The notes beneath the pieces were generated by a model. That model saw nothing but the letters and a program-made list of their open reading frames with translations, had not been told where the DNA came from and ran no database searches. Made by a program: the position numbers and the translations under genes. From Candidatus Gottesmanbacteria bacterium (lineage in GTDB: Bacteria; Patescibacteriota; Microgenomatia; UBA10105; UBA927), in contig JAUXTO010000022.1 of NCBI GenBank assembly GCA_030679255.1, positions 64,915-128,914 on the forward strand: a stretch of 64,000 bases of DNA. The letters run 5' to 3'. This document shows, piece by piece, positions 1-64,000 of the stretch. The number at the start of each line of letters is the position of its first letter. Within the stretch, counting starts at the first letter, position 1.

Positions 1-464
1 TCGGCATCAACGTTACCCGCGAAAACGCCTTTGTCGTGGCAAAAATCTTTGAAGCCAATGGGCTTCATGTCCACGTCAGAAAACCAGGTGACATATTTAA
101 AAATGGATTTGTCTATATCCAGGGCGGAGGCGAACCAGGTCATACGACTGATTATGTTGCGGTTCAGGCAGCCCGCGAGGCTCATCAACAGGTTCTGCTC
201 AATATTTCTTCGACGCAAGGACTATACCGCGTCACAGAAGGTAAAATGGATAAAAACGATGTAATCGATTCGATCAGTTGGGATGACTATCTCGCATTAT
301 TTCCCAAAGGACATGAGCCGGGTATTAATATTCCATTTGATCATGAAGCAGCGCTCTTTGCACAAAAAAATGCTATCACGGTTATTTTAATAGGACCAGA
401 TATAGAAAATATTTCCAATCTCCTCGCCGGAAAGGAATTTACGGGAACGATTATTCATCCATAA
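1..464 (+). CDS. amino-acid kinase family protein, UMP kinase-like (5' partial, ORF runs off window start)
   Basis: C-terminal region aligns by eye to the PyrH C-terminus (GGGEPGHTTDYVAVQAA versus SAGTGNPFFTTDSAA; ITVILIG...TGTII tail). No stop codon between window start and position 36. Confidence 0.55.
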   Translation, partial: GINVTRENAFVVAKIFEANGLHVHVRKPGDIFKNGFVYIQGGGEPGHTTDYVAVQAAREAHQQVLLNISSTQGLYRVTEGKMDKNDVIDSISWDDYLALFPKGHEPGINIPFDHEAALFAQKNAITVILIGPDIENISNLLAGKEFTGTIIHP

Positions 465-537
465 AACTATCTTATAGTTTTACTTCCCCTCCCTTCTTTG
501 CTATACTGCGCCCCACGCTGTTGTTTCCTGCCAAATC

Positions 538-3072
538 GTGATTATTATGGCCTCTTTACCAGAGGTTCGGCCGGAGACGAAGGATGATCATCATCTCGAA
601 TCCCCCACCGGGTCCTATCTATTTTCTCGGGCAATAGACGATGGCACGTCTACCATCCCTGTTACCAAAGACGCTCTTGGCGGTAAGGGCTTGGGTCTCG
701 TGGAGCTCAATAATTTAGGTCTCCCCGTTCCTCCGGGCTTTATCCTGACTACGGGAGCGTGGTGCGAGTGGGAAGCATCCGACCGCCAGCTTTCTGATCA
801 GCTCGCCCGCGAAATCTCCCAACAAATCATCGGTCTCGAAAAGAATTCCGGTAAACGCTTGGGTAATCCGGATAATCCCTTAATTGTATCCGTGCGTTCC
901 GGCGCCCCAGTTTCCATGCCGGGCGCGATGATCACCCTTCTCAACGTCGGACTCAATGATCGGACCGTCAAGGCTCTTGGAAAAGAAATCGGAGAGCAAA
1001 ACGCATGGAAATCATATCTCGAAATGATGATCCATCTCGGGGTCCAAGCCTACGGCATTCCGAAAGATATACTCCACGCAGTCAGAACAGAAAGTCTCAT
1101 GCGTCTTGGAGCAACGCGCGTCTCTGATCTTCCCGTCGCCGAACTTCAGGCCATGATTGACCGTGTCAAACAAATCTATACTGAAGCACACATAGAGTCT
1201 CCCCAGGATCCCCAAGAACAAATTCAAGCCGCCGTCCATGGAGTTTTTGCGTCCTGGAATACGCCCGAAGCATCGGAGTACCGCAGCCAGAATGGTATTT
1301 CTGACCATTTGGGGACCGCTGCCATTGTCCAGGAGATTGTCTGGGGACTTGGAAAAAATCATCAGGCCGGAGCCGGAGTGCTTCTGACGCGCAATATTCA
1401 AACAGGTGATCACATTCCCTCTGTAGCATTCGCAAGCGGCAAACAAGGCACGGCAATCGTCGGGGAACGGGGTACCCATCAACAATCCAAAGTCGAAGAT
1501 CTTCCGGTTCCGGATCACGCCAAACGAGAACTTACCCACATCGTGAGCGTTCTGGAAAAGCACTATCGTTACCCACAAGATGTTGAATTTACTTTTGACG
1601 GGGGCAAGGTATGGCTTCTGCAAACCCGCGACGTGCCGCTTCAACCCATGGCGCATTTCCGTGTGCTGAATGAACTTATTGGGTTGAATAAAACCTCCCG
1701 GGAAGACGCCATCAGACGCATGACGACACCTGAATTGCGATCGCTCCTCTCTGCTCCCCTAGATCCGGATATCGTCCGGGCAAAACGGAAGTCAGGGGAT
1801 GTTCTGGCAACAGGTATCTCCATTTCCATCGGCAATGCGTCGGGAAGAATTATTTCTTCACTTGATGAAGCGGGCGACTACATGGGGAAACCCTGCATCC
1901 TTGTCATGCCTTCCGTCTCCCTTCCTGTTATCACCAAACTCATGGACCGCACACAATACGCCAACATCCTCGGACTCATCGCGGGTAACGGTGGCATAGG
2001 CTCCCACATCGCGCGGGTCGGGACGAGAGTCGGCGAACGCATGCCGATCATCTTTGGAGCAAACACAAAATTATTACGAAGTCCACAAGAAATCACCATT
2101 GACGGGGCGACGGCGGAGATATTTACAGGGATTATTCCCCGGCTTCAAAACGGAAAAAATAAACTTCTCACCGGCACTGAGTACGATAGTGCGCTAGCGT
2201 GGTTTAACGCCAAACTCCGCAATCCCTGGCGGTACAGTACATCAGAAGGAGGTATCAATCAGCTTGTCGCTCTGGGTCAGGAAGCTATTACCAAAAGCCG
2301 TGATCTCTATAATTCTACCAAGGCCCGTGCCCAATATATGATCAACGCTCTCATACCGGATGAAATCCGTTTACCGTATACGGTTGTTCCCGCTACCGAT
2401 ACGAATCAAATGATGAGTCTCGCCAAAGATATTCTTGCCCGCGGTAATCACGTGACTCTGCGCACCTGTTTCTCTCCGGATCCCAGGGGAAAAGCTCCTT
2501 GGGTCATGCTCACATCAGAAGACCAAATCAAAGAATTTTTTGACAATCCGGATTTCCCCTGGAAATACGGCGGGTATGAAGCTTGGAAGACTGACCCCTC
2601 GCTCACGGAAATCCTCGTCGGCGAAATACCCCAAAACAAAATGAACGAAGACCCCGCGGTTCAATATGATTTTGCCAGTTGGACCGTGACATGTACCGAG
2701 CTTGGAGAAATTATCATGCAGATCCGCCCGCATACCGCCCATCTTCGTGGACACGAGGAGGCTAGCCCCGATGATCTCATCACGTATAGACTCGTCAAAG
2801 ATCCTTCAGACCCTGGCGGCATTCGCGTTGCCAATCAAACGGTCGGGGTAAATCTCACCGATGATGGCGTCGGCCACAACCTCGCTTCCCTATCCGTCAC
2901 CCGTCTCATGGACTGGTGGAAACGATATAATTTGCCCAAGCGTCTTGCCGCAGCCGGAGCGCTCTACCCGCCGCCCCATTTTGCTATTCCCGTCCTGGAA
3001 GGTCAATCCCGCGTAGGTTTAGAAGATTGGTGCGCTATCTACGGCATCAAGAGTGATAATGTAGAAGTATAA
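538..3072 (+). CDS. pyruvate phosphate dikinase-like PEP-utilizing enzyme
   Basis: 844 aa. N-terminal GGKGLGLVELNNLGLPVPPGFILTT matches the PPDK ATP-grasp motif GGKGANLAEM..GLPVPPGF. Central GNGGIGSHIARVG resembles the phospho-histidine swivel domain. Confidence 0.6.
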   Translation: MIIMASLPEVRPETKDDHHLESPTGSYLFSRAIDDGTSTIPVTKDALGGKGLGLVELNNLGLPVPPGFILTTGAWCEWEASDRQLSDQLAREISQQIIGLEKNSGKRLGNPDNPLIVSVRSGAPVSMPGAMITLLNVGLNDRTVKALGKEIGEQNAWKSYLEMMIHLGVQAYGIPKDILHAVRTESLMRLGATRVSDLPVAELQAMIDRVKQIYTEAHIESPQDPQEQIQAAVHGVFASWNTPEASEYRSQNGISDHLGTAAIVQEIVWGLGKNHQAGAGVLLTRNIQTGDHIPSVAFASGKQGTAIVGERGTHQQSKVEDLPVPDHAKRELTHIVSVLEKHYRYPQDVEFTFDGGKVWLLQTRDVPLQPMAHFRVLNELIGLNKTSREDAIRRMTTPELRSLLSAPLDPDIVRAKRKSGDVLATGISISIGNASGRIISSLDEAGDYMGKPCILVMPSVSLPVITKLMDRTQYANILGLIAGNGGIGSHIARVGTRVGERMPIIFGANTKLLRSPQEITIDGATAEIFTGIIPRLQNGKNKLLTGTEYDSALAWFNAKLRNPWRYSTSEGGINQLVALGQEAITKSRDLYNSTKARAQYMINALIPDEIRLPYTVVPATDTNQMMSLAKDILARGNHVTLRTCFSPDPRGKAPWVMLTSEDQIKEFFDNPDFPWKYGGYEAWKTDPSLTEILVGEIPQNKMNEDPAVQYDFASWTVTCTELGEIIMQIRPHTAHLRGHEEASPDDLITYRLVKDPSDPGGIRVANQTVGVNLTDDGVGHNLASLSVTRLMDWWKRYNLPKRLAAAGALYPPPHFAIPVLEGQSRVGLEDWCAIYGIKSDNVEV

Positions 3073-3215
3073 ATGCCATCAACTCTTTCTTAAACCGCTC
3101 TTTCCCAAATCTTTTCGACCTGATTATATACAAACGATCGAGTCATTACCGTAATGAGGCGAAGTTATGAACGGAAAGTTGTGGAAAAGAAAAATTTTGT
3201 TATACTCTTTAAATC

Positions 3216-3821
3216 ATGAACAAAAAACGAAGTGGCGCTATTATTGCATTGCTCGGTACAGCGGGAAGCGGGAAATCCACGTTTGCCGACCATCTGGGTA
3301 CGGCACTTCACGCAACAGTGTATAAAGAAAAAACAGACGGAAACCCATTTCAATCGTCGGCGCACACATCCACAGGAAAAATTTTCGAAAATCAGGTATG
3401 GTTTCTTCTCCAAAGCGTTCATCGGTGGACTGAAGCCATACACATTGTAAAAAATGGAAATATTGCCATCATGGATACATATGTTCCATTTAATGATTTT
3501 CATTCAAAACTTGCGTTTGATCATCACTCGTATGCGCTCTATGAACAACTATCTCAACGACTCAGTACCCATATGACTCAACCTAATCTCGTCGTCTATC
3601 TTTTTGATACTGTTGACTATCTTATGGACAGACTCCGGCGCCGAAACACGGCCTATGACAAAAACGTCAACCCCGAATATCTTCATAAACTTCAAACTCT
3701 CCACGACGCATGGATTTCCTCAAATCTCCTCCCAATATTACGCATCCGCTCACGTGAATTAGAAAATAGTGACGTTGAAGCCACGCATATTGCGGATATT
3801 CGACAACGAATCCAACAATAG
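3216..3821 (+). CDS. deoxynucleoside kinase-like P-loop kinase
   Basis: Walker A GTAGSGKST at the N-terminus. Size (201 aa) and a LID-like RRRNTAYD segment fit the dNK/dCK family. Confidence 0.45.
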   Translation: MNKKRSGAIIALLGTAGSGKSTFADHLGTALHATVYKEKTDGNPFQSSAHTSTGKIFENQVWFLLQSVHRWTEAIHIVKNGNIAIMDTYVPFNDFHSKLAFDHHSYALYEQLSQRLSTHMTQPNLVVYLFDTVDYLMDRLRRRNTAYDKNVNPEYLHKLQTLHDAWISSNLLPILRIRSRELENSDVEATHIADIRQRIQQ

Positions 3822-3829
3822 TACTATCC

Positions 3830-5257
3830 TCATTTCCTTGCTCGATCGGACTCGGTGAGCATCATATGGAGAGAAGATAACGCCTCATTTTTTCTTTCCC
3901 CTAACCAAATATAATCCCTCAGTGCAGATATCAGATTTTCGATCATGATACCTACGTCCTCCATTGGATATTTTTTGAACTTAATCATCTGTTTCCCTTC
4001 AAAAAAGGGTGTCTCTATAACCGTACTTAAATAGGTCTGATACGAGTGTCTTGGGACAATTTTTATATCCCGCGGTGCCGCGGGTAGCAATACAAATTCT
4101 CTTTTTGACTGCAGAAGCGACTGCCTGGCAACTTCTACAAGAAAATCGGCTATACCAAGATATATATAATTTTCTTTCCCTTCACGCTCCTGCCATGTTG
4201 AAAAATATTCTTTCGCCTTCTCATTTCCCTCGTCTATATCGCCAAAAAAACGATACATCAAAACGTCGATTGTCTTGTCAAAGAGCAGACTTCCTTGTGT
4301 CTCGTAGCCTCTGGTGCCTTTTGATCGTTTCCCAATGGCCTGAAGAAGCTGCTCCGCGAGTTTGTCTTGACCTATCAAACGAATGACAGTTGGTTGATTT
4401 GCATAGATTGCCCCTTTCCATCGTGGATCCGTCATTTTTATGCCCAAAACGCCACAGCTCACAAGAAATTCGCGTAAGGTGAGATAGTGACGTTGTATCT
4501 CTCTTTGTAAACCCAACGGGGCGTCTACACGAACTGAAAGATGTGTTTGTACGTCCTTCCATTCCCGAAGTTTTTCATCTCCATCGATTGATTGGTAAAA
4601 ACGAATCGCTTCCTGCTTATTGGTATACGGGGTAACACTTTGAGTAAGAAAATCCGGTAAAAAATGTTTAAGAAAGGCGACCCACGTCGGATTTTTATAC
4701 AATTGATCACTATGCTGAAAAAAGTCTCTATTTGGTGCGAATATATCGCGATAACAAACTATCCCGTTTGGTATAAGCACTCTGGTCATTTCTCGTAACG
4801 CCTTCCGTACCTCCTGTAATCCACCGCCGTAAGAATACACCTCATGCAACACAGCAGAAATGTTAATCCCCGAAAATGTTTCATTCCCGAAGGGCAATTT
4901 CTGTGCCTTGCCGGCAACGACATGAGAGCAATCTTCAAGCATTCGTACCCGGGGGCCTCGCGAGGCAAGCTCATCATTATCAAATAAATCAAGCGATACC
5001 AACTGAACCGGGTATCCAAGTGGGCTTTCACGGATAATACTGTCCAAGCGCCGAATGCTCTCTCCGCTCCCCGGTCCTATCTCTAAAATTCGCACCTCGT
5101 GATCAATAATGGGAAGCTCATTTTTTCGCAACGAATCAACCATTAATGCGTTTTTTTCCTCATTTGCTCCACAAATCGCAAATAAATATTCTTTTGAATA
5201 CTTTTCTGATGGGACGATGTAATTATTTTTTTTTACCATAAACGGGGCCTGCTCCAT
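3830..5257 (-). CDS. SAM-dependent methyltransferase domain protein with long C-terminal extension of unknown function
   Basis: Motif I ILEIGPGSGESIRRL and the downstream acidic motif LVSLDLFDND are typical of class I MTases. The ~250-aa C-terminus has no recognisable motif. Confidence 0.5.
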   Translation of the reverse strand: MEQAPFMVKKNNYIVPSEKYSKEYLFAICGANEEKNALMVDSLRKNELPIIDHEVRILEIGPGSGESIRRLDSIIRESPLGYPVQLVSLDLFDNDELASRGPRVRMLEDCSHVVAGKAQKLPFGNETFSGINISAVLHEVYSYGGGLQEVRKALREMTRVLIPNGIVCYRDIFAPNRDFFQHSDQLYKNPTWVAFLKHFLPDFLTQSVTPYTNKQEAIRFYQSIDGDEKLREWKDVQTHLSVRVDAPLGLQREIQRHYLTLREFLVSCGVLGIKMTDPRWKGAIYANQPTVIRLIGQDKLAEQLLQAIGKRSKGTRGYETQGSLLFDKTIDVLMYRFFGDIDEGNEKAKEYFSTWQEREGKENYIYLGIADFLVEVARQSLLQSKREFVLLPAAPRDIKIVPRHSYQTYLSTVIETPFFEGKQMIKFKKYPMEDVGIMIENLISALRDYIWLGERKNEALSSLHMMLTESDRARK

Positions 5258-5950
5258 TTATGCGACACGCTTTTGTTTAATATAATCCACAAGGCGCGTC
5301 CCCTGTGCCCCGGAGACGACACGGTCAGACATTCTCTGAAGATATCCCGATCGTTCCATTCTTCGTATGATCCGTCTGGCGTTGGGTTCAAGCTTAACGG
5401 CACTCAATGAAGCTATTGGCATCCAGGAAAAAGAGCCAAGCTCTCGAGCTTTCTTCTTAGCGTCATGATCATCAATGAGCGAAAGAACGTCTGGTGATGT
5501 ACCAACTATGACGCAATGGACTCGGATTTTTTGACGCGCGCGGGGATCACGGTAGTCTGTCTCCCGAAATGCATCGTCGGGAACAAACATTTTTTGCAGA
5601 GCGAACGGGCCAATTTCTTCTACAATTGCGCGGTCCAAATTATCTATAAAACACTCAAATTGTCCTTTATTGGGGCCGTCAACGTACCGTTCAATCGTCT
5701 CTGTAAATACATTCCACTGGCCTGCAAACCGTCCGATTTGAGGTTTCTCACGGTGACTTGGCACCTGATTAAGCAATAACTCACCCTGTTGGTTTATGAT
5801 AAGTAGCACGATACCTCCACCGACATATCCACGTCGACTTAGCTCGTCCCATGGCGTCTCAAATGGCGATAAAAGCGTTGGGTGATCCAGATAGTACGAT
5901 CGCTGTGCTGCCTCTGGTTGTTTTAATAATGATTCCTTCACTGAATTCAT
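5258..5950 (-). CDS. NUDIX-like hydrolase (degenerate Nudix box)
   Basis: GQWNVFTETIE...RAIVEEIG approximates GX5EX7REUXEEXGU. Confidence 0.35.
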   Translation of the reverse strand: MNSVKESLLKQPEAAQRSYYLDHPTLLSPFETPWDELSRRGYVGGGIVLLIINQQGELLLNQVPSHREKPQIGRFAGQWNVFTETIERYVDGPNKGQFECFIDNLDRAIVEEIGPFALQKMFVPDDAFRETDYRDPRARQKIRVHCVIVGTSPDVLSLIDDHDAKKKARELGSFSWMPIASLSAVKLEPNARRIIRRMERSGYLQRMSDRVVSGAQGTRLVDYIKQKRVA

Positions 5951-6026
5951 AATACAACTCTTACCAGAGTATCTACTATTGCCATAGGCAATCCAGTTCT
6001 ATACCCAATCGAAGATAAATGCAAGT

Positions 6027-7277
6027 TTAGCGGTGTAAATGCGCTTCAACGAAGTCCCTGAGTTCCTTCTTAAACCGCTCTTTCCCAAATTTTTCCGCCT
6101 GCGCTCTACATTGATTTTCCCAATTTCTCCCCAATTTCTCCCGCGAAGCGGGACCGAATCTCCCTAACGCCCCCACCAAACTCTCCACCGTCGGCGTGTC
6201 AAATAATATTCCCGTCTTTCCATCGATGACCGTCTCGACGATTCCCCCCTGGGCAAGGGCAATGACGGGCGTCCCATGGGCCATCGCCTCGACCGGTACC
6301 ATCCCAAAATCCTCATCGAGAGCACAAAAGATGAGCGCCTTGGCCCCGGCATACAGTCTCCCCAACTTCTCATCGGATACGGATCCCAAAAACTCCACGT
6401 TTCCTAAATTCTTGCTTTGTAAGGCCTGGCCTTGCGAAGCTAGCTTTTTGAGAGATTCCTCTTCTTTTCCCGTCCCGACGATCTTAAGCGGCAATCCAAG
6501 TTTGGCACACGCCGCTATCGCCAAATCCACCCGCTTACTGTACGTGAGCCTCCCAACTGATAAATAATATTCCTTTTTATGAACTTGGAATTTGGTGCTT
6601 GGGATTTGTTTGGAATTTGGTGCTTGGGATTTGGGATTTACTTCAATCGGTGGATATATCACCGTGCTTTCCCTCCGATAAAACTTCGTGACTCTCCTAG
6701 CCGTCTCCTTGGAGTTGGCCACAAAGTAATCCACTTTTTGTGCAGTTTCCCAGTCATAATGCCGCAGGAAAAAATTGACAACCGCCGCATACACTCGCAC
6801 GATCCAATATTTCTGCAAATCACTCCCCGTCGCATACCCATAGAGATTCCTCGGCGGATGGTGGATATAGCAGACGTGGACGGTCTTCCGTCCCGTCCCG
6901 AGCGAAGTCGAGGGATCTGACAACTGACGACTGACGACTGACGACTCTCTCACCTTCACTCCTCTACACATAAACCACCCGCTACTACTGATCACCACGT
7001 CGTAACCGGAAAGATCGAAACTCCCCCATATCCACGGCGCGAGGAACCGGAGGGGTGAAATAAATTTTTTGATGAACCAGTGGTGCTGCACCCAACTCGT
7101 CCGTATGTCCCAAGACTTAAATAACTCCACTTTACCCGCCGGAGCCCGGGCGAAGGAGGGCCAGTCAACGAAGGAGGTATATAGCGGCGCATCCGGCCAC
7201 ATCTCATGCAAGGTTTCCACTACTCTTTCGGCGCCTCCGTATTCTCTGAGATAGTCATGGACTAAGGCAACTTTCAT
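6027..7277 (-). CDS. glycosyltransferase family 4 (GT-B fold)
   Basis: N-terminal MKVALVHDYLREYGGAERV and C-terminal EDFGMVPVEAMAHGTPVIA motifs are characteristic of GT4. Contains the in-frame repeat insertion ...NPKSQAPNSKQIPSTKFQ... and a (tgacgac)3 repeat at 6905-6935. Confidence 0.8.
   Translation of the reverse strand: MKVALVHDYLREYGGAERVVETLHEMWPDAPLYTSFVDWPSFARAPAGKVELFKSWDIRTSWVQHHWFIKKFISPLRFLAPWIWGSFDLSGYDVVISSSGWFMCRGVKVRESSVVSRQLSDPSTSLGTGRKTVHVCYIHHPPRNLYGYATGSDLQKYWIVRVYAAVVNFFLRHYDWETAQKVDYFVANSKETARRVTKFYRRESTVIYPPIEVNPKSQAPNSKQIPSTKFQVHKKEYYLSVGRLTYSKRVDLAIAACAKLGLPLKIVGTGKEEESLKKLASQGQALQSKNLGNVEFLGSVSDEKLGRLYAGAKALIFCALDEDFGMVPVEAMAHGTPVIALAQGGIVETVIDGKTGILFDTPTVESLVGALGRFGPASREKLGRNWENQCRAQAEKFGKERFKKELRDFVEAHLHR
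6585..6640. repeat. two tandem copies of 24-nt unit TTGGAATTTGGTGCTTGGGATTTG inside the GT4 coding sequence (encodes KSQAPNSKQIPSTKF on minus strand)
   Basis: Same unit, also in tandem, at 8805-8859 inside the Pol I exonuclease gene. Confidence 0.7.
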
Positions 7278-7474
7278 ATAATGATAAGAAACCGCAGCCC
7301 CGTACTCACGCTCTTCGCGAGCGCGAGGCTGTAAGCCTCCGGCGCGAAGTAAGTGCAGTACTGGGGCATGGATTCGAGCACCCGCTCCGCCCCCCCATAC
7401 TCCCGAAGATAATCATGAACCAATGCTACTTTCATAATTTGACAATTGACGCTATCATGATATACTATTTTCAT
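7274..7474 (-). pseudogene. fragment duplicating the first ~20 codons of a GT4 gene (MKVALVHDYLREYGGAERV), then diverging
   Basis: Residues 14-32 of this ORF are identical at protein level to the N-terminus of the adjacent GT4 gene. Nucleotide identity is only ~70% (synonymous drift), so this is an old paralog remnant. Confidence 0.4.
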
Positions 7475-7556
7475 AGTCGGATTCGAAGCGACCCCTCGCC
7501 GTAAAAGCGGAGAGTGATGTCGATAAGACCGGCTTTTTTTATTCCCCGACCTCTTT

Positions 7557-8006
7557 CTATTGTATATACTTCAAAATCTTTTTCTCCGAAATTCGTTTCG
7601 TCTCAGCCAATCGCCCCTTTGATCGATGAACGCGCCAGGCAAGCTTGTGAGCCGCAGCTAGTTTTCCAATCCTCACGAAACGGACGCTAGGAATTCTTTT
7701 TATCCGATTTTGGAAAAACAATTTTTTGAGTGTCTCTTCTATTATCTCGTTCTTCCCTGTATATTCTTCATCAATCTTCAATATATCTATCGTGTGGTCT
7801 TCAATCAAAATAAATAATATGACACTGAATATAATTGCCGGTAAATCCTTCGCGGGAATAAAACTGTTACGACGAAGGTGGACGATAAGCTTTCTTTTTG
7901 CTCCGGCGTTCACAAACACCGCACCGCTTATTCCATTTGCGAAAGCTATTGCTGTCCCCGTGCTCAAATCCTCAACCCTACCGCTTTGATCAACTTCTAT
8001 TATCAT
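7557..8006 (-). CDS. hypothetical protein
   Basis: 149-aa ORF with coding-like composition; no motif recognised. Confidence 0.3.
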   Translation of the reverse strand: MIIEVDQSGRVEDLSTGTAIAFANGISGAVFVNAGAKRKLIVHLRRNSFIPAKDLPAIIFSVILFILIEDHTIDILKIDEEYTGKNEIIEETLKKLFFQNRIKRIPSVRFVRIGKLAAAHKLAWRVHRSKGRLAETKRISEKKILKYIQ

Positions 8007-8010
8007 AGTA

Positions 8011-9213
8011 TCAAAATAACTCTTGCTGCTCCCCCGCTTTCTCCTTCGCCCGCCTCGCCCGCCATAGCTTCAGCGGCGGCGGGCCTTCCTGTCCTCCCGT
8101 CTTATCGTCTTGTACCCCAGTTAATCGTTTAAGAAGCGACGGAAAATGAAACTCGCCAAGCTTCTCCCTGGCTTCCGGCGTATCAAGCGTTTCAAGCGGC
8201 GCAAGCTCCCCCATTTTTACCGGCACATCAGTCCGTATCGTCGCCAAATCTTTACTCATCCTCGCCATCTCCTCCCCGTTTCGAAGTTTTTCAATGACTC
8301 CCGCTGACAGCTGACCCGCTTCGCCGGAGCTCCCGCTTCGCCGATTCAGCGAGGCGAGTAAGCGAGGCGAGGAGCTGTGAGCTGAGAGCTTTTTCCCCTC
8401 CCTTTTTCCTGCTTTCTGTTTACCCAGCACCCTAATGCCCCGGTCGTTAGCCCAAGCACCATTTGAATGGTGCTGGGTAATGTCGTGGGTGCTGGGTTTA
8501 TTGTTTACTGTCCTATATAACGCATCAATATCCCCATAGTGTGTGATGATCCCCACCGCCGTCTTTGGCCCAATTCCCGCCACCCCTGGATAATTATCCG
8601 AGCTGTCCCCCATGAGGGCCTTGAGTTCCGGTATCTGTTTCGGGGTCACCCCGAGCCGCTCCACGACCTCCACTTCTCCATAGAGTTTCCCCTCCGACAA
8701 TCCCTTCGTCGGCATAAACACTTTCACGCGCCGCGCGTCATCGACTAACTGCAATATATCCTTATCCCCCGTCACGATGATCACTTCATCAATGTTTGAA
8801 ACATTTGAATTTGGTGCTTGGGATTTGTTTGGAATTTGGTGCTTGGGATTTGTGATTTGTCGGCACACCGTGCCGATCACATCATCCGCCTCATACCCCG
8901 CTTTATCATAAATAGGTATCCCAAACGCCCGGACCATATCCTGCACTTTTGGAATTTGCGATACGAGATCCGCATCCATCTCCGGCCGCTTGCCCTGATA
9001 GTCTTTATAGAGTGACTTTCGGAATGTCTTCTCCGGCCGGTCAAACGCTACGGCCATGTGGGTGGGTTTGAGATCTTGAAATAATTTGATGAGGATCGAC
9101 ACAAATCCGTACACGGCGTTCACCGGCTGACCGTCCGGAGCAGTAAGGGGCGGCAGCGCATGGTACGCGCGGTGGAGGATAGCGTTCCCATCAATGAGGA
9201 CGAGCCTATTCAT
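8011..9213 (-). CDS. 5'-3' exonuclease (DNA polymerase I N-terminal/FEN-like domain only), with two in-frame insertions
   Basis: LVLIDGNAILHRAYHA, AFDRPEKTFR, GYEADDVIGT, VTGDKDILQLV and a helix-hairpin-helix segment GDSSDNYPGVAGIGPKTA are classic Pol I 5'-nuclease motifs. No polymerase domain follows. Start moved to MNRLVLIDGN. Confidence 0.8.
   Translation of the reverse strand: MNRLVLIDGNAILHRAYHALPPLTAPDGQPVNAVYGFVSILIKLFQDLKPTHMAVAFDRPEKTFRKSLYKDYQGKRPEMDADLVSQIPKVQDMVRAFGIPIYDKAGYEADDVIGTVCRQITNPKHQIPNKSQAPNSNVSNIDEVIIVTGDKDILQLVDDARRVKVFMPTKGLSEGKLYGEVEVVERLGVTPKQIPELKALMGDSSDNYPGVAGIGPKTAVGIITHYGDIDALYRTVNNKPSTHDITQHHSNGAWANDRGIRVLGKQKAGKREGKKLSAHSSSPRLLASLNRRSGSSGEAGQLSAGVIEKLRNGEEMARMSKDLATIRTDVPVKMGELAPLETLDTPEAREKLGEFHFPSLLKRLTGVQDDKTGGQEGPPPLKLWRARRAKEKAGEQQELF
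8805..8859. repeat. two tandem copies of the TTGGAATTTGGTGCTTGGGATTTG unit inside the 5'-3' exonuclease coding sequence (encodes QIPNKSQAPNSN)
   Basis: Nucleotide identity with 6585-6640. In frame in both host genes. Confidence 0.7.
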
Positions 9214-9220
9214 GAAGATA

Positions 9221-11131
9221 TTATAATGTATTCGCGCTACTTCGGTGCTTGAGTCCACCCATCAAGGCTTCAAACTCTTCGCTCTCAAGCGTTTCTTTTT
9301 TCACGAGCTCCGCGGCGATGATATCCAGTTTCTTTTTATTCTTCTTGAGGATTTCTGCAGCTTTCTTATACCCTTCATCGATGAGTTTTTTGACTTCCGT
9401 GTCTATTTTCCCCTGCATATCCTGAGAAATCGTATTTTGCTCCATGTACTGCTTCCCCCACTCCGTCACGTCCATGTGGGGACCAAAGTTGATGGGTCCA
9501 ATCTCGCTCATCCCAAACTCCATCACCATGTATTTAGCTATTCTCGTCGCTTGATCGATGTCGTTGGCTGCCCCACTTGTCATTTCCTTAAATATTAATT
9601 GCTCGGCAGCTCTCCCTCCCATGGTCATGGCGATTTCTTCTATGAGACGCGACTTGGTTTCGTGCAGCCGGTCCGTTTCCGGTGGGGCCATGGTGTACCC
9701 CAAAGCCATACCGCGCGACACGATGCTGATCCGGTGGACGATATCCAAATTGGGACTAAAATACGAAACCACCGCGTGTCCTGCTTCATGATAGGCCGTC
9801 ATTTTGCGGTCAAGATCCGATTGCAGCCGCTTCTTCTCGGGCCCTAACTTCACTTTTGTTGCGGCCTCCTCGATATCCCCATAATCTATGACCTCTTTAT
9901 TATGCCGTGCGGCAAATATCGCCGCTTCGTTGAGCATATTCTCGAGATCCGCGCCGCTAAACCCGACCGTTCGCTTGGACACTTTATCCCAATCCATAGG
10001 CGTCGTAAACGGCTTGCCTTTGGCGTGGATAGCCAGGATATCTTTGCGTCCCGCCATATCAGGAAGGTCGAGGACCACTCGGCGGTCAAACCTTCCGGGC
10101 CGCAGAAGCGCCGGATCCAGGAGATCCCCGCGGTTGGTGGCAGCCACGATGAGAACCGTCGTATTGGGCTCAAACCCATCCATTTCAACCAGAATCTGAT
10201 TGAGCGTTTGTTCCCGTTCATCATGCCCACCCATAAGTCCGACGCTACGCATCCTACCTATCGCATCAATTTCATCGATGAAGATGATGCTGGGTGCATT
10301 TTTCTTAGCTTGAGCGAAAAGGTCGCGCACCCGTGCAGCCCCGATCCCCACAAGCATTTCCATGAACTCGCTCCCGGCTATGCTATAGAAGGCCGTCTTG
10401 GCCTCTCCTGCCATGGCTTTGGCAAGCATTGTTTTTCCCGTCCCGCTGGGCCCCACGAGTATGACCCCTTTGGGAGTGCGTGCGCCCAATGCTTTATATT
10501 TATTCGGATTTTTCAGAAAGTCGACGACTTCCTCAAGCTCCTTTTTCGCCTCGTCCACCCCTGCAACATCGGCGAAGGTCACTTTTGGCAAATCTTTTGC
10601 AAATATCCGGGCCTTACTTTGGCCGAACGAAAAAATATTGTCCTGCGCGCCTCTGGCCTGACGGAAAAGAAAGAGGAAAAAAACCACGGTGAGGACTAGT
10701 GGGAGTACATTGGACACGATCCCCATCCACATAGCCCCGGGCGAGAGGTCCTTTACTTTTATCTCGACGGCCTTGGGGTCTACCCCGGCGCCTTCAAAAA
10801 CTTTGAGTAATGATTCTTGCGGCTCCTTATGGGAGATGAATTTCGTGCCATCTTTGTAGTTGATAGTGAGTCGGCTCTCTTCTATTTCAATTTTATCAAT
10901 TTTCCCTTCTTTTACGTCCGTGATGATGGTTGATAATGGCTTCTCCACGAGGTTACTGACCTTATCCCCCAGACTTCCCAGAAGACTCATAAGGATAAAC
11001 GCGATAAAAAGCCCAATGAAGATATTTTTGACGTTAAACTGAAATCCAAACTCCCACACCTTTTTCCCGTGTTTCCCGTTCCCGTTTCCATTCTTGCCAT
11101 TTTTTTTAACAATAGGATGCTTATCTGCCAT
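9221..11131 (-). CDS. ftsH: ATP-dependent zinc metalloprotease FtsH
   Basis: N-terminal TM helices, AAA Walker [12 protein letters not shown] region, zinc site HEAGHAVV. Confidence 0.95.
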
Positions 11132-11385
11132 ATGTTGATATCATTACATTATTAACTCATTCCCACATTCATTGGTCGGATTTGTCGGATTGGTTAAATT
11201 GGCCGGATTATATTATTGTACGATGCACAAGTATACCACGAAGCTAATTCGAATGCATGAGCGATGGCCACTCCTCCCCTACTTTCTCCTACTTCCTCCT
11301 ACATCCTCCTAATCCCTCCTAATCTCTCCGACGCTCCCGTAATTTCCCGTACCTCCCCCTAGTGCTATAATCATCACTATCGACT

Positions 11386-12810
11386 ATGAAAATTTTCTTT
11401 ACCAGTCCCTACGACGGCAAGAAGATCTACCAACCCTATATCGACCGCATTGTCAAAACGATCGAGTCGACTGGTGCCACCGTCATCAGTCCGGAAAAAT
11501 CCCGCCAATACTTTGATTCGTTTCGTGATGAAAATCTCAAAAAACTCGGGGACCATGATCGTGTCCATTATGAATTTGTCCGCCAAGGTATTGCCAATGC
11601 TGACGCCGTGATTATTGAAGCTTCTTTTGAGAATTTCCAGGTCGGTCATGAGGCGACACTTGCTATTATCTACAATAAGCCCGTTCTGTGCTTATCACAA
11701 AAAAAGGATTATGGAGAACTTATTCGCCACGAAGCATTTCAGGGTGAGCGGTACACAGATCGCAATCTCGAATCCCTTGTTCTGACATTCCTCAGAAAAG
11801 TCAGCCAAAAAATTCGATCGAAACGAAATTCCTCTCTCACGACACAGAAAAAATCCCCGGTCAATCTATCGTCTACTCATAAAAACATCGCGGTATTAGG
11901 GTCTATCAATATTGACATGTTTACCAAGGTTCCTTTCATACCAAAAGAAAATGACGTAGTTATTAGCACGGGACTCAAGCTTATCCCGGGAGGGAAAGCA
12001 TCAAACGCAGCGGTTGGACTGCAACGACTAGGAGAACAAGCCTATATGTTGGGGAAAATCGGCAACGATACATTTGGCGAGTCGATCATCTCTCTTTTTA
12101 AAAACGAAGGTATTAATACGGATTTTATTGATACAGACAGCTTTATACCAACGGGCACAGTCATGGTCAATGTAGATGCGCGGGCAAAAAACACCATCAT
12201 CGTCAATGAAGATGCCAATACCCGCGTCAACAAAAAAACTATTACCGATTTCCTCTCTGCTATAGACAAAAAAATCTTTTCCATCGATTGTTTTTATACC
12301 ACGCTGGAACTCATCCCAGAAATTATCTCGTATGCGATTAAAGAATTTCATGCCCGTGGCATCCGTATTTTTTGTGACGCAGCACCCTATATTCGGAATA
12401 TGTCAGAAAGTCTCTATCCTATGATCGACATACTCTCAGCAAATGAATTTGAGGCTACCGGTATGACCGGCATTACTGTTACAAATGAAAAAAGTGCAGG
12501 AGAGTCAGCTAAAAAACTCCGATCGAAAGGCGCCAATACAATCATCATCACGCTTGGACATCTCGGATCTGTCTTACTGGAAAAAGGACAGACTGACCCA
12601 ATCTACTTCCCGGGAATAAAAGTTTCTGCGGTTGATGAAACAGCAGCAGGTGACGCATTCCGCGCAGCATTCGTAGCAGAATTTCTTGCAACGAAGGATC
12701 TCAAGCGCGCGATGGAGCTCGGTAACCGCGCCGGAGCCTACGCCGTGACCCGCCTTGGCTCTTTTGAAGCACTCCCCACCCGTGAAGAACTCGAATTTTT
12801 TCACCATTAA
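11386..12810 (+). CDS. ribokinase/PfkB-family sugar kinase fused to an N-terminal nucleoside 2-deoxyribosyltransferase-like domain
   Basis: C-terminal half carries GGKASNAAVGLQRLG and DETAAGDAF (PfkB signature motifs). The N-terminal ~150 aa has the flavodoxin-like NDT/DRTase-style pattern (FENFQVGHEATLAI). Confidence 0.7.
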   Translation: MKIFFTSPYDGKKIYQPYIDRIVKTIESTGATVISPEKSRQYFDSFRDENLKKLGDHDRVHYEFVRQGIANADAVIIEASFENFQVGHEATLAIIYNKPVLCLSQKKDYGELIRHEAFQGERYTDRNLESLVLTFLRKVSQKIRSKRNSSLTTQKKSPVNLSSTHKNIAVLGSINIDMFTKVPFIPKENDVVISTGLKLIPGGKASNAAVGLQRLGEQAYMLGKIGNDTFGESIISLFKNEGINTDFIDTDSFIPTGTVMVNVDARAKNTIIVNEDANTRVNKKTITDFLSAIDKKIFSIDCFYTTLELIPEIISYAIKEFHARGIRIFCDAAPYIRNMSESLYPMIDILSANEFEATGMTGITVTNEKSAGESAKKLRSKGANTIIITLGHLGSVLLEKGQTDPIYFPGIKVSAVDETAAGDAFRAAFVAEFLATKDLKRAMELGNRAGAYAVTRLGSFEALPTREELEFFHH

Positions 12811-12820
12811 CACATTACGC

Positions 12821-13837
12821 ATGACACAACATCAATTACTAGCGCCCCTGCGTTCGTTCGGTATTGAAAAATCAGTCGTGACAGAGATAGCAGGACGAGC
12901 GCATCAAACATGGAAAATAGAATCTGCTGATGGCGTCTTTATCCTCAAACAATATGCCAATACAGATCTTGAATCGCTTCAACAATCCATTGAGTTTCAG
13001 AAACGCCTGATTACCCAATACATCCCGATACCCCTTTTCAACATCACTTCATCGGGAAGTCCCATAACCAAATATGAGGAAAAGCTGTATGTTTTGTCCA
13101 GGCATGTCGATCATGTCCCCCTCTCTGCTCCTGCCATTGAGATATCAGTACTCAAGCAGGCGGCCACTACCTTGGGATCGCTCCACAAGCTGGATCGAAG
13201 CATCTATCAGGATCTTTTAAAAGAAATTGATTTTTCAAAAACTACGAAAGCAGTCACCGAATTGATTCCTCAATTTAGCAAAAAATATTCTTTGTTGATC
13301 AGCACCTATCCGAATCAACGTCATAAACTTACACATCTTCGCACGATTATTACCACCACTGAGTCCTTGCGTCATCAACATCATGACCTTCATTTCCCGC
13401 CCCCGTGGGAGTGCATCCACGGCGACTATACACCGGATAATGTCCTCATCGAACGCAGCTCAAATACACTTTTCATTATCGACTGGGACAACGCCAAAAT
13501 TGCACCGCGTGCATTTGAAATCCACAAGGCCATTGGTGCTTTTTGTGGACGAGCGCCACGCAACGCATACCTGGTCCCTATTGATTGGGAAAAAGCGGAC
13601 GTGTTTCTTCGTGCCTATCACGCAGTCAATCCCCTCACAATACAGACGGTGAATGAAATCGTAACCAGCGCGGCCTACGGCAGTTCTACCTACTGGCTTC
13701 GTTTTACCCTCCTGCAAACCCTAGCCGAAGACTTTCGGATGCTCGACCTGCTCCCGGAAAACATTGAGGACTGCGTATTCTGGAAAAATAATCTGGACAC
13801 CTATCGCCGCCTGCTTCTTTCGATTTTATCCGCATAA
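12821..13837 (+). CDS. aminoglycoside phosphotransferase / choline-kinase family (protein-kinase-like fold)
   Basis: Catalytic loop IHGDYTPDNVLI and the Mg-binding IIDWDNA motif. Start moved to MTQHQLL, just after the upstream stop. Confidence 0.6.
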   Translation: MTQHQLLAPLRSFGIEKSVVTEIAGRAHQTWKIESADGVFILKQYANTDLESLQQSIEFQKRLITQYIPIPLFNITSSGSPITKYEEKLYVLSRHVDHVPLSAPAIEISVLKQAATTLGSLHKLDRSIYQDLLKEIDFSKTTKAVTELIPQFSKKYSLLISTYPNQRHKLTHLRTIITTTESLRHQHHDLHFPPPWECIHGDYTPDNVLIERSSNTLFIIDWDNAKIAPRAFEIHKAIGAFCGRAPRNAYLVPIDWEKADVFLRAYHAVNPLTIQTVNEIVTSAAYGSSTYWLRFTLLQTLAEDFRMLDLLPENIEDCVFWKNNLDTYRRLLLSILSA

Positions 13838-13887
13838 ATAAGGATTCCCCATCCTCCCCGCCGTCAAAAGCGAAAAGCACTGAAAAG

Positions 13888-14151
13888 TCATCCCAATATC
13901 TCCTTCACCATCCGGTATACATCCCGCCGGTGACGGATGAGAACAATAATTATTGTTTCATTCATTTTTTTATACACAATCCGGTAGTTTCCCGCCCTCA
14001 CACGATACACATGAGGATAGCCGGACAGTTTTTCCTCACCGGAAACCTGCGGATTAGGGAGCAATCGAATTTTTTGGGCAACGGCTAGCTGGTCGAACTT
14101 AGGAAATTTCCGCAGTTCCTTTTCCGCACGGGGAAGGATAGTAATCTTCAT
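13888..14151 (-). CDS. RelE/ParE-family toxin
   Basis: 87 aa. C-terminal GNYRIVYKKMNETIIIVLIRHRRDVY matches the RelE/ParE core. Confidence 0.75.
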   Translation of the reverse strand: MKITILPRAEKELRKFPKFDQLAVAQKIRLLPNPQVSGEEKLSGYPHVYRVRAGNYRIVYKKMNETIIIVLIRHRRDVYRMVKEILG

Positions 14152-14423
14152 ATCCCAAGACTACGGGCGACCTTCTCAAAATCTTTTCCCTTGGAAAAAT
14201 CAGCCTTGGCTACAGCTGCAGCGTCCAACTTGTCTTCCAAATAAGCCGTAAGGCGCTCAAACAACTGTTTCCCTACGAGATATGCGGTTATTTCATTGCG
14301 ATTTTCCACCGCCACCGGATAGTCCGCAGCCTGCGCAATCACGGCAGATGGATTCATTTTTAATTGGGATATAGTCGCTGTGGTCATACAATGATTATGA
14401 CCTATAAACAGGTCTTCTGTCAA
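14148..14423 (-). CDS. Phd/YefM-family antitoxin
   Basis: Small acidic ORF overlapping the RelE start by 4 nt. TISQLKMNPSAVIAQAADYPVAV resembles the YefM N-terminus. Confidence 0.6.
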   Translation of the reverse strand: MTEDLFIGHNHCMTTATISQLKMNPSAVIAQAADYPVAVENRNEITAYLVGKQLFERLTAYLEDKLDAAAVAKADFSKGKDFEKVARSLGI

Positions 14424-14445
14424 GACCTTTTAAGAGGACACGGTA

Positions 14446-14718
14446 TTATCGATACAACTGGCTATGGGTGCCAAATAATTTGAATTCTATGATGATCTCT
14501 CCGGTTGCAGAGTGACTCTCCGCATAAAGCGCTCGCCAATCGCCAGTCACGTTAATACTCCGGTATCCTTTGTACGAGCCTGCCAGTGCGTGATTATGAA
14601 GGAAGGGATGAAATGGATCAGTTTGAAAAAGCTGAGATCGCTCTGCAAAGGCCAAACGTATATGCTTATTCGCCTTGCGGTATTGCTTGCGGAATACTTT
14701 ATCGTGCCGGATGTCCAT
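14446..14718 (-). CDS. YafQ-like RelE-family toxin
   Basis: FRKQYRK....HALAG..KGYRSINVTGDWRALY matches the YafQ pattern. Internal start MDIRHDK chosen. Confidence 0.6.
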   Translation of the reverse strand: MDIRHDKVFRKQYRKANKHIRLAFAERSQLFQTDPFHPFLHNHALAGSYKGYRSINVTGDWRALYAESHSATGEIIIEFKLFGTHSQLYR

Positions 14719-15013
14719 TCTGATATCGAGCCTTCGGGTCGTCAAGCCAGGCAATCGAGTCTTTCACGTTGCTAAACGAAGGAGAAACGAATCCCGCCTT
14801 GGTATCCTTTTCAGCTTGTTTCAACATCCGTTTTGTCCAGGGCGTAGGTTCTAGTCGTACATCATCAGAAAACTCCACGGTGCGCGTCCGGACCAGGTTG
14901 CGAAGGTACGCATTGAGGACAGAGCTTAACGAAAACCCCAAACGCTCCACCACCGCTTGCGCGTTCTTTTTTATTTTCGGATCGACTTTGAAATTGACAA
15001 CTGCAGTATTCAT
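14699..15013 (-). CDS. DinJ/RelB-family antitoxin
   Basis: N-terminal MNTAVVNFKVDPKIKKNAQAVVERLGFSLSSVLNAYLRNL resembles the DinJ ribbon-helix-helix domain. Sits directly upstream of the YafQ-like gene. Confidence 0.6.
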   Translation of the reverse strand: MNTAVVNFKVDPKIKKNAQAVVERLGFSLSSVLNAYLRNLVRTRTVEFSDDVRLEPTPWTKRMLKQAEKDTKAGFVSPSFSNVKDSIAWLDDPKARYQNGHPAR

Positions 15014-15196
15014 ACCAGGTAGTAGAATTTCGCTGTTCCTGTACGGAACGGAAGTCTACTCTCCAACGTGGTTATCCACTCATTCACCAGGTAATGTTTT
15101 CAATGTGTCTTCACATTGAGCGAAATTTCACTACCTGGCATATATACGAAGTATATACTTTATATATATCCTGTCAAGCCAAATCATACTATAGGA

Positions 15197-15229
15197 TTGA
15201 CTTTAACTCTCTCTCTCTCTCTGTAAAAT
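15197..15229 (+). promoter_or_regulatory. sigma70-like promoter with (CT)n spacer: TTGACT - CT-rich spacer - TGTAAAAT
   Basis: TTGACT at 15197-15202 and TG-TAAAAT at 15222-15229. The 21-nt spacer is longer than optimal. A Shine-Dalgarno AAGGAG lies before the ATG at 15431. Confidence 0.35.
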
Positions 15230-15430
15230 CCCTCCTACAGGTCGCACAAACCCCGCTCTACGCTGCGGTATGTTTGTTGATCTGGGCACCTTTACAGTTT
15301 GAGAAAAGCGGAACGTGACTATTCTCCTTTTCCCCCATTGGATAGCAACATGCGCATACACCATCTTGTGCCTATGTTTCTATCCAATGGAGATAGGAAA
15401 ATTGAAATAAATTATTCAAGGAGAATAATC

Positions 15431-15793
15431 ATGAACAGCAACACAGAAAGATTCAAGAACCTTTTTACAAAGAAAAACTTTTCAAAATTGATCCACGCGT
15501 TGTCTACGCTCCTGTTCGTCGGGTACGCCCTAGTGGTGTTCGCTCAAAAACCTCTAGCAACCCTAACACAAGGAGAATTCGCGCTGATGCTTTTCGGGCT
15601 TTTATTGCTCGGCATTTTGGAGACGAGTCATTTTATCGTCTTCATAAAAAACTTCAGACGCCAATATCTTTACACCGTTCTCAACTGTATGGGCGTAATC
15701 ATGTTGATACTTGCCATCAGTCCTGGCGACTACTTTGTCACTCTCCTGATGGTTTTGGGGTTTACGTTTTTAATAGCTTTCGGGCTAATATAA
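15431..15793 (+). CDS. small membrane protein (3-4 predicted TM helices)
   Basis: Hydrophobic segments LIHALSTLLFVGYALVVFA, LMLFGLLLLGIL, MGVIMLILAI, VTLLMVLGFTFLIAFGLI. RBS AAGGAGAATAATC precedes the ATG. Confidence 0.5.
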   Translation: MNSNTERFKNLFTKKNFSKLIHALSTLLFVGYALVVFAQKPLATLTQGEFALMLFGLLLLGILETSHFIVFIKNFRRQYLYTVLNCMGVIMLILAISPGDYFVTLLMVLGFTFLIAFGLI

Positions 15794-15891
15794 CCCCACT
15801 TTTCTCAAGCACCACCCTCCCCGTACACCGGACATTTGCCAATGGTGGCAGCAACAATGGTGTACGGGAGAGGGATTTTTTTTGATAAAAA

Positions 15892-16311
15892 TTACGGCAG
15901 TTTCAAAAAATCCTGCGGGGTGAGGATGGTAACTCTTTCGATGCTACCGCGAAGCGCCAATAAATCTTTATCCGCGCTCACGAGATACACGGGTTCACTC
16001 CCCGCTACGGCAAGCGCGATTCCGAGGATTTCATTATCATCAGGATCCCGACACAGAATCGTTGACTGGGGCACTATCACATTACCGGATGCAACAATCA
16101 TCTCTATAAACGTTGCTGCCGTTTCGCGGGTTATATCATACTTCCTCAATCGTGTGTAGGTAAATACGCGTGCAAGCTCAGTAAGGAGGCCATGGCTATA
16201 CCATAGAGCAATTTTTCCATCCATTGCGAGGTCAAAGACGCGCCAGTCACTCCCGCCTGGTCGAAGAAGTGCACGAACGAGCACATTAGTGTCAACGATG
16301 ACGTTTGGCAT
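15892..16311 (-). CDS. PIN-domain toxin (VapC-like)
   Basis: VIVDTNVLVRAL start and conserved acidic residues (D..E..D..D) spaced as in PIN domains. Confidence 0.7.
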   Translation of the reverse strand: MPNVIVDTNVLVRALLRPGGSDWRVFDLAMDGKIALWYSHGLLTELARVFTYTRLRKYDITRETAATFIEMIVASGNVIVPQSTILCRDPDDNEILGIALAVAGSEPVYLVSADKDLLALRGSIERVTILTPQDFLKLP

Positions 16312-16585
16312 ACCGTTTTGCCCGTTCGATATCCGCGTTTAATTCTTCATCGGAAACATCGGCATTTTTTATACGCATAGCGTCCCATATCTCCTCCATT
16401 TTCTTTTTAAGCAATTGTTTTTTGAGCATTGTAAGCTCCTGATATTCACTATATGCCATCATAACCGCCTCCGGCACGCTATCCCGCACCACCACGAGCG
16501 GTTCATCGGAACTGCGCAGTTTAGCAAGCACCTGCGTAAACTTTCGCTGCACATCGGTAGAACTGATTATGTTCGTACTCATCAT
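16292..16585 (-). CDS. putative antitoxin (Phd/YefM-like) partnered with PIN toxin
   Basis: 97-aa ORF overlapping the PIN start by 20 nt. PLVVVRDSVPEAVMMAYSEYQEL resembles YefM. Confidence 0.5.
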   Translation of the reverse strand: MMSTNIISSTDVQRKFTQVLAKLRSSDEPLVVVRDSVPEAVMMAYSEYQELTMLKKQLLKKKMEEIWDAMRIKNADVSDEELNADIERAKRYAKRHR

Positions 16586-16626
16586 ATGACCATCATACTA
16601 CCGTACATACTGCAGTCTGTCAATAT

Positions 16627-18654
16627 TTATCGTATCTTCGCTCCCACGGGGAGACCTTCGGCAGAAACAAACAGGGGCTTTGCCGTTTTCAAAGCCTGGC
16701 TTTGATCTTCTGGAAAGCCTGGCTTTGAGTCGACCGCCAATATCATCCCCTGGCTCTCCTCATCCATCATTTTTCGCGGCGCAAGATTGGTGATAAAGAA
16801 AAATTGCTTATTGAGGAAGTCTTCGGGTGTATACCCAAACCCCCGCACGCCGGTAAAAATAATGCGAAGTTCTTTTTCATCCCCCTTACCTCCCTTATCT
16901 CCCCCATCTCCCTGATCTCCCTTATTCTTCAACCCAAAATCCACCACGAGCCGTATGAGTTTCTCACTCCCCTCTTTGTTGGTCGCCTCAACGACTTTCC
17001 CCACCCTTAGCTCCACCCTGCCAAATTCTTCAATGGTTATGACGCCATCATTTTCTCCGTTGCCTAATTGTTTTGCAGTCTTTATTGGTAGTATTGGTAG
17101 TATTTGTTTATTGGTAGTATTGGTAGTATTTGAATATTGATTGATAAGTCCCACCGCCTCCCGTACTTCCCGCATTGTCTCCCCTGCAACTATCCTCGCT
17201 TTTGCCGCCCCGTCCTCTAGTATTTTCTTGACGGCCGCAGGATTTGCTGCCAATTCCTTATACGCTTTTCTCGCATTTGCAAAGTATTTAAGTAATGATT
17301 CATACAGGTAATTTTTTACCTCAACATCTGCTATCTGACCCTTTCTATAAGCTTCTTTCAGTTCGTTGTTTTTTGTTTTTTGTCCAAAATAATCTAGGTA
17401 GGTAAAGACCATGTTGCCCTCCGTGTGTCCGGGGTCCGTTGCATGAATTCTGGTCGGATCCGTGTACGTACTCATCACCTGCTTTCGTATTTTTTCCTCA
17501 TCGTCAAAGATGCTGATGATATTTCCCAAGCTCTTGCTCATCTTCCGTTTCCCATCTGTTCCCAACACCGCCCCCACCTCCTCCGGTATATACGCCTCCG
17601 GCAGTTTGAATACTGCGGTCTTGCGCGTCCCAAGCAAAGTCGAGGGATAAATCTTATTGAAGCGTTCTGCGATATCGCGTGTAATCTCCACGTGCTGTTT
17701 CTGGTCTTTCCCCACCGGCACGAGGTCCGGTTTATAAAGAAGGATATCCGCAGCCATAAGGACGGGATAATTAAATAAACCGAGATTAATATCCTCTTCC
17801 AGGATATTTCTTTCGAGCTTATCCTTATATGCATGGGCGCGCTTGATGAGGCCCAAAGGTGTCACATTATTGAGTATTGTTTGGAGGTCAGGATGAAGCC
17901 CAATATCTGATTGACGATAAAATATCAGGTTGCCAAACTCCTTTTCGGAAAGAAATCCCTTAAGGAGCGCGAGCTCATTGAGGATGAGCGTTTCAGAGTT
18001 GTGTTGGAGTTGAGTCCTATCCTGTATCGTGGTTAACGCGTGTAAATCTGCCACAAACAAAAAGCACTCGTTCGTTTTTGCAAGCTCAATAAACTGCTTG
18101 ACTGCACCTAAATAGTTCCCAATATGCAGACTCCCATCTCCACTTGGCGTGATACCCGACACTAGTCGTTTCCCTTGTACTACACGTTTCAACTCGTTGA
18201 ATGCAAAATCTCCAACCATCCCCCCGTTGACCTTCGGCATGTCAAGAGCATTCATCACCATGCCAAGCGTTCTCATGCCGCCGATGCCATATGCTTTCCC
18301 AATCGTCAATACTTTTGCATCGATAAAATACGGAATAGCAAGTCCCAAGTACGGCACAAGTCCGGCTTCTGTTCCCAAAGTTTTCAGCTCTGCTTTGGAA
18401 GCAAATGCAAGCGTCTTGACCACTGCGAGTTTTTTGAATTTTTCCTGATCTATCTGGGTATCGGCGCACTTGACTGCGGCGACTATCCCCTTCTCTGTTT
18501 TGTAGAGTATCGTTACCATCGCCTGTGCAAGGGAAATGTGATGAAACGCGGCGTGTGACGGCACGTCAAACGGCAAATCCTCCGGCAAGGGGATAAATTT
18601 GTAATCCACCTTATTCTCATTTAGTATTTTTTCGATGGTATCTTTTAGATTCAT
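16627..18654 (-). CDS. trpS: tryptophanyl-tRNA synthetase with N-terminal YbaK/ProX-like deacylase domain and C-terminal EMAP/Trbp111-type tRNA-binding domain
   Basis: SGITPSGDGSLHIGNYLGA (HIGH-type) and KRKMSKSLGN (KMSKS) match TrpRS. The C-terminal VELRVGKVVEA...NLAPRKMMDEESQGMILA is the OB-fold tRNA-binding module. In-frame TTNTTN and KPGF repeat segments are present. Confidence 0.85.
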   Translation of the reverse strand: MNLKDTIEKILNENKVDYKFIPLPEDLPFDVPSHAAFHHISLAQAMVTILYKTEKGIVAAVKCADTQIDQEKFKKLAVVKTLAFASKAELKTLGTEAGLVPYLGLAIPYFIDAKVLTIGKAYGIGGMRTLGMVMNALDMPKVNGGMVGDFAFNELKRVVQGKRLVSGITPSGDGSLHIGNYLGAVKQFIELAKTNECFLFVADLHALTTIQDRTQLQHNSETLILNELALLKGFLSEKEFGNLIFYRQSDIGLHPDLQTILNNVTPLGLIKRAHAYKDKLERNILEEDINLGLFNYPVLMAADILLYKPDLVPVGKDQKQHVEITRDIAERFNKIYPSTLLGTRKTAVFKLPEAYIPEEVGAVLGTDGKRKMSKSLGNIISIFDDEEKIRKQVMSTYTDPTRIHATDPGHTEGNMVFTYLDYFGQKTKNNELKEAYRKGQIADVEVKNYLYESLLKYFANARKAYKELAANPAAVKKILEDGAAKARIVAGETMREVREAVGLINQYSNTTNTTNKQILPILPIKTAKQLGNGENDGVITIEEFGRVELRVGKVVEATNKEGSEKLIRLVVDFGLKNKGDQGDGGDKGGKGDEKELRIIFTGVRGFGYTPEDFLNKQFFFITNLAPRKMMDEESQGMILAVDSKPGFPEDQSQALKTAKPLFVSAEGLPVGAKIR
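17084..17131. repeat. (GGTAGTATT)n tandem repeat inside trpS (encodes TTNTTN on minus strand)
   Basis: Same 9-nt unit in tandem at 38422-38461 and 38561-38590, inside two other genes. Confidence 0.65.
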
Positions 18655-18713
18655 AGTAGTTTACCCGCCGCTCAAGCACTCTTTGAACCGTCTACGAACA
18701 GTAGTATAAAGGT

Positions 18714-19430
18714 TCAAAGGTAGCTTAGGCGGGCCTCCTTTGTATAATACTGTTTTAATATGGTGTTTGCGAGAATGGAAAGTGAATTATAAACCGGCAG
18801 GTCATAATTCGTTGGAAAAACCAGTGGAAGCTCCGTGCATCCTAATACAATCCCATCAACCTTCTCTTTTTCTCGATAGCCAGTCACCAACGTTACGAGT
18901 TTTCTCATGAGCATTCCACGATCTTCTCCGGATAAAACTCCCCGTATAATATACTCGAGCTCCCGGTAATCCCGCTCCTGTGGGACGATATACGGCAAAT
19001 CATGACGCGCCAAAGCAAGTTGGTAAAGTCCTAGCCGCAATGACGTTGGCGATGCGAGTAGTAATACCCGTGGAGCATTCCGAGACACTTCTTTGACCAC
19101 CGCATCAACAATCGAAACAAATGGCACGTCGGTTTGCAGTTGCAGTCGGTCCGCGAGAACACACGCGGTATTACATGCCATTGTGATCGTCGTTGCGCCA
19201 TAAACGGTTAATCGCCGCACGCGGCTTTCTAACATCTGAGCGGCTTCTTCCATTCTTTCCATATCACCAATAAAATAGGGCACCGGCACTGAGTCAATGA
19301 TGATTTCCGGATACTCATCATTATTTTTCGCGCCATAGATATGCCGCGCTTGATCGATGAGGATACGATAAAACTCCGCACTCGCCTGCGGCCCCATGCC
19401 ACCGATCACGCCGATAATGTTGTTATTCAT
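18714..19430 (-). CDS. aspartate/glutamate racemase family protein
   Basis: IGVIGGMGPQAS at the N-terminus, plus the two Cys motifs MACNTA and LGCTELPL. Confidence 0.75.
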   Translation of the reverse strand: MNNNIIGVIGGMGPQASAEFYRILIDQARHIYGAKNNDEYPEIIIDSVPVPYFIGDMERMEEAAQMLESRVRRLTVYGATTITMACNTACVLADRLQLQTDVPFVSIVDAVVKEVSRNAPRVLLLASPTSLRLGLYQLALARHDLPYIVPQERDYRELEYIIRGVLSGEDRGMLMRKLVTLVTGYREKEKVDGIVLGCTELPLVFPTNYDLPVYNSLSILANTILKQYYTKEARLSYL

Positions 19431-19433
19431 AGG

Positions 19434-19659
19434 CAGATCCGCTCCGGCTCGAACGGAGAATAGGAATTTTGTCCCAGAAGTAGCTTGCGGGGCTCCTCTG
19501 CTTCGAACAGAGAACGCTAGTTTTGGAGACTAGAATGATTCCAGTTTCACCAAAGCCCCAGCCGCTTAGTACTTCGGGATCCCGCACGCTAAGCCAAATC
19601 TTTTTGATTTGGCAAGTGATGCGGGAGACATTCCTGTGATTCCATTTCACTACGGATCT
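19434..19659 (-). tRNA. split or intervening-sequence-containing tRNA gene enclosing tRNA-Trp; anticodon not assignable (CUC/Glu if junction falls after loop position 36)
   Basis: 5' half 19659-19630: AGATCCG TA GTGA AATGGAA TCAC A GGAAT. 3' half 19467-19434: ATTCC TATT CTCCG TTCGAGC CGGAG CGGATCT G. Acceptor, D, anticodon and T stems are all perfectly complementary and the T loop is canonical. They are separated by 162 nt. Confidence 0.5.
19488..19559 (-). tRNA. tRNA-Trp (anticodon CCA)
   Basis: Hand-folded cloverleaf on the minus strand: acceptor GGGGCTT/GAGCCCC (7 bp, one GU); D stem GTGA/TCAT; anticodon stem CTAGT/ACTAG with loop CTCCAAA (U33, CCA, A37); T stem CTCTG/CAGAG with loop TTCGAAG; discriminator G. 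CCA not encoded. Confidence 0.85.
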
Positions 19660-19718
19660 AAAAAAGCCCTTGTAAATCATCCACGATAATCGTGGAGAAT
19701 GTACAAGGGCCTTCTTAT
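19660..19718 (-). terminator. rho-independent terminator-like hairpin (GCCCTTGTA...TACAAGGGC + T6 on minus strand) abutting the tRNA 5' end
   Basis: 9-bp GC-rich stem with nested inner hairpin, followed on the minus strand by TTTTTT at 19665-19660. Confidence 0.4.
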
Positions 19719-20028
19719 TTGAAGGGGTACCACCCTACTTCGCTTTTCTACAAAAAATCCCACCGGAACGGCGGGAGATATGTAAGAAAAACCTCATTAC
19801 ATGCTCCGCTGAATGCGACACATGGTGCTTTATTTTTACAGTTAAGCTTCCGGATGAGACATTCCTCAAGAGATAGCCTCATCAGCGTTTTGATATTTCT
19901 ATCAATTGGAAAGATCCCAATCAATCTCTCCTTACGCTTTTATTCAACTGAAAAGTAGTATAGCACAGGCTTTGACGCTTGACAAGCCTCTCTACTATGT
20001 TATTATATTGTTATAACAAAGGAGACAG

Positions 20029-20281
20029 TATGAAACAAAAAATCATCAAAGTCGGCAATTCCGGAGCAGTCTTGATCCCAAAACAGTATTTGGACACGCT
20101 CAAACTCAAAATTGGATCTAGCATTAATCTTGATTTACAGGAGGACAGTTCACGCCTCGTTATCGACGTGCCTGCTAAATATATGAGCATGAAAGTTCCG
20201 TTGGATAAAGAGGTCTACGCAGTCGGCCAGGATCTCCTGAAGCGCTATCTCCCTGCATTTGTAAAGCTTGCACACGCATGA
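20029..20281 (+). CDS. AbrB/MazE/SpoVT-fold antitoxin
   Basis: KIIKVGNSGAVLIPKQYLDTLKLKIGSSINL is the swapped-hairpin motif. Stop overlaps the start of the Doc toxin (ATGA). A TTGACA-16-TATTAT promoter lies at ~19975-20005. Confidence 0.65.
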
Positions 20282-20661
20282 AATATCTCACCACGGAAGA
20301 CGTGCTCCTCCTCCATCATCTCTCTATCGAAAAAAGTGGCGGCTCCCACGGACTACGTGACGCTGGGCTATTGGACGCCGCCGTCCATCGACCACAGGCG
20401 ACATTTGATGGAGAGGATTTGTACCCCAGGCTCTTTGATAAAGCTGGAGCCCTTTGTCACTCCCTCATCAAAAATCATGCGTTTGTCGATGGGAATAAAC
20501 GCACATCGCTCCTTTCCACCATGACGTTTTTGGAAATCAATGGGTATACGTTCAAGTGTAAACAAGAAGAACTCGTAGTATTTGGTCTGAAAATCGATAA
20601 CGAAAACATCTCGCCGAACGGCATCGCCACTTGGTTTATATCCCACTGCATTAAACGCTAA
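20278..20661 (+). CDS. Doc (death-on-curing) / Fic-fold toxin
   Basis: HAFVDGNKRTSL matches the Doc/Fic motif H.F.DGNKR. Confidence 0.8.
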   Translation: MKYLTTEDVLLLHHLSIEKSGGSHGLRDAGLLDAAVHRPQATFDGEDLYPRLFDKAGALCHSLIKNHAFVDGNKRTSLLSTMTFLEINGYTFKCKQEELVVFGLKIDNENISPNGIATWFISHCIKR

Positions 20662-20670
20662 CGAACAACT

Positions 20671-21231
20671 ATGATCGACACCGCGCACATCATCCTTCTC
20701 ATAAGTCTAATGTGGTACATATTGTTTTGGGCCATGACCGATACATCCCCCATCGCTCACTTCATCGCAAATTTTCGTACAGTACGGGGAATGTTTGGAG
20801 TATTAATGGTCTTTGTTATGGCTATTCAAGCCTTGAAGCTTTTTCAACTTGATCTTCCATCACATTACCAAAATCCAATGAGCATCTGGCTCGGCGTTCC
20901 CATTTTGATCCTTGGGTTGGCTCTCGCCTGCTGGGCCAAGATCGTCATGAAAACTAACTGGGGTGTCCCGGCTCAACACGACATCGCTAAGCAGAAAGCA
21001 CTCGTCACATCAGGGCCATTTATGTATACACGAAACCCCATCTATCTCGGGCTTCTCCTCTATTTCATAGGATTTGAACTTGCCCTGATGAGCTGGCTCC
21101 TCGCCGCCACCATTCCCCTCTTCATCCTCATCCGTATGGCAATCGCCAAAGAAGAAACACTCCTGCGTAAATATTTCGGCAAGATGTACGCGGCATATTG
21201 CAAAAAAGTCCCGCAGTTATTGCCTATTTAG
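20671..21231 (+). CDS. isoprenylcysteine carboxyl methyltransferase (ICMT/PEMT) family membrane methyltransferase
   Basis: Multi-TM protein with C-terminal LVTSGPFMYTRNPIYLG...EE..L...FG..Y..Y...VP signature. Confidence 0.7.
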   Translation: MIDTAHIILLISLMWYILFWAMTDTSPIAHFIANFRTVRGMFGVLMVFVMAIQALKLFQLDLPSHYQNPMSIWLGVPILILGLALACWAKIVMKTNWGVPAQHDIAKQKALVTSGPFMYTRNPIYLGLLLYFIGFELALMSWLLAATIPLFILIRMAIAKEETLLRKYFGKMYAAYCKKVPQLLPI

Positions 21232-21477
21232 ATAGTTACTAAGTTGTTTTTTAATTACTCTCATGCCCATACTCGTCTTTAAATATTTTTCTCGAGCCTC
21301 GGCGTCAGATTTTAGCAAATAGGCTTCGTAGTAGATGAGCTTAAACGGAGTGTAAGGTGCCGTAGAAAAATTTTTACCGGCGTTGTGTTCAGCGACTCTT
21401 CGTTTTAAATCGGATGTTGAGCCTTTATAAAGCCAGTTGTTACGTTTGGAAGATTGGAGGATATAGACGTAGTACAT
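21217..21477 (-). CDS. GIY-YIG nuclease domain protein
   Basis: YYVYILQS...LYKGSTSDLKRRVAEHN is the GIY-YIG core. Confidence 0.7.
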   Translation of the reverse strand: MYYVYILQSSKRNNWLYKGSTSDLKRRVAEHNAGKNFSTAPYTPFKLIYYEAYLLKSDAEAREKYLKTSMGMRVIKKQLSNYLNRQ

Positions 21478-21616
21478 TGGGGTTATTATATCTTTTTCGG
21501 GTCATCATGTTGAGGCTATCATGTCCAGCACTTCGCGCTGTCCACCAGCCTCATGAGGGCGGAGGCAGGTTTGAGGTCATTATGCGCGAAGCGCGCACCG
21601 ACCTCACGAGGGTGGA

Positions 21617-21647
21617 ATAAAAAAATCCGCTATTAGCGGATTTTTTT
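21617..21647. terminator. bidirectional rho-independent terminator (A8-ATCCGCTATTAGCGGAT-T7), member of a repeated module
   Basis: Perfect 6-bp stem with 4-nt loop flanked by A-run and T-run. Same module inverted at 28024-28052. Both are bracketed by the inverted repeat GAGGGT...ACCCTC. Confidence 0.5.
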
Positions 21648-22036
21648 ATTTGATACCCTCGGTTGCGGGGCTGGGAGTCGCACCCAGCCTAGAAGATTAT
21701 GCACGTGTTTCTCCCATTCCTGAGAGTGTCGGACTATATCTTTCCCGCTAAGCGGGATTCGGCGTATAGTCTCTACGGATTTCCGCCAACTGGCGGACCT
21801 TTCCTCGGTATTACCCTTCAATATTGAATGGGGTTTCACCGATATAGCCGAATTCTACCCTGAGATATTTCTCTGAGCAGCCCATAATCGAGCCTTCTGT
21901 GCAACTGTACACTACCCCGCGGTACATGAAAGTACTCTCGTATACTATCAAACGAACTACGGAGCGTCAACGCAGGCTTGAACTTTTTTCTGTTATTCAA
22001 TGAAAGATGCTTTCATTTTTATGCTAAAATCAACTC

Positions 22037-22480
22037 GTGTCCACCACGTATAAACAGATAAAAACAATACAAGAATTCATTGGCGCCATCCGACTCCGCG
22101 TTGATGTATTTATCAAAGAACAACAGTGCGCACCCGGCTGGGAACCTGATGAAGAAGATAAAGTTTCAGAGCATTTTATCGCGCTCGTCGATAGGAAAAT
22201 CGTTGGCACCGCCAGAGTGAGGCGTCCAAACCCCGAAGAAATTAAAATTGAACGTATGGCTATCGACAAAGGATTCAGAGGAAAGGGTGTGGGCGACGGG
22301 CTTCTTCGTTACGTTATCAAACAAACAATGAGATCAAAACCAAAGCGTATCTGGATGCAGGCCCAAACGCACGCACAAGCCTTTTATGAAAAATGTGGTT
22401 TTCACGCCGTATCCAAACCATACGATCTTTACGGCATTGAGCATGTCGATATGGAGTTGATGGTGCTTGATAAAAAATAG
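22037..22480 (+). CDS. GNAT-family N-acetyltransferase
   Basis: IVGTARVRR...IERMAIDKGFRGKGVGDGLL (motif A, Q/RxxGxG/A) and C-terminal YEKCGF. Confidence 0.75.
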   Translation: MSTTYKQIKTIQEFIGAIRLRVDVFIKEQQCAPGWEPDEEDKVSEHFIALVDRKIVGTARVRRPNPEEIKIERMAIDKGFRGKGVGDGLLRYVIKQTMRSKPKRIWMQAQTHAQAFYEKCGFHAVSKPYDLYGIEHVDMELMVLDKK

Positions 22481-23162
22481 GCTCCGATTTCCGATTACTC
22501 CCCTTAACGTAGCAAGTTATGTTGTCTATACAGTCCATTTTTACTATAATGCCGTTATGACAACACAATCCGAACATCCATTTCTTCAGACAATACAGAG
22601 GCTCTTCCCTACCGGAGGGATGGATGCCTATGAAATGGCAACAATAATGGCGCGGAACCAAATGGTGGATATGGGAGTCAGTGCTACCTACATCATGGCA
22701 CAATCGCGGGGTAAGCAAGATATCGTAGTAGCCTATTTATGTGCACATAGTATTGGACCTGATGGCGATATCAGAGAAGACAGATATTCACCCGAAACAG
22801 TATGGGACTATAAGGCTTCGCATGATTTACCACATCTACGAGCAACAGAATTAGGACTTCTCCGTTTGCGCGACTTTGGTGATCATGGTCTCGTACCCGG
22901 TAAAATTAGTCCTCTGGACGTAATCAGACTACCGCGAGAGAGCTTTAGGGAGGCACACTTTCTCGTTTCTCCAATAGCCGCATCTCTCGCGCGAGATTAT
23001 AAAGATATAGTGCTCCCCTATGGCAACAGTTCATGGGAGATTAGAAGGGGAGACGATTTACTCGAGGTACTCGATAGTACGCTTACCGGGGCAGGATGGC
23101 AGTTTAAAGTAATGGATTATCAAGACTGGCAGAAACCGGATACTTTTAGCCCTCATATCTAA
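22467..23162 (+). CDS. hypothetical protein
   Basis: Long ORF with coding-like composition; no motif recognised. True start may be the internal MTTQSEHPF (~22557). Confidence 0.35.
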   Translation: MIKNRLRFPITPLNVASYVVYTVHFYYNAVMTTQSEHPFLQTIQRLFPTGGMDAYEMATIMARNQMVDMGVSATYIMAQSRGKQDIVVAYLCAHSIGPDGDIREDRYSPETVWDYKASHDLPHLRATELGLLRLRDFGDHGLVPGKISPLDVIRLPRESFREAHFLVSPIAASLARDYKDIVLPYGNSSWEIRRGDDLLEVLDSTLTGAGWQFKVMDYQDWQKPDTFSPHI

Positions 23163-23204
23163 TTTTTTGTGACAGGAGCTTGATTAAATTTTGTCGAAAA
23201 TACT

Positions 23205-23570
23205 ATGCAAAACCCAGACTCATTTGTCCCTTCAGAAGCATCTTCACGTGCCTTTTTTTCAGCAATTCGCGAGGCTCATTTCTGCGATGAATCACTCACT
23301 CCGCTTGGTGGTCTAGTCGAACTTCGAGCGGATGGCACGAGAGAAGTGACATTTGCCGCGGAAACGACTGACCCTGGGCTTCCGAAGCAACAAATACTAT
23401 TTGAAGTGAATACGAATGATAATCGTGTAAATATCCTAGTCACGGACAAACGAACAGGAACGGTTATTCCGCTCACGGTCGATCCTACTCGTCGAGACGA
23501 AATGAATACGCTCCTTGATTCACTCCAACCGGCCAAGGCGCAACTGCCGGCGGGCGATTGGCTAAATTAG
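23205..23570 (+). CDS. hypothetical protein
   Basis: 121-aa ORF; no motif recognised. Confidence 0.3.
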   Translation: MQNPDSFVPSEASSRAFFSAIREAHFCDESLTPLGGLVELRADGTREVTFAAETTDPGLPKQQILFEVNTNDNRVNILVTDKRTGTVIPLTVDPTRRDEMNTLLDSLQPAKAQLPAGDWLN

Positions 23571-23601
23571 CTATCACTCTATTTTTGCTATACTGCGTGC
23601 C

Positions 23602-23865
23602 ATGATTCGTGAAGCTTCTCATCAGGATATCCCCCGCCTCGTCGCACTTGACCGTGCTTCCTACGGAGACTACGGAGCAGACCAACGGTATTTCCAAAAA
23701 AAATTTACTTCTCCCAATACTTCGATACTTATCGCCCAATCAGGAGGCCGCATCACCGGATTTGTCGTCTTTGAAGTTATGAAACCGGGTCAACAACTGG
23801 AAAATTTCTCTGATTTAATTTTGGGTATTTTGCTTTTGAAAAAGTGCATGCAATTCCTCCATTGA
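23602..23865 (+). pseudogene. truncated GNAT acetyltransferase N-terminal fragment
   Basis: MIREASHQDIPRLVALD...ILIAQSGGRITGFVVFEV is a typical GNAT N-terminus. The ORF terminates before motif A and there is no continuation in any frame. Confidence 0.4.
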
Positions 23866-24026
23866 AAGATCTCTCCCCTCATCTTCCGCTTCCCTCAAAC
23901 CACGGCAAATAGCACAATCATCACAGTCTGACGGAGGATACTGCTCCGAATCCTTGTGACCACTTTCTCCGACGATTGGGTGACGTACTTTTGGATTGAT
24001 TGGCTTTTTCATGTTATTTTTTTCTA

Positions 24027-24428
24027 TCACTTTTTCACAACCTCGGACGCAAGCTCTGCCCAAACGCGGACGGTCAAACCTGGGATAAAGGAAAAATGTT
24101 TGATATTGTGGGTGACGAGCGTAAGCTCATACTCTCGGGCTGTTGCAGCAATCAGCGTATCAAAAAATTGTATACCATGAGACAATCTGTACTTCTCAAA
24201 CAATGACAACGCTTGTTTCGTGATCGTTTCGGTAAAAGAGAACTCATGTAGATCTCGCAGGATAGCATGAACGGCCCGTAGATCACGATTATTCTCACAT
24301 CCCTGGATAAGCTCTGCGTGCGTCACCGCGGATAGAGAAGGCGAGAACTGCTTCAGAAATTGAAACGCAAGGTTATCCCCGCGGATATGAGCGACACAAA
24401 CAGACGTATCGACGAGATAGTTAATCAT
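24027..24428 (-). CDS. vapC: PIN-domain toxin VapC
   Basis: MINYLVDTSVCV start; conserved D5, E42-like, D..D acidic pattern; 133 aa. Confidence 0.8.
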   Translation of the reverse strand: MINYLVDTSVCVAHIRGDNLAFQFLKQFSPSLSAVTHAELIQGCENNRDLRAVHAILRDLHEFSFTETITKQALSLFEKYRLSHGIQFFDTLIAATAREYELTLVTHNIKHFSFIPGLTVRVWAELASEVVKK

Positions 24429-24678
24429 ACGTCCGGTTAAACTGTGCCCGAATTTTCCTCACCCACTTATCAGGATCTTTCATGTCTTCCCGGTCCTTCC
24501 ATATGCCGAAGGAGGCGGACAATCCGGTCTGTCTTCGTTTGTCCGTGATGACTGGCACCAGCATTGCCTTTGGCTTGCCGAACTTGGTAATAATAAATGA
24601 CGTACCCCCCACAGCCACCTGATTAATAAGATCGGCAAGATTTGCTCGGGTTTCTTTGATAGGAATTAATTGCATCAT
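24421..24678 (-). CDS. Phd/YefM-type antitoxin (VapB role)
   Basis: 85 aa; IKETRANLADLINQVAVGGTSFIITKFGKPKAMLVP is the YefM/Phd fold signature. Overlaps the VapC start. Confidence 0.6.
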   Translation of the reverse strand: MMQLIPIKETRANLADLINQVAVGGTSFIITKFGKPKAMLVPVITDKRRQTGLSASFGIWKDREDMKDPDKWVRKIRAQFNRTYD

Positions 24679-24872
24679 GTCATGACGGTACTATAATTAT
24701 GTACACTTTGTCAATAGATACACTTTGTACACCTGATGAAGAATCAATAACAGAATAAATATCCGTAAGTTAAAATGCAAGACCCCCCTCCGAGTCGGAC
24801 TTATTTGCCAGAAATGGCGATAATGGTGATGACAAAAAGGGGGTGTATTTTTTCTGAACGGAAGGAGCCGAA

Positions 24873-25145
24873 TCAAGCTGCTGCCGGCTGGATGTGCTTC
24901 CCTTCAATTTTCTCCATGATCCACATTCTGATAAGTTGCGTGGGGCCCAACCCCTTCTTTCTGGCTTGATTTTTGACCGTGTGGAGCGTACTCGGGTCTA
25001 AACGGATATTGAGCGTCATTGATAAATTTTTGGCAAACCTAACCTTTATAGGCTTTCCGGTTTTCCAAGTTTCCCGATAATTTTCCTCCCAAAATTTTGC
25101 TTCTTTGTCCCTGTCTTTAAAAATTGACGTATCTGGTGCTTTCAT
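24873..25145 (-). CDS. BrnA-type antitoxin
   Basis: KVRFAKNLSMTLNIRLDPSTL...GLGPTQLIRMWIMEKI matches the BrnA (RHH-like) C-terminal pattern. A second copy of the family is at 49676. Confidence 0.65.
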   Translation of the reverse strand: MKAPDTSIFKDRDKEAKFWEENYRETWKTGKPIKVRFAKNLSMTLNIRLDPSTLHTVKNQARKKGLGPTQLIRMWIMEKIEGKHIQPAAA

Positions 25146-25405
25146 ACATTCACCTCCTCAAACGCTGTTATTGGATAATATATACCTTTTCCGTAAGCTT
25201 TTAGCTTCCTATCTTCTGGCGAAAGAATAATTGTTAACGTTTTACCATTCTTTGTCTTTCCGAGCACTTGTATTCTTTTTCGATAACTTTCAACAATGTT
25301 ATATTTTCCGTGACAAACTTCCTCAACCTCATCTAGCGTCACTCCGTGTCTATAAAGATGTTCTTTATTCCAATCATCCCAAACGAGACCACGAACCACA
25401 ATCAT
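25142..25405 (-). CDS. BrnT-type toxin (DUF497, RelE-fold)
   Basis: VWDDWNKEHLYRHGVTLDEVEEV matches the BrnT N-terminal motif F.WD..K...N..KHGV...E. Stop overlaps the BrnA start. Confidence 0.7.
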   Translation of the reverse strand: MIVVRGLVWDDWNKEHLYRHGVTLDEVEEVCHGKYNIVESYRKRIQVLGKTKNGKTLTIILSPEDRKLKAYGKGIYYPITAFEEVNV

Positions 25406-26005
25406 AAGTTAAAATTATTGTAGCACACTGTGCCACAAAGTCAAGCAGTTTCCATCTTCACATGCTCCTCACCTATCCGAAAAACTAATGCCCCGACGAG
25501 GATCAATGCTCCCATAAAAAGAAATGCCATCGGGACTGACCGATCAGCAATTCCCCCGATAACCGGCCCCATGATGGCCACGTATAAACTCGTAAGCATG
25601 CCGATAAACGATAAAAGTTTGCTATAATCCAACCCATGACGAATATGTATAAGTGGATCATGCAACAATTTGGATCCGGCACTCCGGAACACGAAGTGAC
25701 CGCATCAATAGTTGAAAACGTGGCACAGGTCAACGTGACCATTGAACAACCACAAACCCCCATGACGGTTATCTTTCCGCCCGAAACAAAAATATTTATC
25801 GACGGAAGCCCGAGGACACTTGGAGATGATGAAGTTATTTTTGCCAGAGATGTTTATTCTTTTGGAGTCGGAATGACGACGGGAACCACTATGAATGGCG
25901 AGCATTTCAAGGCACTGAATGACCCCCAGGAAATTCTGCCATTAAAAATGGCGGATACAGAATAGGTGCTCCGATGATCCTCGAAGTTTTGTGTATAATG
26001 ATCCG

Positions 26006-26260
26006 ATGACCAGATGGTTTGTCTACATCCTCCTCTGCCGGGGCGGGAGTCTCTACACCGGTATCGCCAAGGATCCGGAAAAGCGATTGAGTGAACACAA
26101 ATCAGGCAAAGGCGGCGCGTACACGAGAAGCCATCCACCCGTTCGCATTGTGTATACACAATCAGTGAAGTCCAGATCCGCAGCGCTTAAACGCGAAGCC
26201 GAAATCAAACGCTGGGGAAGGCTAAAGAAGATCAAGACCCTTGGACTAACCGTGCTTTGA
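26006..26260 (+). CDS. GIY-YIG nuclease domain protein
   Basis: WFVYILLCRGGSLYTGIAKDPEKRLSEHKSGKG...IVYTQ...SRSAALKREAEIKRW is the GIY-YIG motif set. Confidence 0.65.
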   Translation: MTRWFVYILLCRGGSLYTGIAKDPEKRLSEHKSGKGGAYTRSHPPVRIVYTQSVKSRSAALKREAEIKRWGRLKKIKTLGLTVL

Positions 26261-27245
26261 TTTCCTCTATGGTGAGTCGCTCTTCGCGTTGCCATTTCTT
26301 AATCTGCTTAATCCTGATGGCAATCGAAGGATCAAATTGCATAAATCCTCCCTGACTTTTTTGTGTGGGACGGATAAGTCCTTGTGACACGTAGTAGCGT
26401 ACCGTGGGGATAGAGACCATCGATTCTTTAGCAACCGCGCCGATAAAAAGTAGTGGCTGCTTTACGCCTTCCTGGTCAACGAAATATGGGATAACGGGTT
26501 TCCCGTGTGCAGCAGCAGTCCACGCATCCAGCGATCGTTCGACTGCCCCGGCTATGACGTTATAGAAATTTTGGAGCGATCCGGTCATGATGCTATCCCC
26601 AATCGCTTGCATATACGCCTGACGTTCTTCTGTCTTGACTATGGCAATCGGGTACCCATGCCCCAAAAGGATAAGATTCATGAGTAACCTCGCCGTTCTC
26701 CCGTTCCCATCGATGAACGGATGAATATCCACAAACCGGAGATGAAAATCCGCGGCAACTTTCACCGGATGCTCGCCCTGGATACTCCCTAACCATTCAA
26801 CGAGTTTTCTCATTCGCCAGGGCACCTCATTGGGAGGCGGTGGCTCAGTCGCGGCACCGCGGATAAATACCTGACTTTGGCGGTAAATACCAGCCCACCG
26901 GTCCTCAATACCCGTCAGAATAATTCTGTGAATGTCTTTTATATCGTTTTCGGAAATATATTGATGGCCTTTTTTGACGATTGCACGGATAAAACCAATG
27001 GCTTTCTGATGATTGGTTGCCTCCACGTGTTCACGCAATGTCTTCCCTTCTATCGTGATCCCTTTTTCTAAAACAAGCGCGGTTTGCTCGCGCGTGAGCG
27101 TATTGCCCTCGATCCAGTTGGATGTGTAGGTATACTCGGTGTCTAGCCACTCCTGGAGGCTTGCACGCTCTTCCCCGGCAAGGGGCTTAAGCGCATCAAG
27201 CTTTTTCTTCTTTATGCTCAACCGATCAAAAATATCAACCATCAC
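26232..27245 (-). CDS. Fic-family protein with C-terminal MerR-like HTH
   Basis: HPFIDGNGRTARLLMNLILL matches the Fic motif HPFx(D/E)GNGR. The C-terminal SMVSIPTVRYYVSQGLIRP is a MerR-type HTH. Paralog of 33883-34866. Confidence 0.85.
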   Translation of the reverse strand: MMVDIFDRLSIKKKKLDALKPLAGEERASLQEWLDTEYTYTSNWIEGNTLTREQTALVLEKGITIEGKTLREHVEATNHQKAIGFIRAIVKKGHQYISENDIKDIHRIILTGIEDRWAGIYRQSQVFIRGAATEPPPPNEVPWRMRKLVEWLGSIQGEHPVKVAADFHLRFVDIHPFIDGNGRTARLLMNLILLGHGYPIAIVKTEERQAYMQAIGDSIMTGSLQNFYNVIAGAVERSLDAWTAAAHGKPVIPYFVDQEGVKQPLLFIGAVAKESMVSIPTVRYYVSQGLIRPTQKSQGGFMQFDPSIAIRIKQIKKWQREERLTIEEIKARLVQGS

Positions 27246-27329
27246 GTGATAGTTTATACTATCCCCGAATAATCGTCAAGTAGCACTTTTCACTTTACCC
27301 TTTTCACTCTTGACTTTTTTTCTATAGGC

Positions 27330-27358
27330 TTGACTTTTCCTCTCTCTCTCTGTAAAAT
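27330..27358 (+). promoter_or_regulatory. sigma70-like promoter TTGACT-17 nt (CT)n spacer-TAAAAT
   Basis: TTGACT at 27330-27335, 17-nt spacer, TAAAAT at 27353-27358, 9 nt before the ATG at 27368. A second TTGACT and TTTTCACT direct repeats lie upstream (27287-27315). Confidence 0.5.
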
Positions 27359-27367
27359 CAGGTCATT

Positions 27368-27760
27368 ATGATATCCGAATCAAATTCAGAACAAGTATTG
27401 CTTCAATTAATTCGAGCCGCATCCAAGCCCGAGGTCGATGCGTATCAACGCGAGGAGGATGAAGCAGTCATCGCTGCCCTAAAGGACTTATCCCCCGATG
27501 ACGCGCGTGACTTGATCTTGGAGATGGCAGGCCGAGAAGCAAAAGCCAACGACTTCCACGCACGGATGAGAGAAATCGGATGGCATTTTAGCCTCGACAC
27601 ATCCCCAGATGCACTACATTTAGGTCAAAACGAACATGGGTTCCCGATTATCGGATCAGTTGCAGAATTTCCCGGCGGATCATTTTCCATTCGAATAAAT
27701 GATATTGCGAGGGTAATAGGTAGAGAAGAAATGTTGCATGAACTATCTTCACCTAAATAG
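27368..27760 (+). CDS. hypothetical protein
   Basis: 130-aa ORF immediately downstream of the consensus promoter; no motif recognised. Confidence 0.4.
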   Translation: MISESNSEQVLLQLIRAASKPEVDAYQREEDEAVIAALKDLSPDDARDLILEMAGREAKANDFHARMREIGWHFSLDTSPDALHLGQNEHGFPIIGSVAEFPGGSFSIRINDIARVIGREEMLHELSSPK

Positions 27761-27936
27761 GTGTTATTTGACCCCACCAATCCGTCGATGTTCCAAATTA
27801 ACTGTCTTTTTTTTGGCTAACACAGACTTCTGTTTGCCTTCTCCAGCTATTTTTCGTAAAATGAAACCCACGCCAGCGTAGCTTCCTCCAAAGGCGGATC
27901 AGCCTATGGCTGACAATGGTGGGAGCAGAGTATTTT

Positions 27937-28008
27937 GTCAGGGTAGCTCAGTGGTAGAGCACCAGTATCATAAACTGGCCGTCGAGAGTCCGATCCTCTC
28001 CCCTGACA
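27937..28008 (+). tRNA. tRNA-Met/Ile2 (anticodon CAT), elongator-type
   Basis: Acceptor GTCAGGG/CCCTGAC; D arm TA GCTC AGTGGTA GAGC; anticodon stem CCAGT/ACTGG with loop ATCATAA; T stem GAGAG/CTCTC with loop TCCGATC. No 3-GC initiator signature. Confidence 0.85.
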
Positions 28009-28023
28009 CCGAGGGTATCAAAC

Positions 28024-28052
28024 AAAAAATTCCGCATTTAGCGGATTTTTTT
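28024..28052. terminator. bidirectional rho-independent terminator (A6-TCCGCATTTAGCGGA-T7)
   Basis: Stem-loop immediately after tRNA-Met and after the convergent ftsB-like gene. Same module as 21617-21647. Confidence 0.55.
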
Positions 28053-28109
28053 GTTCCACCCTCGTCCGGCTGATGTGAAGCACATAAGTGCTGAAACATG
28101 ATAGCCGGA

Positions 28110-28463
28110 TCAAAAAAACAACCTCCACCACCTCTTCCAATTGGGTATTATTTCTTCCTTTTCTTCGTTTGTTTGGTCATTGGGATTTGTGATTTGAGAT
28201 TTGGGGAGTAATACGACAGTCTCCCCTTCCTTCCCCAATCCCAGCCGATTCCTCGCCTCCTGCTCGATAAACTCGGGGCTCTGGGCATAGTCAAGCTCCT
28301 TTTGAAGCCGCGCGTGCTCAGCCTCTACACGCCGGAGTACGGCCTGCCGCTCCCCTAGGATATCGCGACGGCGCCACAAATCCCAGATCGACCGCGATAG
28401 GTTTACGATCATAAACGCGCTCACCACGATGATAATAATTCGTATTACTCTCCATTTCTCCAT
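28110..28463 (-). CDS. ftsB: septum formation initiator FtsB/DivIC family
   Basis: N-terminal TM helix, coiled coil, conserved EFIEQEARNRLGLGKEGETVV motif. C-terminal tail KSQITNPNDQ resembles the KSQ repeat family. Confidence 0.7.
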   Translation of the reverse strand: MEKWRVIRIIIIVVSAFMIVNLSRSIWDLWRRRDILGERQAVLRRVEAEHARLQKELDYAQSPEFIEQEARNRLGLGKEGETVVLLPKSQITNPNDQTNEEKEEIIPNWKRWWRLFF

Positions 28464-28490
28464 AGTATTTCTCCTCTCACCCCTCTCTCC

Positions 28491-28539
28491 TCTGTTTTCT
28501 GTTATCTGTTATCTGCTATCTGTTATCTGTTATCTGATC
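28491..28539. repeat. 7 tandem copies of heptamer TCTGTTA/TCTGCTA in the divergent ftsB-xerC intergenic region
   Basis: Directly visible tandem array. Confidence 0.6.
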
Positions 28540-28663
28540 TCTCCCTCCTTCCCCCTTGTGTCACGACTTCTTCTATGATATTATAGGTCATTAGATTCAG
28601 CCTCAAGAGTGTATGTACGCTCCAAATAGGCTTCCTGCCACGACCTGCTAACACAATCGATAC

Positions 28664-29545
28664 ATGACCACGACACCTATTGATCTTAAAACCGCCCACG
28701 TCCGGTTTGTGGAATATCTCGGGAGCCGTAAGCGTGCCCGCGCCACCATCGTAGCATACGGCAAAGATATAGAACAACTCGCCGACTTCCTCACCAATAT
28801 GGGGAAAAAAACTATTACAGAGGTCTCCCGCGATGAATTGGATGCGTTTCTCAAAAAGCTGGGATCGGACAACTATACCCCCAAATCCGTTTCACGGAAA
28901 ATCAACTCGATTAAGACGTTTTTCCGGTTTCTCAAAACAAATGGATTGGTTTCTGCCGATCCGGCCGTAGAGATCGAGCACCCCAAATATGACGTCAAAC
29001 CTCCGAGAATCTTGAGTAAACTTGAATACCGGGCGCTGCGGGATGCTTGCAGGGGAGACGCCCGCACGTACGCCATTGTCGAACTCTTTCTCCAGACCGG
29101 CGTCCGGATTGGAGAACTCGCGGCGCTTACTCTGACGGACATCAAAGATACCGAACTCCATGTTGCGGCCCAAGAGGGTCATGCGGCACGCAATGTGCCA
29201 CTAAATAAAGCGGCGAAGGAAGCACTCACGAGTTACCTCAAGGCCCGGGACGCGGTAACCGCCAAAGATCCGGCCAACACTGCGCTCTTTATTACCAAGA
29301 CCGGCAAAGCCCTCCTCATCCGCAACATCCGGACCTCAATCGACCGCTATTTCCGGATTGCCGGCATTGATGGGGCAAAGGTCAATGACCTTCGGCACAC
29401 CTTCATTGCCCACCACCTCATGGCAGGGACATCGATCATGACCCTCTCTAAACTCGTCGGCCACAAGCGTCTCTCCACCACCGAAAAATACCTCGAACTC
29501 GTCAAAGGTAAACAGACGGAGAACGTCAAATTAGAGGAGTTATAA
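28664..29545 (+). CDS. tyrosine site-specific recombinase, XerC/XerD family
   Basis: N-terminal SAM-like core-binding domain; catalytic R (VRIGEL), H..R (LRHTFIAHHL) and Y (TTEKYLEL) motifs. Confidence 0.8.
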   Translation: MTTTPIDLKTAHVRFVEYLGSRKRARATIVAYGKDIEQLADFLTNMGKKTITEVSRDELDAFLKKLGSDNYTPKSVSRKINSIKTFFRFLKTNGLVSADPAVEIEHPKYDVKPPRILSKLEYRALRDACRGDARTYAIVELFLQTGVRIGELAALTLTDIKDTELHVAAQEGHAARNVPLNKAAKEALTSYLKARDAVTAKDPANTALFITKTGKALLIRNIRTSIDRYFRIAGIDGAKVNDLRHTFIAHHLMAGTSIMTLSKLVGHKRLSTTEKYLELVKGKQTENVKLEEL

Positions 29546-30050
29546 GCGCGGCTTCTTCCCGGCACCACGGAGAATAGACATTTGGATTCTTTTTGATTTC
29601 TTCCAAAAACTCCTCCCACTTCATCCATTTCCACGCGTCCACTTCTTTGGGGTCCGGCTTGGGGTCAGTATCGCAATATCCCACCAACACAGGACAAATC
29701 TCGTTTTCCACAATGCCATTGCTATCGGTAAACCGATATCGATACGGCGCCACTTCTTTTATGTCTCTTATGTCATATGTCTTAAGTCCTAATTCCACAT
29801 CCAACCGCCTCTTGGCGGCCTCGGTTACCCCCTCCCCCGGAGCAGGATGTCCACATACGGTATTTGTCCACACACCCGGAAACGTTTTTTTCTTCGAGGA
29901 TCGCTTGGTAAGCAGCAGTTCTTTTTTAGAATTAAACAGGAAGAGTGAAAACCCCCGGTGCAGCGGCGTATCCGTCGTATGAACAGCATCTTTGAGAGCC
30001 GTCCCAATCTCATTATTTTTGTCATCAACTAATACAACAAATTCTTCCAT
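29526..30050 (-). CDS. NUDIX hydrolase
   Basis: Nudix box GHPAPGEGVTEAAKRRLDVELGL. Confidence 0.8.
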   Translation of the reverse strand: MEEFVVLVDDKNNEIGTALKDAVHTTDTPLHRGFSLFLFNSKKELLLTKRSSKKKTFPGVWTNTVCGHPAPGEGVTEAAKRRLDVELGLKTYDIRDIKEVAPYRYRFTDSNGIVENEICPVLVGYCDTDPKPDPKEVDAWKWMKWEEFLEEIKKNPNVYSPWCREEAALITPLI

Positions 30051-30126
30051 ACGTATTTTCTATTATACGACAAAAAAAAAGGAACTCCACCTTGACAAAA
30101 AGATTATCTTAAGATAATCTTTATTT

Positions 30127-30378
30127 ATGAACATGCAAACAATATCCACAAAAACCCTCCGTGAAGATTTCTCCCAAGTGATCGCTGCTATGGAGATGGG
30201 CCAACCGCTCACGCTTCTCTACCGCTCGAGACCACTTGCTGAAATCAGGCCATTAGCACAAGCCAAAAGTGGACTCCGTTCATTTACAAAACAACAGCTC
30301 AAACAATGGATTGTCGCCGATTCGCTCACTGCTCGTGAACAATCCCAAGTAGATGCCATCATTAACGATCTTCCTTGA
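30127..30378 (+). CDS. Phd/YefM-type antitoxin
   Basis: ISTKTLREDFSQVIAAMEMGQPLTLLYRSRPLAEIRP is the YefM fold pattern. Overlaps the downstream PIN gene. Confidence 0.6.
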   Translation: MNMQTISTKTLREDFSQVIAAMEMGQPLTLLYRSRPLAEIRPLAQAKSGLRSFTKQQLKQWIVADSLTAREQSQVDAIINDLP

Positions 30379-30784
30379 CGCGTCTGTTATCCTCTCCGGA
30401 CTCGCCTCTCCGGGCGGCGGGTCGGGAAAACTCCTCGTGGCCGCCACCCAAAAAAAATTGACATTGCTCACGACGCCGCGTGTCATAGAAGAAGTGGTTC
30501 GGCACCTGGACAAATTGCATATCGCCCCAGGCGACCTTCATCAACTTCTCTCTGACAAAATAGTGCGACTGCTGGCTGACCCCAATGAGGAGACGATCAA
30601 AAAATTTCGTCGAGTCATAACAGACCCTGATGACGCCCACGTTCTGGCTGGCGCCGTGACATCCGGCGCAGGCGTTCTTCTTTCACTCGACAAAAAACAC
30701 GTCTTGGCTCCCAACGTGGTGAAAGCACTTCGCCCCATATCCATCCAATCTCCGAAGAGCTTTTGGAGAGGATTGCAGAAGTAA
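30353..30784 (+). CDS. PIN-domain protein (putative toxin)
   Basis: IFLDASVILSGL start and acidic residues D..E..D..D consistent with a PIN fold. Confidence 0.55.
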   Translation: MPSLTIFLDASVILSGLASPGGGSGKLLVAATQKKLTLLTTPRVIEEVVRHLDKLHIAPGDLHQLLSDKIVRLLADPNEETIKKFRRVITDPDDAHVLAGAVTSGAGVLLSLDKKHVLAPNVVKALRPISIQSPKSFWRGLQK

Positions 30785-30804
30785 TCAGCATGGCATGTGG
30801 CCAC

Positions 30805-31527
30805 TCACTTCATGCTCGTTAGCACAAACGTTGCATCGTCATCAAGCCATTTATCACCATTCTGGTGGGCTTTAATATATGGTCGATATGCTAACTCTAT
30901 TGCCTCAATACCACCAATCATAAGCTGATTTGTAAAATTTTCCAACAATCGAATCATGTCATCTTGAGCAAGCATAAATTCATTATTACTCGCTAGATTT
31001 TCAACCATGTTCACCGCATTATGCGCATGATTTTTTGCGATAGAACCTATCACTTCGGGATGAAGAACCAATTGCAATCCTCCATCAGTGACCATCATTG
31101 CGTATCTTACGTCATGCAGAGAAGATGAACGAAGCGATTGGACCTCGATTTGACGGTTATCTACGCCAATATACCCAGGTATAGGACGAAGAATGCCATC
31201 CTCGCTCACCCAATAGATAAAATACCCCCCCTGCGCGGCTTTCAACTCAAATGAATATCCTTTCCCTAAATCTATACGCTGGTATGCAATATATTGTTGA
31301 TCATCATTATTCGTCAATAACAACTCAGCAACCTGTTCTGCTCTCTTTCTATTGCCATCACTCGTCGCTCCCGGACCATCAACCAGTACTAAACGACCAC
31401 CCCTACTCTTTACAACGTCTGCTCCCGCTGATCCATCTGAAGTCATCTGTATTGTGAGAACAGTATGATCACCAATTTTTTCTCTACGTGGTTCCAGGGC
31501 GATGCATTGAGGGATTGGCTCCGTCAT
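30805..31527 (-). CDS. hypothetical protein
   Basis: 240-aa ORF; faint PP2C-like pattern (LVLVDGPG...MMVTDGGL) but not convincing. Confidence 0.3.
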   Translation of the reverse strand: MTEPIPQCIALEPRREKIGDHTVLTIQMTSDGSAGADVVKSRGGRLVLVDGPGATSDGNRKRAEQVAELLLTNNDDQQYIAYQRIDLGKGYSFELKAAQGGYFIYWVSEDGILRPIPGYIGVDNRQIEVQSLRSSSLHDVRYAMMVTDGGLQLVLHPEVIGSIAKNHAHNAVNMVENLASNNEFMLAQDDMIRLLENFTNQLMIGGIEAIELAYRPYIKAHQNGDKWLDDDATFVLTSMK

Positions 31528-31572
31528 ATGATTTACTCCGTATCTACTTATCAGATAAAAAAATAATAAATT

Positions 31573-31644
31573 GTGGGCCCGCTTGGTGACGATCCAAGTG
31601 CCCCCGTCTTATAAGGACGATGCTCTACCGATGAGCTACGGGCC
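31573..31644 (-). tRNA. putative tRNA-Ile (anticodon TAT) with non-canonical T loop
   Basis: Acceptor GGGCCCG/CGGGCCC; D arm TA GCTC ATCGGTA GAGC; anticodon stem TCGTC/GACGG with loop CTTATAA (U33, UAU, A37); T stem CTTGG/CCAAG with loop ATCGTCA (A54/U58 instead of U54/A58). Confidence 0.5.
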
Positions 31645-31665
31645 CCGAGAGCATTATACCAAATC

Positions 31666-32346
31666 TCATATCCTAGTCGCGTAATATTCGGCAATGGCCT
31701 TTATTCCCAATAGCACGCGTTCCTTCAGTCGGGCGTTATTAAAAATTAATCCACATGTTCCATGTCCATAACCTTTATGATCTACCATCATACGCAAACT
31801 TTTCTTTACATATGGCTTCTGAAATTGCGTAAGAGACAATTTCAACGTAGTGCTCCAATACAACATCTCTTTCTCCCTATCCATATCGCTATACAAATGT
31901 AGGCTTACGTGTATTCTCTCCTTTGGAACTTTGAGTATCTTTAGCAGCCAATAAAGATAGAACTTTACCACCATCGGATCAGTATTATTTAAAGCAATAC
32001 TCGTTGGAGTTCTTTTATTGCCCTCGCCCCAATAGAGAAAAAGTCCAGCTATTTCTAGTGATTTTAGATCGATAGGCACTAAACGTTTTTTCTCTTGAGA
32101 GTATATCTGTGACAGACGCGCTTGTCGTTTATTAAGTTTTACGATTCTCGTTTTTTCAACTGCTAATTCTCTACTTTTTTTCTTATTAACCGCTAGTGAA
32201 ACCATCTGATCGTTTGTTAACGGTTCATCACGCAACCACTCAGAAAGAGTACTTTTGGAGACGCGGAGTCGCTTTTTGATTTCTCCATACGTCATCCCCT
32301 GTTTTCTAAAAAAAATAGCTTTTCGTCTATCAATAACTCGAGCCAT
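31666..32346 (-). CDS. HTH-domain protein, possible LAGLIDADG-like endonuclease (speculative)
   Basis: N-terminal FRKQGMTYGEIKKRLRVSKSTLSEWL is a clear HTH. GLFLYWGEGNKRT weakly resembles a LAGLIDADG (GxIDGEG) motif. Immediately upstream of a tRNA gene. Confidence 0.3.
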   Translation of the reverse strand: MARVIDRRKAIFFRKQGMTYGEIKKRLRVSKSTLSEWLRDEPLTNDQMVSLAVNKKKSRELAVEKTRIVKLNKRQARLSQIYSQEKKRLVPIDLKSLEIAGLFLYWGEGNKRTPTSIALNNTDPMVVKFYLYWLLKILKVPKERIHVSLHLYSDMDREKEMLYWSTTLKLSLTQFQKPYVKKSLRMMVDHKGYGHGTCGLIFNNARLKERVLLGIKAIAEYYATRI

Positions 32347-32422
32347 AATCGAACTTAAAAAGTTATACTGTACAAGTATAATACTAAATATCGAAAAAAT
32401 AATCTACAAGAGGAATATAGCG

Positions 32423-33796
32423 TCAAACCAGAAGGAGCCTTTCCATTTCCGCTTCCAATTCCAAAGCCCGCTTTTTATTCTGCCCGAAGATGATGTACTG
32501 CATCTGCCCCATCTCTAACATATTTTCAGAAACAAGAATCACACCTTCATGTGTTTTTTTATCAAACTGTACCGGCTTCAGCGTTTCTAACATTGAAATA
32601 AAGGTAAACTTTTTTCCCTGCGGCAAAGGATAGGTGTTGCACGAGAGCGTATACGTCTCATACATAAACTCTTTTCCGAATATTCGGTTAGCGACAGCAT
32701 AGACGTGCGTCCCGCCGGTACGCCGGACATTGGATTCTGTTACAAAAAGCTCCCCTCCCCGACCAGCGACAAAGTCCACATCGTAGTACCCGCGGTACCC
32801 CGCCTTGGCATACTGCTCGCCGACAAAAAATCCGGTATCGACCATCTGCGCCTCTACGCTGTCGGAAACTACGCTATGGTGTATCTCCACACCACGGAAT
32901 GAGCCCTGAGGGGTCACGCGCATACCACAGTAATACAAAAATTCTACCTTCCCGCTTTTTTGTACTTTAAACTCCACATTAGGAAACCCGCCGCCTACAG
33001 AAGGATTACAGGCGATATAGTCTTCTATGACAATGGGAAACCGGTCCCAGAATACGTCTTTCGAGAGAATCTCCCGGATTTTCTCGCGGCACACGCTATA
33101 CTGCTGCGGAAGTTCGCCGGGACGGAAGATAAGGACCCCGCTCCCCGAATGCCCTTTATTGGTTTTGATGACCACTCCATCGCGGGCGACGTATTTGTTG
33201 GCGGCGATACGCGCCGCGTCATCGATCCCCACGCAAAACATCCCGTCAGCCATACGCAGGTCCGGCTCTACTGCCCCGCTTTTTTGCACAAACTGCCGGA
33301 TGCCGGATTTACTGCCAAAAAAGTTGACAATCCATGCATCTTCCTCTTCCGGCGCTTCCGGGGTATGCACCGCAATCCCCCGCTCCCGCAAAACCTTTAC
33401 TAGCTGCAAAAACTGCAAGGATGTCGTGTAGGAGAGGAGCGTGAGCGATTTGTTTGAGCCCGAAGCGCTGACTAATTCCCCCATTATTTCTTCACTGCGC
33501 AGTATGTCTTCACAAATCTCTCCTGTGTGTTTTGGGGGCACAATCACCCGAGCGTTATTGATATTCATGATCTGGCTGTAATATGAGAGATACGTCTCGC
33601 TCACCAGACGCGGCAATACGTAGAGAATCCCGCCATTTGGGGCCACAGCAAAGATGTCGCGGTCTCCGAGGTGGGCGTTATCCTCGATCTCAAACTCAAA
33701 CATCTTTTTGTCGGAGATGCTCGATATGAAAGGCCACACATCCTCAGACATGTTGGCAATATAGACCGTAATTTCATCACCCATGATATTCAACAC
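32423..33796 (-). CDS. ATP-grasp-like domain protein (tentative)
   Basis: GVVIKTNKGHSGSGVLIF resembles the ATP-grasp lysine/glycine-rich loop. Confidence 0.3.
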   Translation of the reverse strand: MLNIMGDEITVYIANMSEDVWPFISSISDKKMFEFEIEDNAHLGDRDIFAVAPNGGILYVLPRLVSETYLSYYSQIMNINNARVIVPPKHTGEICEDILRSEEIMGELVSASGSNKSLTLLSYTTSLQFLQLVKVLRERGIAVHTPEAPEEEDAWIVNFFGSKSGIRQFVQKSGAVEPDLRMADGMFCVGIDDAARIAANKYVARDGVVIKTNKGHSGSGVLIFRPGELPQQYSVCREKIREILSKDVFWDRFPIVIEDYIACNPSVGGGFPNVEFKVQKSGKVEFLYYCGMRVTPQGSFRGVEIHHSVVSDSVEAQMVDTGFFVGEQYAKAGYRGYYDVDFVAGRGGELFVTESNVRRTGGTHVYAVANRIFGKEFMYETYTLSCNTYPLPQGKKFTFISMLETLKPVQFDKKTHEGVILVSENMLEMGQMQYIIFGQNKKRALELEAEMERLLLV

Positions 33797-33882
33797 TATA
33801 TGTCCTGCAGAAAAAGTAAAGAGACAGTTTTCTGGGTGAGACGATTTGACAACATTGAAGTGTTACGTTATACTTTATAGAT

Positions 33883-34866
33883 ATGAAACAGATACTCGCC
33901 ACACTTGAGGCAAAAAAGCAACGTCTTGATGCCCATCGTCCACTCCCTTTGGCTCTTGTCCGTAACCTCAACGATTGGTTCAGCATCGAATTGACTTATA
34001 CCAGTAACGCGATTGAGGGCAATACGTTGTCGCGCGCTGAAACTGCGCTCATTGTGGAAAAAGGTCTCACGGTAGAAGGAAAAACGCTCAGCGAGCATCT
34101 GGAGGCAGTCAATCATGCGCAGGCGATCGAATATGTAGCCACACTGAGCAATCGTACGCGGGTTGATCTCACGCAAAAGCATCTCTTAGAACTCCATCGG
34201 TTGATTCTACAAAAAATTGATGATGCCAACGCCGGCCGGTATCGGAGCGTTTCCGTACGGATTGCCGGCTCCCGCGCTATCATGCCAAACCCCATGAAAG
34301 TCCCCCGCCTCTGCGATGAATTTATGACGTGGCTCACGAAAGCACAGGGCAATGAACTCATGATTGCCGCCGACGCGCACTTCCGGTTCGTCAGTATCCA
34401 CCCGTTCACCGACGGCAACGGTCGCACGGCACGGCTCTTGATGAACCTCGTATTGATGCAGGCCGGTTTCCCCCCGGCGATTATCCGCAAAGAGGATCGC
34501 AAACGGTACATCGACAGTATTGAGGCAGGGCAACTCGGAAAGTCACTGGACGACTACTATCAATTAATTTTTGAATCGGTCGACCGGTCGTTGGATATAT
34601 ATCTCGATGCCGTTGAGCAGAAAGAAAAAACGGATGTCATCACGAATAAAAAACAAATTAAAATTGGAGAGCTTGCGACACTCGCGGGTGAATCAGTCCC
34701 TACGATCCGGCATTGGACAAAAGAAGGACTCCTCGCCGTCGCCGCCCGCTCCCCCGGCGGATACCAGCTCTATGACGTGAGTCAGGTTGGGGTCATTAAA
34801 AAAATTATAAAACTGCAGGAGAAACGCTTCACTCTTGCAGAGATTAAAAAGTCACTCAACACCTAA
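33883..34866 (+). CDS. Fic-family protein with C-terminal MerR-like HTH
   Basis: HPFTDGNGRTARLLMNLVLM Fic motif; C-terminal IKIGELATLAGESVPTIRHWTKEGLL HTH. Paralog of 26232-27245. Confidence 0.85.
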   Translation: MKQILATLEAKKQRLDAHRPLPLALVRNLNDWFSIELTYTSNAIEGNTLSRAETALIVEKGLTVEGKTLSEHLEAVNHAQAIEYVATLSNRTRVDLTQKHLLELHRLILQKIDDANAGRYRSVSVRIAGSRAIMPNPMKVPRLCDEFMTWLTKAQGNELMIAADAHFRFVSIHPFTDGNGRTARLLMNLVLMQAGFPPAIIRKEDRKRYIDSIEAGQLGKSLDDYYQLIFESVDRSLDIYLDAVEQKEKTDVITNKKQIKIGELATLAGESVPTIRHWTKEGLLAVAARSPGGYQLYDVSQVGVIKKIIKLQEKRFTLAEIKKSLNT

Positions 34867-34956
34867 AATACACCCCTCCATCATCAACATTATCGCCATT
34901 TCTGGCAACAACTCCGATGATGGAGGGGGTCTTGCGTCTTGAATCTGCGGGGTGGG

Positions 34957-35220
34957 TTAGGTGGTCATCGGTTCTGTCGCAAAGCTGTAAACCGACTTTA
35001 CGCCGGTAATATGTAGCTTTGGACCGAGCCCTGGTTCACCGTTGGTGACCAGATAATGATATTCTGGACTACCCCATGACGGGCTCACTCGCTCTAAAGT
35101 CGCGTTTCCATTTGCGACAATGCGACTCAACTCTGCCTCGAATACTTCGGGGTTAACTTTGCCTTCGAAGAACACCTCATTATTGATTTTGATTAGGTGA
35201 TTCATTGCAAATCCTTTCAT
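34957..35220 (-). CDS. hypothetical small protein
   Basis: 87-aa ORF, no motif. Confidence 0.3.
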   Translation of the reverse strand: MKGFAMNHLIKINNEVFFEGKVNPEVFEAELSRIVANGNATLERVSPSWGSPEYHYLVTNGEPGLGPKLHITGVKSVYSFATEPMTT

Positions 35221-35594
35221 TATTTACTCCAGGTGTCATTCCATAAAACAGGAATCCTCTTTTTCTTTTTATTTTTCTCATCACTTCCTCTCTAAAATTT
35301 ATTGGCCGATCAGAGAGATTGAGACTATATCATCTCAACCTATTTAACCGGCCAATATCACCAAAGAATTCCTCCCGCAGATTGTCAAGGTGCTTCCGAG
35401 CACCGCAGTCCCGAACCGACGCCCCTCTGAGGCAAGGACGTAGCCCTTGCGAAGAGGTAAGTCTGGTTCTGGGATAACGTGCTAGAAAATAATGGTAAAC
35501 CAACAAAAAAACGCGTCGCTTTGTGACGCTCTTTATTGGCCTACGTATCAATGGAGTTTAGAAGAAGAAGATGAAGAAGTCAAATGCTATAGGA

Positions 35595-37985
35595 CTAAAG
35601 CCTCGCCCGCTGGGCGATTTCCGCTTCCACGAGCTCTTTGCTGCGACCGTATTTGAGGCGGGAGAGTTGGACGATGGCGGCAGCAACTGCCTGATTTTTG
35701 GAGGCAACTACTTTGCTCATATCCTTCGTCAAATCCATGCTAAAGGGCTTCACCGGCTCATTGTGGACCGTGGTTTTGACGTAGGCGTTGAAACGGTCGA
35801 TGTTGATGAGGTCTGACTCATTGAAGGTCGGCTGAAATTCATGTTGCAAATAGTTGGCATCCGTCACGCCAATACGGAATGAGGCCACGGTGCCGACGTT
35901 TCCAAATACGGCATTTTTCACTTCCTCTTCCATCTGCCCGATGAACTGATTGGCGACAATCAGATTGAGTCGGTATTTCCGGGCTTCGGAGAGAATTTGC
36001 GCAAAGTCCGGGGTCGCAAAATTTTGAAACTCATCGACGTAAAGATAAAAATCGCGCCGCTTTTCCTCCGGTATTTCCTGCCGGCTCATGGCGGAGATCA
36101 AAATACGGGGAACAAGGATAAGTCCAAGGAAATTGCTGTTCTCCTCACCAAGTTTCCCTTTAGCAAGATTGACCAAGAGGATCTTCCCCTCATCCATGAC
36201 TTTCCGAAACTCGAAGCTCGAGTTGGATTGCCCGATGATATTGCGGATGAGTTTATTGGTAATGAAGCGGCCAAATTTCGAGACGATGTAGTCCAGAACC
36301 TCGGATTTATGAAAGTCTGCCGTTTGGGCAATCTGATCCGTCCAATACCGCCGCACAATCGGATCTTTAACCAATGGTAATAACGACTGCACGAAGTCCG
36401 GCCGCTGGAGGGTCTGCACAACCTCAATGAATGTGCCGTTGGGAATGGCTTCCATGACGGTAAGCATTGCGTTTCGTATTGCGTGCTCAAACCGTGGCCC
36501 GATGATACCCGTTTTCATAGGGTCAAAGAGTTTATACATGAGTCCGACGATCGAGGTCGCCACAAAATGCTTTTGCAATTCTGTTTTCGCTTCCAATAAA
36601 TTCAGTCCGATCGGCCGCTCGCTGTCTCCGGGATCAAAATAAATGACGTCTTCAGCCCGCTCCGGCGGCATGCGCGCAAGGATATTTTCAACCAAATCTC
36701 CGTGGGGATCAACGACTGCCAACCCGTGCCCGGCGTGGATATCCTGCATGACCATCTCTTCAAGAAGTTGTGATTTACCTGTACCGGTTTTTCCGATGAT
36801 GTACATGTGCCGCCTCCGGTCGTCTTCACCGATATAAATCCTGCGGTCTTGCCCGCGGTACCGGGAAATCCCCATGAATAATCCTGACGAGGGAATCTGA
36901 GACGGAGCAGGGGCGCGCTTGGCGTTTAGCCAAAAGATGTGGGCGGTCTCAACCGATTTATTCGGCAAATGGAAAATGGTCGCTAGCTCATCGGTTGATA
37001 AGACGCTATGCTGCGGCAGGAGCGGCAAATTGATGACCGGAAAATATCGGTAAATGAAGTCCACCATAAACAGCTGTTTGAACGGGAGCTTCACTTTCGT
37101 AAAATTATTGTGGTCACTGGCAAACTGCTCAAATGCGCCGATAAGATTCTCGAGATGCCGTTTTGCCGATTCCTCATCCGGAGAAGATATGACCAGCCGG
37201 ACAACCGCATTAAATCCGGGCTTACTCACTTTGCCCTCGATAGCCTCGAGACTCTTGGGGTCCACTTTAAAACTCGCTTTTTCGGGATTCGCTTCGTCTT
37301 TCTTCACTTTGGAGATGTATCCCCGGCCGAGTTTACGCCACTTACTATCCGCCGGTTGGATGAGGATCTGGACGGCAGCCCCCTCCCCTTCCGCCATTTT
37401 TGCCAAAACCGAGGTGATTGAAGAAAGAGGATCTACCGGTAAATCCCGATAAATGCGCATCGGGAAATAATTAGAACTTTTGAGTTTAAGCGCCGCAAAC
37501 GCGACCTTACCGGTCTGAGAAAATATCGTGTATTCGTCTACCTCCTTGATATCCGCCCCGCTATAACTCCCGTGGATTTGCTTTTCTACGTAATCCATGA
37601 GTTTGCGTGGGCACGAGACATAAAAACGGATATCTTCGCGCTTGGCGACAATCTCAAACGAGATGTGCTCCTGTGGCTTGAGGAACGACCAAAATCCGCC
37701 GTGAGATATGGAATGAAGACTTGCAAACAACTGTTCCGCTGCATCTATTTTTATCTCATTTTCCCTAGGGACGGCTATCTGCATGAGGACATACTCGAGA
37801 CTGCGCTCTTCGCGTTTCCTATATTTCCACATGAGAAACGCGACGTAGCCAAGGATTACCAAACCCGCAAGAAACACCACTAACAATAAAAGGCTTACGG
37901 CAAATACTTCCAATTGATAAGTGAGGTCTGTAAATTGTAATGGCATATAACGAGTCGTAAAGTCCGTAAAGTTGAAAGTCTTCAT
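35595..37985 (-). CDS. VirB4/TrbE-like type IV secretion ATPase (AAA-like, DUF87-type), N-terminal TM segments
   Basis: Two N-terminal TM helices; Walker A MYIIGKTGTGKSQLL; Walker B LYVDEFQNF; ~800 aa, as for VirB4/CagE/TrbE. Confidence 0.6.
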   Translation of the reverse strand: MKTFNFTDFTTRYMPLQFTDLTYQLEVFAVSLLLLVVFLAGLVILGYVAFLMWKYRKREERSLEYVLMQIAVPRENEIKIDAAEQLFASLHSISHGGFWSFLKPQEHISFEIVAKREDIRFYVSCPRKLMDYVEKQIHGSYSGADIKEVDEYTIFSQTGKVAFAALKLKSSNYFPMRIYRDLPVDPLSSITSVLAKMAEGEGAAVQILIQPADSKWRKLGRGYISKVKKDEANPEKASFKVDPKSLEAIEGKVSKPGFNAVVRLVISSPDEESAKRHLENLIGAFEQFASDHNNFTKVKLPFKQLFMVDFIYRYFPVINLPLLPQHSVLSTDELATIFHLPNKSVETAHIFWLNAKRAPAPSQIPSSGLFMGISRYRGQDRRIYIGEDDRRRHMYIIGKTGTGKSQLLEEMVMQDIHAGHGLAVVDPHGDLVENILARMPPERAEDVIYFDPGDSERPIGLNLLEAKTELQKHFVATSIVGLMYKLFDPMKTGIIGPRFEHAIRNAMLTVMEAIPNGTFIEVVQTLQRPDFVQSLLPLVKDPIVRRYWTDQIAQTADFHKSEVLDYIVSKFGRFITNKLIRNIIGQSNSSFEFRKVMDEGKILLVNLAKGKLGEENSNFLGLILVPRILISAMSRQEIPEEKRRDFYLYVDEFQNFATPDFAQILSEARKYRLNLIVANQFIGQMEEEVKNAVFGNVGTVASFRIGVTDANYLQHEFQPTFNESDLINIDRFNAYVKTTVHNEPVKPFSMDLTKDMSKVVASKNQAVAAAIVQLSRLKYGRSKELVEAEIAQRARL

Positions 37986-38028
37986 GTAACGCTTTATCGA
38001 CTTTAAAGACTTTTTGACTTTATAGACT

Positions 38029-38481
38029 TTAGACTTTTGGACTTTTGACTAATGTTCTGTGCAATTGTTTCAGTCTGCGTACGCAAAATTCCGCGAGCCA
38101 ACGCCACGAACTCGTGACGCTTTGCTTGAGTCCTAACGCAATCTGATCGTCCGTAAGCGGCAAGGTCACGGGCGGAGCCACCGGCACCACTGCGTCCCCG
38201 ATCGCCTTCACGCCCATTTGCGCGACAGGCTGCGGCAGTTGCACCGTCGTGGGCTGCGTGGACACTCCTGCTGCCGCTACTTCCTTCGGAAGTTCCATCT
38301 CTTTGCCCGTTAGGTCTTTAAGTCCCGGCTCTTCACGTCCCAATCCTCCTACTTCGAATTCTTTCCCACTAATACTTCTACCCGATTGCCCACCCATTGA
38401 TTGAATTGGGCTAATTTGATTATTGGTAGTATTGGTAATATTTGTAGTATTGGTAGTATTGTCAGCAGATGAGCCATCCAT
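38029..38481 (-). CDS. hypothetical protein with N-terminal (TTN)n low-complexity segment
   Basis: ADNTTNTTNITNTTN is encoded by an (AATACTACC)n repeat. P/V/A-rich middle region. Confidence 0.35.
   Translation of the reverse strand: MDGSSADNTTNTTNITNTTNNQISPIQSMGGQSGRSISGKEFEVGGLGREEPGLKDLTGKEMELPKEVAAAGVSTQPTTVQLPQPVAQMGVKAIGDAVVPVAPPVTLPLTDDQIALGLKQSVTSSWRWLAEFCVRRLKQLHRTLVKSPKV
38422..38461. repeat. (GGTAGTATT)n tandem repeat inside ORF 38029-38481
   Basis: See 17084-17131. Confidence 0.65.
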
Positions 38482-38493
38482 ACTTTTATCATA

Positions 38494-40488
38494 TCACGAA
38501 GCATACGCAAAAATGACTGCGTGTTGAGGTAATAGATTCTTTCTTTTTTTCATTTGACGATTGGTAGTATTGGTAGTATTGGTAGTATTTTGCGCCCCCT
38601 GCTCCCGCAGTGCCGTTAAATAGTGAATAATCGACAAAAGTACCCACGGTGTCTCTTCTTTGTCTTGCAAGACATCGTCTTGCGAAGCTAGACGATGTCT
38701 TATGAAAGTACTCTTTGACGTACCGGCTTCTTTTCGACCAAGAATCATCCACACCATCCACGCAAACCGTACTCCGACAAAAACCATGCGCTCTTGCAAT
38801 CGCACATCCTCAGCAAAACCAGGCTTTGCTCTTCGAAAGCCCGGCTTTCGTAACACACGTTTTTCCTTTTCGCTTCGCGAGGCACTTCCTTGCGAAGCAA
38901 ACTTTGCAAATTCCGTATCTGCCACCGCTAACTTCACCCAAACTATTTTTTCGCGTCTTGGCATTCGCATCCGGTCAAGAGTCCGTTCCGCTCTCCGTAT
39001 CATCTGGTACAATTTTCTTATCTGTTGTTTTTCCCGCTTTTCCAAAATTATCGGTGTCAATAATTCTGCGGCCGCAACTTTTTTGATCCCTTTCTCCATG
39101 TTCATTTTTCTTCTCTCTTTCCGTTTACGCTTATCGCGATCATTGAAAGTAAAAATACGACCTTCGGCCGTCACCTCCAGATGCAGCTTCAACCGCTTCC
39201 TCCTCGCCTTCAGTTCTTTTGTCTCCCAGCTTCGCAAGACCACCTCTTGCGAAGCTAAACGATTCTTTTTTACTTCCCGTTTTGCTTTCCGTAATTCCTT
39301 ATTCTTTCTTCTTAATTCTTTTTTCGCGTGCCGTGCGATACTCTTTTCTACCGCCCGGACCGGTGTGGGCAATTGTTCTGCAATCCGGGCCAGAAGTACC
39401 GGCGCCGCATGCATGGCAAGGCCGGTCTCGGCTATCACGGATAGTGCCCGCGCGTCTCTTTGCATTTGAACATGACGCTTGGCAGTCAACTCAACGACGC
39501 TCACTGGCTTCTCACGGATTTTTGCTAACGTTATGCGCTCGGATGGTTGCCCTCTCCGGCCCTCAAGGACATTCGCTCGTTTCACTACTCCCTCCCCGTG
39601 CATCTCCCTCTGTATCTTTTTACTGCGCAAATAAACCGCCACATCTCTGACCGTTTCGCGCGTATCGTGAAGCACTCTTGATGAAATATCGGTCAACATA
39701 TCCTGGCGGTAATTCTCTTGTGTACTTGCTTGTTTTTGTTGGCGTTCCTGCGGCACCTCTTCTGGCAGACGCGAGTAGGTTTCCTGATGCGACCGGTGAA
39801 TCTTCGTCACCATTGCGTTTTTGATCTCGGCAAAGGAATTGTTTGCATTGGATTGAATTGCCAACACAAATGCTTGTTTTTGGTGCGCGTGCTGATGAAA
39901 CGAAACACTATCTTGCTGTTCAAACGCAGTAAATGACGTACCCGTACGCACATCTTCAATCCGTATATTTTTTCCCAAATCAATTCTTGACCCGTCATAC
40001 CGCGTGGGGTCGGACGCATTCTTCGTCCAAACGGAAAGATAGCGGGACACGATATTGCCGTCCTGATCCAAATGCTGTTCCGGCAAAATAATTTTTTCCG
40101 CGCCCTCAACCGCAAGCCTTGTCGCCTCCCGCAGTGTCGCTGCCTCAAGGGGCGCAGTAGCTTTTATATTCTCCGGCACGAGACTGCTGTATCTCCCTTG
40201 GGTAATATTTGCAGTCATTTCATCCAAACTCACTCCTGTTTCTGTCATCATCTTTCCATCACGAAGTGTGAGCGACCACTGACTTTCCTGTCCTTTTTGT
40301 TCCTGGATCCAACTCCGTATATCTGCGCGCAGATATTGCCGCGCTGTTTCTTCGCCAAGCGTAGCCACGTTCTCCGCGTAGGTTGCGTGAGCGAGTGCAT
40401 TATTCCAACTGTGTCCGCCTTCATCCCCGGCGAGGGCAAATTCTGCCATATCAGAGGATTGCCTCCATCCCTGTCTCCCACGGCGCAA
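38494..40488 (-). CDS. large hypothetical protein with basic K/R-rich C-terminal half
   Basis: 664-aa ORF downstream of the VirB4-like gene. Contains TTNTTN and KPGF repeat segments. Confidence 0.4.
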   Translation of the reverse strand: MRRGRQGWRQSSDMAEFALAGDEGGHSWNNALAHATYAENVATLGEETARQYLRADIRSWIQEQKGQESQWSLTLRDGKMMTETGVSLDEMTANITQGRYSSLVPENIKATAPLEAATLREATRLAVEGAEKIILPEQHLDQDGNIVSRYLSVWTKNASDPTRYDGSRIDLGKNIRIEDVRTGTSFTAFEQQDSVSFHQHAHQKQAFVLAIQSNANNSFAEIKNAMVTKIHRSHQETYSRLPEEVPQERQQKQASTQENYRQDMLTDISSRVLHDTRETVRDVAVYLRSKKIQREMHGEGVVKRANVLEGRRGQPSERITLAKIREKPVSVVELTAKRHVQMQRDARALSVIAETGLAMHAAPVLLARIAEQLPTPVRAVEKSIARHAKKELRRKNKELRKAKREVKKNRLASQEVVLRSWETKELKARRKRLKLHLEVTAEGRIFTFNDRDKRKRKERRKMNMEKGIKKVAAAELLTPIILEKREKQQIRKLYQMIRRAERTLDRMRMPRREKIVWVKLAVADTEFAKFASQGSASRSEKEKRVLRKPGFRRAKPGFAEDVRLQERMVFVGVRFAWMVWMILGRKEAGTSKSTFIRHRLASQDDVLQDKEETPWVLLSIIHYLTALREQGAQNTTNTTNTTNRQMKKRKNLLPQHAVIFAYAS
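38561..38590. repeat. (GGTAGTATT)n tandem repeat inside ORF 38494-40488
   Basis: See 17084-17131. Confidence 0.65.
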
Positions 40489-40921
40489 AGCCGTTTGCTT
40501 TATAGAACGCTATCGCGTTCGTGTTGTTGGTATAGGCGGAAACATAGATCCGCTCGACGCGCCTAGACTTCAGCCATATTTTAATTTTTTCGATAAGCGC
40601 ACGCCCCACTCCCTGTTTTCGTGCCGTCGGGACGATATACATGTTCTCGAGTTCCCCGGTTTTCACCATCCGGTACCGCCATTTGTTGACCATCGAGGCA
40701 ATGATGTACCCCACCGGATTATTATTATCGTCCTCGGCAATGAACACAATTTTCCCGGAATCCATGAGGGATTTCATGTAATACTCAACGCCTGCGACGC
40801 TTACCGGCCAATGGGTATCAAGCGCTGCATCGTTTTTCTGATCTTCCGCAAAAAGCGCGGCATTGAGCGCCTGGATGAGAGAAAAGTCCTTTTCTGTCGC
40901 CTGTCGTATCGTGAATTCCAT
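40451..40921 (-). CDS. GNAT-family N-acetyltransferase
   Basis: PVGYIIASMV...ARKQGVGRALIEKI (motif A) ... AFYKANGF. Confidence 0.7.
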   Translation of the reverse strand: MEFTIRQATEKDFSLIQALNAALFAEDQKNDAALDTHWPVSVAGVEYYMKSLMDSGKIVFIAEDDNNNPVGYIIASMVNKWRYRMVKTGELENMYIVPTARKQGVGRALIEKIKIWLKSRRVERIYVSAYTNNTNAIAFYKANGFAPWETGMEAIL

Positions 40922-41137
40922 AAAAAATCCTCTCACCTGAGAGGATCCATAAGTTACCTGACTTCAGTATTCAATCTTCCAACCGTCTGGCGACTGATTA
41001 CTGACGACTTTTGTGAATTCCTGCTCGGGATTGCAAAAAAATAAAGAGTTCCGGACTTTACCGTTGCGGCACAGTGGCTGATTTACGCAGCCTTCCTCTT
41101 TGTCTCACCGTATTGAATCATTGTACCATTATTTCAT

Positions 41138-41752
41138 TCATTGGTCGGATTTTTTCGTCCCCCGCCAAACCACTTCTTCCACGTTCTCCTGTTTGTTTAT
41201 AAACCGGGCGAGAACAAAAAACAAGTCCGAAAGCCGATTGAGATACTTTATGATGACCGGATCAATGGATTGTTTCTGTGATAACGCAACCGTTTGCCGT
41301 TCAACACGCCTACAAATCGCCCGGGCAATATGGGTCCGGGCGCCAATCGCCGCTCCGCCTGGTAAAATAAAATTTCTAATCGGCATCAGGTCTTTTTCCA
41401 TCATATCTATGCGCGTCTCCATTTCTTTTGTCCGCGGCTCAAGATCGGCTAAGTGTCCTTTCCCGCCTGCAACGCTATGCGTACCCGCCTGCAGCGATGC
41501 AGCAGCTTCGGGCAGGGCATTGCGGGCAGGCCATCCGGCGAGTGTACTTCCTATGGTGAAGACGTCTGATTGGATCAATTGGAGAAATTGTGATACATCA
41601 GGAACGGAAAATTCCGCAGCGATTAGCCCAATCCAGGAATTCAACTCATCCAGCGACCCGTACACTTCCACGAGCTCCTCGCATTTGAGTACGCGCTTCC
41701 CGCCAAACAGTGATGTGGAGCCGGTATCCCCGGTACGAGTGTAGATGGACAT
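41138..41752 (-). CDS. ATP:cob(I)alamin adenosyltransferase, PduO-type
   Basis: MSIYTRTGDTGSTSLFGGKRV...VEVYGSLDELNS matches the PduO/MMAB N-terminal signature. Confidence 0.85.
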   Translation of the reverse strand: MSIYTRTGDTGSTSLFGGKRVLKCEELVEVYGSLDELNSWIGLIAAEFSVPDVSQFLQLIQSDVFTIGSTLAGWPARNALPEAAASLQAGTHSVAGGKGHLADLEPRTKEMETRIDMMEKDLMPIRNFILPGGAAIGARTHIARAICRRVERQTVALSQKQSIDPVIIKYLNRLSDLFFVLARFINKQENVEEVVWRGTKKSDQ

Positions 41753-41866
41753 AGGGAATAAACGAATCGAATTTCAATAAACGAATAAACTAATAAACAA
41801 ATAAAATATACAAATAATCCATTCGTTTATTCTATTATTGGATTATTCACTTATTCGTTTATTATT

Positions 41867-44383
41867 CTAGCATTCTGAATAGCCGCATGAGTAGCACTTC
41901 TTGCAACTTTCTTCAAACACCAAGCTCCCCTCACCGCAGCTCGGGCAGAGGTCGACCGTCACCACGCGCTCCTGGGCTACCGCCCGCTGGTAGGACGCGA
42001 CATCCACGGATTGCTCTTTATCTCCATCAACCTCCATTTTTGGTTCCGGCGTGTGACCGTTTCCGTTGGATGTTCCATTGGCAAGTGTTGCCGTCATCGC
42101 AGCGCCACCTGTGGTGAGCGGAGTCGAACCATTACCATTGAACGCATGAGACGCAATCACGTCTCCTCCTGCGCTCTTCGATTCATCCGTCAACCGGTGC
42201 TTGGTAAAAAATCCAAAATGACGGTCGATGACTTTGGCAACTGCGTCGGGCAGACTCCGCACCCGATTTTCCCCAAAGCCGAGGCTCCGCGCTCCCCCGA
42301 TGCCGATGAGTTCCGCGGCCACTTTATGCGCGCGTTCGATTGGAGAGACGGGTGAAGCGATCCGGAATATAAGGGAAATAAGCCGGCCCATGGCCTCAGC
42401 CATCGCCGTCACATCGCTGCCTGCTTTGCCGATATTCATAAAAAGTTCGAGCGGCTGCCGTCCGCCATTGGTGTTTATCGTCACATAGGCCTGGCCCACC
42501 GGTGTTTCTACCTGATACGTCGAACCGTGTACGACCATCGGACGGGGTTTAATTTCCGGCACATACTGACCCGCGACTTTTACTTCATTTTCCCCACCGG
42601 ATACCGCAGCAGGCTTCTCTTCTATCCGCTCCAATACCCCCTGCCTGCTCCCCTCCCGCATGTACGCGATCCCTTTGCACCCTAATTCATACGCGAGTGT
42701 ATACAGACGCTTCACATCCTCGACCGTATGCGTTTTTGGGGCATTGACCGTTTTGCTGATTGAAGCGTCCACATGCTTCTGTATTGCCGCCTGGACATAG
42801 ACGTGATCCTCAGGAGTGAGGTCATTAGCGGACACAAAATAATCCGGCCGGTCTGCTTTCGTGGGTTCACGCCCATTACTCGCGCTAAACTGGGCATACC
42901 ACGCGTCGTACAAAGGGTGACGTATGACATGCTCGCCCAACCGGTCATGGCGTTTGAATTCAAACTCATACACCGGCTCGATGCCGGAGCTCACGCCCGC
43001 CATAAGTGATGTACTCCCGGTCGGCGCTTGCTGAAGGATGACGGAATTGCGCACTCCGTGCTTTTTCATGTTCTTTCGGATCTCTTCGGGAAGTTGCTTG
43101 ATGAAGTATCCTTCCAAATGTTTTTTTATGTCGATGCCGGGAAATGCACCCTTTTCTGCGGCAAGGGCGACCGACGATTCGTACGCCGCATCCCGGATAG
43201 TCCGGTATATCTTGTCAATGACCGCCAAACTTTCTTTCGAGCCATACCGGAGCTTCATTTTGATAAGTGCATCCCCCAGTCCCATGGTCCCCAATCCAAT
43301 CCTGCGCTCTCCATCCACCTGACGTTTTTTTATTTCCGGAAATATATACACATCAGCATCGATGACGTTATCCTGAAACCGGACCCCGACTTTGGCAATT
43401 TCAGTCAATCTTTCATAATCCATCTCTCCGTCGTCACTCACCAACGCCGCAAGATTAATCGAGGTGAGGTTACAAACGCCCCAATTTGGAAGTCCCTCTT
43501 CACCACATGGGTTAACGCAATTCACGTATTCCCAATAATAATTGTTAAACCATTTGTTATACCGCTCCATGAAGACAACCCCTGGTTCGGCGCTCTGCCA
43601 AGCGGCTTTTGCAATGAGATCCCACAGCGCCCGGGCTTTTATTGTCTTTTGGACAATAACCTTTTTACCGAGCTTCAACCAGTTAGGAAGATACCCATCC
43701 CATTTTTCATCATACTCCGGATCACTTTTGTCCGGAAATACGAGGTCCCAGTCGGCATCGATTTTGACCGCATCCATAAACTTATCAGAGACACATACAG
43801 AAAGATTTGCGCCGTTGATACGGGCAAGGTCCTGTTTGACGGTGATAAACTCCTCGACATCCGGATGCCAATCCCACAACATTAACATTAAAGCCCCGCG
43901 CCGACTCCCCCCTTGTTGGATGATGTCCCGGGTCGTAACGGAAAAAAGTTCTGCCCAGTTGATGGGCCCAGAAGAAAAACCATTCACTTTTTTCACGCGC
44001 GAACCGCGTGGCCGCAAACTTGAAAGATTTATTCCCACTCCCCCGCCGCGGGACATGATCTCGACCATTTGAGACAGTGTCGCGAGTATCCCCTGCCGGG
44101 AATCTTTTGGACTCGGGATGACGAAGCAGTTATAAAACGTAACTTTGTATCCGGTACCGGCACCGGAAAGGATACGGCCACCGGGAATCAATACAAAATC
44201 TTTCATTGCGCGGTAGTACGCCTCTTCCCAAAGCTCCCGCTTGGTCTTAGATTCAACGCCTGCGATGGCGTGGGCCACCCGACGCCACATCTCCTCCGGC
44301 GTTTTTTCCGTGGGACTTCCCGCCTCATCTTTGAGCGCGTATCGGTCGAGAAATACTTTTTGTCTGATGCCGGTGAGATCCAT
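41867..44383 (-). CDS. nrdJ: class II (adenosylcobalamin-dependent) ribonucleotide reductase
   Basis: 838 aa; NPCGEEGLPNWGVCNLTSINL active-site region; C-terminal Cys-rich zinc ribbon CPSCGEG...CKKCYSCG. Co-located with the B12 adenosyltransferase and NrdR. Confidence 0.9.
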   Translation of the reverse strand: MDLTGIRQKVFLDRYALKDEAGSPTEKTPEEMWRRVAHAIAGVESKTKRELWEEAYYRAMKDFVLIPGGRILSGAGTGYKVTFYNCFVIPSPKDSRQGILATLSQMVEIMSRGGGVGINLSSLRPRGSRVKKVNGFSSGPINWAELFSVTTRDIIQQGGSRRGALMLMLWDWHPDVEEFITVKQDLARINGANLSVCVSDKFMDAVKIDADWDLVFPDKSDPEYDEKWDGYLPNWLKLGKKVIVQKTIKARALWDLIAKAAWQSAEPGVVFMERYNKWFNNYYWEYVNCVNPCGEEGLPNWGVCNLTSINLAALVSDDGEMDYERLTEIAKVGVRFQDNVIDADVYIFPEIKKRQVDGERRIGLGTMGLGDALIKMKLRYGSKESLAVIDKIYRTIRDAAYESSVALAAEKGAFPGIDIKKHLEGYFIKQLPEEIRKNMKKHGVRNSVILQQAPTGSTSLMAGVSSGIEPVYEFEFKRHDRLGEHVIRHPLYDAWYAQFSASNGREPTKADRPDYFVSANDLTPEDHVYVQAAIQKHVDASISKTVNAPKTHTVEDVKRLYTLAYELGCKGIAYMREGSRQGVLERIEEKPAAVSGGENEVKVAGQYVPEIKPRPMVVHGSTYQVETPVGQAYVTINTNGGRQPLELFMNIGKAGSDVTAMAEAMGRLISLIFRIASPVSPIERAHKVAAELIGIGGARSLGFGENRVRSLPDAVAKVIDRHFGFFTKHRLTDESKSAGGDVIASHAFNGNGSTPLTTGGAAMTATLANGTSNGNGHTPEPKMEVDGDKEQSVDVASYQRAVAQERVVTVDLCPSCGEGSLVFEESCKKCYSCGYSEC

Positions 44384-44384
44384 A

Positions 44385-44831
44385 TTATAAAAGTTTTTTC
44401 ACTTCCCTCTCAAAATCCTCTACGTCCACAAACTGCCGGAATACGCTCGCAAAGCGAATATACGCTACTTTATCCAGTTTTTTCAAGCGCCGGGCCACAA
44501 GCTCCCCTATTTTCTTACTGGATATTTCCGTTGTGTCTCCGCCGATAAGCTCACGTTCGACCTCATCCACAATCCGATCCACATCTTCGGCTTTTACCGT
44601 CGTCTTGCCGCTAGAGCGCACAATGCCGCGCTTTAGTTTTTCCCGGTCAAACGATTCACGCCGATCGTCTTTTTTGATGACCGTCAAAGGCACCGACTCA
44701 ATCCGTTCGTACGTCGTAAACCGCTTCTCACACTTGGCACAGCTCCTCCGGCGTCGGGTCACGGCCAAATCTTCGCTATCGCGTGTTTCCAAAACCTCAG
44801 TTTCTTCGTGATTGCAGTATGGACACTTCAT
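44385..44831 (-). CDS. nrdR: transcriptional repressor NrdR
   Basis: MKCPYCNHEETEVLETR zinc ribbon plus ATP-cone; 148 aa. Confidence 0.9.
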   Translation of the reverse strand: MKCPYCNHEETEVLETRDSEDLAVTRRRRSCAKCEKRFTTYERIESVPLTVIKKDDRRESFDREKLKRGIVRSSGKTTVKAEDVDRIVDEVERELIGGDTTEISSKKIGELVARRLKKLDKVAYIRFASVFRQFVDVEDFEREVKKLL

Positions 44832-44837
44832 GAAATC

Positions 44838-44892
44838 TCAAACACTATCAGTGGGGCACGTGACTCTCCTCACCCACTATATGAAGAGTTCA
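44838..44892 (-). promoter_or_regulatory. two candidate NrdR boxes upstream of nrdR
   Basis: Near-palindromes ACACTATCAGTG (44842-44853) and CCACTATATG (44873-44883) resemble the NrdR-box consensus acaCwAtATaTwGtgt. Centres are ~31 bp apart, as is typical. Confidence 0.4.
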
Positions 44893-45070
44893 GAGAGACG
44901 TCAACTGGTAATTTCTAGATCAAAGAGAGTCAACATTTTCCATCAGCCTCAAAAGAAAAAATTTGAGGAAAAAGTACGGGGTTTATGACGTGCAACAAGA
45001 GATATATGTATTAATTGTGTTCAATGTATTTCCGATTGGTCGGATTGACTTAATCGTTGGATTGGTCGGA

Positions 45071-45670
45071 TTACTTTAATTTCTCCACTTCTCCCTGTAG
45101 TTTCTTAACAAATTCAAACGATCCGGTCAACCCCAATTGCACCGGCCCTGTCGTGTCGGCAATCATCTCTGTCATCACTTCTCTATGCTTTTCCATAGAT
45201 CGAACTAATTTGTCCGTCATGGCCGCCGGCGCCGGACGCCCAATGGATTTATACGCCGCGAGCGTGCTGACCGCGCGCTCCATGTATTTTTCTCCTTTGG
45301 AGATTACCTCCTCGGCGAGCGTCCCCTTCCCCTGCTCAATCAATACTTTTCCCATATTCAAGCGTTTGTCCGCCTGAAGGACAAGAAATTCGGCCTTCCG
45401 TAACGGATCTACGATTAACCGGTCCATGATCCCGTCACGGATTTGTTTCAGGAAATAGAGCGGATGATCCGGAAGGATTCCGGGAAATGGAAGTAAGTAC
45501 TCCTGCTTTTTTTCGATCACCGTTGCGGCTTTTATCACAGGCGCAAGGGTCACAACGACAGTCGGTTTCCCAACGGTTTTTGACGAAGGCACTGCGGCAT
45601 ATGCAGGTCGGGAAGTGGCAACAATGAAAAATGTGAGTAATCCAACGAAATACATCATTTTGATTTTCAT
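45071..45670 (-). CDS. secreted/periplasmic hypothetical protein (signal peptide)
   Basis: MKIKMMYFVGLLTFFIVATSRPAYAA signal peptide; RBS AAGGAGG before the internal ATG at 45670. Confidence 0.4.
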   Translation of the reverse strand: MKIKMMYFVGLLTFFIVATSRPAYAAVPSSKTVGKPTVVVTLAPVIKAATVIEKKQEYLLPFPGILPDHPLYFLKQIRDGIMDRLIVDPLRKAEFLVLQADKRLNMGKVLIEQGKGTLAEEVISKGEKYMERAVSTLAAYKSIGRPAPAAMTDKLVRSMEKHREVMTEMIADTTGPVQLGLTGSFEFVKKLQGEVEKLK

Positions 45671-45740
45671 ATGGCCCTCCTTAAATGTATCTCCAGTATA
45701 CGCCCGCATAACCTTTGAATGCAAATAACCCCAAAAGAAT

Positions 45741-47531
45741 TCACTTACTGAGAAGCTCACTCACCCCATTCCAAGACGACGGTTTATGTTTCAGAAACGC
45801 TTTGCATCGGTCAATAATCACGCGGGCAGGCATATCTCCTTTCAAAATCGGATGAGAAAGCACCTCCTTGGCTTCGTGAAATGTTCCCCGTTCGTAAAGC
45901 ATCAGTCCCTTTGCATACTGATCTATTTTTTTCTGCGTTACGGGATCCACGAGTCCGGTGACCCCCACGAGCTCATAGATTACGAGTGGCAACTTTTTCC
46001 CTTTCAAAATGACTGTATCCAATTTTCGAAATACAACCGCGCCCGGGCTTACCCGATTCACTTCATCAAAAAACGATTGAGAGCATGCGATGGGTACCCC
46101 GTATTGTTTCGTGACCCCTTCAAGCCGGGACGCCGTATTGACCGTATCCCCGATTGCCGTATAACTGAGCCGGTTGGACGAACCGACGTTACCGACCAGT
46201 GCGTCCCCGGTATGGAGACCAATGCCGATTGCCAACCGGTCAAACCGATCCATGCCATCCCGTATGGCGATTGCCGCCTTGGCTGTACGCACCGCATGAT
46301 CAACTTGATCCATTGGTGCATTCCAAAAGGCGACGATTGCGTCTCCGATGTATTTATCCACTGTTCCATCGCCATCGAGTATCCGTGTGGTTGCAAAAGA
46401 AAGAAACGTATTTAATAGAGCCACAAGCGCCTTTGGTTCCATGCTCTCGGATAGAGTGGTAAAAGACCGGATATCAGAAAAAAACACGGAAATCCGTCTG
46501 GTTTCCCCACCCAGCGTCAGCCGGTTTGGATGGGCGATGATCGCGTTGACGATATGGGGGCTCAAATATTTCCCAAATGCCTGTGTGACAAACCGTCGTT
46601 TGTGCCATTCAGAGAGATATTCCGCCGCCAACTGGGCGGCATACGTGACGACCAGTCCCACCTCCATATACCAGATATCGATACGCACTCCCCGCGCGTA
46701 TCCCACTATCGCCATGACGACCGGGACCATGCCCCACACGATGAGCAGTAATAATCCCCACACATATTTGAGGCGCCAAAGTACAAAGGCAAACGACATA
46801 AGGAACAACGAGGTCCCTAACAGATACATCATTTTTGACGCCTCGACCAGTGTCCTACCCGATACAAACGTATCGATCGCGTTTATATGAATAAACACGC
46901 CCGGAAGTAACGTATGGGTAAGCGGTGTACGCCGCATGTCCTGCAGAGACGGCGACGTGATGCCCACAAGGACGATCGGCGTGGTCGGTATTTGTTTACC
47001 GGAAAGCACATCAGACGCAGAAAATACCGGAAGCGATTTGGGGTCAAACCGATAATTCACGATCAGTCGGTCTGCGGGACAGAAAACATCGGCATTCCAC
47101 CGTTTAGCGACAGACAGCGCAAATGATCCCGTGCACGGGAACCGACGAACCACTCCGTCCCCGTCTATGTCCACCGTCACATGGGCGTCTTTTGCCGGAA
47201 GGACGACCGACCTTATATCACGAACCGTCATTTGAAACGCCGCATCCGCACGGCTTTCTGTCGGATCGTCAACGACGATATCATATCCGATGACCTTGGG
47301 TTTTCCCTCGGAAATTACCCGGAGAAGTTTCGCTTGGGTCTCCCTTGACCACGGCCAGCGGCCGATGGTCGTCAAGGAAACGTCATCAATTGCGACTAAA
47401 CTTATGGCCGTATTCTTCGTCCGGCTTGCGGTAAACAAAAAATCCGTTGAGCTCCGGCTAACGCTCGCAAACAGTCCCATCCATTGCCCTATCAAGATGA
47501 TGGCAGTCGTCAGAAAAAATATGATCTTCAT
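45741..47531 (-). CDS. CHASE2-sensor class III adenylate/guanylate cyclase
   Basis: N-terminal TM plus CHASE2-like region with three more TM helices. C-terminal cyclase domain RRISVFFSDIRSFTTLSE...DKYIGDAIVAFWNAP. Confidence 0.75.
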   Translation of the reverse strand: MKIIFFLTTAIILIGQWMGLFASVSRSSTDFLFTASRTKNTAISLVAIDDVSLTTIGRWPWSRETQAKLLRVISEGKPKVIGYDIVVDDPTESRADAAFQMTVRDIRSVVLPAKDAHVTVDIDGDGVVRRFPCTGSFALSVAKRWNADVFCPADRLIVNYRFDPKSLPVFSASDVLSGKQIPTTPIVLVGITSPSLQDMRRTPLTHTLLPGVFIHINAIDTFVSGRTLVEASKMMYLLGTSLFLMSFAFVLWRLKYVWGLLLLIVWGMVPVVMAIVGYARGVRIDIWYMEVGLVVTYAAQLAAEYLSEWHKRRFVTQAFGKYLSPHIVNAIIAHPNRLTLGGETRRISVFFSDIRSFTTLSESMEPKALVALLNTFLSFATTRILDGDGTVDKYIGDAIVAFWNAPMDQVDHAVRTAKAAIAIRDGMDRFDRLAIGIGLHTGDALVGNVGSSNRLSYTAIGDTVNTASRLEGVTKQYGVPIACSQSFFDEVNRVSPGAVVFRKLDTVILKGKKLPLVIYELVGVTGLVDPVTQKKIDQYAKGLMLYERGTFHEAKEVLSHPILKGDMPARVIIDRCKAFLKHKPSSWNGVSELLSK

Positions 47532-47561
47532 GGCTTGTTGTAGTATACTACCGCCACTAAT

Positions 47562-48707
47562 ATGAATCGATCTATAAAAATCGCGAGCATCATCATGACG
47601 ATTGCCGTTTCGTCATTTCTTCTCATACGGTCCTACCGGACTACCGTGCAACTACCACAGTCTCCCGATGCAACCGCGTCCTCTTCGGCCAACATCAAGC
47701 AGGCCTCGCCATCTGCAATCCTCATCATGAGTATCGGTGATGTTTTGGTGAAACAAGGGAACGAATGGAACACCGGATACGATGGGCAGGCGCTCCTTGA
47801 GGGCAACACCGTCAAAACCGGAACGCGAGGACTGGCATCGATCGAATTTGTTGACATCGGTGTTCTGCGCATGGAACAAAACACGGAAATTTCTCTGTCG
47901 AATCTTACCCCGGTTACGGTTCGCGTGTATCAAACCATCGGCGATACGTACTCAAAAGTCAAAAAGCTCTTCGACCCGGGAAGCGCTTATGAAGTGGAAA
48001 CCCCGACGGCGGTCGCTTCGGTACGGGGCACGGCGTTCGGAGTGTTGGTCAATATCCTGAAAGAAAGCCGTGTTATCGTCACGGATAATGCAGTTGCCGT
48101 TGCTCCGGTCCGGGAACTTGATGGTATCCGCACCCGTCTTTCACAAGTCACAGTAGAAAAAGGCCAGGCAACGATTATCAACCAGGAGGTGATTGCCCGC
48201 GCCGAGCAGTCGCAACTCCCGCCATCAGTCTCCCCTCAGGAGATCGTCCTTCCGAGAGAAAAATTACCATGGATCGAAAAGAACCGATCACGGGACGCCG
48301 AATTTGACCAGAAAGATCAACAAAAACTTCTCCAAAATATTCAAGGGGCAAGTTCCGGATCAGCTCAACGGGAGAAACGCGAAGAACAATCTATACCTAT
48401 CTCAACCACATCGCTCTCTCCGACTCCCGCAAATAATCCTATCCAACAAATCATCCAACCTATCCGTGAGGCGATAGAACGGTTGATAAGCCCACCCCCC
48501 AAACCACCCGAATCAGAAAAACCAACACTCACCCCATCACCATCTTTCTCTGATGAATCCAGGAACAAAACGCGTGATGAACAAAAAGAAAAGGAAAAAG
48601 AAAAGGAAAACGAAATGGAAAAAGAGAGAAAAAGGGAGAAAGAGAAAACTAAACCAATAACGACGCCTGAATCTTCAACAGCGCCTCCCAGGGTTCCATC
48701 CCTATAA
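47562..48707 (+). CDS. FecR-domain protein with low-complexity KE-rich C-terminus
   Basis: Signal/TM start. VASVRGTAFGV is the FecR-domain hallmark. Divergently adjacent to the CHASE2 cyclase, a common pairing. Confidence 0.5.
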   Translation: MNRSIKIASIIMTIAVSSFLLIRSYRTTVQLPQSPDATASSSANIKQASPSAILIMSIGDVLVKQGNEWNTGYDGQALLEGNTVKTGTRGLASIEFVDIGVLRMEQNTEISLSNLTPVTVRVYQTIGDTYSKVKKLFDPGSAYEVETPTAVASVRGTAFGVLVNILKESRVIVTDNAVAVAPVRELDGIRTRLSQVTVEKGQATIINQEVIARAEQSQLPPSVSPQEIVLPREKLPWIEKNRSRDAEFDQKDQQKLLQNIQGASSGSAQREKREEQSIPISTTSLSPTPANNPIQQIIQPIREAIERLISPPPKPPESEKPTLTPSPSFSDESRNKTRDEQKEKEKEKENEMEKERKREKEKTKPITTPESSTAPPRVPSL

Positions 48708-49245
48708 ACCTCAGTATCTCCGCTTCCAAATCCTTTACTTTGGGATAGGCCCGCGCTAGCAGTGCAAGCTCTTCCGGCGGGAGATGTTCCTCGTTCCATT
48801 GTTTGAAACGTGCGTCAACACCGATGACCTCCTGCTTGACCATTTTATCGGCAAAAAACAATAATTTTTCCTCCCAAGTCTTCGGGGCAATCATCGGATC
48901 AAGGATGGCATGCACCGAATGAGTTTTGACGATGTCCGCCACTTCCCCCATCCCCTCTTCCCGCAATATCCTCACCCCTGCGTCCGGATGCCGTTCCCCC
49001 GGCAGTTTCGGTACATTTTTATCGATATCATGAAGCAGTGCACCTGCAATCAAGAGTTTTTCATCAATTTTGACTTTTGACCTGCCTCGCCGGCGGGCGG
49101 GCTTTTGACTTTTGACTTTTGTGGCAAGAAATATTGCCACCCTCGCCACAAGCGCAACGTGCTCTCGCTTCTTTTCCGGCAATCCATACTTCTCCCACAA
49201 TTGTTTTGCCTGCTCTTCTGTAGGAATCATGCCCGCTCCTCCCAC
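48649..49245 (-). CDS. HD-domain phosphohydrolase
   Basis: H...HD pattern LLHDIDKN and a downstream D. Confidence 0.5.
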   Translation of the reverse strand: MGGAGMIPTEEQAKQLWEKYGLPEKKREHVALVARVAIFLATKVKSQKPARRRGRSKVKIDEKLLIAGALLHDIDKNVPKLPGERHPDAGVRILREEGMGEVADIVKTHSVHAILDPMIAPKTWEEKLLFFADKMVKQEVIGVDARFKQWNEEHLPPEELALLARAYPKVKDLEAEILRFIGMEPWEALLKIQASLLV

Positions 49246-49736
49246 CCAAATTCACTATAAAAAATCTTCTTCTGAACGCACTCGATCGCGTGACGGATGT
49301 AGGGAATGGTATTTACAGGAAGGTTTTTTAACGAAACCCACCGAAGGTCGTCACATTTCTTCGGCTCCCGGTTGACGGGCTTCTGATTACCGATATCAGC
49401 AGTAAAGAAAAAATCCATCCGGACATCCAGATGTTTCCGGTGCATGACGTGGACAAGGTTGAATGCTTGTGGCGCGAGGATAACTCCAATTTCTTCCATT
49501 ACTTCCCGCGCCATACACTGAGTCAGTGTCTCCCCGTCCTCCGCGTGTCCGGCCGGCAAACTATACTTCCCGTCTTCGTATCCGGTCTGAAACCGCCGCG
49601 ATAACAAAACTTTTCCATCACGAACAAGAATAAGATATGAGGAAGCAATCATCTTAAAGCGGTTCATGGGAAGAATTATCTCGCCCGTACTGCGCGGCTC
49701 GACCGCACGTCCTCCTGCAGCTTTTCCATGAGCCAC
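49227..49736 (-). CDS. NUDIX hydrolase
   Basis: Perfect Nudix box GHAEDGETLTQCMAREVMEEIGV. Confidence 0.85.
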   Translation of the reverse strand: MAHGKAAGGRAVEPRSTGEIILPMNRFKMIASSYLILVRDGKVLLSRRFQTGYEDGKYSLPAGHAEDGETLTQCMAREVMEEIGVILAPQAFNLVHVMHRKHLDVRMDFFFTADIGNQKPVNREPKKCDDLRWVSLKNLPVNTIPYIRHAIECVQKKIFYSEFGWEERA

Positions 49737-49975
49737 ATTCGTGCAAGTGTGGAGACGTTAAGCCCTTTGCGCATGGCAGTTTTTGCAAGGGCGTGTTTGA
49801 AGCTCTTTTGCAATCGAACAATCAGGCTTTCTTCCCGTGGACTATCCAAGTCAAACACAATATCCACGTCTTTCCACGTATCCCAGTAATCCGCAAAGCT
49901 GTGGCTATCCCAAAATTCAGCCTCTTCAAAGTAGGATTTAAAATGTGGAATTGAATCAATATTTTTCTTTTTCAT
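49676..49975 (-). CDS. BrnA-type antitoxin
   Basis: C-terminal GLNVSTLARMWLMEKL parallels the BrnA copy at 24873. Confidence 0.65.
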   Translation of the reverse strand: MKKKNIDSIPHFKSYFEEAEFWDSHSFADYWDTWKDVDIVFDLDSPREESLIVRLQKSFKHALAKTAMRKGLNVSTLARMWLMEKLQEDVRSSRAVRAR

Positions 49976-50234
49976 ATACCCTCCTTCGCTCTTTTTTATC
50001 TGCGTCTCGGGCAGTAATCACCACATATTGACCGGTTTCTTCTCTATGTACGATGATCGATAAAATTCTCTCGCCCGTCCTTCCTATCACAATGTATCTG
50101 CCTTTGTATCCCCGTTTATGCGCAATCAGATGCTTCGCCGCATCTTCAGCCTCCGCGACTGAAACGTGGTGCTTCTGAACATGTTCGGCGTTCCATTCCT
50201 GCCAACGTAGCTTCTTAATGACAATCCTCGTCAT
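49956..50234 (-). CDS. BrnT-type toxin (DUF497)
   Basis: LRWQEWNAEHVQKHHVSVAEAED matches the BrnT N-terminal motif. Confidence 0.7.
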   Translation of the reverse strand: MTRIVIKKLRWQEWNAEHVQKHHVSVAEAEDAAKHLIAHKRGYKGRYIVIGRTGERILSIIVHREETGQYVVITARDADKKERRRVYEKEKY

Positions 50235-50278
50235 AAATGTATTACACTGTTATACATTTGTCAAATCCAGGCACAATG

Positions 50279-50872
50279 CTAAACATTTGGCTTTTGTCCA
50301 TTGGCGCTGAAGTAGCCCAGGGCCTGGAGGACGAGATCGAGCGTTTCCAGGGGTCCGTGGGAGTACGTATTGATAATCAGATCATAGTGTTTGGGATCCC
50401 AAAAATCATCGGTCTTGTACATCCGTTGCCACTTAGAGAGGTTGCTCTCCTCCCGCATCCGGATATGATTTTTGGCATCCTCAACCGTGATGTTGTCGCG
50501 GTTGACGATCCGGTCAATCCGCAGCGCGTCATCACACATCAATAATACTTTCAGGACGTGTTTAATTCCCCGTGCATTCCACCCGGCGATCCAACTCTCG
50601 ATTGCCATGTGGACGCCGGGGTCGGAAATTTTCTCCCGCATCGCAACGTCTATCTGCAGATCCACCTCATCCCCATAATCCGTCGCCAGATGATGCTTGG
50701 GGTCATTGGGGTCCTGCTTGCCTGCTTTAATGGAAAACTGCCGCGACCAATCCCCACCGGAAAAAAATTCCCATTGAATCGGCTCCAAGTATTGGCGAAG
50801 ATTCTTCAGAAGCGTTGATCGCCCTGCGCCGGGACGGCTGGAGATGGCGACAGAAGAATACTTGAGCTTCAT
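50279..50872 (-). CDS. cytidylate-kinase-like P-loop nucleotide kinase
   Basis: VAISSRPGAGRSTLLKNL P-loop at the N-terminus. Start moved to MKLKYSS; the upstream ORF extension lacks coding character. Confidence 0.5.
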   Translation of the reverse strand: MKLKYSSVAISSRPGAGRSTLLKNLRQYLEPIQWEFFSGGDWSRQFSIKAGKQDPNDPKHHLATDYGDEVDLQIDVAMREKISDPGVHMAIESWIAGWNARGIKHVLKVLLMCDDALRIDRIVNRDNITVEDAKNHIRMREESNLSKWQRMYKTDDFWDPKHYDLIINTYSHGPLETLDLVLQALGYFSANGQKPNV

Positions 50873-50972
50873 ATTCCTATTATAAAGAAGTATTGATCCT
50901 TCGACAAGCTCAGAATCAATGCTGAGTTTATCGAAGCATTGACTTCCGTCAAGGACCGAGAGATAATAACGC

Positions 50973-51551
50973 ATGGCAGACCAATATCTTCCGGTCACCT
51001 GGAATGAATTCCACTCCTTGAGTCTTCTTCTTGCCGAGCAAATCCTAAAAAGCAAAAAACCAATAGATGAAATCGTGGCGATTGCCCGAGGCGGACTTTC
51101 CCTTGGCCTCATCCTCACGGATCTTCTCCAAAAACCCATATCAACCATCACCATCCAAAGCTATACGGATATAGAAAAACAAGGAGAACTCACGATTACA
51201 AGCAAGCTCGGCAAACAGATCAAAGATAAAAATATCTTGCTGGTCGATGACATCGCCGACTCCGGCAAGACATTTCAAAGAGCGATAAAATATTTACAGG
51301 CATTCCGCCCGGCATCCATCACCACCGCAGCTCTTTTTTACAAACCTCACTCGGTGTTCCGCCCGAATTTCTTTGCCAAAGAAACCAGCCTCTGGATCCT
51401 CCTCCCCCACGAAGTTGCCGAATGGATCACGACGTTTACCGCATCGATGACCAAGGAGGGTAAATCAAAAACAGAAATTCATGCATTTTTACAGAAAATA
51501 GGCTATAATGACGACCAAATCGAATTTGCCCACACGCATTATCCCTCATGA
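50973..51551 (+). CDS. purine phosphoribosyltransferase (Gpt/Hpt-like type I PRTase)
   Basis: PRPP-binding motif ILLVDDIADSGKT. N-terminal YLPVTWNEFHSL resembles xanthine-guanine PRTase. Confidence 0.65.
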   Translation: MADQYLPVTWNEFHSLSLLLAEQILKSKKPIDEIVAIARGGLSLGLILTDLLQKPISTITIQSYTDIEKQGELTITSKLGKQIKDKNILLVDDIADSGKTFQRAIKYLQAFRPASITTAALFYKPHSVFRPNFFAKETSLWILLPHEVAEWITTFTASMTKEGKSKTEIHAFLQKIGYNDDQIEFAHTHYPS

Positions 51552-52378
51552 TACAACCAGAAAGCGGAATTATCCGCGAACCACACATCCACTTTCACGA
51601 TGTGACGAAAGAACTGGTCGACCAGTGTGACGCGAGGGAAGCCGAAAAAATCGTTGTTGGCCTCATCGCCGAGCGCGCACGGGTAAAAGAAGGCGGCATC
51701 ATCCTTTCCTGGAGCGAGTTTAATGAAAATCCGGATCCTTTGGTCAACAGACTGCTCGCAAAAATACTCGTCGCACAGATTGATCCCAAGTTTTTAGAAG
51801 GCGTCACCGCCGCAGAAATTGCCGTCCTCTCGATCGAAAATTCAGCCGGGTACTTGGCCTCGGAAGTCACCCATGAACTCGCCCGGCAACTCAAGTTATC
51901 TAAACCCCCGCGTATCATCCGCGCACGGAAAGCAGAAGGCGGAAAAAAACCCTCTCCCGCTATGGGGGGACATACCGCCTGGGTCGACGTCCATCCTATT
52001 ACATCCGGCGGACAACCACGCACGCTGGTGGCTTCCATGGCAGATACAGATGATTTAAAGAATATTAAGGTCCTCATCCCGGTCGATGACTTCCGCGCGA
52101 CGGGCAGCTCGCTTAACGGCGGCGTCAACCTGGGGCTCGGACTTTTGGAGCAAGCAGGGGTGGATATCTCGACAATCCTAGTTCTTCCGATGGCAGGACT
52201 CGGGAAGCCAGAACAGGAAAGAGCCATCCACAGCAGCAATCATCGCGCATTCACGGTCATGACGGCCGTCAACGTCCATTTTTGGGCAGACAGAGACCTG
52301 GGGCATGCGCTCGTACAGGCCAACGGTTTTCCTCCCCACATCATGCACAATGCAAGTGTTGCAGATTTCTCTTCTTGA
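51548..52378 (+). CDS. phosphoribosyltransferase-like protein (divergent)
   Basis: VLIPVDDFRATGSSL resembles the type I PRTase PRPP loop. Start overlaps the upstream stop (ATGA). Confidence 0.4.
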   Translation: MIQPESGIIREPHIHFHDVTKELVDQCDAREAEKIVVGLIAERARVKEGGIILSWSEFNENPDPLVNRLLAKILVAQIDPKFLEGVTAAEIAVLSIENSAGYLASEVTHELARQLKLSKPPRIIRARKAEGGKKPSPAMGGHTAWVDVHPITSGGQPRTLVASMADTDDLKNIKVLIPVDDFRATGSSLNGGVNLGLGLLEQAGVDISTILVLPMAGLGKPEQERAIHSSNHRAFTVMTAVNVHFWADRDLGHALVQANGFPPHIMHNASVADFSS

Positions 52379-52602
52379 CGCTGCCCCTTGCTATCCGCTA
52401 CTCTCCCAGTATAGGGCTAGACACGCGCCCTATTTTTAGTGGATTCGTAGCTATTTCGATTCATAGAGAAAATGCGTACGAGCCATAATCCGCCGAAGCG
52501 AATATTCATCTGCGTGGACGTAGACCACGAGATGAACATGAGCGAAGGAGGAGATGGTATTCATTCATATTCATACATTTCCGGCGCAGAAAAGGAGACC
52601 CT

Positions 52603-52776
52603 ATGGCAGTGTCAGAAATGCAAAATCCTGGTCACCTCGCTCCCACTGACGGTGATTCAGCGCCCAAGGTGATAATAATAAAAAAAGATGTTCAAGTAAT
52701 CTATCTTTCTGGATCTGAATCTTCAGAAGAAGATGAACAAAGAGCATTGGAAGAAACAACCATCGGAGATACGTAA
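52603..52776 (+). CDS. small acidic ORF (57 aa), translationally coupled to downstream gene
   Basis: RBS AAGGAGA 5 nt upstream of the ATG. Stop TAA lies 2 nt before the next ATG. Below the ORF-track size cutoff. Confidence 0.3.
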   Translation: MAVSEMQNPGHLAPTDGDSAPKVIIIKKDVQVIYLSGSESSEEDEQRALEETTIGDT

Positions 52777-52778
52777 AA

Positions 52779-53279
52779 ATGACTTGGACTCCTGAACGTT
52801 CATTCCATCGGGGAGATAGAGATGGTCAATATTACATGACTGGAGTACTTGACCGGGAAACAACGATGAAAAGCGTTGCACAAGAAGTTGCCCGTTTTTT
52901 TCACATACAATCATATCATGCAGTACTACCGCCGCCTGATCCATATTGCACAGAAGAAGACGAGCAACTTGTTACCATCTTACAAGATACGCTAAGTGAA
53001 CAAAATAGTCACCAGCATTCAGATGCAATATTGCATATTGTCGCATGGAGTTTAACTGTTCCCACGGCAATCATGAGTGCGCGGATTATTCACGCCCAAT
53101 GCGCCCAACACAATATACAGTTTCGTGGCATCGGTTGTGGATTTTTAACGATCCCTAATGAATTTCAGGGGCCCTATCAACTTTTTTCTGACGAAACTTG
53201 GAATCGTGAGGCTGGAATTACTCCATTTGTCCCTTTATATCGATGCACTGCCCAACCCGCTGACTGCTTGCAAGCATAA
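52779..53279 (+). CDS. hypothetical protein
   Basis: 166-aa ORF; no motif recognised. Confidence 0.35.
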   Translation: MTWTPERSFHRGDRDGQYYMTGVLDRETTMKSVAQEVARFFHIQSYHAVLPPPDPYCTEEDEQLVTILQDTLSEQNSHQHSDAILHIVAWSLTVPTAIMSARIIHAQCAQHNIQFRGIGCGFLTIPNEFQGPYQLFSDETWNREAGITPFVPLYRCTAQPADCLQA

Positions 53280-53301
53280 CGCATCCGCAGTAAGATAGCG
53301 T

Positions 53302-53928
53302 ATGGCTCCACAAGATCTGAAAAACGATCGCGACTTTCTCCACCAGGAATTCCTCCGCGATGCCAAAGTCATTGATCTCGAGCGCGGGTACGTCTCCGCT
53401 TCTTCATTTAACCTTCGCATGAAGCCATCAATCCTTGCTGCGGCCGCCCGTCTCATCGCTCACGAATTTAAAAACGAAAAAATTGATATCATCCACGGCA
53501 TCCCCCACTCCGGCAATTATCTGGCGACCGCCGTCGCCCTTGCCCTCGATAACCCCACATTGCGTCTCCACAGCTCCCGCAAAGATCAAAACGTGCCGAC
53601 GACGTGGAAAGATATTTTCCGCGCAGAACTTCGCTCGTTTACGACGAGTAACAGCGGCATGTCCGTATTTTCCGGCATCAACCTCTCCTTTGTCCTTCCC
53701 GGCGACCGGATCCTCATCGTCGATGACGTGTGCGCCACGGGCGAAACGGGTGTCGGCATCATTGAGGGCCTCCTCAAGCGCGGTGTTCATATCGCCGGAT
53801 TTGCGGTATTATTTGATAAAGTATTTCAGGGGGGACTCGAGGAAGTCAAAAAACTCGGCATAAAAGTCTACTCCTGTATCCATGTCCGTGAAATCGGCAA
53901 ACATGATTCAGTCGTTATTACACCATAA
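53302..53928 (+). CDS. type I phosphoribosyltransferase
   Basis: ILIVDDVCATGETG PRPP-binding motif. Confidence 0.6.
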   Translation: MAPQDLKNDRDFLHQEFLRDAKVIDLERGYVSASSFNLRMKPSILAAAARLIAHEFKNEKIDIIHGIPHSGNYLATAVALALDNPTLRLHSSRKDQNVPTTWKDIFRAELRSFTTSNSGMSVFSGINLSFVLPGDRILIVDDVCATGETGVGIIEGLLKRGVHIAGFAVLFDKVFQGGLEEVKKLGIKVYSCIHVREIGKHDSVVITP

Positions 53929-54111
53929 CTATGAGCTCAGAAGATACACCAAATAAAAAAATACCTCTCGAAGTAATTGAACGAATACGCGAGAAGATGA
54001 ATGGAGATGGAGATCCCGATAGTCACTATTATGAATACGTCCCGGTGACTCCTAAACAACAGTCTGTTTATGACAAGCCGGTTGAACCACAGCCGGACGA
54101 GGCAAGCTAAT

Positions 54112-55629
54112 ATGATCCTCATCATCGACTTTGGATCCCAAACCGCCCACCTCATCGGCCGCAGGCTTCGCACGCTTGGCGTCCCCGTGGGTTATTGCAA
54201 TCCCGAAGATGCGCTTTCTTATATTAAAGATAACCAGCCCAACGGTATCATCCTCTCCGGTGGGCCCAATGACATCAGTCACGACGCATCTCTGTCTGTC
54301 GACAAACAACTGTTCAACCTCGGATTGCCGGTACTGGGAATCTGCTATGGCTGGCAACTCATGGCACATCTCTTAGGCGGGACGGTCAAACATTCCAAAA
54401 AAGAATACGGCCCCGAGGAATTAGCGCTTGATAAGCGTACCAGTATATTCAATCTACCCCGAAAAAAATTCTCCGTTATCATGTCTCATGGCGACACCGT
54501 GACGAAATTGCCAAAAGATTTTATTGCGGTTGGGTCTACCAAACAAGTCCGTTTCGCCGCAGTAGTTAATGAAAAGAAAAAATTGTTTGGCGTCCAATTT
54601 CATCCCGAGGCGGATCATACGGAACATGGGACAGAACTACTGCAGAATTTTGCAATCGATATATGCGGTGAGTCACTCTCCCCTTTTGTATTAGATCCCA
54701 ACAAAATTATCCACTCTATTATAGATACCGTCGGTAAAAATAAAGTTATCTGTGCCGTTTCGGGAGGCGTGGATAGCACGGTCACTGCATTTCTCATCGG
54801 GAAAGCAATCGGCAATAACTTAATTCCGGTTTATGTAGATAGTGGTCTTATGCGACCTGGTACGGAAAAACGGGTCCATCATATATTTACAAAACTTATC
54901 CATGCAAATCTCGTTGTCGTCGATGCCCGAAAACAATTTATGGCGGCTCTCAAAGGCGTCACAGACCCAGAAGTGAAGAGAAAAACAATCGGCAAACTCT
55001 ACATCGACATATTTCAAGAACAATCGCTCAAACAAAAAGATGCCTCATTTCTTGGTCAGGGAACGATTTATTCTGATGTCATCGAAAGTAAAGGCAGTAA
55101 ACACGCTTCTCACATCAAGTCCCACCACAACGTCGGCGGCTTACCGAAAGACATGAAGCTCACGCTCCTCGAGCCCTTGCGGAATTTTTATAAGGACGAG
55201 GTTAGAGCAATTGGTCGACTCATCGGATTGCCCAATGAGACTGTACAGGAACAGGTATTTCCGGGCCCAGGCTATGCGGTCCGTATCCGAGGAGAAGTCA
55301 CCACCGAACGGCTTGAGCAGATTAAACGAGCAGATAGTATCGTTGTGGATGAAATGAAAAAGGCTGGACTCTACGATAAAACGTATATGTGCTTTGCGAT
55401 CATGACCGGCACACATTCTACCGCCGTCAAAGGAGATGCGCGGGTATTTGCGGAAGTTGTCGCTATTCGTTCCGTCGATTCGCAGGATGTGATGACGAGT
55501 GAATGGACGCGCATCCCACATGACGTTCTTCATGTCATGGCGTCCCGAATCGTCAATGAAGTACCCAACATCTCCCGCGTCGTCTACGACATCACGACCA
55601 AACCCCCGGCGACCATGGAATGGGAATAA
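54112..55629 (+). CDS. guaA: GMP synthase (glutamine-hydrolysing)
   Basis: Class I GATase (ILIIDFGSQTAHLIGRRLRTLGV, GICYGWQL), ATP-PPase P-loop CAVSGGVDSTV, and the dimerisation C-terminus ending ...PPATMEWE. Confidence 0.95.
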   Translation: MILIIDFGSQTAHLIGRRLRTLGVPVGYCNPEDALSYIKDNQPNGIILSGGPNDISHDASLSVDKQLFNLGLPVLGICYGWQLMAHLLGGTVKHSKKEYGPEELALDKRTSIFNLPRKKFSVIMSHGDTVTKLPKDFIAVGSTKQVRFAAVVNEKKKLFGVQFHPEADHTEHGTELLQNFAIDICGESLSPFVLDPNKIIHSIIDTVGKNKVICAVSGGVDSTVTAFLIGKAIGNNLIPVYVDSGLMRPGTEKRVHHIFTKLIHANLVVVDARKQFMAALKGVTDPEVKRKTIGKLYIDIFQEQSLKQKDASFLGQGTIYSDVIESKGSKHASHIKSHHNVGGLPKDMKLTLLEPLRNFYKDEVRAIGRLIGLPNETVQEQVFPGPGYAVRIRGEVTTERLEQIKRADSIVVDEMKKAGLYDKTYMCFAIMTGTHSTAVKGDARVFAEVVAIRSVDSQDVMTSEWTRIPHDVLHVMASRIVNEVPNISRVVYDITTKPPATMEWE

Positions 55630-55632
55630 AAC
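55604..55632 (+). repeat. guaA 3'-terminal segment; first copy of a ~25-nt direct repeat (CGGCGACCATGGAATGGGAATAAAAC)
   Basis: Nearly identical copies recur at 56349-56377 and 57253-57275. Confidence 0.7.
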
Positions 55633-55635
55633 CAT

Positions 55636-56025
55636 TTATTTCCCACTCGCCAATCGAGCCAGGTCTTTATCAAATGTAAGCACCGTTTTGATCTTGTACG
55701 CCTCGATAATCGCCACGGAATAGCAATCCACCCAACTTATATTCTTACTTTTAACCATCTTAAAGATCTCCCACGCTCGGATCACAAGCTCATGCGTCTC
55801 AAAGAGGACCGTCGTTGTGCTCCCACGAAGAATATCTTCAACAAATGCAATCGTCGCTTCCTTACTGAATCGCTGCGATCCCACCGTTGCCACTTCTCCC
55901 AATATCGCCTGTGACGTGAGCTTTGGGGCCATGCCATGTTCTCTGGCTAGAGCTACTGCGGCATCGTGATTACTATCAGTAGGTTTGAGGAGACTTATGT
56001 AAAACGAGGCATCGACAAAAATCAT
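55636..56025 (-). CDS. vapC: PIN-domain toxin VapC
   Basis: MIFVDASFYISLL start and conserved acidic pattern. Confidence 0.8.
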   Translation of the reverse strand: MIFVDASFYISLLKPTDSNHDAAVALAREHGMAPKLTSQAILGEVATVGSQRFSKEATIAFVEDILRGSTTTVLFETHELVIRAWEIFKMVKSKNISWVDCYSVAIIEAYKIKTVLTFDKDLARLASGK

Positions 56026-56279
56026 ATCCGCTTGTCTCCATAAAGGTAGCGTTTGTAGTTGGTAGAAAGATCCGTAGAATATTTTTTGCCTTTGTACCGT
56101 TTCCCGATCTCAGCAAGCGCCAGGAGCTCATTTTTTACGTTCTTCCTTTTGGATAGGAAATGCCCGTCTATCGCCTCTCGCACCACATCAGAGACGCTCT
56201 GCCGCCCCTGCTGGGCAAGGAGAGTTAACATCTGCTTCTGCTCCTCTGGTATGCGGACCACGAGTTGTGTCATACGCAT
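56022..56279 (-). CDS. ribbon-helix-helix (CopG/VapB-like) antitoxin
   Basis: LVVRIPEEQKQMLTLLAQQGRQSVSDVVREAI is an RHH motif. Stop overlaps the VapC start. Confidence 0.6.
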   Translation of the reverse strand: MRMTQLVVRIPEEQKQMLTLLAQQGRQSVSDVVREAIDGHFLSKRKNVKNELLALAEIGKRYKGKKYSTDLSTNYKRYLYGDKRI

Positions 56280-56348
56280 TACATATTACAATTACTGCGG
56301 GGTGTTGTCAATAAGGGGGTTGTCTCCATTCTCATGCAGCACTAAACC

Positions 56349-56377
56349 TCCGGCGACTATGGAGTGGGAGTAAAACA
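56349..56377 (+). repeat. second copy of the guaA 3'-end direct repeat (CGGCGACTATGGAGTGGGAGTAAAAC)
   Basis: 24/26 nt identical to the guaA terminus, including the stop codon. Confidence 0.7.
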
Positions 56378-56394
56378 GTATTAGCTACGAATTA

Positions 56395-57060
56395 TTAAAA
56401 TTTAATCTGTGGATATTGAGGCTTCCAATCCCATTTTTGCCTTGGTTGCTTACTCTTTGGATCAAAATCCCAACCGCTTTTTACTAAAAGCTTATTGAGT
56501 CTCCCTCGAAGCGTCGATGCTTCCGATCTGCTTAAATCTCCATCATATGATGCCACCGCTGCTACATTCAGTCCATGAAAAATAAGAGTATCTACCGCAT
56601 GAAATGCCTCCTTAACCATTGGTGTAATAATGGGATTATTTTCTCGAAATGTATGCCGGGCGGTTGCCAAATCCAAGGGAAGAACACCACCGCTGTGTGC
56701 CGTTTGTCTAGCAAACTCTTCGGGTTGTATGATATCGGTTGTCTGTTCGGAAAAAGGATCAATAACGATTATTCCTTTCTCATTTTTATAGGTAATCGTT
56801 TCAAACCCCGGAGCAACTTTATCGGCACCTGTGGCAGGATCGAAATAGCGCACTTTCTGCGCGAGGTGATAACGAACTTGAGGATGGGAAATGTCAAGAA
56901 CTCTTTGCTGAACGGGCGTTGGATTATCTGCACTTATCTGTCCCAGAGGCACGCCGAGAGACACGCGGGGTCTTCCGTCCCCTATTCCACCAAGAATAGA
57001 TTGCGTAGGTTCGGGAAATATTGAAGGGATTTCAGCTTGTGCGTCAAGTCCAACCATCAA
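56395..57060 (-). CDS. hypothetical protein, cassette paralog A
   Basis: Shares a conserved core with the next gene (R..H....V.Y..PA.G...V.P......I.....G.I..DP). Confidence 0.45.
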   Translation of the reverse strand: MMVGLDAQAEIPSIFPEPTQSILGGIGDGRPRVSLGVPLGQISADNPTPVQQRVLDISHPQVRYHLAQKVRYFDPATGADKVAPGFETITYKNEKGIIVIDPFSEQTTDIIQPEEFARQTAHSGGVLPLDLATARHTFRENNPIITPMVKEAFHAVDTLIFHGLNVAAVASYDGDLSRSEASTLRGRLNKLLVKSGWDFDPKSKQPRQKWDWKPQYPQIKF

Positions 57061-57062
57061 CG

Positions 57063-57110
57063 CTTAGAGTACTCTCTCTCTCTCTCTGGAAATCAAGCTG
57101 CAGGCGCAAA
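57063..57110 (+). repeat. direct repeat R2 (AGTACTCTCTCTCTCTCTGGAAATCAAGCTGCAGGCGCAAATC)
   Basis: Second copy at 58155-58200 (AGTACTCTCTCTCTCTGGAAAATCAAGCGGTGGGTGCGAATC). The two copies bracket cassette paralog B. Confidence 0.6.
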
Positions 57111-57252
57111 TCGTCGTGCAGATATTAGTGCTAATATTAATAATCAAATCTGAATAGCCTTGACAAAATACACCACGTGGTTTATTTTGTCTCAACTTAA
57201 AAACAGCTTAAAAGGTAGAAAGGGGTAGAAAGCCAAACATCACCACAAACCC

Positions 57253-57275
57253 CAAACGACTATGGAGTGGGAATA
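57253..57275 (+). repeat. third copy of the guaA 3'-end direct repeat (CGACTATGGAGTGGGAATAG)
   Basis: Direct sequence identity to the other two copies. Confidence 0.65.
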
Positions 57276-58135
57276 GCTTGAAGACACGATTCTAATACTC
57301 CTGTCATTCCCTTGAGATCATCAGCATACATAGGATCTCTTTTTGTGGTGCGAAGCAATCCAAGCGCCTCTTGTACAGCCTCACGCGAAGCCTCATCCGT
57401 GATCGAATTCCCTTGTCCAATCCGGAGTATCAACTTATTATGTGGAAATATACGATTTTCTGTAAACGATGTATACTGATCGTCTGTCATGATGGCGCTG
57501 GCGAGCATGGTTTTTGGATCACACGCGATAGTTCCCCGCTTCCCTTTGTGAATAATCAAATCATATCTCGGAAATACGCGTTCTTCTCCAACGGCGGGAT
57601 TCCAATACACCACTGCATCGTTATGGACAATCCGTGTTTCTTTGTTAGCTACATCCACAACTCGCAATAACGCCAAACGATCGCTGCTCTCCGGCGCAGC
57701 ACCCAAATCCATTTCCGCTACATGAAATGTTCTGTCTGCCAACCCCCCATGAAACCACCGCTCTGGCGGAACAGTCGTGACATCTAGGCCTCGCGCTCTA
57801 TCATAACGATTCGGCTCGGGTCTTGCCTCCCGATCAAGCCCCTGCATATTTAATTGCACCATTGCCGCTTTTCTTTTTTTGACATCTTTTCTATGTTCAA
57901 AATACGTACGTGCCCGTTCAGCCTCATCCAAACTCTCCTCCCCCTTTTTGACTCTATGCATAATTTGACCAAGCTCCCTGCCTGCCTCTTTGACACTCAG
58001 AGTTGCCCTTTTCAGGGGCGCCTGAACACGTGCCAATAGGCTAGCAGAAACCTTGTCCCGCAGCGCCTGCTGCGCGGGCGTTTGTTCCATCGCCGGTGTC
58101 CAATTGACTGGTTTGCCTTCTGTTACTTCAACCAT
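57260..58135 (-). CDS. hypothetical protein, cassette paralog B (K/R-rich N-terminal extension)
   Basis: C-terminal ~150 aa homologous to paralog A (RIVHNDAVVYWNPAVGEERVFPRYDLIIHKGKRGTIACDP versus RYHLAQKVRYFDPATGADKVAPGFETITYKNEKGIIVIDP). Confidence 0.45.
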   Translation of the reverse strand: MVEVTEGKPVNWTPAMEQTPAQQALRDKVSASLLARVQAPLKRATLSVKEAGRELGQIMHRVKKGEESLDEAERARTYFEHRKDVKKRKAAMVQLNMQGLDREARPEPNRYDRARGLDVTTVPPERWFHGGLADRTFHVAEMDLGAAPESSDRLALLRVVDVANKETRIVHNDAVVYWNPAVGEERVFPRYDLIIHKGKRGTIACDPKTMLASAIMTDDQYTSFTENRIFPHNKLILRIGQGNSITDEASREAVQEALGLLRTTKRDPMYADDLKGMTGVLESCLQAIPTP

Positions 58136-58154
58136 AATTTTCTCCTACTTGGAT

Positions 58155-58200
58155 AGTACTCTCTCTCTCTGGAAAATCAAGCGGTGGGTGCGAATCAACA
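58155..58200 (+). repeat. direct repeat R2, second copy
   Basis: See 57063-57110. Confidence 0.6.
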
Positions 58201-58226
58201 CGGTGAAGGCGTGCTACAATAATCCC

Positions 58227-58556
58227 ATGGCGTGGAATGTCCGATTCTTTCAAACAACAAGAGGCGACTATCCGGTAAAAAAATTCATTGAGGAACAAGA
58301 CATGCCCACTATTGCCAAAATAACTCACTCGATCGAACTTTTGGAAAGCTATGGCCCCTACCTCAAGCCCCCATACATCAAAAAACTTGAAGACAAACTT
58401 TATGAATTGAGAATATCTGGTAAAATCGCGGTCCGAATTTTTTATACGATGTCACACAATGCGTACTACTTGTTACACGCTTTCAAAAAGAAAACGAATA
58501 AGACGCCTCGCAGGGACCTCCGCACCGCCCTTGACAGAACAAGAGAACTAATATAG
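58227..58556 (+). CDS. higB: HigB-like (RelE/ParE superfamily, phage Gp49-like) toxin
   Basis: VRFFQTTRGDYPVKKFIE...LYELRISGKIAVRIFY...YYLLHAFKKK matches the Gp49/HigB family. Start taken at MAWNVRFF. Confidence 0.7.
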   Translation: MAWNVRFFQTTRGDYPVKKFIEEQDMPTIAKITHSIELLESYGPYLKPPYIKKLEDKLYELRISGKIAVRIFYTMSHNAYYLLHAFKKKTNKTPRRDLRTALDRTRELI

Positions 58557-58568
58557 CATATATGCTAT

Positions 58569-58853
58569 ATGAAACACCGACACATGGATTTTTCCGTTTG
58601 GAAAAAACAGGCTTTACAAAATCCGGCGCTGCGGACAGAATATGATAAGCTGCAACCGGAATTTGCGCTTATTCGTGCTGTGGTAGAAGCCAGGACAAAA
58701 CGAGGCCTCACGCAAACGGAGCTAGCCCAACGGATAGGCACCAAGCAATCTGTCATTTCTCGACTTGAGATCGGCAGAGCAAACCCATCGGTAGCATTCC
58801 TCAAAAAACTCGCAGAGGCGCTCAACAGTAACCTACAAATCCGCTTTACGTAA
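58569..58853 (+). CDS. higA: XRE-family HTH antitoxin (HigA-like)
   Basis: RTKRGLTQTELAQRIGTKQSVISRLEIGRANPSVAFLKKLAEAL is a Cro/C1-type HTH. Confidence 0.75.
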   Translation: MKHRHMDFSVWKKQALQNPALRTEYDKLQPEFALIRAVVEARTKRGLTQTELAQRIGTKQSVISRLEIGRANPSVAFLKKLAEALNSNLQIRFT

Positions 58854-58854
58854 T

Positions 58855-59763
58855 ATGATACCGGCCTATCCGAAAATTTTCTCCATCGGCTCGCCCTACA
58901 TCCCTCATCTCTTCAAGGGGAGCGTTGAAGTGACGGAAAAAATAGACGGCAGCCAATTTACCTTTGGTCTGGATAGTCAGAAAAACCTACTGCTTCGCAG
59001 CAAAGGCAAAGACCTCTATATTGATGATCCGGAAAAAATGTTCCAGGGTGCCATCGATTATGTGGTCGCAATTGGCGAAAAAATAAAAAAACAATTTCCC
59101 CCGGAAACGTTCTTTTATACGGAATTTTTAAGTACACCAAAACACAATGTCTTACCGTATGCACGGATTCCCAACAATCATCTCATGGTGTTTGCTGCCT
59201 ATTTTGCAGGCACCGGATTTGTCGATTATAAAAAATTAAAAGTAATAAGCGATCTGTTGGATCTTGAGGTCGTACCGCTTCTTTTTGAAGGAGAAATAAA
59301 AAATGTTGAAGAACTGAACCATTTGCTCAATCGTACAAGCGGCTTGGGCGGCGAAACCGTTGAGGGAATTGTGGTAAAAAACTACGCGCAAACGGTCTTT
59401 ATTGCCGACCAGGTCTTTCCTTCGTTGGGCAAATTTGTCCGGGAACAGTTTAAAGAACGCCATAAAAAGGAGTGGAAGAGAAAAGAAGGAAAAGGCAAAT
59501 GGCAAACCTTCTTGGAAAGTTTTCGGACCGATGCCAGATTTAGAAAATCGGTACAACACCTTACCGAAAAAGGGGAGCTAAGCTTTACTCCCGCCGATAT
59601 TGGCAAACTTATGGTCGAGCTGAAAAAAGATGTTATTGACGAAGAAAAAGAAGCGATCAAAGAAGAACTCTACACATTCTTTATTGATGAAATTTTGCGC
59701 AAAGCCACCGCTGGGTTCCCCGAGTGGTATAAAGAGCAACTGCTGAAAAAAGCCTTTACCTAG
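58855..59763 (+). CDS. ATP-dependent RNA ligase, Rnl2/nucleotidyltransferase family
   Basis: Motif I EKIDGSQFTF (KxDG), motif IV-like EGIVVKNY, and lysine-rich motif V. Confidence 0.55.
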   Translation: MIPAYPKIFSIGSPYIPHLFKGSVEVTEKIDGSQFTFGLDSQKNLLLRSKGKDLYIDDPEKMFQGAIDYVVAIGEKIKKQFPPETFFYTEFLSTPKHNVLPYARIPNNHLMVFAAYFAGTGFVDYKKLKVISDLLDLEVVPLLFEGEIKNVEELNHLLNRTSGLGGETVEGIVVKNYAQTVFIADQVFPSLGKFVREQFKERHKKEWKRKEGKGKWQTFLESFRTDARFRKSVQHLTEKGELSFTPADIGKLMVELKKDVIDEEKEAIKEELYTFFIDEILRKATAGFPEWYKEQLLKKAFT

Positions 59764-61240
59764 GTTTATTGATGACAATCGGGCGCAAGCGGCTCATTTC
59801 CTCGAGAGAATAGTGCACTCCTTGGACCCCGAGGCCCGAACGTTTGACCCCAAGAAATGGAAAGTGGTCGGGGCCGCGTTGGGGACTCCCATTAATTTGA
59901 ACGGTGCCAACGTTTAACTGCTTGGCCACCACAATCCCCGCCCCCTCGTCTTGGGTAAACACCGAGGCCTGCAGTCCAAACCGCGATGCATTGATGATCC
60001 CCACTGCCTCCCCAATGTCCTTAACAGTGATGAAAGACACCACCGGTCCGAATACTTCCTCTCGCACTGCCGGCATTTCCGGCCGGACGTCAGATAATAT
60101 TGTTGGCTCGACGAATGCGTTTGTTCGCCTGCCACCGGTAATAATTTTTGCCCCAGCCTTCACGGTCTCACCGATGAGCGACTGGATATGTTCGGCTGCC
60201 GCAATGGAAACAACTGGTCCCACGAGTTTGGTCTCCGGACTCCGGGGATCACCCATGTGCACAAGCTCAGGCATTTGTTTCATGATGACTGTTTGAAGTG
60301 ATGCAAGGGTGTCAGGCATTCCGAGGACATACTTGATCGCCGTACAGCGCTGCCCGGCATACGAGAAGGCTCCTTTGATAATCTCGCGGGCGGTGAGATT
60401 CATATCCGCGTCCGGGAGAACTAAGGCTGGATTGTTGCCGCCGCATTCAAAGACCAACGTCTTCATCCCCGCCTTTTTAGCTATGGCCTCCCCAGTGTCT
60501 GAGTTTCCTGTGAAGGTGATGCAATCGATGCCCGGATGAGAAACGAGATAATCCCCGATATCACTCCCCGTCCCCGTCACACACGTGAGCGCTCCTTCCG
60601 GTACACCTGCTTTCAGAAATGCTTGTGCCAAATGGAGCGCGCTTATTCCCCCTTGCGTCGGCGGCTTAAAGACGACCGCGTTACCCATCAGGAGCGCCGG
60701 GGCGAGTTTACTCGCAGTAAGATTGACGGGATAATTAAAGGGTGCAATAGCAAGAACTGTCCCCCATGCCACGCGCTCGATGAGACCAATCCGTCCTTTG
60801 TCATACCCAGGAAAATTATCGCTATCCAGAGTCTCCCCGCGCATCGACTGGACTTCATCGGCGTAGTAATCGATGAGGTCAGCGGTCCGGACAATTTCAC
60901 TTTTGGCTTCTCCCATGGACTTGCCAATTTCTTTTGCAAGCAATGTTGAAAGATATTCTTCAAAATGCCGGATCCAGTCGGCCGCCAAATGCATGATCTT
61001 TACGCGTTGGTTAAGGGGTGTGGCTTCCCACTTCGCTTGTCCGGTTTTAGCAGAGGTCATCACCGCGTCAATCTCGACTATCGTCACGACCTGCAGTGCC
61101 CCCACCACACTATCATCTATAGGAGAATGGATCTCTACCGTTTTTCCGCTCGCGCTTTCCACCCACTCTTTTCCATTAAAAAAACGATACACAGGTGGTG
61201 TCGCGTGATTACTGAGGGTTTCAAAAAATTCTTCCGGCAT
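59756..61240 (-). CDS. gapN: NADP-dependent non-phosphorylating glyceraldehyde-3-phosphate dehydrogenase (aldehyde dehydrogenase family)
   Basis: ALDH motifs FKPPTQGG, catalytic FECGGNNPALV (Glu) and GQRCTA (Cys). N-terminus resembles GapN. Confidence 0.8.
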   Translation of the reverse strand: MPEEFFETLSNHATPPVYRFFNGKEWVESASGKTVEIHSPIDDSVVGALQVVTIVEIDAVMTSAKTGQAKWEATPLNQRVKIMHLAADWIRHFEEYLSTLLAKEIGKSMGEAKSEIVRTADLIDYYADEVQSMRGETLDSDNFPGYDKGRIGLIERVAWGTVLAIAPFNYPVNLTASKLAPALLMGNAVVFKPPTQGGISALHLAQAFLKAGVPEGALTCVTGTGSDIGDYLVSHPGIDCITFTGNSDTGEAIAKKAGMKTLVFECGGNNPALVLPDADMNLTAREIIKGAFSYAGQRCTAIKYVLGMPDTLASLQTVIMKQMPELVHMGDPRSPETKLVGPVVSIAAAEHIQSLIGETVKAGAKIITGGRRTNAFVEPTILSDVRPEMPAVREEVFGPVVSFITVKDIGEAVGIINASRFGLQASVFTQDEGAGIVVAKQLNVGTVQINGSPQRGPDHFPFLGVKRSGLGVQGVHYSLEEMSRLRPIVINKPR

Positions 61241-61260
61241 CGTAAATATAGTGTAGCAGG

Positions 61261-61542
61261 TTACGAAGATTTCTTGTATACCGTTTCATGCCGACCAATA
61301 GCGAGGAAACGAGCCGTGGTTTTACCAATCCATTCATACACGATACGAATATCGCCGGTAATTGAAAAAGCGTACTTCCCCTCCATGCCTCCGTGAAGTT
61401 TGTGATTGCCAAGTCGCGTGTCGTCAGGGTTATTTTTAAACCATCGCAGCCGCAGGGTGATACTCTCCTGGAGGTTCGAATCGTTTTGTACCACTTTTCT
61501 GTAGTTTTGATGGTACGCTCCGGTGTATCGTACGTTTACCAT
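61261..61542 (-). CDS. RelE/StbE-family toxin
   Basis: GGMEGKYAFSITGDIRIVYEWIGKTTARFLAIGRHETVY is the RelE core. Confidence 0.75.
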   Translation of the reverse strand: MVNVRYTGAYHQNYRKVVQNDSNLQESITLRLRWFKNNPDDTRLGNHKLHGGMEGKYAFSITGDIRIVYEWIGKTTARFLAIGRHETVYKKSS

Positions 61543-61807
61543 GACGTTTCGGCAGATGGCTCATCACAAATTTATGAAACGGAGTCACCCCATCCCATTC
61601 TACATCATTTTCGATTGGTTCAGCGGCAGACTTTAATACTTCAGCTTCAAACTCTGGGGTAAATCCATTTTCGGTAAGCCGGGGATAGAGCCAATCGCGA
61701 AGCGTATCGCGGAAAAGCTCGCTCATCGACGAATACCCCCGACGCGCAAGGTAGGCTTTTGCATCTTCGTACATGGTTTTGGGAAGAGAAATGTTGATCG
61801 TCATCAT
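61436..61807 (-). CDS. ribbon-helix-helix antitoxin (ParD/RelB-like); 3' boundary uncertain (overlaps toxin start by ~100 nt in another frame)
   Basis: MTINISLPKTMYEDAKAYLARRGYSSMSELFRDTLRDWL is an RHH fold, directly upstream of RelE. Confidence 0.45.
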   Translation of the reverse strand: MMTINISLPKTMYEDAKAYLARRGYSSMSELFRDTLRDWLYPRLTENGFTPEFEAEVLKSAAEPIENDVEWDGVTPFHKFVMSHLPKRHGKRTIHRSVPSKLQKSGTKRFEPPGEYHPAAAMV

Positions 61808-61842
61808 ATGGCAAGTATTGTATAACAATCATACAAATATTG

Positions 61843-62397
61843 TCAACGACAACTCCCCCACAGCCCTCTCCCCTCCCTTCGCGCTTCTCTCTCTGCTTCC
61901 AAAAATTGCTCCCGGTGGGCCACATCCGGTGGAACGGTGTCGATCCTTGCCGCACCCTGACGGACTAAATAGTCATTAACGAACACTTCTCCTACATAAA
62001 CATACCGGAGGAGTCTCCCGTACTTATCCGTATCAGAAATATCTCTCTCAAGTCGTACAGTCTTCCCGTCTACTAGTCTCGCGTTTTCTTCTTTCGCTTC
62101 TTTCCCAAAACATTGTACGGTGCGTCTGGGATCCACACTTTCCGGAGTATCCACTCCGATGTACCGGACTTTCCGCTTGTCAGTAAGCTCAATCGTGTCT
62201 CCATCAATGACTCGACCCACGACCGCTATTTCTACGCCGGGGCCGGCTACTCCCGACGAAGTCGCAACACCTGCTGAAATTGCGGATTGCCTTGCTGATG
62301 ATGGTAGTGAAGATTTAGAAATCCATGAAGTATTGTATCCTAATGCACTGAGTCCACCAAGCACAAAAATCACCCCATATTTCATCCATCGCTTCAT
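61843..62397 (-). CDS. secreted thermonuclease (staphylococcal nuclease/SNase-like)
   Basis: Signal peptide; VIDGDTIEL...VRYIGVDTPE...YGRLLRYVYV catalytic motifs. Confidence 0.8.
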   Translation of the reverse strand: MKRWMKYGVIFVLGGLSALGYNTSWISKSSLPSSARQSAISAGVATSSGVAGPGVEIAVVGRVIDGDTIELTDKRKVRYIGVDTPESVDPRRTVQCFGKEAKEENARLVDGKTVRLERDISDTDKYGRLLRYVYVGEVFVNDYLVRQGAARIDTVPPDVAHREQFLEAEREARREGRGLWGSCR

Positions 62398-62420
62398 CCC
62401 ATTATTCTATCATCACTGAT

Positions 62421-62984
62421 TTATGCCCGCTCCAAATACTGGCCCGTCTCCGTATCAACGGCAATCGTATCCCCTTCTTTGATGAAGAGCGGCACGGTGA
62501 CAGAGAGCCCCGTCTCGACTTTGGCGACTTTACCCGCTCCCGCGACCGTGTCTCCACGCGCGCCTTCGATGGCCTCGGTCACAAGGAGCCGCACTTTCTT
62601 GGGAAACCGCAGTCCCAACACATCCGATTCGTGCACGAGCAATTGATAGGTATCATTTAATTTAATATACGGCAGATAATCAGATAGTACGCTTTCACTA
62701 ACCAAATATTGTTCGTAGGTAAAATTTTCCATGAAGACATAGTTCACACCTTCCTTATAGAGATACTGCGCCTCATGAGTCTCGACCGGAATCTCGGTCA
62801 CACTCTCCCCCGCCTTAAACGTGAAGTCCTGCACTTTGCCGGTCTTGAGAGATTTGAGCCGCGTGCGCACAAACGCGCTCCCCTTGCCGGGATTGACGTG
62901 CTGAAACTCGACAATGGCGTGTGGCTCGCTTTTAAATTCTATGACCCCGCCCTTACGGAATTCTGCTGTAGTAATAGTCGACAT
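62421..62984 (-). CDS. efp: translation elongation factor P
   Basis: 187 aa; three OB/KOW-like domains; GKGSAFVRTRLKSLKTGK region with the modified-lysine loop. Confidence 0.9.
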   Translation of the reverse strand: MSTITTAEFRKGGVIEFKSEPHAIVEFQHVNPGKGSAFVRTRLKSLKTGKVQDFTFKAGESVTEIPVETHEAQYLYKEGVNYVFMENFTYEQYLVSESVLSDYLPYIKLNDTYQLLVHESDVLGLRFPKKVRLLVTEAIEGARGDTVAGAGKVAKVETGLSVTVPLFIKEGDTIAVDTETGQYLERA

Positions 62985-63064
62985 AGTGATAATTGTATCT
63001 CAATGAAAAACTCCCTTCCTCGGGAGTATCCCCTATTATCCCAAATCTGCCACCGAGGCGCAAC

Positions 63065-63826
63065 TTACCTCCCGTAGTTTTGCCACAACAAATCAAAGAG
63101 CACAGATTGTGTTTGTGCCAACTCTTCATTCCAGATTTCTGTAGCGACCACCGCATCTTTGCCGTACCCCACTAAATAGATTTTCTGCTTGGTGATGATC
63201 GTATCGGAAGAAAACGTGACTCCTTCCGGTAAAATCGACAGTTCGTGCCTGTCTGATGCATAAAGCTTTTTGTATTCAACCGCTTCTTTGCACTTGACCA
63301 TGAGCTCCTTTGCCCGTCCCCCGCTTTCCCGTATCGCCTGGGGAATTTTATGAAAATACTCCGGCATACTCGCCTTCACCCGGCCTGGATGGAATATCGA
63401 CACAAACGATGACTCCTTCACGACCTCCTCGTACATCAGGGCTACCCGCGCCGGGCCTTCATAAAATTGCACTGCCGGCCGGATCGCGTGAGTCGCTTCC
63501 AATTTGACCAGCTCCGGAAGCCGGGACACGAGGATAGATTTGGCCTCCCCTATCTCCCGACGTTTGCGCTCGAGAACTCCCGGTAGATCGGCAACAGGGA
63601 TGGGCTTGGCATGCATGACCCCCCGGTGAGCGAATAGTGAAACAACTCCCGCAGCAATCAGCCGGTCGGCAATCACATACATGGACGAGCGGTTGATTCC
63701 GGCGCGTTTGGCCCACGCGCTCACGGGACTCGCGCCCAGTTTGACAAGCTCAAGAAACGCATCCGTATCCTTACCGTCCAGATGAAATTGAGAAAATATA
63801 TCGTTCATACCATTGTTGTTGTACAT
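63065..63826 (-). CDS. TrmB-family transcriptional regulator
   Basis: N-terminal winged HTH DAFLELVKLGASPVSAWAKRAGINRSSMYVIADRLIAAGVV, with a TrmB-like C-terminal domain. Confidence 0.55.
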   Translation of the reverse strand: MYNNNGMNDIFSQFHLDGKDTDAFLELVKLGASPVSAWAKRAGINRSSMYVIADRLIAAGVVSLFAHRGVMHAKPIPVADLPGVLERKRREIGEAKSILVSRLPELVKLEATHAIRPAVQFYEGPARVALMYEEVVKESSFVSIFHPGRVKASMPEYFHKIPQAIRESGGRAKELMVKCKEAVEYKKLYASDRHELSILPEGVTFSSDTIITKQKIYLVGYGKDAVVATEIWNEELAQTQSVLFDLLWQNYGR

Positions 63827-64000
63827 TCACAACACATCACTATAGCCTCATTGTAGCTACATTTACTCCATTTGTCAAGTAGTAATGTTGTAAATATTTG
63901 ACAGATATAGTCTGATAGTATATGATGTTTTTTATATGAATTATCTTGAATCTGAACTATTGGGCCTTTTTGGGAATGTAATAAAGGAGCAACATGAACA

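Follow-up and report, generated by a model that had tools for sequence, protein, structure and literature searches.

The minus strand of the window (the whole 64-kb stretch of DNA analysed) carries a composite tRNA locus in which a complete tRNA-Trp(CCA) gene, at 19559-19488, is nested within a second cloverleaf (Table 1). The halves of this outer cloverleaf, at 19659-19630 and 19467-19434, lie 162 nt apart (19629-19468), as an earlier note on this DNA had described. The 5' half reads AGAUCCG-UA-GUGA-AAUGGAA-UCAC-A-GGAAU and the 3' half AUUCC-UAUU-CUCCG-UUCGAGC-CGGAG-CGGAUCU-G. On reading the minus strand, every outer stem proved to be perfectly paired: the acceptor stem (AGAUCCG/CGGAUCU, 7/7), the D stem (GUGA/UCAC, 4/4), the anticodon stem (GGAAU/AUUCC, 5/5) and the T stem (CUCCG/CGGAG, 5/5). 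The T loop is UUCGAGC and the discriminator is the G at 19434. The outer sequence has the elements of a tRNA cloverleaf (7-bp acceptor stem, D arm, 5-bp anticodon stem, T loop of the UUCRA type), with covariation. What it lacks is an unbroken 7-nt anticodon loop carrying U33 and an anticodon; the 162 nt lie between the stem strands instead. Minimum free energy folding of the 226-nt composite forms all four outer helices (-90.8 kcal/mol, z = -6.2), and none of 200 shuffled sequences folded as well. In its intron mode, ARAGORN reported the inner tRNA only (19487-19559); the Rfam tRNA model also recognised it (19488-19559, 43.7 bits, gathering score 29). Once the inner tRNA had been scrambled, ARAGORN called the outer cloverleaf too, as a tRNA with an intron of 155 nt. 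Thus, the tRNA-finder run with intron search that had been suggested as a check reproduced the inner gene directly and the outer one only after this manipulation; with the Rfam match and the fold, it makes both cloverleaves reproducible by tools.

A Trp T-box leader is found upstream of the composite locus and a racemase/three-domain TrpRS operon downstream; the earlier note had missed both. The sole promoter-like site on the minus strand between 19300 and 20100 lies at 19985-19957, upstream of the T-box. The leader is made up of a short Stem I, a Stem II/IIA-B region and a Stem III-like hairpin (19776-19758), and its RF00230 score, like that of the leader at the related locus L086, is under the gathering score of 93 (28.4 and 36.9 bits, respectively). 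Stem I contains a conserved UUGGG (19920-19916) with a putative UGG specifier at 19919-19917. In the alignment of nine related leaders, UUGG(A/G) occupies a single column within a short Stem I hairpin in 9/9 cases, consistent with the putative specifier. The T-box core, AGUAGGGUGGUACC, with its bulge UGGU at 19732-19729, is conserved in the nine leaders, the bulge being either UGGU or UGGC. The core is followed by a terminator and a U-run, and a terminator/antiterminator alternative is present. The strong hairpin previously seen at the 5' end of the outer tRNA (19713-19661) is this T-box terminator, which had not been recognised as such. A U opposite G73 is common in Trp T-boxes (TBDB, PMC7778990), and the G73 and CCA anticodon of the inner tRNA match the UGGU bulge and the putative UGG specifier. 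On the other side of the locus, the AUG of the racemase gene is placed 3 nt past the outer discriminator, and the only SD-like GGAG falls within the 3' strand of the outer T stem. The TrpRS joins an N-terminal YbaK-like tRNA_edit domain, a class I TrpRS domain (with HIGN and KMSKS motifs) and a C-terminal Trbp111-like tRNA_bind domain.

Table 1. Features of the nested tRNA-Trp locus and of the operon that contains it.
Feature	Position	Strand	Evidence
Promoter-like site, TTGTCA-17-TATACT (with TG)	19957..19985	-	Equivalent site aligns in related leaders
Trp T-box leader	19703..19945	-	Rfam RF00230, 28.4 bits, E=2e-4; alignment of 9 related leaders
T-box terminator hairpin and U-run, abutting outer tRNA nt 1	19661..19713	-	Same layout in L003, L086, L090, L092, L100
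Outer (type-A) tRNA-Trp 5' half, nt 1-31: acceptor 5' strand, D arm, anticodon stem 5' strand	19630..19659	-	100% identity to intact L086, L087, L090, L100 genes
Insert replacing C32-U33-C34 of the resident tRNA-Trp; 158 nt, net +155 nt; starts GUC	19472..19629	-	BLAST boundaries against intact homologs
Hairpin H1 of insert: UCCCGCAU...GUGCGGGA, inner helix GCCAAAUC/GAUUUGGC	19580..19626	-	Folds; inverted repeat I1
Stalk 5' strand, the inner tRNA leader: UCCCGAAGUACUAAGCGGCU; pairs with 19487-19472	19560..19579	-	Fold; inverted repeat I3
Inner tRNA-Trp(CCA): G1-C72, G73, no encoded CCA end	19488..19559	-	ARAGORN, Rfam
Stalk 3' strand, the inner tRNA trailer: CAAGCUACUUCUGGGA	19472..19487	-	Fold, inverted repeat
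Outer tRNA-Trp 3' part, nt 35-73: loop CAAA, anticodon stem 3' strand, variable region, T arm, acceptor 3' strand, discriminator G	19434..19471	-	100% identity to L086, L087, L090, L100
Asp/Glu-type amino-acid racemase	18714..19430	-	Pfam PF01177, 104.6 bits; NCBIfam asp_race subfamily, 118 bits
Three-domain TrpRS, 675 aa	16627..18654	-	Domain and motif searches

Judged by its sequence, the outer gene is the conserved "type-A" tRNA-Trp(CCA) of Gottesmanbacteria (candidate phyla radiation, CPR). Related loci were obtained through relatives of the TrpRS and by a metagenome scan for the conserved outer 5' half. The nearest TrpRS relatives on record are 77-78% identical to the window's enzyme, with none closer. 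In nine related loci (L003/L088, L086, L087, L089, L090, L091, L092 and L100), the type-A gene is uninterrupted and has the anticodon loop CUCCAAA. Over nt 1-31 and 35-73, the genes of L086, L087, L090 and L100 match the outer halves at every position (100% identity). The L086 gene reads AGAUCCGUAGUGAAAUGGAAUCACAGGAAU-CUCCAAA-AUUCCUAUUCUCCGUUCGAGCCGGAGCGGAUCUG, a tRNA-Trp(CCA) with A1-U72 and G73, and L086 is syntenic with the window (PEMT, Fic and MazE, then racemase, TrpRS, Phd and PIN). Uninterrupted homologs, which the earlier note had proposed to seek, do therefore exist, and the two halves are not the unrelated flanks that it had considered as a possible refutation; the tRNA-Glu that it implied gives way to tRNA-Trp(CCA). 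Readings of the outer gene as a tRNA-Glu(CUC), an amber suppressor (CUA) or a tRNA-Cys(ACA) come from arbitrary joins of the halves, the nine intact homologs all having CCA. The Cys(ACA) label, which ARAGORN itself attached to the outer tRNA, is a boundary artefact.

Compensatory changes among type-A variants (A2-U71 to G2-C71; U50-A64 to C50-G64 in L092) show type A to be a real tRNA. A nine-sequence tRNA-Trp alignment that includes both the outer and the inner gene fits one cloverleaf, with 99.5% of the cells paired and compensatory (double) changes at 16 of 21 pairs; 0/500 shuffles reached these values and no slid register came near. Chance had been thought very unlikely as the origin of the outer cloverleaf, and the homology to intact tRNA-Trp genes excludes it. 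ARAGORN scores the type-A tRNA as high as other tRNA-Trp genes, and higher than the inner tRNA. When a 141-nt region with the intact copy of L086 was compared with Rfam model RF00005 (gathering threshold 29 bits), not even E<=10 brought a match; ARAGORN finds the intact type-A tRNA up to 120% thresholds despite this miss. The five metagenome matches to the conserved outer 5' half are all uninterrupted, and no second interrupted copy was found either among them or in 11 contigs of TrpRS relatives. Interruption of the type-A gene was seen in the window only; every other occurrence is intact.

The type-A gene belongs to a conserved layout. A Trp T-box terminator followed by a tRNA-Trp gene occurs at at least ten loci of this CPR clade, namely nine type-A loci (window included) and L081. 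The terminator directly abuts the tRNA in most type-A loci, a spacer of about 150 nt being present in L091; in L081, a small ORF lies between the two. Next in type-A loci comes an operon for the racemase (or a PALP enzyme) and TrpRS, whose start codon is 3 nt from the tRNA 3' end. Conservation of the discriminator-CYU-AUG spacing and of the GGAG in the T stem in all type-A loci, whatever the next ORF, suggests a coupling of tRNA 3' processing and translation start. Syntenic relatives differ in what lies between T-box and racemase: a small ORF and a different tRNA-Trp in L081-L083, a small ORF and no tRNA in L093. In the literature searched, we found no description of this T-box/tRNA-Trp/racemase/TrpRS layout, nor of a T-box whose first transcript product is the ligand tRNA.

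Comparison with the intact homologs places the interruption in the anticodon loop, as had been proposed. Identity runs to nt 31 and picks up again at nt 35, with C32-U33-C34 replaced; the event can also be described as the change C32G together with an insertion of 155 nt after nt 34 and before nt 35. The junctions lie at 19630/19629 and 19472/19471 (junction k-mers ATCACAGGAATGTCTCCCGC and CTTCTGGGACAAAATTCC). The fold of the insert has z = -6.1; the insert is a self-contained unit, consisting of hairpin H1 and a leader/trailer stalk with a complete, sister-lineage tRNA-Trp(CCA). The stalk is long and irregular and has the inner tRNA at its end; an imperfect inverted repeat, TCCCGAAGTA/TACTTCTGGGA, flanks this tRNA. 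The inner tRNA has the cloverleaf, the CCA anticodon and the G73 of a tRNA-Trp, and it is presumed to be the working one. Its nearest relative, at 78% identity, is the tRNA-Trp of L101, a native gene of another genome, with a racemase-TrpRS fusion gene immediately downstream; most other tRNA-Trp genes of the clade are 58-67% identical. The two have in common an 8-nt D loop, AACUGGAA, the T loop UUCGAAG, G1-C72 and G73. By this likeness, the inner tRNA falls in a sister lineage of the clade-native tRNA-Trp genes.

Two alternatives had been put forward for this arrangement: a novel intron or split tRNA, or a tRNA gene killed by insertion of a tRNA-Trp-bearing segment. According to the former, 155-158 nt would be removed from the RNA, restoring the outer tRNA-Trp and giving two tRNA-Trp molecules per transcript. 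Removal could proceed through a ribozyme or an endonuclease, or through RNase P/Z cuts followed by trimming and ligation (e.g. by a PF09414 ligase). The perfect, undecayed state of the outer cloverleaf fits such a scheme, as does the pairing of leader and trailer, which would keep both cut ends together. The anticodon loop is also the position where bacterial tRNA introns sit (PMC13011429). However, no group I intron or ribozyme was found in the insert, the region 19200-19900 giving no Rfam match at E<=10 to RF00028 or any other ribozyme or intron family; known non-coding RNA families (YrlA-like RNAs, tmRNA, self-cleaving ribozymes) were likewise without a match at this threshold. As a control, a group I intron 2 kb away, in a tRNA-Met(CAU) gene (21900-21710), was detected with 56.3 bits and by ARAGORN as i(32,189). 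A degenerate group I intron was considered and rejected: local alignment of the insert to three group I introns of the clade remained within the shuffled null (P about 0.2). The objection raised earlier, that the interruption is too short for group I, holds, as the 86 nt outside the inner tRNA are far under group I size.

The joins that can be made between the halves argue in the same direction. None regenerates CUCCAAA. The best one, GUC+CAAA, is taken by ARAGORN as a tRNA-Trp(CCA), at a lower score, and is the sole join to restore CCA; it yields G32 in place of the C32 found in each of the nine intact homologs. In group I tRNA introns, the 5' exon ends in U, the intron ends in G and the spliced anticodon is that of the intron-less homologs (PMC13011429). 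Boundaries that comply with the U/G rule produce the loop GUACAAA, with anticodon ACA, against CCA in the homologs. Cuts by RNase P/Z would leave tails of 66 nt and 16 nt that need trimming before ligation. An Rnl2-like RNA ligase, to which attention had been drawn, is indeed encoded in the window (ORF 58855-59763, PF09414, 56 bits), but its gene is 39 kb away and nothing ties it to the locus. Inspection of the folds revealed no BHB motif at the junctions: the junction fold is a three-way junction with GUC and CAAA as single strands, not two 3-nt bulges around a 4-bp helix. No splicing endonuclease matched among the scanned ORFs of the 64-kb window, and the arrangement occurs in one genome only. 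We do not take the insert for a new kind of intron, and we regard a functional intron or split tRNA as very improbable; with no join giving CUCCAAA and no intron features, it is the second alternative, the insertion, that has stood.

The same conclusion emerges from comparison with known systems. Group I intron-interrupted tRNA genes are known in Patescibacteria (Nakagawa et al. 2026, PMC13011429), and the window's locus resembles them in phylum, in the interruption of the anticodon loop and in a host gene missed by standard finders. The reported host tRNAs of these introns do not include tRNA-Trp (PMC13011429). What sets the window's insert apart is the lack of a group I core and a length of just 86 nt outside the nested tRNA; it also breaks the U/G rule if the correct anticodon is to be obtained. 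Moreover, its intervening sequence holds a complete tRNA, and relatives do not share the arrangement. Archaeal intron-containing and split tRNAs (e.g. in Nanoarchaeum) involve a BHB motif, a splicing endonuclease and RtcB. Here too there is a likeness, in that excision of the inner tRNA would leave two halves held by base pairing; unlike the archaeal cases, no BHB motif was seen at the window's junction and the halves cannot rejoin into CUCCAAA. We know of no splicing endonuclease in the bacterial host, in contrast to archaeal split-tRNA systems.

A different kind of explanation is that the nested arrangement exists in no cell, an assembler having joined the versions of two strains. The window does come from a metagenome-assembled genome, and the locus is polymorphic among relatives. 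On the other hand, the assembly path would have to leave the outer tRNA and re-enter the same tRNA in perfect register, through shared sequences at the junctions of 4-6 nt only, far under assembler k-mer sizes, and the segment so acquired happens to be a self-complementary, self-contained unit. We consider such a chimera extremely improbable.

Searches for the source of the insert were negative. BLAST found no copy elsewhere in the window and none in 95 related loci; there were no exact-pattern matches in viral contigs and no blastn matches in phage and plasmid records, leading us to reject a phage or plasmid origin. A MITE-like repeat family was rejected as well, the inverted-repeat motif having one match in the window against 0.84 expected and no second copy of the insert being found. 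Likewise discarded was the excision of the insert from a tandem tRNA array, to which the likeness of its left end to the 3' end and trailer of the inner tRNA might have pointed (P about 0.7). The insert has no target-site duplication and no adjacent recombinase, transposase or integrase gene, and the tRNA halves show no direct repeat beyond the inner/outer homology. The nearest integrase gene (28664-29545) is 9 kb away, beside a tRNA-Met.

Anticodon loops of tRNA genes serve as att sites for the integrases of tyrosine-recombinase genomic islands. The event reported here resembles such integrations as a presumed DNA-level event in a tRNA anticodon loop. It differs from them in the size of the insert (only 158 nt), in the absence of a duplicated tRNA 3' segment and of an adjacent integrase, and in that the tRNA is not regenerated by an end of the element, a whole new tRNA being carried inside instead. 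Hence the nested locus lacks what defines group I introns, BHB/split tRNAs and integrase att sites alike.

One further locus bears on whether such events recur. In L007, a tRNA-Trp of the L002 type is represented by its 5' half, which breaks off after C34; 58 nt and a different, complete tRNA-Trp come next. The foreign segments in the window and in L007 both start with TCC, which is suggestive of a site preference, to the extent that two sequences can be. One could thus imagine a mobile, site-specific cassette that targets nt 34/35 of a resident tRNA-Trp and is self-complementing, bringing along its own tRNA-Trp so that the host survives; the imperfect inverted repeat around the inner tRNA would suit such an element. 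We find this idea unlikely. Orphan or interrupted genes account for two of 19 tRNA-Trp calls, and in L007 the old 3' half is absent and the orphan is at the end of a contig. There is no homology between the two inserts, the inverted-repeat motif occurs in the window about as often as expected, and the viral, phage and plasmid collections held no copy of the window's insert; to this must be added the lack of a target-site duplication and of a neighbouring transposase or integrase gene.

Altogether, we think it likely that the resident tRNA-Trp of the T-box operon was disabled as a decoder by a DNA insertion that supplied a replacement tRNA-Trp. This model is supported by the intact homologs, the insert boundaries they define, the absence of intron features and the quality of the inner tRNA as a tRNA-Trp with a relative in the clade. 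The variable interval between T-box and racemase and the position of the sole promoter-like site, upstream of the T-box, support it further. Having no anticodon loop, the outer gene is unable to decode. In the mechanism we propose, a build-up of uncharged tRNA-Trp would lead the T-box to antiterminate, and the composite and the racemase-TrpRS mRNA would be transcribed together. The inner tRNA would probably be freed by RNase P and, at its 3' end, by RNase Z, after which CCA would be added; it would then supply the working tRNA-Trp and bind the T-box as its ligand. As for the outer tRNA, its acceptor, T and D modules are intact, and cuts at A1 and after G73 probably still take place. These cuts would detach the leader, leaving an mRNA that starts 3 nt before the AUG, as would be the case in relatives with an intact gene. 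In this model, the outer body is a relic that possibly still serves as an mRNA processing signal.

The state of the outer halves can be read in two ways. Relative to L086, they show 0 changes in 69 nt, in the face of 68% identity between the leaders, 83% amino-acid identity between the racemases and a different codon at 36% of the conserved racemase residues. A recent insertion and a continued selection on the outer body fit this equally well. In the second case, which is compatible with the insertion model, the outer body would have been retained as a tRNA-like processing or structural module. It would direct the RNase P/RNase Z cuts that free the leader and make a near-leaderless racemase-TrpRS mRNA, and it may also present the inner pre-tRNA or lend it stability, which would make it nature's equivalent of an engineered tRNA scaffold. 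The conserved discriminator-CYU-AUG spacing and T-stem GGAG of all type-A loci would be in keeping with such a role, as would the unchanged halves amid substantially diverged flanks. But a very recent insertion accounts for the same data without selection, and constraint after insertion would be read from a single interrupted example; we rate retention by selection as rather unlikely. Unlikely, too, is a combination of recurring cassette replacement at nt 34/35 with maintenance of the old body as a processing module that defines the mRNA 5' end. L007 would then be a second footprint of the process, and the locus a natural "tRNA scaffold" set in a T-box own-ligand circuit. Returning to the insertion model, the nested arrangement is most likely a one-off event and probably a recent one. 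We would class it as a rare nested gene replacement, in which a tRNA gene was disrupted by an insertion with a self-complementing cargo.

Engineered "tRNA scaffold" RNAs are made by replacing the anticodon loop of a tRNA with a cargo RNA. The composite has the same architecture, with an intact acceptor/T/D body and a structured cargo grafted on the anticodon stem. It differs in being natural and accidental and in having as its cargo a tRNA that RNase P/RNase Z would cut out. As for regulation, the leader can be compared with the T-boxes of trpS and Trp operons in Firmicutes and Actinobacteria (TBDB, PMC7778990). Shared traits are the UGGU bulge opposite G73, the terminator/antiterminator, the putative UGG specifier and a downstream location of TrpRS and a putative Trp-supplying enzyme. 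Different from those T-boxes are the Rfam score, at 28-37 bits in the window and L086 far under the gathering score of 93, the very short Stem I, and a regulated transcript that has the ligand tRNA as its first product.

Taken by itself, the insertion is a curiosity, in which a tRNA gene that is essential, and may be the only one for tRNA-Trp in the genome, was disrupted and simultaneously rescued by a tRNA of equal specificity within the insert. It shows how, in reduced genomes, one tRNA gene can take the place of another in situ, and how annotation tools can miss or mislabel a gene such as the outer one. Arguably, the conserved T-box/tRNA-Trp/racemase/three-domain TrpRS layout is a more interesting result than the insertion. 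If the tRNA made from these loci is the cell's decoder, a riboswitch controls the transcription of its own ligand together with that of the synthetase, a positive-feedback design of which we found no description for T-boxes in the literature searched. If so, 3' processing of the tRNA would also yield a nearly leaderless mRNA.

A conserved operon layout of Gottesmanbacteria places a Trp T-box leader and its terminator upstream of a tRNA-Trp gene. Besides the window, the layout is present at the related loci L003, L086, L087, L090, L091, L092, L100 and L081. The terminator directly adjoins the tRNA in most of these; a spacer of about 150 nt separates the two in L091 and a small ORF does so in L081. 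With the leader and terminator lying upstream of tRNA-Trp, the riboswitch therefore appears to govern the transcription of its own ligand. No description of this layout was found in the literature searched. A Stem III-like hairpin within the leader, followed by a U run, scores as a second intrinsic-terminator-like site and is kept in related leaders.

At loci carrying the type-A gene (the resident tRNA-Trp(CCA) of the group), only 3 nt separate the tRNA discriminator from the start codon (AUG) of the next gene, which encodes a racemase or a PALP enzyme and is followed by TrpRS, and the sole SD-like GGAG is found within the T stem of the tRNA. The Rfam tRNA covariance model did not match the intact type-A tRNA-Trp of L086 (2521-2592) or of any other type-A locus, and the miss persisted when a region of 141 nt was searched with hits accepted up to E<=10. 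The gene is found by ARAGORN at thresholds up to 120%, and its cloverleaf is supported by covariation.

Features of the window and of related loci (about: approximate positions)
Feature	Locus	Position	Strand	Remark
T-box/tRNA-Trp/TrpRS layout	window	19985-16627	-	
Stem III-like hairpin (UCCCGCCGUUCCGGUGGGA)	window	19776-19758	-	inside T-box leader; UUUUUU after
Amino-acid racemase	window	18714-19430	-	precedes TrpRS
TrpRS	window	16627-18654	-	YbaK-like editing and Trbp111-like tRNA-binding domains
tRNA-Met(CAU), split by 189-nt group I intron	window	21921-21661	-	Rfam 56.3 bits
Fic-MerR fusion ORF	window	26232-27245	-	
tRNA-Met	window	27937-28010		
Tyrosine recombinase	window	28664-29545		
tRNA-Ile(UAU)	window	31573-31645		
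Fic-MerR fusion ORF	window	33883-34866	+	
302-aa ORF	window	58855-59763	+	PF09414 (RNA_ligase, Rnl2 family)
Orphan 5' half of L002-type tRNA-Trp (nt 2-34), spacer and complete tRNA-Trp	L007	1-165		orphan half at contig start
Palindromic hairpin	L087	about 1702-1722		T-box Stem I loop
Palindromic hairpin	L007	about 40-58		spacer before tRNA
Palindromic hairpin	window	about 21796-21779	-	group I intron hairpin

The split tRNA-Met(CAU) gene is missed by ARAGORN in default mode and returned as i(32,189) in intron mode. Its intron, which has similar counterparts in L006 (907-1112) and L081 (112-400), matches the reported class of group I introns in Patescibacteria tRNA genes (PMC13011429). In L007, the orphan tRNA-Trp half breaks off after C34, as does the window tRNA-Trp; a 58-nt spacer then leads into a complete tRNA-Trp that differs from it. 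Three unrelated RNA contexts share a palindromic hairpin of nearly the same sequence, (G)TCCGCCAG(C/T)TGGCGGA, which may be a small module that is either mobile or unusually stable.

Toxin-antitoxin modules (RelB, Phd/PIN, MazE/Fic-Doc) crowd both flanks of the TrpRS operon (14699-16585 and 19979-20661), an arrangement that is syntenic in L081, L086 and L100. Elsewhere in the window, the two Fic-MerR fusion ORFs flank a region (26232-34866) that includes tRNA-Met, the tyrosine recombinase and tRNA-Ile(UAU) and that may be an integrated element. The Rnl2-like RNA ligase mentioned in the earlier note was borne out by the PF09414 match; no link between this ORF and the tRNA locus was found.

The racemase and TrpRS form one fused protein in the related locus P0103/L101, and a PALP (TrpB-like) enzyme replaces the racemase in L087 and L096. 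Because of this fusion or adjacency, the PALP substitution and the domains of TrpRS, one might speculate that the operon couples Trp salvage, possibly through conversion of D-Trp into L-Trp, to a charging step that includes cis-editing.

Follow-up and report, generated by a model that had tools for sequence, protein, structure and literature searches.

In the window, by which we mean the whole 64,000-nt stretch of DNA analyzed here, the essential gene guaA is followed by a compact series of small genes, among which the end of guaA itself recurs, up to a convergent aldehyde dehydrogenase gene. The features relevant to the argument are as follows.

28664..29545, forward strand: Xer-like tyrosine recombinase (Pfam SAM_1 and Phage_integrase)
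54070..55629, forward strand: guaA (GMP synthase; Pfam GATase and GMP_synt_C), the target gene according to synteny and empty sites
55597..55629, forward strand: terminus copy 1, the live guaA end (TKPPATMEWE and stop; repeat and pattern searches)
55630..56340, reverse strand: cassette 1 (711 nt), VapC/PIN toxin, RHH antitoxin, and their own promoter-like site (Pfam; promoter scan)
55636-56025, reverse strand: PIN/VapC (Pfam PIN, 54 bits)
56022-56279, reverse strand: RHH antitoxin (RHH_1, borderline at 20.1 bits against a cut-off of 20.5)
56311-56283, reverse strand: promoter-like site of cassette 1, TTGACA-17-TAATAT (promoter scan)
56341..56373, forward strand: terminus copy 2, a displaced guaA end (TKPPATMEWE and stop)
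56374..57235, reverse strand: cassette 2 (862 nt), ORF A, R2a, and a palindromic promoter/operator
56395-57060, reverse strand: ORF A, 221 aa, orphan family (no Pfam match)
57066-57112: R2a, upstream element of ORF A (repeat search)
57160-57191: orphan palindromic promoter/operator in cassette 2
57236..57276, forward strand: terminus copy 3, a displaced guaA end, older and more decayed (KPQTTMEWE and stop)
57260-58135, reverse strand: ORF B, 291 aa, orphan, paralog of ORF A (no Pfam match)
58153-58196: R2b, homologous to R2a, upstream element of ORF B; includes a (CT)n tract
58227-58556, forward strand: HigB-like (Gp49) toxin (Pfam)
58569-58853, forward strand: HTH antitoxin, paired with the HigB-like toxin (Pfam)
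58855..59763, forward strand: RNA ligase (Pfam), its end overlapping the aldehyde dehydrogenase stop
59756..61240, reverse strand: aldehyde dehydrogenase, the conserved right flank of the variable region

With its stop codon, the final ~30-nt stretch of guaA is present in three copies, which end at 55629, 56373, and 57276. A repeat search of the 64 kb recovers them as a single family of three 29-nt copies (55600-55628, 56344-56372, and 57247-57275; 83-86% identity to the middle copy), and the codon-aware pattern ACNATGGARTGGGARTAR has exactly three matches in the 64 kb against 0.01 expected, a count reached in 0 of 100 shuffles, which bears out the original observation that the guaA terminus recurs twice downstream. 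All three copies are in frame and read KPPATMEWE, KPPATMEWE, and KPQTTMEWE, each followed by a stop. Copy 2 differs from copy 1 by five synonymous and no non-synonymous changes, and copy 3 has a 1-nt indel upstream and overlaps the 3' end of ORF B with its last 16-17 nt. An assembly artifact was considered and ruled out: an independent assembly from Logan (run SRR13727518) matches without a difference across 14,917 nt, and the repeats are just ~30 nt long, with SNPs that tell the copies apart.

The genes between the copies are those originally named, namely, VapC and RHH, ORF A, and ORF B, followed by HigBA and the RNA ligase. In cassette 1, the PIN-domain toxin and RHH genes overlap by 4 nt, the antitoxin preceding the toxin in one operon, so that the cassette qualifies, with a borderline RHH match, as a type II toxin-antitoxin system of the VapBC kind. 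Over its whole length, cassette 1 is 86% identical to the cassette in the relative L181, which also keeps the copy 1/vapC junction GAATAAAAC(C/G)ATTTATTTC, and 79% identical to that in L018, where guaA is 68% identical. ORF A and ORF B are homologous, as had been proposed, if weakly (28% over 64 aa, E 2e-9), and the AlphaFold model of ORF B yielded no match to a known fold. A second pair of repeats, R2, which had been thought to bracket ORF B as a further cassette, does exist, but its reading as a recombination repeat does not hold: R2 sits immediately 5' of the start codon of ORF A, and likewise of that of ORF B, and is kept upstream of their homologs in L005, L181, and L184, and therefore is a conserved upstream element of this gene family that brackets no cassette and has no role in recombination. 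ORF B, in turn, is the former convergent neighbor of guaA, older than the cassettes and belonging together with copy 3; the live guaA and an ORF B homolog overlap directly in L184, and a displaced guaA copy overlaps an ORF B homolog in the same manner in L100. To the right, the HigB-like/HTH pair immediately precedes the RNA ligase start codon, and no displaced terminus adjoins this pair; in L114, where the RNA ligase gene occupies the same position, an ATPase gene and 11 nt are found in place of the pair.

The history of this array becomes readable through comparison with ~160 related guaA loci, sampled over 8-9 kb on either side of guaA. In seven relatives, the site is empty, with the stops of guaA and the convergent aldehyde dehydrogenase gene 0-3 nt apart, and in 21 others, the gap between the two genes measures 502-5298 nt. 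A scan capable of detecting terminus copies of about 25 nt and longer identified 13 displaced guaA ends in 10 genomes that come from different samples (the window, L005, L053, L054, L066, L100, L115, L126, L181, and L183); in L115, the final copy adjoins the aldehyde dehydrogenase stop, as expected of an attR beside the native flank. The unit of copy 2 and ORF A is orthologous in the window, L005, L181, and L183, and to its left lie at least three different insertions, namely, VapBC, a 39-nt hairpin, and a 1.3-kb ATPase cassette. Likewise, the unit of copy 3 and ORF B is also present in L100, with a sigma/anti-sigma cassette to its left. Thus, the presence/absence polymorphism that was to be looked for is found in the relatives, both as empty sites and as independent insertions beside the same displaced end.

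L184 shows the state before insertion, and in the history that we propose for the window, guaA and ORF B would at first have been convergent, with overlapping 3' ends. The ORF A unit would then have inserted at the guaA end, leaving copy 3 behind, followed by the VapBC unit, which would have left copy 2, whereas the present live end, copy 1, would have come in with cassette 1. The origin of the copies can be read from their codons. Over the last 10 codons, copies and resident ends differ by 40 synonymous and seven non-synonymous codon differences, with stop-codon swaps taken as synonymous; such an excess indicates that the copies diverged while coding and, hence, are foreign guaA ends rather than local duplications. 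The comparison demonstrates the order of insertion, the foreign origin of the copies, and the discreteness of the cassettes.

The discreteness is apparent in all 14 cassettes (39-1772 nt), which are compact and integron-cassette-sized, as had been suggested, and in none of which is a gene truncated at either end. In 11 of the 13 gene-bearing cassettes, the genes point in the direction of the target gene, the two exceptions being those of the window, and in these 11, the distance between the final stop codon and the following copy ranges from -1 to 103 nt (median, ~11). According to gene calls, 9.4% of the local DNA is non-coding. Toxin-antitoxin pairs are over-represented among the cassettes, and several cassettes include a promoter of their own; when different cassettes are compared, no sequence conservation is seen left of the displaced copies. 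The ATPase cassettes of L114 and L183 share ~84% DNA identity over a stretch that opens ~60-90 nt before the guaA end and closes exactly at the ATPase stop codon, compared with ~66% identity of the guaA body upstream, which shows that cassettes move independently of the guaA body. Some cassettes have no displaced copy behind them, namely, VapBC in L018 and L122 and the ATPase in L114.

The copies start 27-41 nt before the stop in 10 of the 12 independent events, and two are longer (63 and 75 nt), for an overall range of 27-75 nt. At guaA, the signature is ~20 times as frequent as at other ORFs of the same loci, and no displaced aldehyde dehydrogenase ends were found in the compared loci. Within the last 300 nt of guaA, conservation peaks in the final 60 nt, with a mean pairwise identity of 82-84%, against 69-75% for the aldehyde dehydrogenase end. 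The same signature was detected at three other genes, those for an IMPDH-like protein, FMN reductase, and PBP1A.

In the window, the Xer-like protein encoded at 28664-29545 is the only tyrosine recombinase identified. Its matches to the NCBIfam XerC, XerD, and XerA models fall below the equivalog cut-offs, it scores 70 bits against the integron-integrase model (cut-off 265), and its gene lies 26 kb from the array, next to genes for IPP isomerase and an FtsL-like protein. Apparently, this is a housekeeping recombinase; speculatively, it could be a candidate for acting in trans. The minimal repeat of ~30 nt is close in size to the sites that flank Xer/dif-type modules (IMEX, pdif), which measure ~28 nt and consist of two inverted arms around a 6-8-nt spacer; inspection by eye of the 30-nt site revealed no obvious dyad symmetry. 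As originally stated, there is no integrase inside the array: Pfam searches gave no Phage_integrase match in the cassette ORFs and no recombinase gene in any cassette. With the Xer-like protein as the query, tblastn within 8 kb of guaA in 80 loci gave none except for one match 7 kb away, in L073, and across ~160 loci, tblastn combined with Pfam annotation of the variable-region ORFs, which comprise purine genes, toxin-antitoxin pairs, regulators, and an ATPase, identified no recombinase within 8-9 kb of guaA. None of the viral contigs searched carries a guaA-end mimic or a matching attP. Single-strand DNA folds of eight terminus copies with their flanks gave z scores from -1.8 to +1.7 and no shared structure, so that attC-like folding is absent.

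The explanation that we prefer, while regarding its chances as about even, is that mini-cassettes without an integrase of their own undergo recombination inside the final 30-40 nt of guaA, by means of a recombinase encoded elsewhere. An incoming cassette would bear its own guaA-end sequence, a foreign, synonymous version of the TKPPATMEWE terminus; recombination within the terminus would turn the cassette-borne sequence into the new live end of guaA, and the old end, along with all DNA downstream, would be shifted one step away from the gene. We infer that these events are catalyzed by a site-specific recombinase whose gene sits at another genomic location or on a helper element. In favor of this explanation are the empty sites, the recurrence and unit structure of the displaced ends, their foreign origin and clustered boundaries, the discreteness and mobility of the cassettes, the enrichment at guaA with its asymmetry relative to the aldehyde dehydrogenase gene, and the precedent of tyrosine-recombinase elements at this gene end. 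Against it stand the lack of a recombinase near guaA in the sampled loci and of a guaA-end mimic on the viral contigs, the lack of obvious dyad symmetry and of attC-like folding, the unconserved sequence left of the displaced copies, the two longer copies, and the cassettes that have no displaced copy behind them. Of the original proposal of repeated site-specific insertion, then, insertion that regenerates the guaA end is upheld, whereas the site-specific recombinase was not encountered in the sampled neighborhoods. Furthermore, given the signature at the IMPDH-like gene, FMN reductase, and PBP1A, a site-specific mechanism would need several specificities or a relaxed one.

The main rival, conceivable although we consider it rather unlikely, is that no dedicated recombinase is involved and that DNA taken up from other Microgenomates, consisting of a guaA end and its downstream cargo, recombines via the ultra-conserved last 30-90 nt, through short-homology or homology-facilitated illegitimate recombination or through Campbell-type integration of a circularized fragment, after which guaA terminates in the donor end and its previous end persists downstream. 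The lack of a recombinase near any array, the signature at three further genes, and the variable copy length all fit this possibility, and the high conservation of the last 60 nt of guaA could account for both the hot spot and the asymmetry relative to the aldehyde dehydrogenase gene; moreover, because the two stop codons touch, an insertion would have to restore the guaA end to be viable. There is also published precedent in the rhs and T6SS effector-immunity arrays (PMC5361080), and the presence of the aldehyde dehydrogenase terminal 9-mer TTACTGCGG at the right end of cassette 1 is suggestive (p ~0.004). However, random right breakpoints should mostly hit genes in DNA that is ~91% coding, and yet not one of the 13 gene-bearing cassettes is cut off within a gene; in alignment-shuffle tests, the putative truncated remnants at cassette ends did not reach significance. 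For the ATPase cassette, which was transferred without the guaA body next to it, there was no long homologous anchor, and because the copies differ at most synonymous sites, the donors must be distant and the exact matches only ~15 nt long, a poor substrate for RecA. The clustering of the boundaries at -27 to -41 also argues against this route, which, in addition, accounts for stacking but not for the first arrival of a cassette beside guaA.

Less probable still, in our estimation, is that the cassettes are what remains of integrase-bearing islands or prophages at the guaA 3' end, decayed to their att-proximal genes in a CIME-like tandem accretion. Tyrosine-integrase elements are classically recognized by direct repeats of the 3' end of their target, guaA is a known target, a CIME/accretion model exists (PMC5704250), and toxin-antitoxin pairs, which would survive such decay because they resist loss, are indeed over-represented. 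Nevertheless, there is not a single intact or partial integrase-bearing element at guaA in the ~160 related loci, nor a viral contig with a matching attP; the cassettes contain whole genes only, without pseudogene debris, and individual small cassettes are found in more than one genome with their ends unchanged (VapBC in both the window and L181, the ATPase in both L114 and L183). As for local duplication of the guaA end, by replication slippage or a long target-site duplication with neutral decay afterwards, or else an assembly artifact, the perfect 42-nt IMPDH repeat in L140/L141 and the identity of copies 1 and 2 of L115 over 54 nt would be compatible with it, but the codon differences are the opposite of the expectation under neutral decay, the same structure recurs in 10 genomes taken from different samples, and the independent assembly is identical. 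Together, the codon differences and this assembly essentially refute duplication and artifact alike, and we deem either highly improbable.

The guaA 3' end is, as had been pointed out, a known integration hot spot, a documented target of tyrosine-recombinase elements that include ATE-1 of Trueperella, the Brucella suis IncP island, and GIsul2 (PMC5704250), and its hot-spot status is credited to Song et al. 2012 in PMC6764341 and PMC4482086. The array shares with the guaA islands and IMEs the gene, the end, the direct repeats that copy the terminus, and a guaA left intact after insertion (PMC5704250). Of the hallmarks of tyrosine-integrase islands, duplicated-terminus repeats and an empty attB (seven loci) are present, and an adjacent integrase is absent; those islands span kilobases to tens of kilobases with their own tyrosine recombinase beside the att site, whereas the units here, in Patescibacteria, measure 0.04-1.8 kb and lack one. 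CIMEs and the tandem accretion of the Streptococcus ICESt1/ICESt3 type similarly involve att-flanked units without integration genes and reuse of the same site (PMC5704250), but CIMEs are decay products of ICEs or IMEs that co-occur with helpers of the same specificity; in our case, there is no debris in the 14 cassettes and no helper at guaA within 8-9 kb on either side in ~160 loci. In the orphan arrays of rhs, CDI, and T6SS effector-immunity genes, which arise by C-terminal displacement with no recombinase invoked (PMC5361080), a new 3' end with its cargo also replaces the old one, which is kept downstream. Those arrays, however, displace long variable toxin domains with their immunity genes, and it is a gene body, long and conserved, that anchors them; at guaA, what is displaced amounts to 27-75 nt of the unvarying end of a housekeeping gene, and no gene-body anchor is seen, as the L114-L183 comparison makes clear. 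Phage 21 and e14 at icd of E. coli, elements that supply an alternative, largely synonymous 3' end and leave the original one as a downstream pseudo-end, resemble the array in this respect but differ in being phage-sized, integrase-encoding, single insertions.

There are parallels with integrons as well, and we tentatively entertain the idea, which we consider more doubtful than not, that Patescibacteria possess a platform-less, integron-like form of gene capture, in which the cassette site mimics the last ~30-40 nt of a housekeeping gene and a recombinase encoded elsewhere inserts cassettes at the stop codon. If so, guaA would be the most frequent target, alongside the IMPDH-like, PBP1A, and FMN reductase genes, the inserting recombinase could be the Xer-like enzyme, and capture of this kind might offer toxin-antitoxin pairs and small regulators a general way of moving between these reduced genomes. 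Unlike in integrons, guaA itself heads the array, neither intI nor attI lies next to it, the site that repeats copies the coding end of a housekeeping gene and is not a folded attC, and several cassettes come with promoters. As in integrons, the cassettes are small, with minimal non-coding DNA and the site directly after the ORF, share mostly one orientation, and commonly encode toxin-antitoxin pairs, and the array grows at its proximal end, pushing the older cassettes back.

The last ~30 nt of guaA are found again by repeat search at 56344-56373 and 57247-57276, which confirms the gene-end direct repeats that had been predicted; copy 1, ending at 55629, is the live terminus, and copies 2 and 3, ending at 56373 and 57276, are displaced. 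All three copies keep the reading frame and the terminal stop codon, and a codon-aware search pattern built from the final six guaA codons matches three times in 64 kb, versus 0.01 matches expected. The copies delimit cassette 1, a VapBC unit, and cassette 2, an ORF A unit:

54070-55629, + strand: guaA, protein ending in ...TTKPPATMEWE and the stop
55636-56025, - strand: PIN/VapC toxin (Pfam), between copies 1 and 2
56022-56279, - strand: RHH antitoxin (Pfam, borderline score), between copies 1 and 2
56311-56283: promoter-like site of cassette 1 (promoter scan)
56395-57060, - strand: ORF A, between copies 2 and 3
57260-58135, - strand: ORF B, beyond copy 3

The last 16-17 nt of ORF B overlap copy 3, and past ORF B come a HigB-like/HTH pair, an RNA ligase and then a convergent aldehyde dehydrogenase. 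The GC content of the cassettes is not distinct from that of the flanks, and no known RNA families were found in the region. By its GuaA relatives and the name under which its proteins are recorded, the source organism is judged to belong to Patescibacteria/Microgenomates (Gottesmanbacteria-like). At 55620-55645, the guaA end pairs with the opening bases of cassette 1 in a 10-bp hairpin (TGGGAATAAA / TTTATTTCCCA), which probably serves as a terminator for both of the convergent genes, guaA and vapC; L054 has a similar pairing (such handles denote related guaA loci or contigs used for comparison). The HigB-like/HTH toxin-antitoxin pair, at 58227-58853, lies directly before the start codon of the RNA ligase, a place taken in L114 by an ATPase gene, 11 nt from the ligase start, and a BrnT/CopG-like pair lies at ~49.7-50.2 kb, upstream of the UPRT gene; neither has a displaced gene end alongside. 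Elsewhere in the window, there is an Rfam group I catalytic intron at 21710-21900 on the - strand (56 bits, above the gathering score) and, at 31573-31645 on the same strand, a tRNA-Ile with the anticodon TAT, unusual in bacteria, where AUA is mostly decoded with a modified CAT anticodon.

The comparison covered 80 genome and 80 metagenome loci around GuaA relatives, to which five Logan contigs with ORF A or ORF B homologues were added. The Gottesmanbacteria-like clade shares the order UPRT, PRT, guaA, a variable stretch, aldehyde dehydrogenase (- strand), SNase, EF-P. In 7 loci the site is empty, with the guaA and aldehyde-dehydrogenase stop codons 0-3 nt apart, and in 21 it is filled, with a gap of 502-5298 nt. 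Displaced guaA ends number 13 in 10 genomes, namely, the two in the window and those in L005, L053 (two), L054, L066, L100, L115 (two), L126, L181 and L183. The final displaced end of L115 abuts the aldehyde-dehydrogenase stop codon, as expected for an original end beside its native flank.

A displaced copy remains joined to the DNA on its right. The window, L005, L181 and L183 have orthologous units of copy 2 and ORF A, and to the left of these stand VapBC in the window and L181, a 39-nt hairpin in L005, and a 1.3-kb AAA_14/DUF4143 ATPase in L183, which amounts to at least three independent insertions at one point. The unit of copy 3 and ORF B, antisense overlap included, recurs in L100 behind a sigma/anti-sigma/orphan cassette, and in L184 an ORF B homologue is overlapped directly by the live guaA, the state that precedes insertion. 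Because units recur with varying left neighbors, the gene order in the window can be read as a history: guaA and ORF B would have been the original neighbors, the ORF A unit would then have come in at the guaA end, leaving copy 3 behind, and the VapBC unit would have arrived last, leaving copy 2. Decay has gone furthest in copy 3 (two amino-acid changes, one indel), in keeping with its place as the oldest displaced end. The predicted serial insertion at a guaA end that is regenerated each time is, then, largely borne out by the empty and filled sites and the recurring units.

The copies are not products of the local gene. Over the last ten codons, 11 displaced copies differ from their resident ends by 40 synonymous and 7 non-synonymous codons, with stop-codon swaps scored as synonymous. 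Neutral decay of a local duplicate should yield mostly non-synonymous changes, and the opposite is seen; the synonymous excess implies that the differences arose while both sequences functioned as guaA ends in separate lineages, so that one member of each pair came from outside. Local duplication followed by decay is thereby ruled out, and an assembly artefact is ruled out by an independent Logan assembly in which 14,917 nt of the region are identical; jointly, duplication or artefact is a scarcely credible account of the array.

The 14 cassettes, those at two other genes included, span 39-1772 nt, and none has a truncated gene at its ends. The gene-bearing ones run in the direction of the target gene in 11 of 13 cases, and in these 11 the distance from the last stop codon to the next copy is -1 to 103 nt (median about 11). 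As non-coding sequence makes up only 9.4% of local DNA by the gene calls, and truncated genes are lacking, randomly placed right-hand ends are very unlikely. The cargo includes toxin-antitoxin modules (RHH-PIN, two MazE/AbrB-PIN pairs, DUF4258 with an MqsA-like zinc finger, and MNT-HEPN, the last assigned by eye), small regulators (TrpR-like, PaaX_M, sigma/anti-sigma), an ATPase and orphans. The DNA of the ATPase cassettes of L114 and L183 is ~84% identical over a stretch that opens with the final ~60-90 nt of guaA and closes exactly at the ATPase stop codon, whereas the upstream guaA bodies are about 66% identical; for VapBC, the window and L018 share 79% identity, compared with 68% for guaA, and the VapBC cassettes of the window and L181 are 86% identical over their whole length, both junctions included. 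Cassettes more alike than the guaA bodies imply movement between lineages with, at most, a terminal piece of guaA.

Gene remnants at the right ends of cassettes, which would favor insertion of random fragments, were not significant: an aldehyde-dehydrogenase 3' end at about 56292 was matched in 140 of 500 alignment shuffles and a PaaX-like 5' end at 57192-57240 in 78 of 1000, and an anchored extension test was null. Mildly unusual (p about 0.004) is an exact 9-mer, TTACTGCGG, at 56292-56300, the right end of cassette 1, which is the terminal 9-mer of the aldehyde dehydrogenase of relatives and is located in the vapBC promoter spacer; it could be a relic of a former position of the cassette, or a coincidence. 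In L018 and L122, the -35 box of the vapBC promoter shares bases with the actual stop codon of aldehyde dehydrogenase.

The paralogy of ORF A and ORF B is weak (28% identity over 64 aa), and they come from orphan families of 5 and 3 proteins, respectively, in a database of 5.8 billion. The second repeat pair, R2 (57066-57112 and 58153-58196), had been taken to bracket the ORF B cassette, wrongly: its two members lie directly ahead of the start codons of ORF A and ORF B, and the same element, with a variable-length (CT)n tract, precedes the homologues in L005, L181 and L184. A recombination repeat is ruled out by this position in every homologue examined, and R2 is an upstream (promoter or leader) element of the family. 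The tract, at 57072-57089 and 58159-58170, varies in length from one paralogue to the other and from orthologue to orthologue (L181, L184), is flanked on the coding strand by TTGATT-like and TACTCT/TACTAT-like hexamers, and could tune or phase-vary expression. In phage lambda, int is located next to attL, and the matching position of ORF A, ORF B and comparable orphans in convergent orientation raised the idea of novel recombinases; it is unsupported, the families being tiny and the AlphaFold model of ORF B, a helical hairpin with a beta domain at pLDDT 70.5, having no PDB match (best E 0.39). Nearby, within 57160-57191, lies a perfect 30-nt palindrome containing TTGACA-17-TATTTT, found upstream of a PaaX_M-domain regulator gene in L004, L005, L100 and L115 and also downstream of it in L004, L005 and L115; as that gene is missing beside it in the window, the palindrome there is an orphan promoter/operator.

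How the cassettes enter is the central question. Of 12 independent events, 10 have a copy that begins 27-41 nt ahead of the stop codon, in a scan blind below about 25 nt; two longer copies have 63 and 75 nt, and similarity always ceases at the stop codon or within 3 nt. Several features argue for recombination restricted to a defined site within the guaA terminus: cassette ends are discrete, boundaries cluster, the gene body is not transferred along, synonymous divergence is close to saturation, and guaA and aldehyde dehydrogenase are asymmetric, no displaced ends of the latter having been found although it borders the same variable region. The best reading, to which we give about even credence, is site-specific insertion of integrase-less cassettes by an enzyme that would be supplied in trans. 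Neither the cassettes nor the 8-9 kb around guaA in about 160 loci yielded an integrase or transposase, and the predicted integron-like, integrase-free character of these compact cassettes largely holds; the tyrosine recombinase of the window (28664-29545) is Xer-like, has housekeeping neighbors and lies 26 kb from the array. Two scans of viral contigs for a mimic of the guaA end (a phage attP) gave 0 and 17 matches, the latter chance matches, all lacking KPPAT. The guaA-end copies showed no attC-like folding and, by eye, no dyad symmetry, nor was a motif common to the left of displaced copies or the right of live stop codons seen by eye.

That neither a recombinase nor a helper element turned up anywhere at these loci keeps in play displacement through short homology without a recombinase, as do the cassettes that occur without a displaced copy after them and the last 60 nt of guaA, the best conserved within the last 300 nt of the gene. 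So does the presence of the signature at other genes: when 1892 ORFs from the fetched loci and the window were scanned for a downstream copy of their own last 33 nt, guaA was positive in 7 genomes, an enrichment of about 20 times, along with three other genes, namely, an IMPDH-like gene in L140 (12024-13890; also L141), with a 42-nt perfect repeat around an MNT-HEPN toxin-antitoxin pair (assigned by eye), an FMN reductase in L048 (about 12437-14701), with two displaced ends, and PBP1A in L114 (15249-19121), with a 55-nt copy, differing mostly synonymously, after a 414-aa orphan. Weighed against the evidence for a defined site, homology-driven displacement seems unlikely, albeit a serious contender, and an origin of the cassettes in decayed islands is more doubtful still, since neither debris nor an intact element is present.

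To our knowledge, almost nothing is known of gene flow in Patescibacteria, and how modules of one or two genes, toxin-antitoxin pairs among them, move without transposase or integrase is, as far as we know, a long-standing loose end. This locus offers a concrete, repeatable footprint, with the stop codon of an essential gene as the landing pad and displaced foreign gene ends as time-ordered markers of each event, and the presence of both empty and filled sites in relatives makes the question of mechanism testable. If a trans-acting recombinase is responsible, this would be a new, platform-less cassette system; if there is none, short, ultra-conserved gene ends would be able to drive cassette stacking alone.

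We found no description of such arrays in searches of the literature on guaA integration and Patescibacteria cassettes, which is not proof of absence. Elements with tyrosine recombinases are documented to integrate at the guaA 3' end, and there is precedent for att-flanked units that lack an integrase and are stacked by accretion (PMC5704250). The rhs and T6SS arrays, for which short-homology displacement has been proposed, would resemble the guaA array in the displacement of gene ends through short homology (PMC5361080). Integration at the guaA 3' end with tandem accretion is, therefore, of a known kind; new is its integrase-less, mini-cassette form in Patescibacteria.

What the first reader, a model, noticed from the sequence alone, without database searches (positions are those of the whole stretch)
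56395..58135. Two homologous hypothetical proteins (cassette paralogs A and B) with no recognisable domain
ORFs 56395-57060 and 57260-58135 share a conserved ~150-aa core with invariant R, H, Y..PA.G, G.I..DP and F...P..I positions. B adds a K/R-rich coiled N-terminal extension. They sit in separate repeat-bounded cassettes among toxin-antitoxin modules. That context suggests a toxin-like, defence or effector role. The conserved Arg/His/Tyr/Asp pattern is compatible with an enzymatic (possibly NAD- or nucleotide-utilising) fold. I cannot assign them to any known family from sequence alone.
Basis: inference. Interest (0 to 1): 0.6.

Follow-up and report, generated by a model that had tools for sequence, protein, structure and literature searches.

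The report
Orphan paralog pair beside guaA
Two diverged copies of an undescribed, fast-evolving protein family found only in a few ultra-small (CPR/Gottesmanbacteria-type) bacteria sit in a gene-insertion hot spot at the end of the guaA gene; they are real and related to each other, but no known domain or fold matches them and their function is still only inferred.

Summary
ORF A (56395-57057/57060, minus strand) and ORF B (57260-58135, minus strand) are real genes of a Candidatus Gottesmanbacteria MAG. They share a core of about 145 aa (profile-profile probability 98.9%, E 3.7e-17). No Pfam, NCBIfam, PHROG, PADLOC or PDB-sequence match was found, and Foldseek found no fold match.

The family is tiny: 12 representative clusters among 1.84 billion proteins, all from CPR-type contigs, none from phages or plasmids.

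New findings:
- B's basic helical N-terminal module is a separate upstream gene in other genomes, so the unit has two components.
- All subtypes keep one promoter, TTGAYT-(AG)n-TAnnnT. Its spacer length differs between genomes (12-20 nt).
- The genes evolve fast (dN/dS 0.24-0.57, against 0.05-0.07 for flanking genes). Gene A is younger at silent sites than its flanks, which points to horizontal exchange.
- The "cassette repeats" are copies of the last 30-39 nt of guaA. In related genomes the same repeats flank vapBC, hicAB or AAA_14/DUF4143 ATPase genes. B's stop codon lies inside one copy.

Best reading (inferred): accessory, conflict-type cargo of an integrase-less insertion hot spot. An NAD- or nucleotide-using enzyme fold is unsupported, and both window copies lack some family-conserved polar residues.

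The parts
54070..55629 (+). guaA (GMP synthase). Its last ~30-40 nt form the repeated sequence (DR1, 55600-55633).
   Evidence: ORF and translation ending in ...KPPATMEWE*. Orthologues carry GATase/GMP_synt_C Pfam hits. Repeat family D1 and alignment.
55636..56279 (-). vapBC-type toxin-antitoxin insert: PIN toxin 55636-56025 and RHH antitoxin 56022-56279. It lies between guaA-end copies DR1 and DR2.
   Evidence: Pfam PIN 2.8e-14 and RHH_1 6e-4. The same insert with the same boundaries is in L010.
56344..56376 (+). DR2, a non-coding copy of the guaA 3' end (AAACCTCCGGCGACTATGGAGTGGGAGTAAAAC), 19 nt beyond the stop codon of A.
   Evidence: It is conserved next to A-type genes in L002, L010 and L032.
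56395..57057 (-). Gene A (220 aa from ATG 57057, 221 aa from TTG 57060). The conserved core is at about 56581-57018. The basic C-terminal tail is at about 56398-56580.
   Evidence: AF2 gives pLDDT 76 and pTM 0.74, with a beta-meander at 31-108 and a helical hairpin at 146-198. dN/dS is 0.24-0.36.
57066..57096 (-). Promoter of A: TTGATT, a 19-nt spacer containing (AG)8, then TACTCT. The ATG lies 8 nt after the -10 element, so the transcript looks leaderless.
   Evidence: Conserved upstream of family genes in 10 loci, with spacer lengths of 12-20 nt.
57162..57191 (.). 30-nt perfect palindrome. In relatives it is the promoter/operator of a divergent PaaX_M-like gene (TTGACA-17-TATTTT on the + strand). 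That gene is absent from the window.
   Evidence: Inverted repeat I12. Promoter scan. 100% identical in L002 and ~95% in L001, directly upstream of the PaaX_M-like gene. No PaaX-like gene in the window.
57238..57276 (+). DR3, a 39-nt copy of the guaA 3' end. Its complement encodes B's last residues and stop codon (IPTP*).
   Evidence: In L009 the real guaA 3' end overlaps the B-type gene by 17 nt in exactly this register.
57260..58135 (-). Gene B (291 aa). The basic helical N-module spans residues 1-123 (57767-58135). The conserved core spans residues 124-261 (57353-57766). A C-terminal helix ends in IPTP.
   Evidence: The N-module is a separate upstream gene in L037 and L033.
58142..58180 (-). 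Promoter and ribosome-binding site of B: TTGATT, a 16-nt spacer containing (AG)6, TACTAT, then AGGAG 6 nt before the ATG.
58227..58853 (+). higBA-type toxin-antitoxin module: Gp49/HigB-like 58227-58556 and an HTH_3 antitoxin 58569-58853. It is divergent from B.
   Evidence: Pfam Gp49 4e-21 and HTH_3 1e-16.
58855..61240 (.). Far border of the variable region: RNA ligase-like gene (58855-59763, +) and aldehyde dehydrogenase (59756-61240, -). Both are conserved backbone genes in relatives.
   Evidence: Pfam RNA_ligase 5e-15. Aldedh is present in L002, L022 and L031. In L037 a 51-nt guaA-end copy lies just before the RNA ligase gene.

Best explanation
A and B are two anciently diverged paralogues (about 23% identity) of an orphan protein family. 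The family is restricted to a few CPR (Gottesmanbacteria-related) genomes.

Shown:
- The functional unit has two modules. One is a mildly acidic core of ~145-165 aa (a beta-meander followed by a helical hairpin). The other is a basic helical module.
- The basic module is fused N-terminally in B. In other genomes it is encoded by a separate gene 16-17 nt upstream of the core gene. In A it is replaced by a basic C-terminal tail.
- Each gene has its own conserved sigma70-type promoter, and an (AG)n tract forms the spacer of that promoter.
- The genes are accessory and fast-evolving. At least A has been exchanged horizontally.
- The genes sit in an insertion hot spot made of duplicated guaA 3' ends. 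In relatives the same hot spot takes up vapBC, hicAB and AAA_14/DUF4143 ATPase genes.

Inferred:
- The family is cargo of the 'conflict' type: a toxin-like, defence or addiction function.
- The core acts as effector, either a small enzyme or a ligand binder built around the invariant D161/R168/N243 and the usually conserved HGG.GD..H and D..H positions.
- The basic helical module acts as its tether or regulator, like an antitoxin or a sensor. When it is fused, as in B, the protein would be auto-inhibited.
- Expression is set, and perhaps switched on and off, by slippage of the (AG)n spacer.
For: Homology and family:
-.

Real coding genes under purifying but relaxed selection:
- dN/dS is 0.24-0.36 for A and 0.41-0.57 for B. 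It is 0.05-0.09 for guaA, Aldedh and the PRTase.

Recent exchange and foreign composition (window vs L002):
- Third-codon-position identity is 0.71 for A, against 0.47-0.59 for flanking genes.
- A has the lowest amino-acid identity of the compared genes.
- GC3 is 0.34 for A, against 0.51-0.59 for the flanks.

Patchy, narrow distribution:
- 8 clusters among 5.8 billion proteins and 12 representatives among 1.84 billion.
- Only one GTDB species representative carries the family.

Split versus fused N-module:
-.

Conserved promoter with variable (AG)n:
- Spacer lengths are 12, 12, 14, 15, 16 (four loci), 17, 19 and 20 nt.

Variable, conflict-rich neighbourhood:
- TA modules in the window, L010, L031 and L033.
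- AAA_14/DUF4143 ATPases adjacent in L010, L022, L031, L032 and L037.

Hot spot:
- Different inserts lie between the same guaA-end repeats.
Against: - No sequence or fold similarity to any toxin, defence protein or enzyme.
- Both window copies lack some family-conserved polar residues. This argues against a simple shared active site, or means these copies are degenerate.
- A-type genes stand alone without an N-module, which fits poorly with a strictly neutralised toxin.
- (AG)n variation was seen only between genomes. It was not seen within a population: 8 Hainich contigs are identical, and there the tract is interrupted.
- Association with TA modules and ATPases may reflect only a shared insertion hot spot, because gene orientations vary.
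Confidence: 0.35

Rival explanations
1. The protein is a non-enzymatic structural, adaptor or nucleic-acid-associated protein. The beta-rich core oligomerises through its C-terminal helical hairpin. The basic N-module (in B) or C-tail (in A) binds DNA, RNA or membrane. There is no toxic or defence activity.
For: - Core pI is 5.7 and the appendages have pI 9.8-9.9.
- Long helical hairpins are predicted.
- The only weak structural echoes are helical-hairpin adaptor proteins.
- The putative catalytic residues are not all kept in A and B.
- The weak repeated hit to an adhesin beta-hairpin repeat suggests a plain structural motif.
Against: - Several polar positions (D161, R168, N243) are invariant across members that are 20-30% identical.
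- Rapid evolution, horizontal exchange and hot-spot location are unusual for a structural cell component.
Confidence: 0.25
2. The proteins serve the mobility or maintenance of the guaA-end cassettes themselves. They would act as a site-specific DNA-binding or recombination accessory factor that recognises the duplicated guaA 3' end.
For: - The guaA-end copy lies at or within 25 nt of the 3' end of A- and B-type genes in the window, L001, L002, L009, L010, L022 and L032.
- That copy travels with a B-type gene to a site away from guaA in L022.
- No integrase lies in the islet.
Against: - Family members in L011, L031, L033 and L034 have no such repeat.
- In L030 the same repeats flank hicAB where no family member is present.
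- In L009 the arrangement is simply a convergent 17-nt overlap with the real guaA. That overlap explains the repeat as an inherited gene end.
- There is no similarity to recombinases or excisionases.
Confidence: 0.08
3. The window copies are decaying remnants. The family once had a function, but A and B here are drifting towards pseudogenes and do nothing at present.
For: - B has dN/dS 0.41-0.57 and replaces two near-invariant residues (D233N, H237L), next to a short deletion.
- A's promoter spacer is 19 nt, which is sub-optimal.
- L037 carries an internally deleted core of 121 aa.
- The divergent PaaX_M-like partner gene has been lost from the window, leaving only its operator.
Against: - Both ORFs are intact, at 220 and 291 codons.
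- dN/dS is clearly below 1.
- The promoter, and for B the Shine-Dalgarno sequence, are preserved.
- A orthologues at 60-72% identity keep full length.
Confidence: 0.15
4. The family has a lineage-specific housekeeping role tied to guanine-nucleotide metabolism. This would explain its place next to guaA in a nucleotide-salvage gene cluster.
For: - Most loci place the gene directly downstream of guaA, among PRTases, cytidylate kinase, NUDIX, HD and NrdR-RNR genes.
- The ancestral arrangement overlaps guaA.
Against: - The genes are convergent with guaA, so they are not co-transcribed.
- The family is absent from nearly all CPR genomes.
- It evolves fast and is compositionally atypical.
- It is also found away from guaA (L011, L022, L031, L034).
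Confidence: 0.04

Closest known systems
Tandem accretion of integrase-less elements (CIMEs) and IMEs at the 3' end of guaA, for example GIsul2, ATE-1 and the Brucella suis IncP island (review PMC5704250)
   Same: Inserted DNA is flanked by direct repeats that are copies of the 3' end of guaA. Several inserts lie in tandem. Cargo includes toxin-antitoxin genes. Different cargo occupies the same site in related genomes.
   Different: The modules here are only 0.7-1.3 kb with one or two genes. No integrase, relaxase or replication gene lies in or beside the array. The only tyrosine recombinase in the window is Xer-like and lies 27 kb away. One repeat copy is simply the retained overlap between guaA and gene B. 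This comparison concerns the context of A and B, not the proteins themselves.
Type II toxin-antitoxin pairs and single-chain fused toxin-antitoxin defence proteins such as CapRel (from my own knowledge, not tested here)
   Same: A small two-gene operon, with the partner gene 16-17 nt upstream of the core gene, alternates with a fused single protein. The genes are located among TA modules in a variable island, evolve fast and are exchanged horizontally.
   Different: Neither module resembles any known toxin or antitoxin family. The upstream partner is basic and large (152-265 aa) rather than a small acidic DNA-binding antitoxin. A-type genes lack the partner altogether. No toxicity data exist.
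Phase-variable ('contingency') promoters with a simple-sequence repeat between the -35 and -10 elements, such as the Haemophilus influenzae hifA/hifB (TA)n promoter (from my own knowledge)
   Same: A dinucleotide repeat forms the spacer of a sigma70-type promoter. Repeat number differs between related genomes and gives spacers from 12 to 20 nt.
   Different: Variation was seen only between species-level genomes, not within a population. Expression was not measured. Tracts are short (4-8 units).
   Same: Small, mostly single-gene modules bounded by repeats, carrying TA genes and proteins of unknown function.
   Different: The repeats are direct copies of a coding 3' end, not attC hairpin sites. 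There is no intI, attI or Pc. The genes carry their own promoters and lie in both orientations.

Membership tests
Any curated protein family (Pfam-A, NCBIfam, PHROGs, PADLOC) or solved structure | A significant profile or sequence match to a family model or a PDB chain | tested here: not met
   The best hits are all far below curated cut-offs. Examples are PglZ at E 0.067, CARF at 0.032 and PDB 4olp at 0.011. None is shared by more than one of the 15 members.
Type II toxin-antitoxin module | A two-gene operon with closely spaced partner and effector genes | tested here: inconclusive
   The split form exists in L033 and L037, with gaps of 16-17 nt. In the window B is a fusion and A has no partner.
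Type II toxin-antitoxin module | Toxicity of one component that is neutralised by the other | not testable with these tools
   This needs expression experiments.
Integron gene cassette | attC recombination sites bounding each cassette, with an adjacent intI/attI platform | tested here: not met
   The boundaries are direct copies of the guaA 3' end. No integron integrase is present. The only tyrosine recombinase (28664-29545) is Xer-like and distant.
Site-specifically integrated element or CIME at the guaA 3' end | The insert is flanked by direct repeats that reproduce the 3' end of the target gene | tested here: met
   Three copies are in the window (55600-55633, 56344-56376, 57238-57276). The same structure flanks vapBC in L010, an AAA_14 ATPase gene in L032, sigma70/DUF5667 in L001, hicAB in L030 and a whole islet in L037.
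Site-specifically integrated element or CIME at the guaA 3' end | A cognate integrase at one end, or demonstrable excision (attP/attB junctions) | tested here: not met
   No integrase gene lies between guaA and Aldedh in the window or in L001, L002 or L031. Excision junctions could not be searched because no read data were available.
Phase-variable promoter (contingency locus) | A simple-sequence repeat within the -35/-10 spacer whose unit number varies | tested here: inconclusive
   (AG)4-8 gives spacers of 12-20 nt across 11 promoters from different genomes. There is no variation among 8 contigs of one population. The effect on expression was not tested.

The most novel reading that the evidence does not exclude
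A and B would represent a new two-component (or fused) conflict system specific to CPR bacteria. The core would be an effector with a new fold, controlled by a basic helical partner. Expression would come from a slippage-prone (AG)n promoter. The genes would be carried as small integrase-less cassettes that enter and leave a recombination site formed by the last ~30 nt of guaA. That would be a cassette-capture platform distinct from integrons and from classical integrase-bearing islands.
Probability: 0.15. Interest if true: 0.65.

Novelty: new variant of a known kind. Interest (0 to 1): 0.35.

Why it matters
CPR/Patescibacteria genomes are small, and more than half of their genes have no assigned function. 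Accessory genes that are exchanged, evolve quickly and carry switchable promoters are the likeliest players in their interactions with hosts and phages. This locus offers three things:
- A defined orphan family with a testable two-module architecture.
- A conserved promoter with a repeat spacer that could be the first contingency-type switch described in this group.
- A compact, comparably organised insertion hot spot at guaA, where cassette turnover (TA modules, COG1373-type ATPases, this family) can be followed across related genomes.

None of this is established function. As it stands, the locus is a well-delimited hypothetical family rather than a discovery.

Tried and rejected
- **Profile searches.** Both proteins, and then all 15 members, were searched against Pfam, NCBIfam, PHROGs, PADLOC and PDB sequences. 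Nothing was found.
- **Integron reading.** Rejected, because the repeats are guaA 3' ends.
- **Phage or plasmid origin.** There are no relatives in IMG/VR, INPHARED phages or PLSDB plasmids.
- **Link to the guaA-end sequence as such.** Rejected. Of the 19 metagenome loci with the exact 20-nt motif, only 2 encode a family member.
- **The 2837-aa adhesin hit (P0017).** It comes from summing ten weak matches to a 'G.V.IDP..G.V.Y.P' beta-hairpin repeat, so it was not treated as homology.
- **The (CT)n motif upstream of A and B as a plus-strand promoter.** Considered, then replaced by the sense-strand reading. Only the sense-strand reading is conserved, with a fixed distance to the Shine-Dalgarno sequence or ATG, in 10 loci.
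- **Family-wide locus search.** The search for related loci with the whole-family alignment failed because no conserved 7-10-residue stretch exists. The subtype searches found only one GTDB genome, and the 'LASLQ'-subtype search of JGI metagenomes found nothing.
Full report
**1. The observation**

The two ORFs are present on the minus strand as described. A is 56395-57060 (221 aa from TTG). B is 57260-58135 (291 aa). Both are annotated hypothetical proteins (Q8L37_03775 and Q8L37_03780) of a Candidatus Gottesmanbacteria MAG. The conserved start of A's orthologues is the ATG at 57057.

Pairwise BLASTP finds only 28% identity over 64 aa (E 2e-9). A profile of five A-type orthologues, compared with a profile of four B-type orthologues, gives 98.9% probability and E 3.7e-17 over 144 columns (A 15-160, B 124-261). 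The ~150-aa shared core is therefore real and is not low-complexity sequence.

B's extra N-terminal region is predicted as a long helical hairpin (residues 20-103) and is basic, with pI 9.8.

**2. No known family or fold**

Pfam, NCBIfam, PHROGs, PADLOC and PDB-sequence searches were run with the single proteins, with every member of a 15-sequence alignment, and with the family profile. They gave only sub-threshold, mutually inconsistent hits.

AlphaFold2 models were built on the 8 available sequences. The A model has pLDDT 76 and pTM 0.74, with the core near pLDDT 90. The B model has pLDDT 71. The core is a meander of eight beta strands followed by a helical hairpin.

**3. Size and make-up of the family**

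Searches of 5.8 billion proteins returned 8 clusters. An exhaustive HMMER scan of 1.84 billion representatives returned 12 genuine members. One further hit was spurious. It is an adhesin that matches ten times through a beta-hairpin repeat motif.

Only one GTDB species representative carries a member. None occurs in IMG/VR, INPHARED phages or PLSDB plasmids.

There are three subtypes:
- A-type: core only, with a basic C-terminal tail.
- B-type: N-module plus core, ending in IPTP.
- A third type ending in LASLQ.

Residues invariant across all 15 members are G131, G145, D161, R168, G201, N243 and A253. Near-invariant residues are G130, D134, A172, G183, I194, P207, D233 and H237 (B numbering).

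The window copies are each incomplete for this set. A has L and R where the HGG.GD..H motif has its two histidines. B has N233 and L237 next to a short deletion.

**4. Two-module architecture**

The first ~30 residues of B carry the motif GKP.NWTP..EQTP.QQ.LR.KV. This motif recurs at the N-terminus of a separate 152-aa protein encoded 17 nt upstream of the core gene in L037. It also recurs inside a 265-aa protein encoded 16 nt upstream of the core gene in L033. It is fused to the core in B, P0002, P0003 and P0009. Such gene fission and fusion argue that the N-module and the core work together.

The core is mildly acidic (pI 5.7). Both kinds of appendage, B's N-module and A's C-tail, are basic (pI 9.8-9.9).

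**5. Conserved promoter with a repeat spacer**

Eleven family promoters from ten loci share TTGA(C/T)T, a short linker, (AG)4-8, and then TA(C/A/T)(C/T)(C/A)T. B-type genes and split operons follow with AGGAG and an ATG 15-19 nt after the -10 element. A-type genes have the ATG 8 nt after the -10 element, which looks leaderless.

The spacer is 12, 12, 14, 15, 16, 16, 16, 16, 17, 19 and 20 nt in the different genomes. It is 16 nt for B and 19 nt for A in the window.

This is the architecture of slippage-controlled promoters. However, I saw no length variation among eight contigs of one Hainich population, where the tract is interrupted. Phase variation therefore remains an inference.

**6. Evolutionary behaviour**

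| Gene | dN/dS | dS | Source |
|---|---|---|---|
| A-type pairs | 0.24-0.36 | 0.5-0.8 | |
| B-type pairs | 0.41-0.57 | 0.7-1.5 | |
| Flanking guaA, Aldedh, PRTase (same genomes) | 0.05-0.09 | 0.85-2.2 | |

A model-free comparison, window against L002, gives the same picture:

| Gene | Third-position identity | Amino-acid identity | GC3 (window copy) |
|---|---|---|---|
| A | 0.71 | 0.72 | 0.34 |
| guaA | 0.47 | 0.79 | 0.51 |
| Aldedh | 0.49 | 0.87 | 0.56 |
| PRTase | 0.59 | 0.90 | 0.59 |

A is therefore both younger at silent sites than its surroundings and faster at the protein level. That is the signature of a horizontally exchanged accessory gene under relaxed or diversifying selection.

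**7. What the 'cassette repeats' are**

The last ~30 nt of guaA (…KPPATMEWE*) occur three times in direct orientation: 55600-55633, 56344-56376 and 57238-57276.

In L009 a B-type gene and the real guaA converge and overlap by 17 nt. B's IPTP-stop is the antisense of guaA's TMEWE codons. That overlap is the likely ancestral state.

Wherever DNA has since been inserted between the two genes, the overlap region is duplicated so that both genes stay intact. The inserts found between such copies are:
- vapBC in the window and L010.
- An AAA_14/DUF4143 ATPase gene in L032.
- A sigma70/DUF5667 block in L001.
- A 40-nt hairpin in L002.
- A whole islet in L037, where a 51-nt copy abuts the RNA ligase gene.
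- hicAB in L030, a contig that has the guaA repeats but no family member.

In L022 a B-type gene has moved away from guaA together with its copy of the repeat.

The 3' end of guaA is a documented target of tyrosine-integrase elements in several phyla, and integrase-less remnants that accrete in tandem (CIMEs) are known (PMC5704250). Here no integrase lies in the array. The only tyrosine recombinase in the window, at 28664-29545, is Xer-like. The exact 20-nt motif is not predictive of the family, because only 2 of 19 metagenome loci with it carry a member.

**8. Neighbourhood**

Family genes lie next to the following:
- TA modules in the window, L010, L031 and L033.
- AAA_14/DUF4143 ATPases in L010, L022, L031, L032 and L037, in varying orientation.
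- A divergent PaaX_M-like gene in L001 and L002.

The 30-nt palindrome at 57162-57191 upstream of A is 100% identical in L002. There it is the promoter/operator of that divergent PaaX_M-like gene. The gene itself is missing from the window.

**9. Interpretation**

Shown:
- The two genes are homologous.
- The family is an orphan.
- The unit has a two-module architecture.
- The promoter is conserved.
- The genes have accessory, exchanged and fast-evolving behaviour.
- The repeats are duplicated guaA 3' ends.

Inferred:
- The family is conflict-type cargo, with the core as effector and the basic helical module as tether or regulator.
- The (AG)n tract tunes or switches expression.

I give this reading 0.35. 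The rivals are:
- A non-enzymatic structural or nucleic-acid-associated protein (0.25).
- Decaying remnants in this genome (0.15).
- A role in cassette mobility (0.08).
- A guanine-nucleotide housekeeping role (0.04).

**10. Verdict**

The finding is a correct and well-delimited observation of an uncharacterised, lineage-restricted family. Orphan proteins are common in CPR genomes, so the finding on its own is of modest interest. The split/fused architecture, the repeat-spacer promoter and the guaA-end insertion hot spot make it a reasonable candidate for follow-up, but no function is demonstrated.

Noticed in passing
window 55600-55633, 56344-56376, 57238-57276; L030 1029-1832; L032 744-2086; L037 315-4196: The 3' end of guaA acts as an insertion hot spot in these CPR genomes. 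Copies of its last 30-51 nt flank different small inserts: vapBC, hicAB, an AAA_14/DUF4143 ATPase gene, a sigma70/DUF5667 block and a 40-nt hairpin. No integrase is nearby. This also occurs on a contig that lacks the A/B family.
   Followed up: partly
window 15189-15241 and 27322-27370 (+ strand): Two further promoter-like boxes have the same build as the A/B promoters but use (CT)n: CTATAGGnTTGACTTT-(CT)n-G-TAAAAT, with spacers of 21 and 17 nt. They lie upstream of hypothetical genes at 15299-15793 and 27368-27760. Dinucleotide-repeat spacers may be a wider promoter type in this genome.
   Followed up: partly
window 57162-57191: This perfect 30-nt palindrome is 100% identical to the promoter/operator of a divergent PaaX_M-like (membrane-anchored, Cas2-like C-terminus) gene in L002 and L001. 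In the window that gene is gone and the operator is orphaned upstream of A.
   Followed up: yes
window about 21600-38000: A possible mobile region. It contains 78-nt inverted repeats (21606-21683 / 27988-28065, 81% complementary), a 28-nt inverted repeat (24805-24832 / 34881-34908, 96% complementary), a tyrosine recombinase (28664-29545), two Fic-MerR paralogues (26232-27245 minus strand, 33883-34866 plus strand) and a TrwB-like coupling-protein homologue (35595-37985).
   Followed up: no
window 17058-17158 and 38396-38592: Arrays of a 9-nt unit (ATTGGTAGT) occur at two distant places. One lies inside the ORF called at 16627-18654 (TyrRS-like). The other lies inside or next to the 664-aa ORF 38494-40488, which has no Pfam hit.
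   Followed up: no
window 6560-6664, 8804-8858, 28141-28195: A 25-nt repeat (TTGGAATTTGGTGCTTGGGATTTG) occurs in tandem and again about 2.2 kb away. Its nature is unknown.
   Followed up: no
window 54070-54112: The guaA ORF as listed starts 14 codons upstream of the start used by orthologues (MILIIDFGSQ...). It overlaps the small ORF 53931-54110, so the true start is probably the ATG at 54112.
   Followed up: no
window 14446-15013 (- strand): Another toxin-antitoxin pair lies here (RelB/DinJ-like 14699-15013 and RelE/YafQ-like 14446-14754), and a PIN-domain gene lies at 15892-16311. Toxin-antitoxin genes are scattered through the window, not only beside guaA.
   Followed up: no
L033 2203-3423; window 55636-57060; L010 783-2188: The same vapBC module, with the same vapB promoter sequence, follows a family gene in the same orientation in three loci. 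In L033 no guaA-end repeat lies between them. This is either a hot-spot coincidence or a looser functional association.
   Followed up: partly
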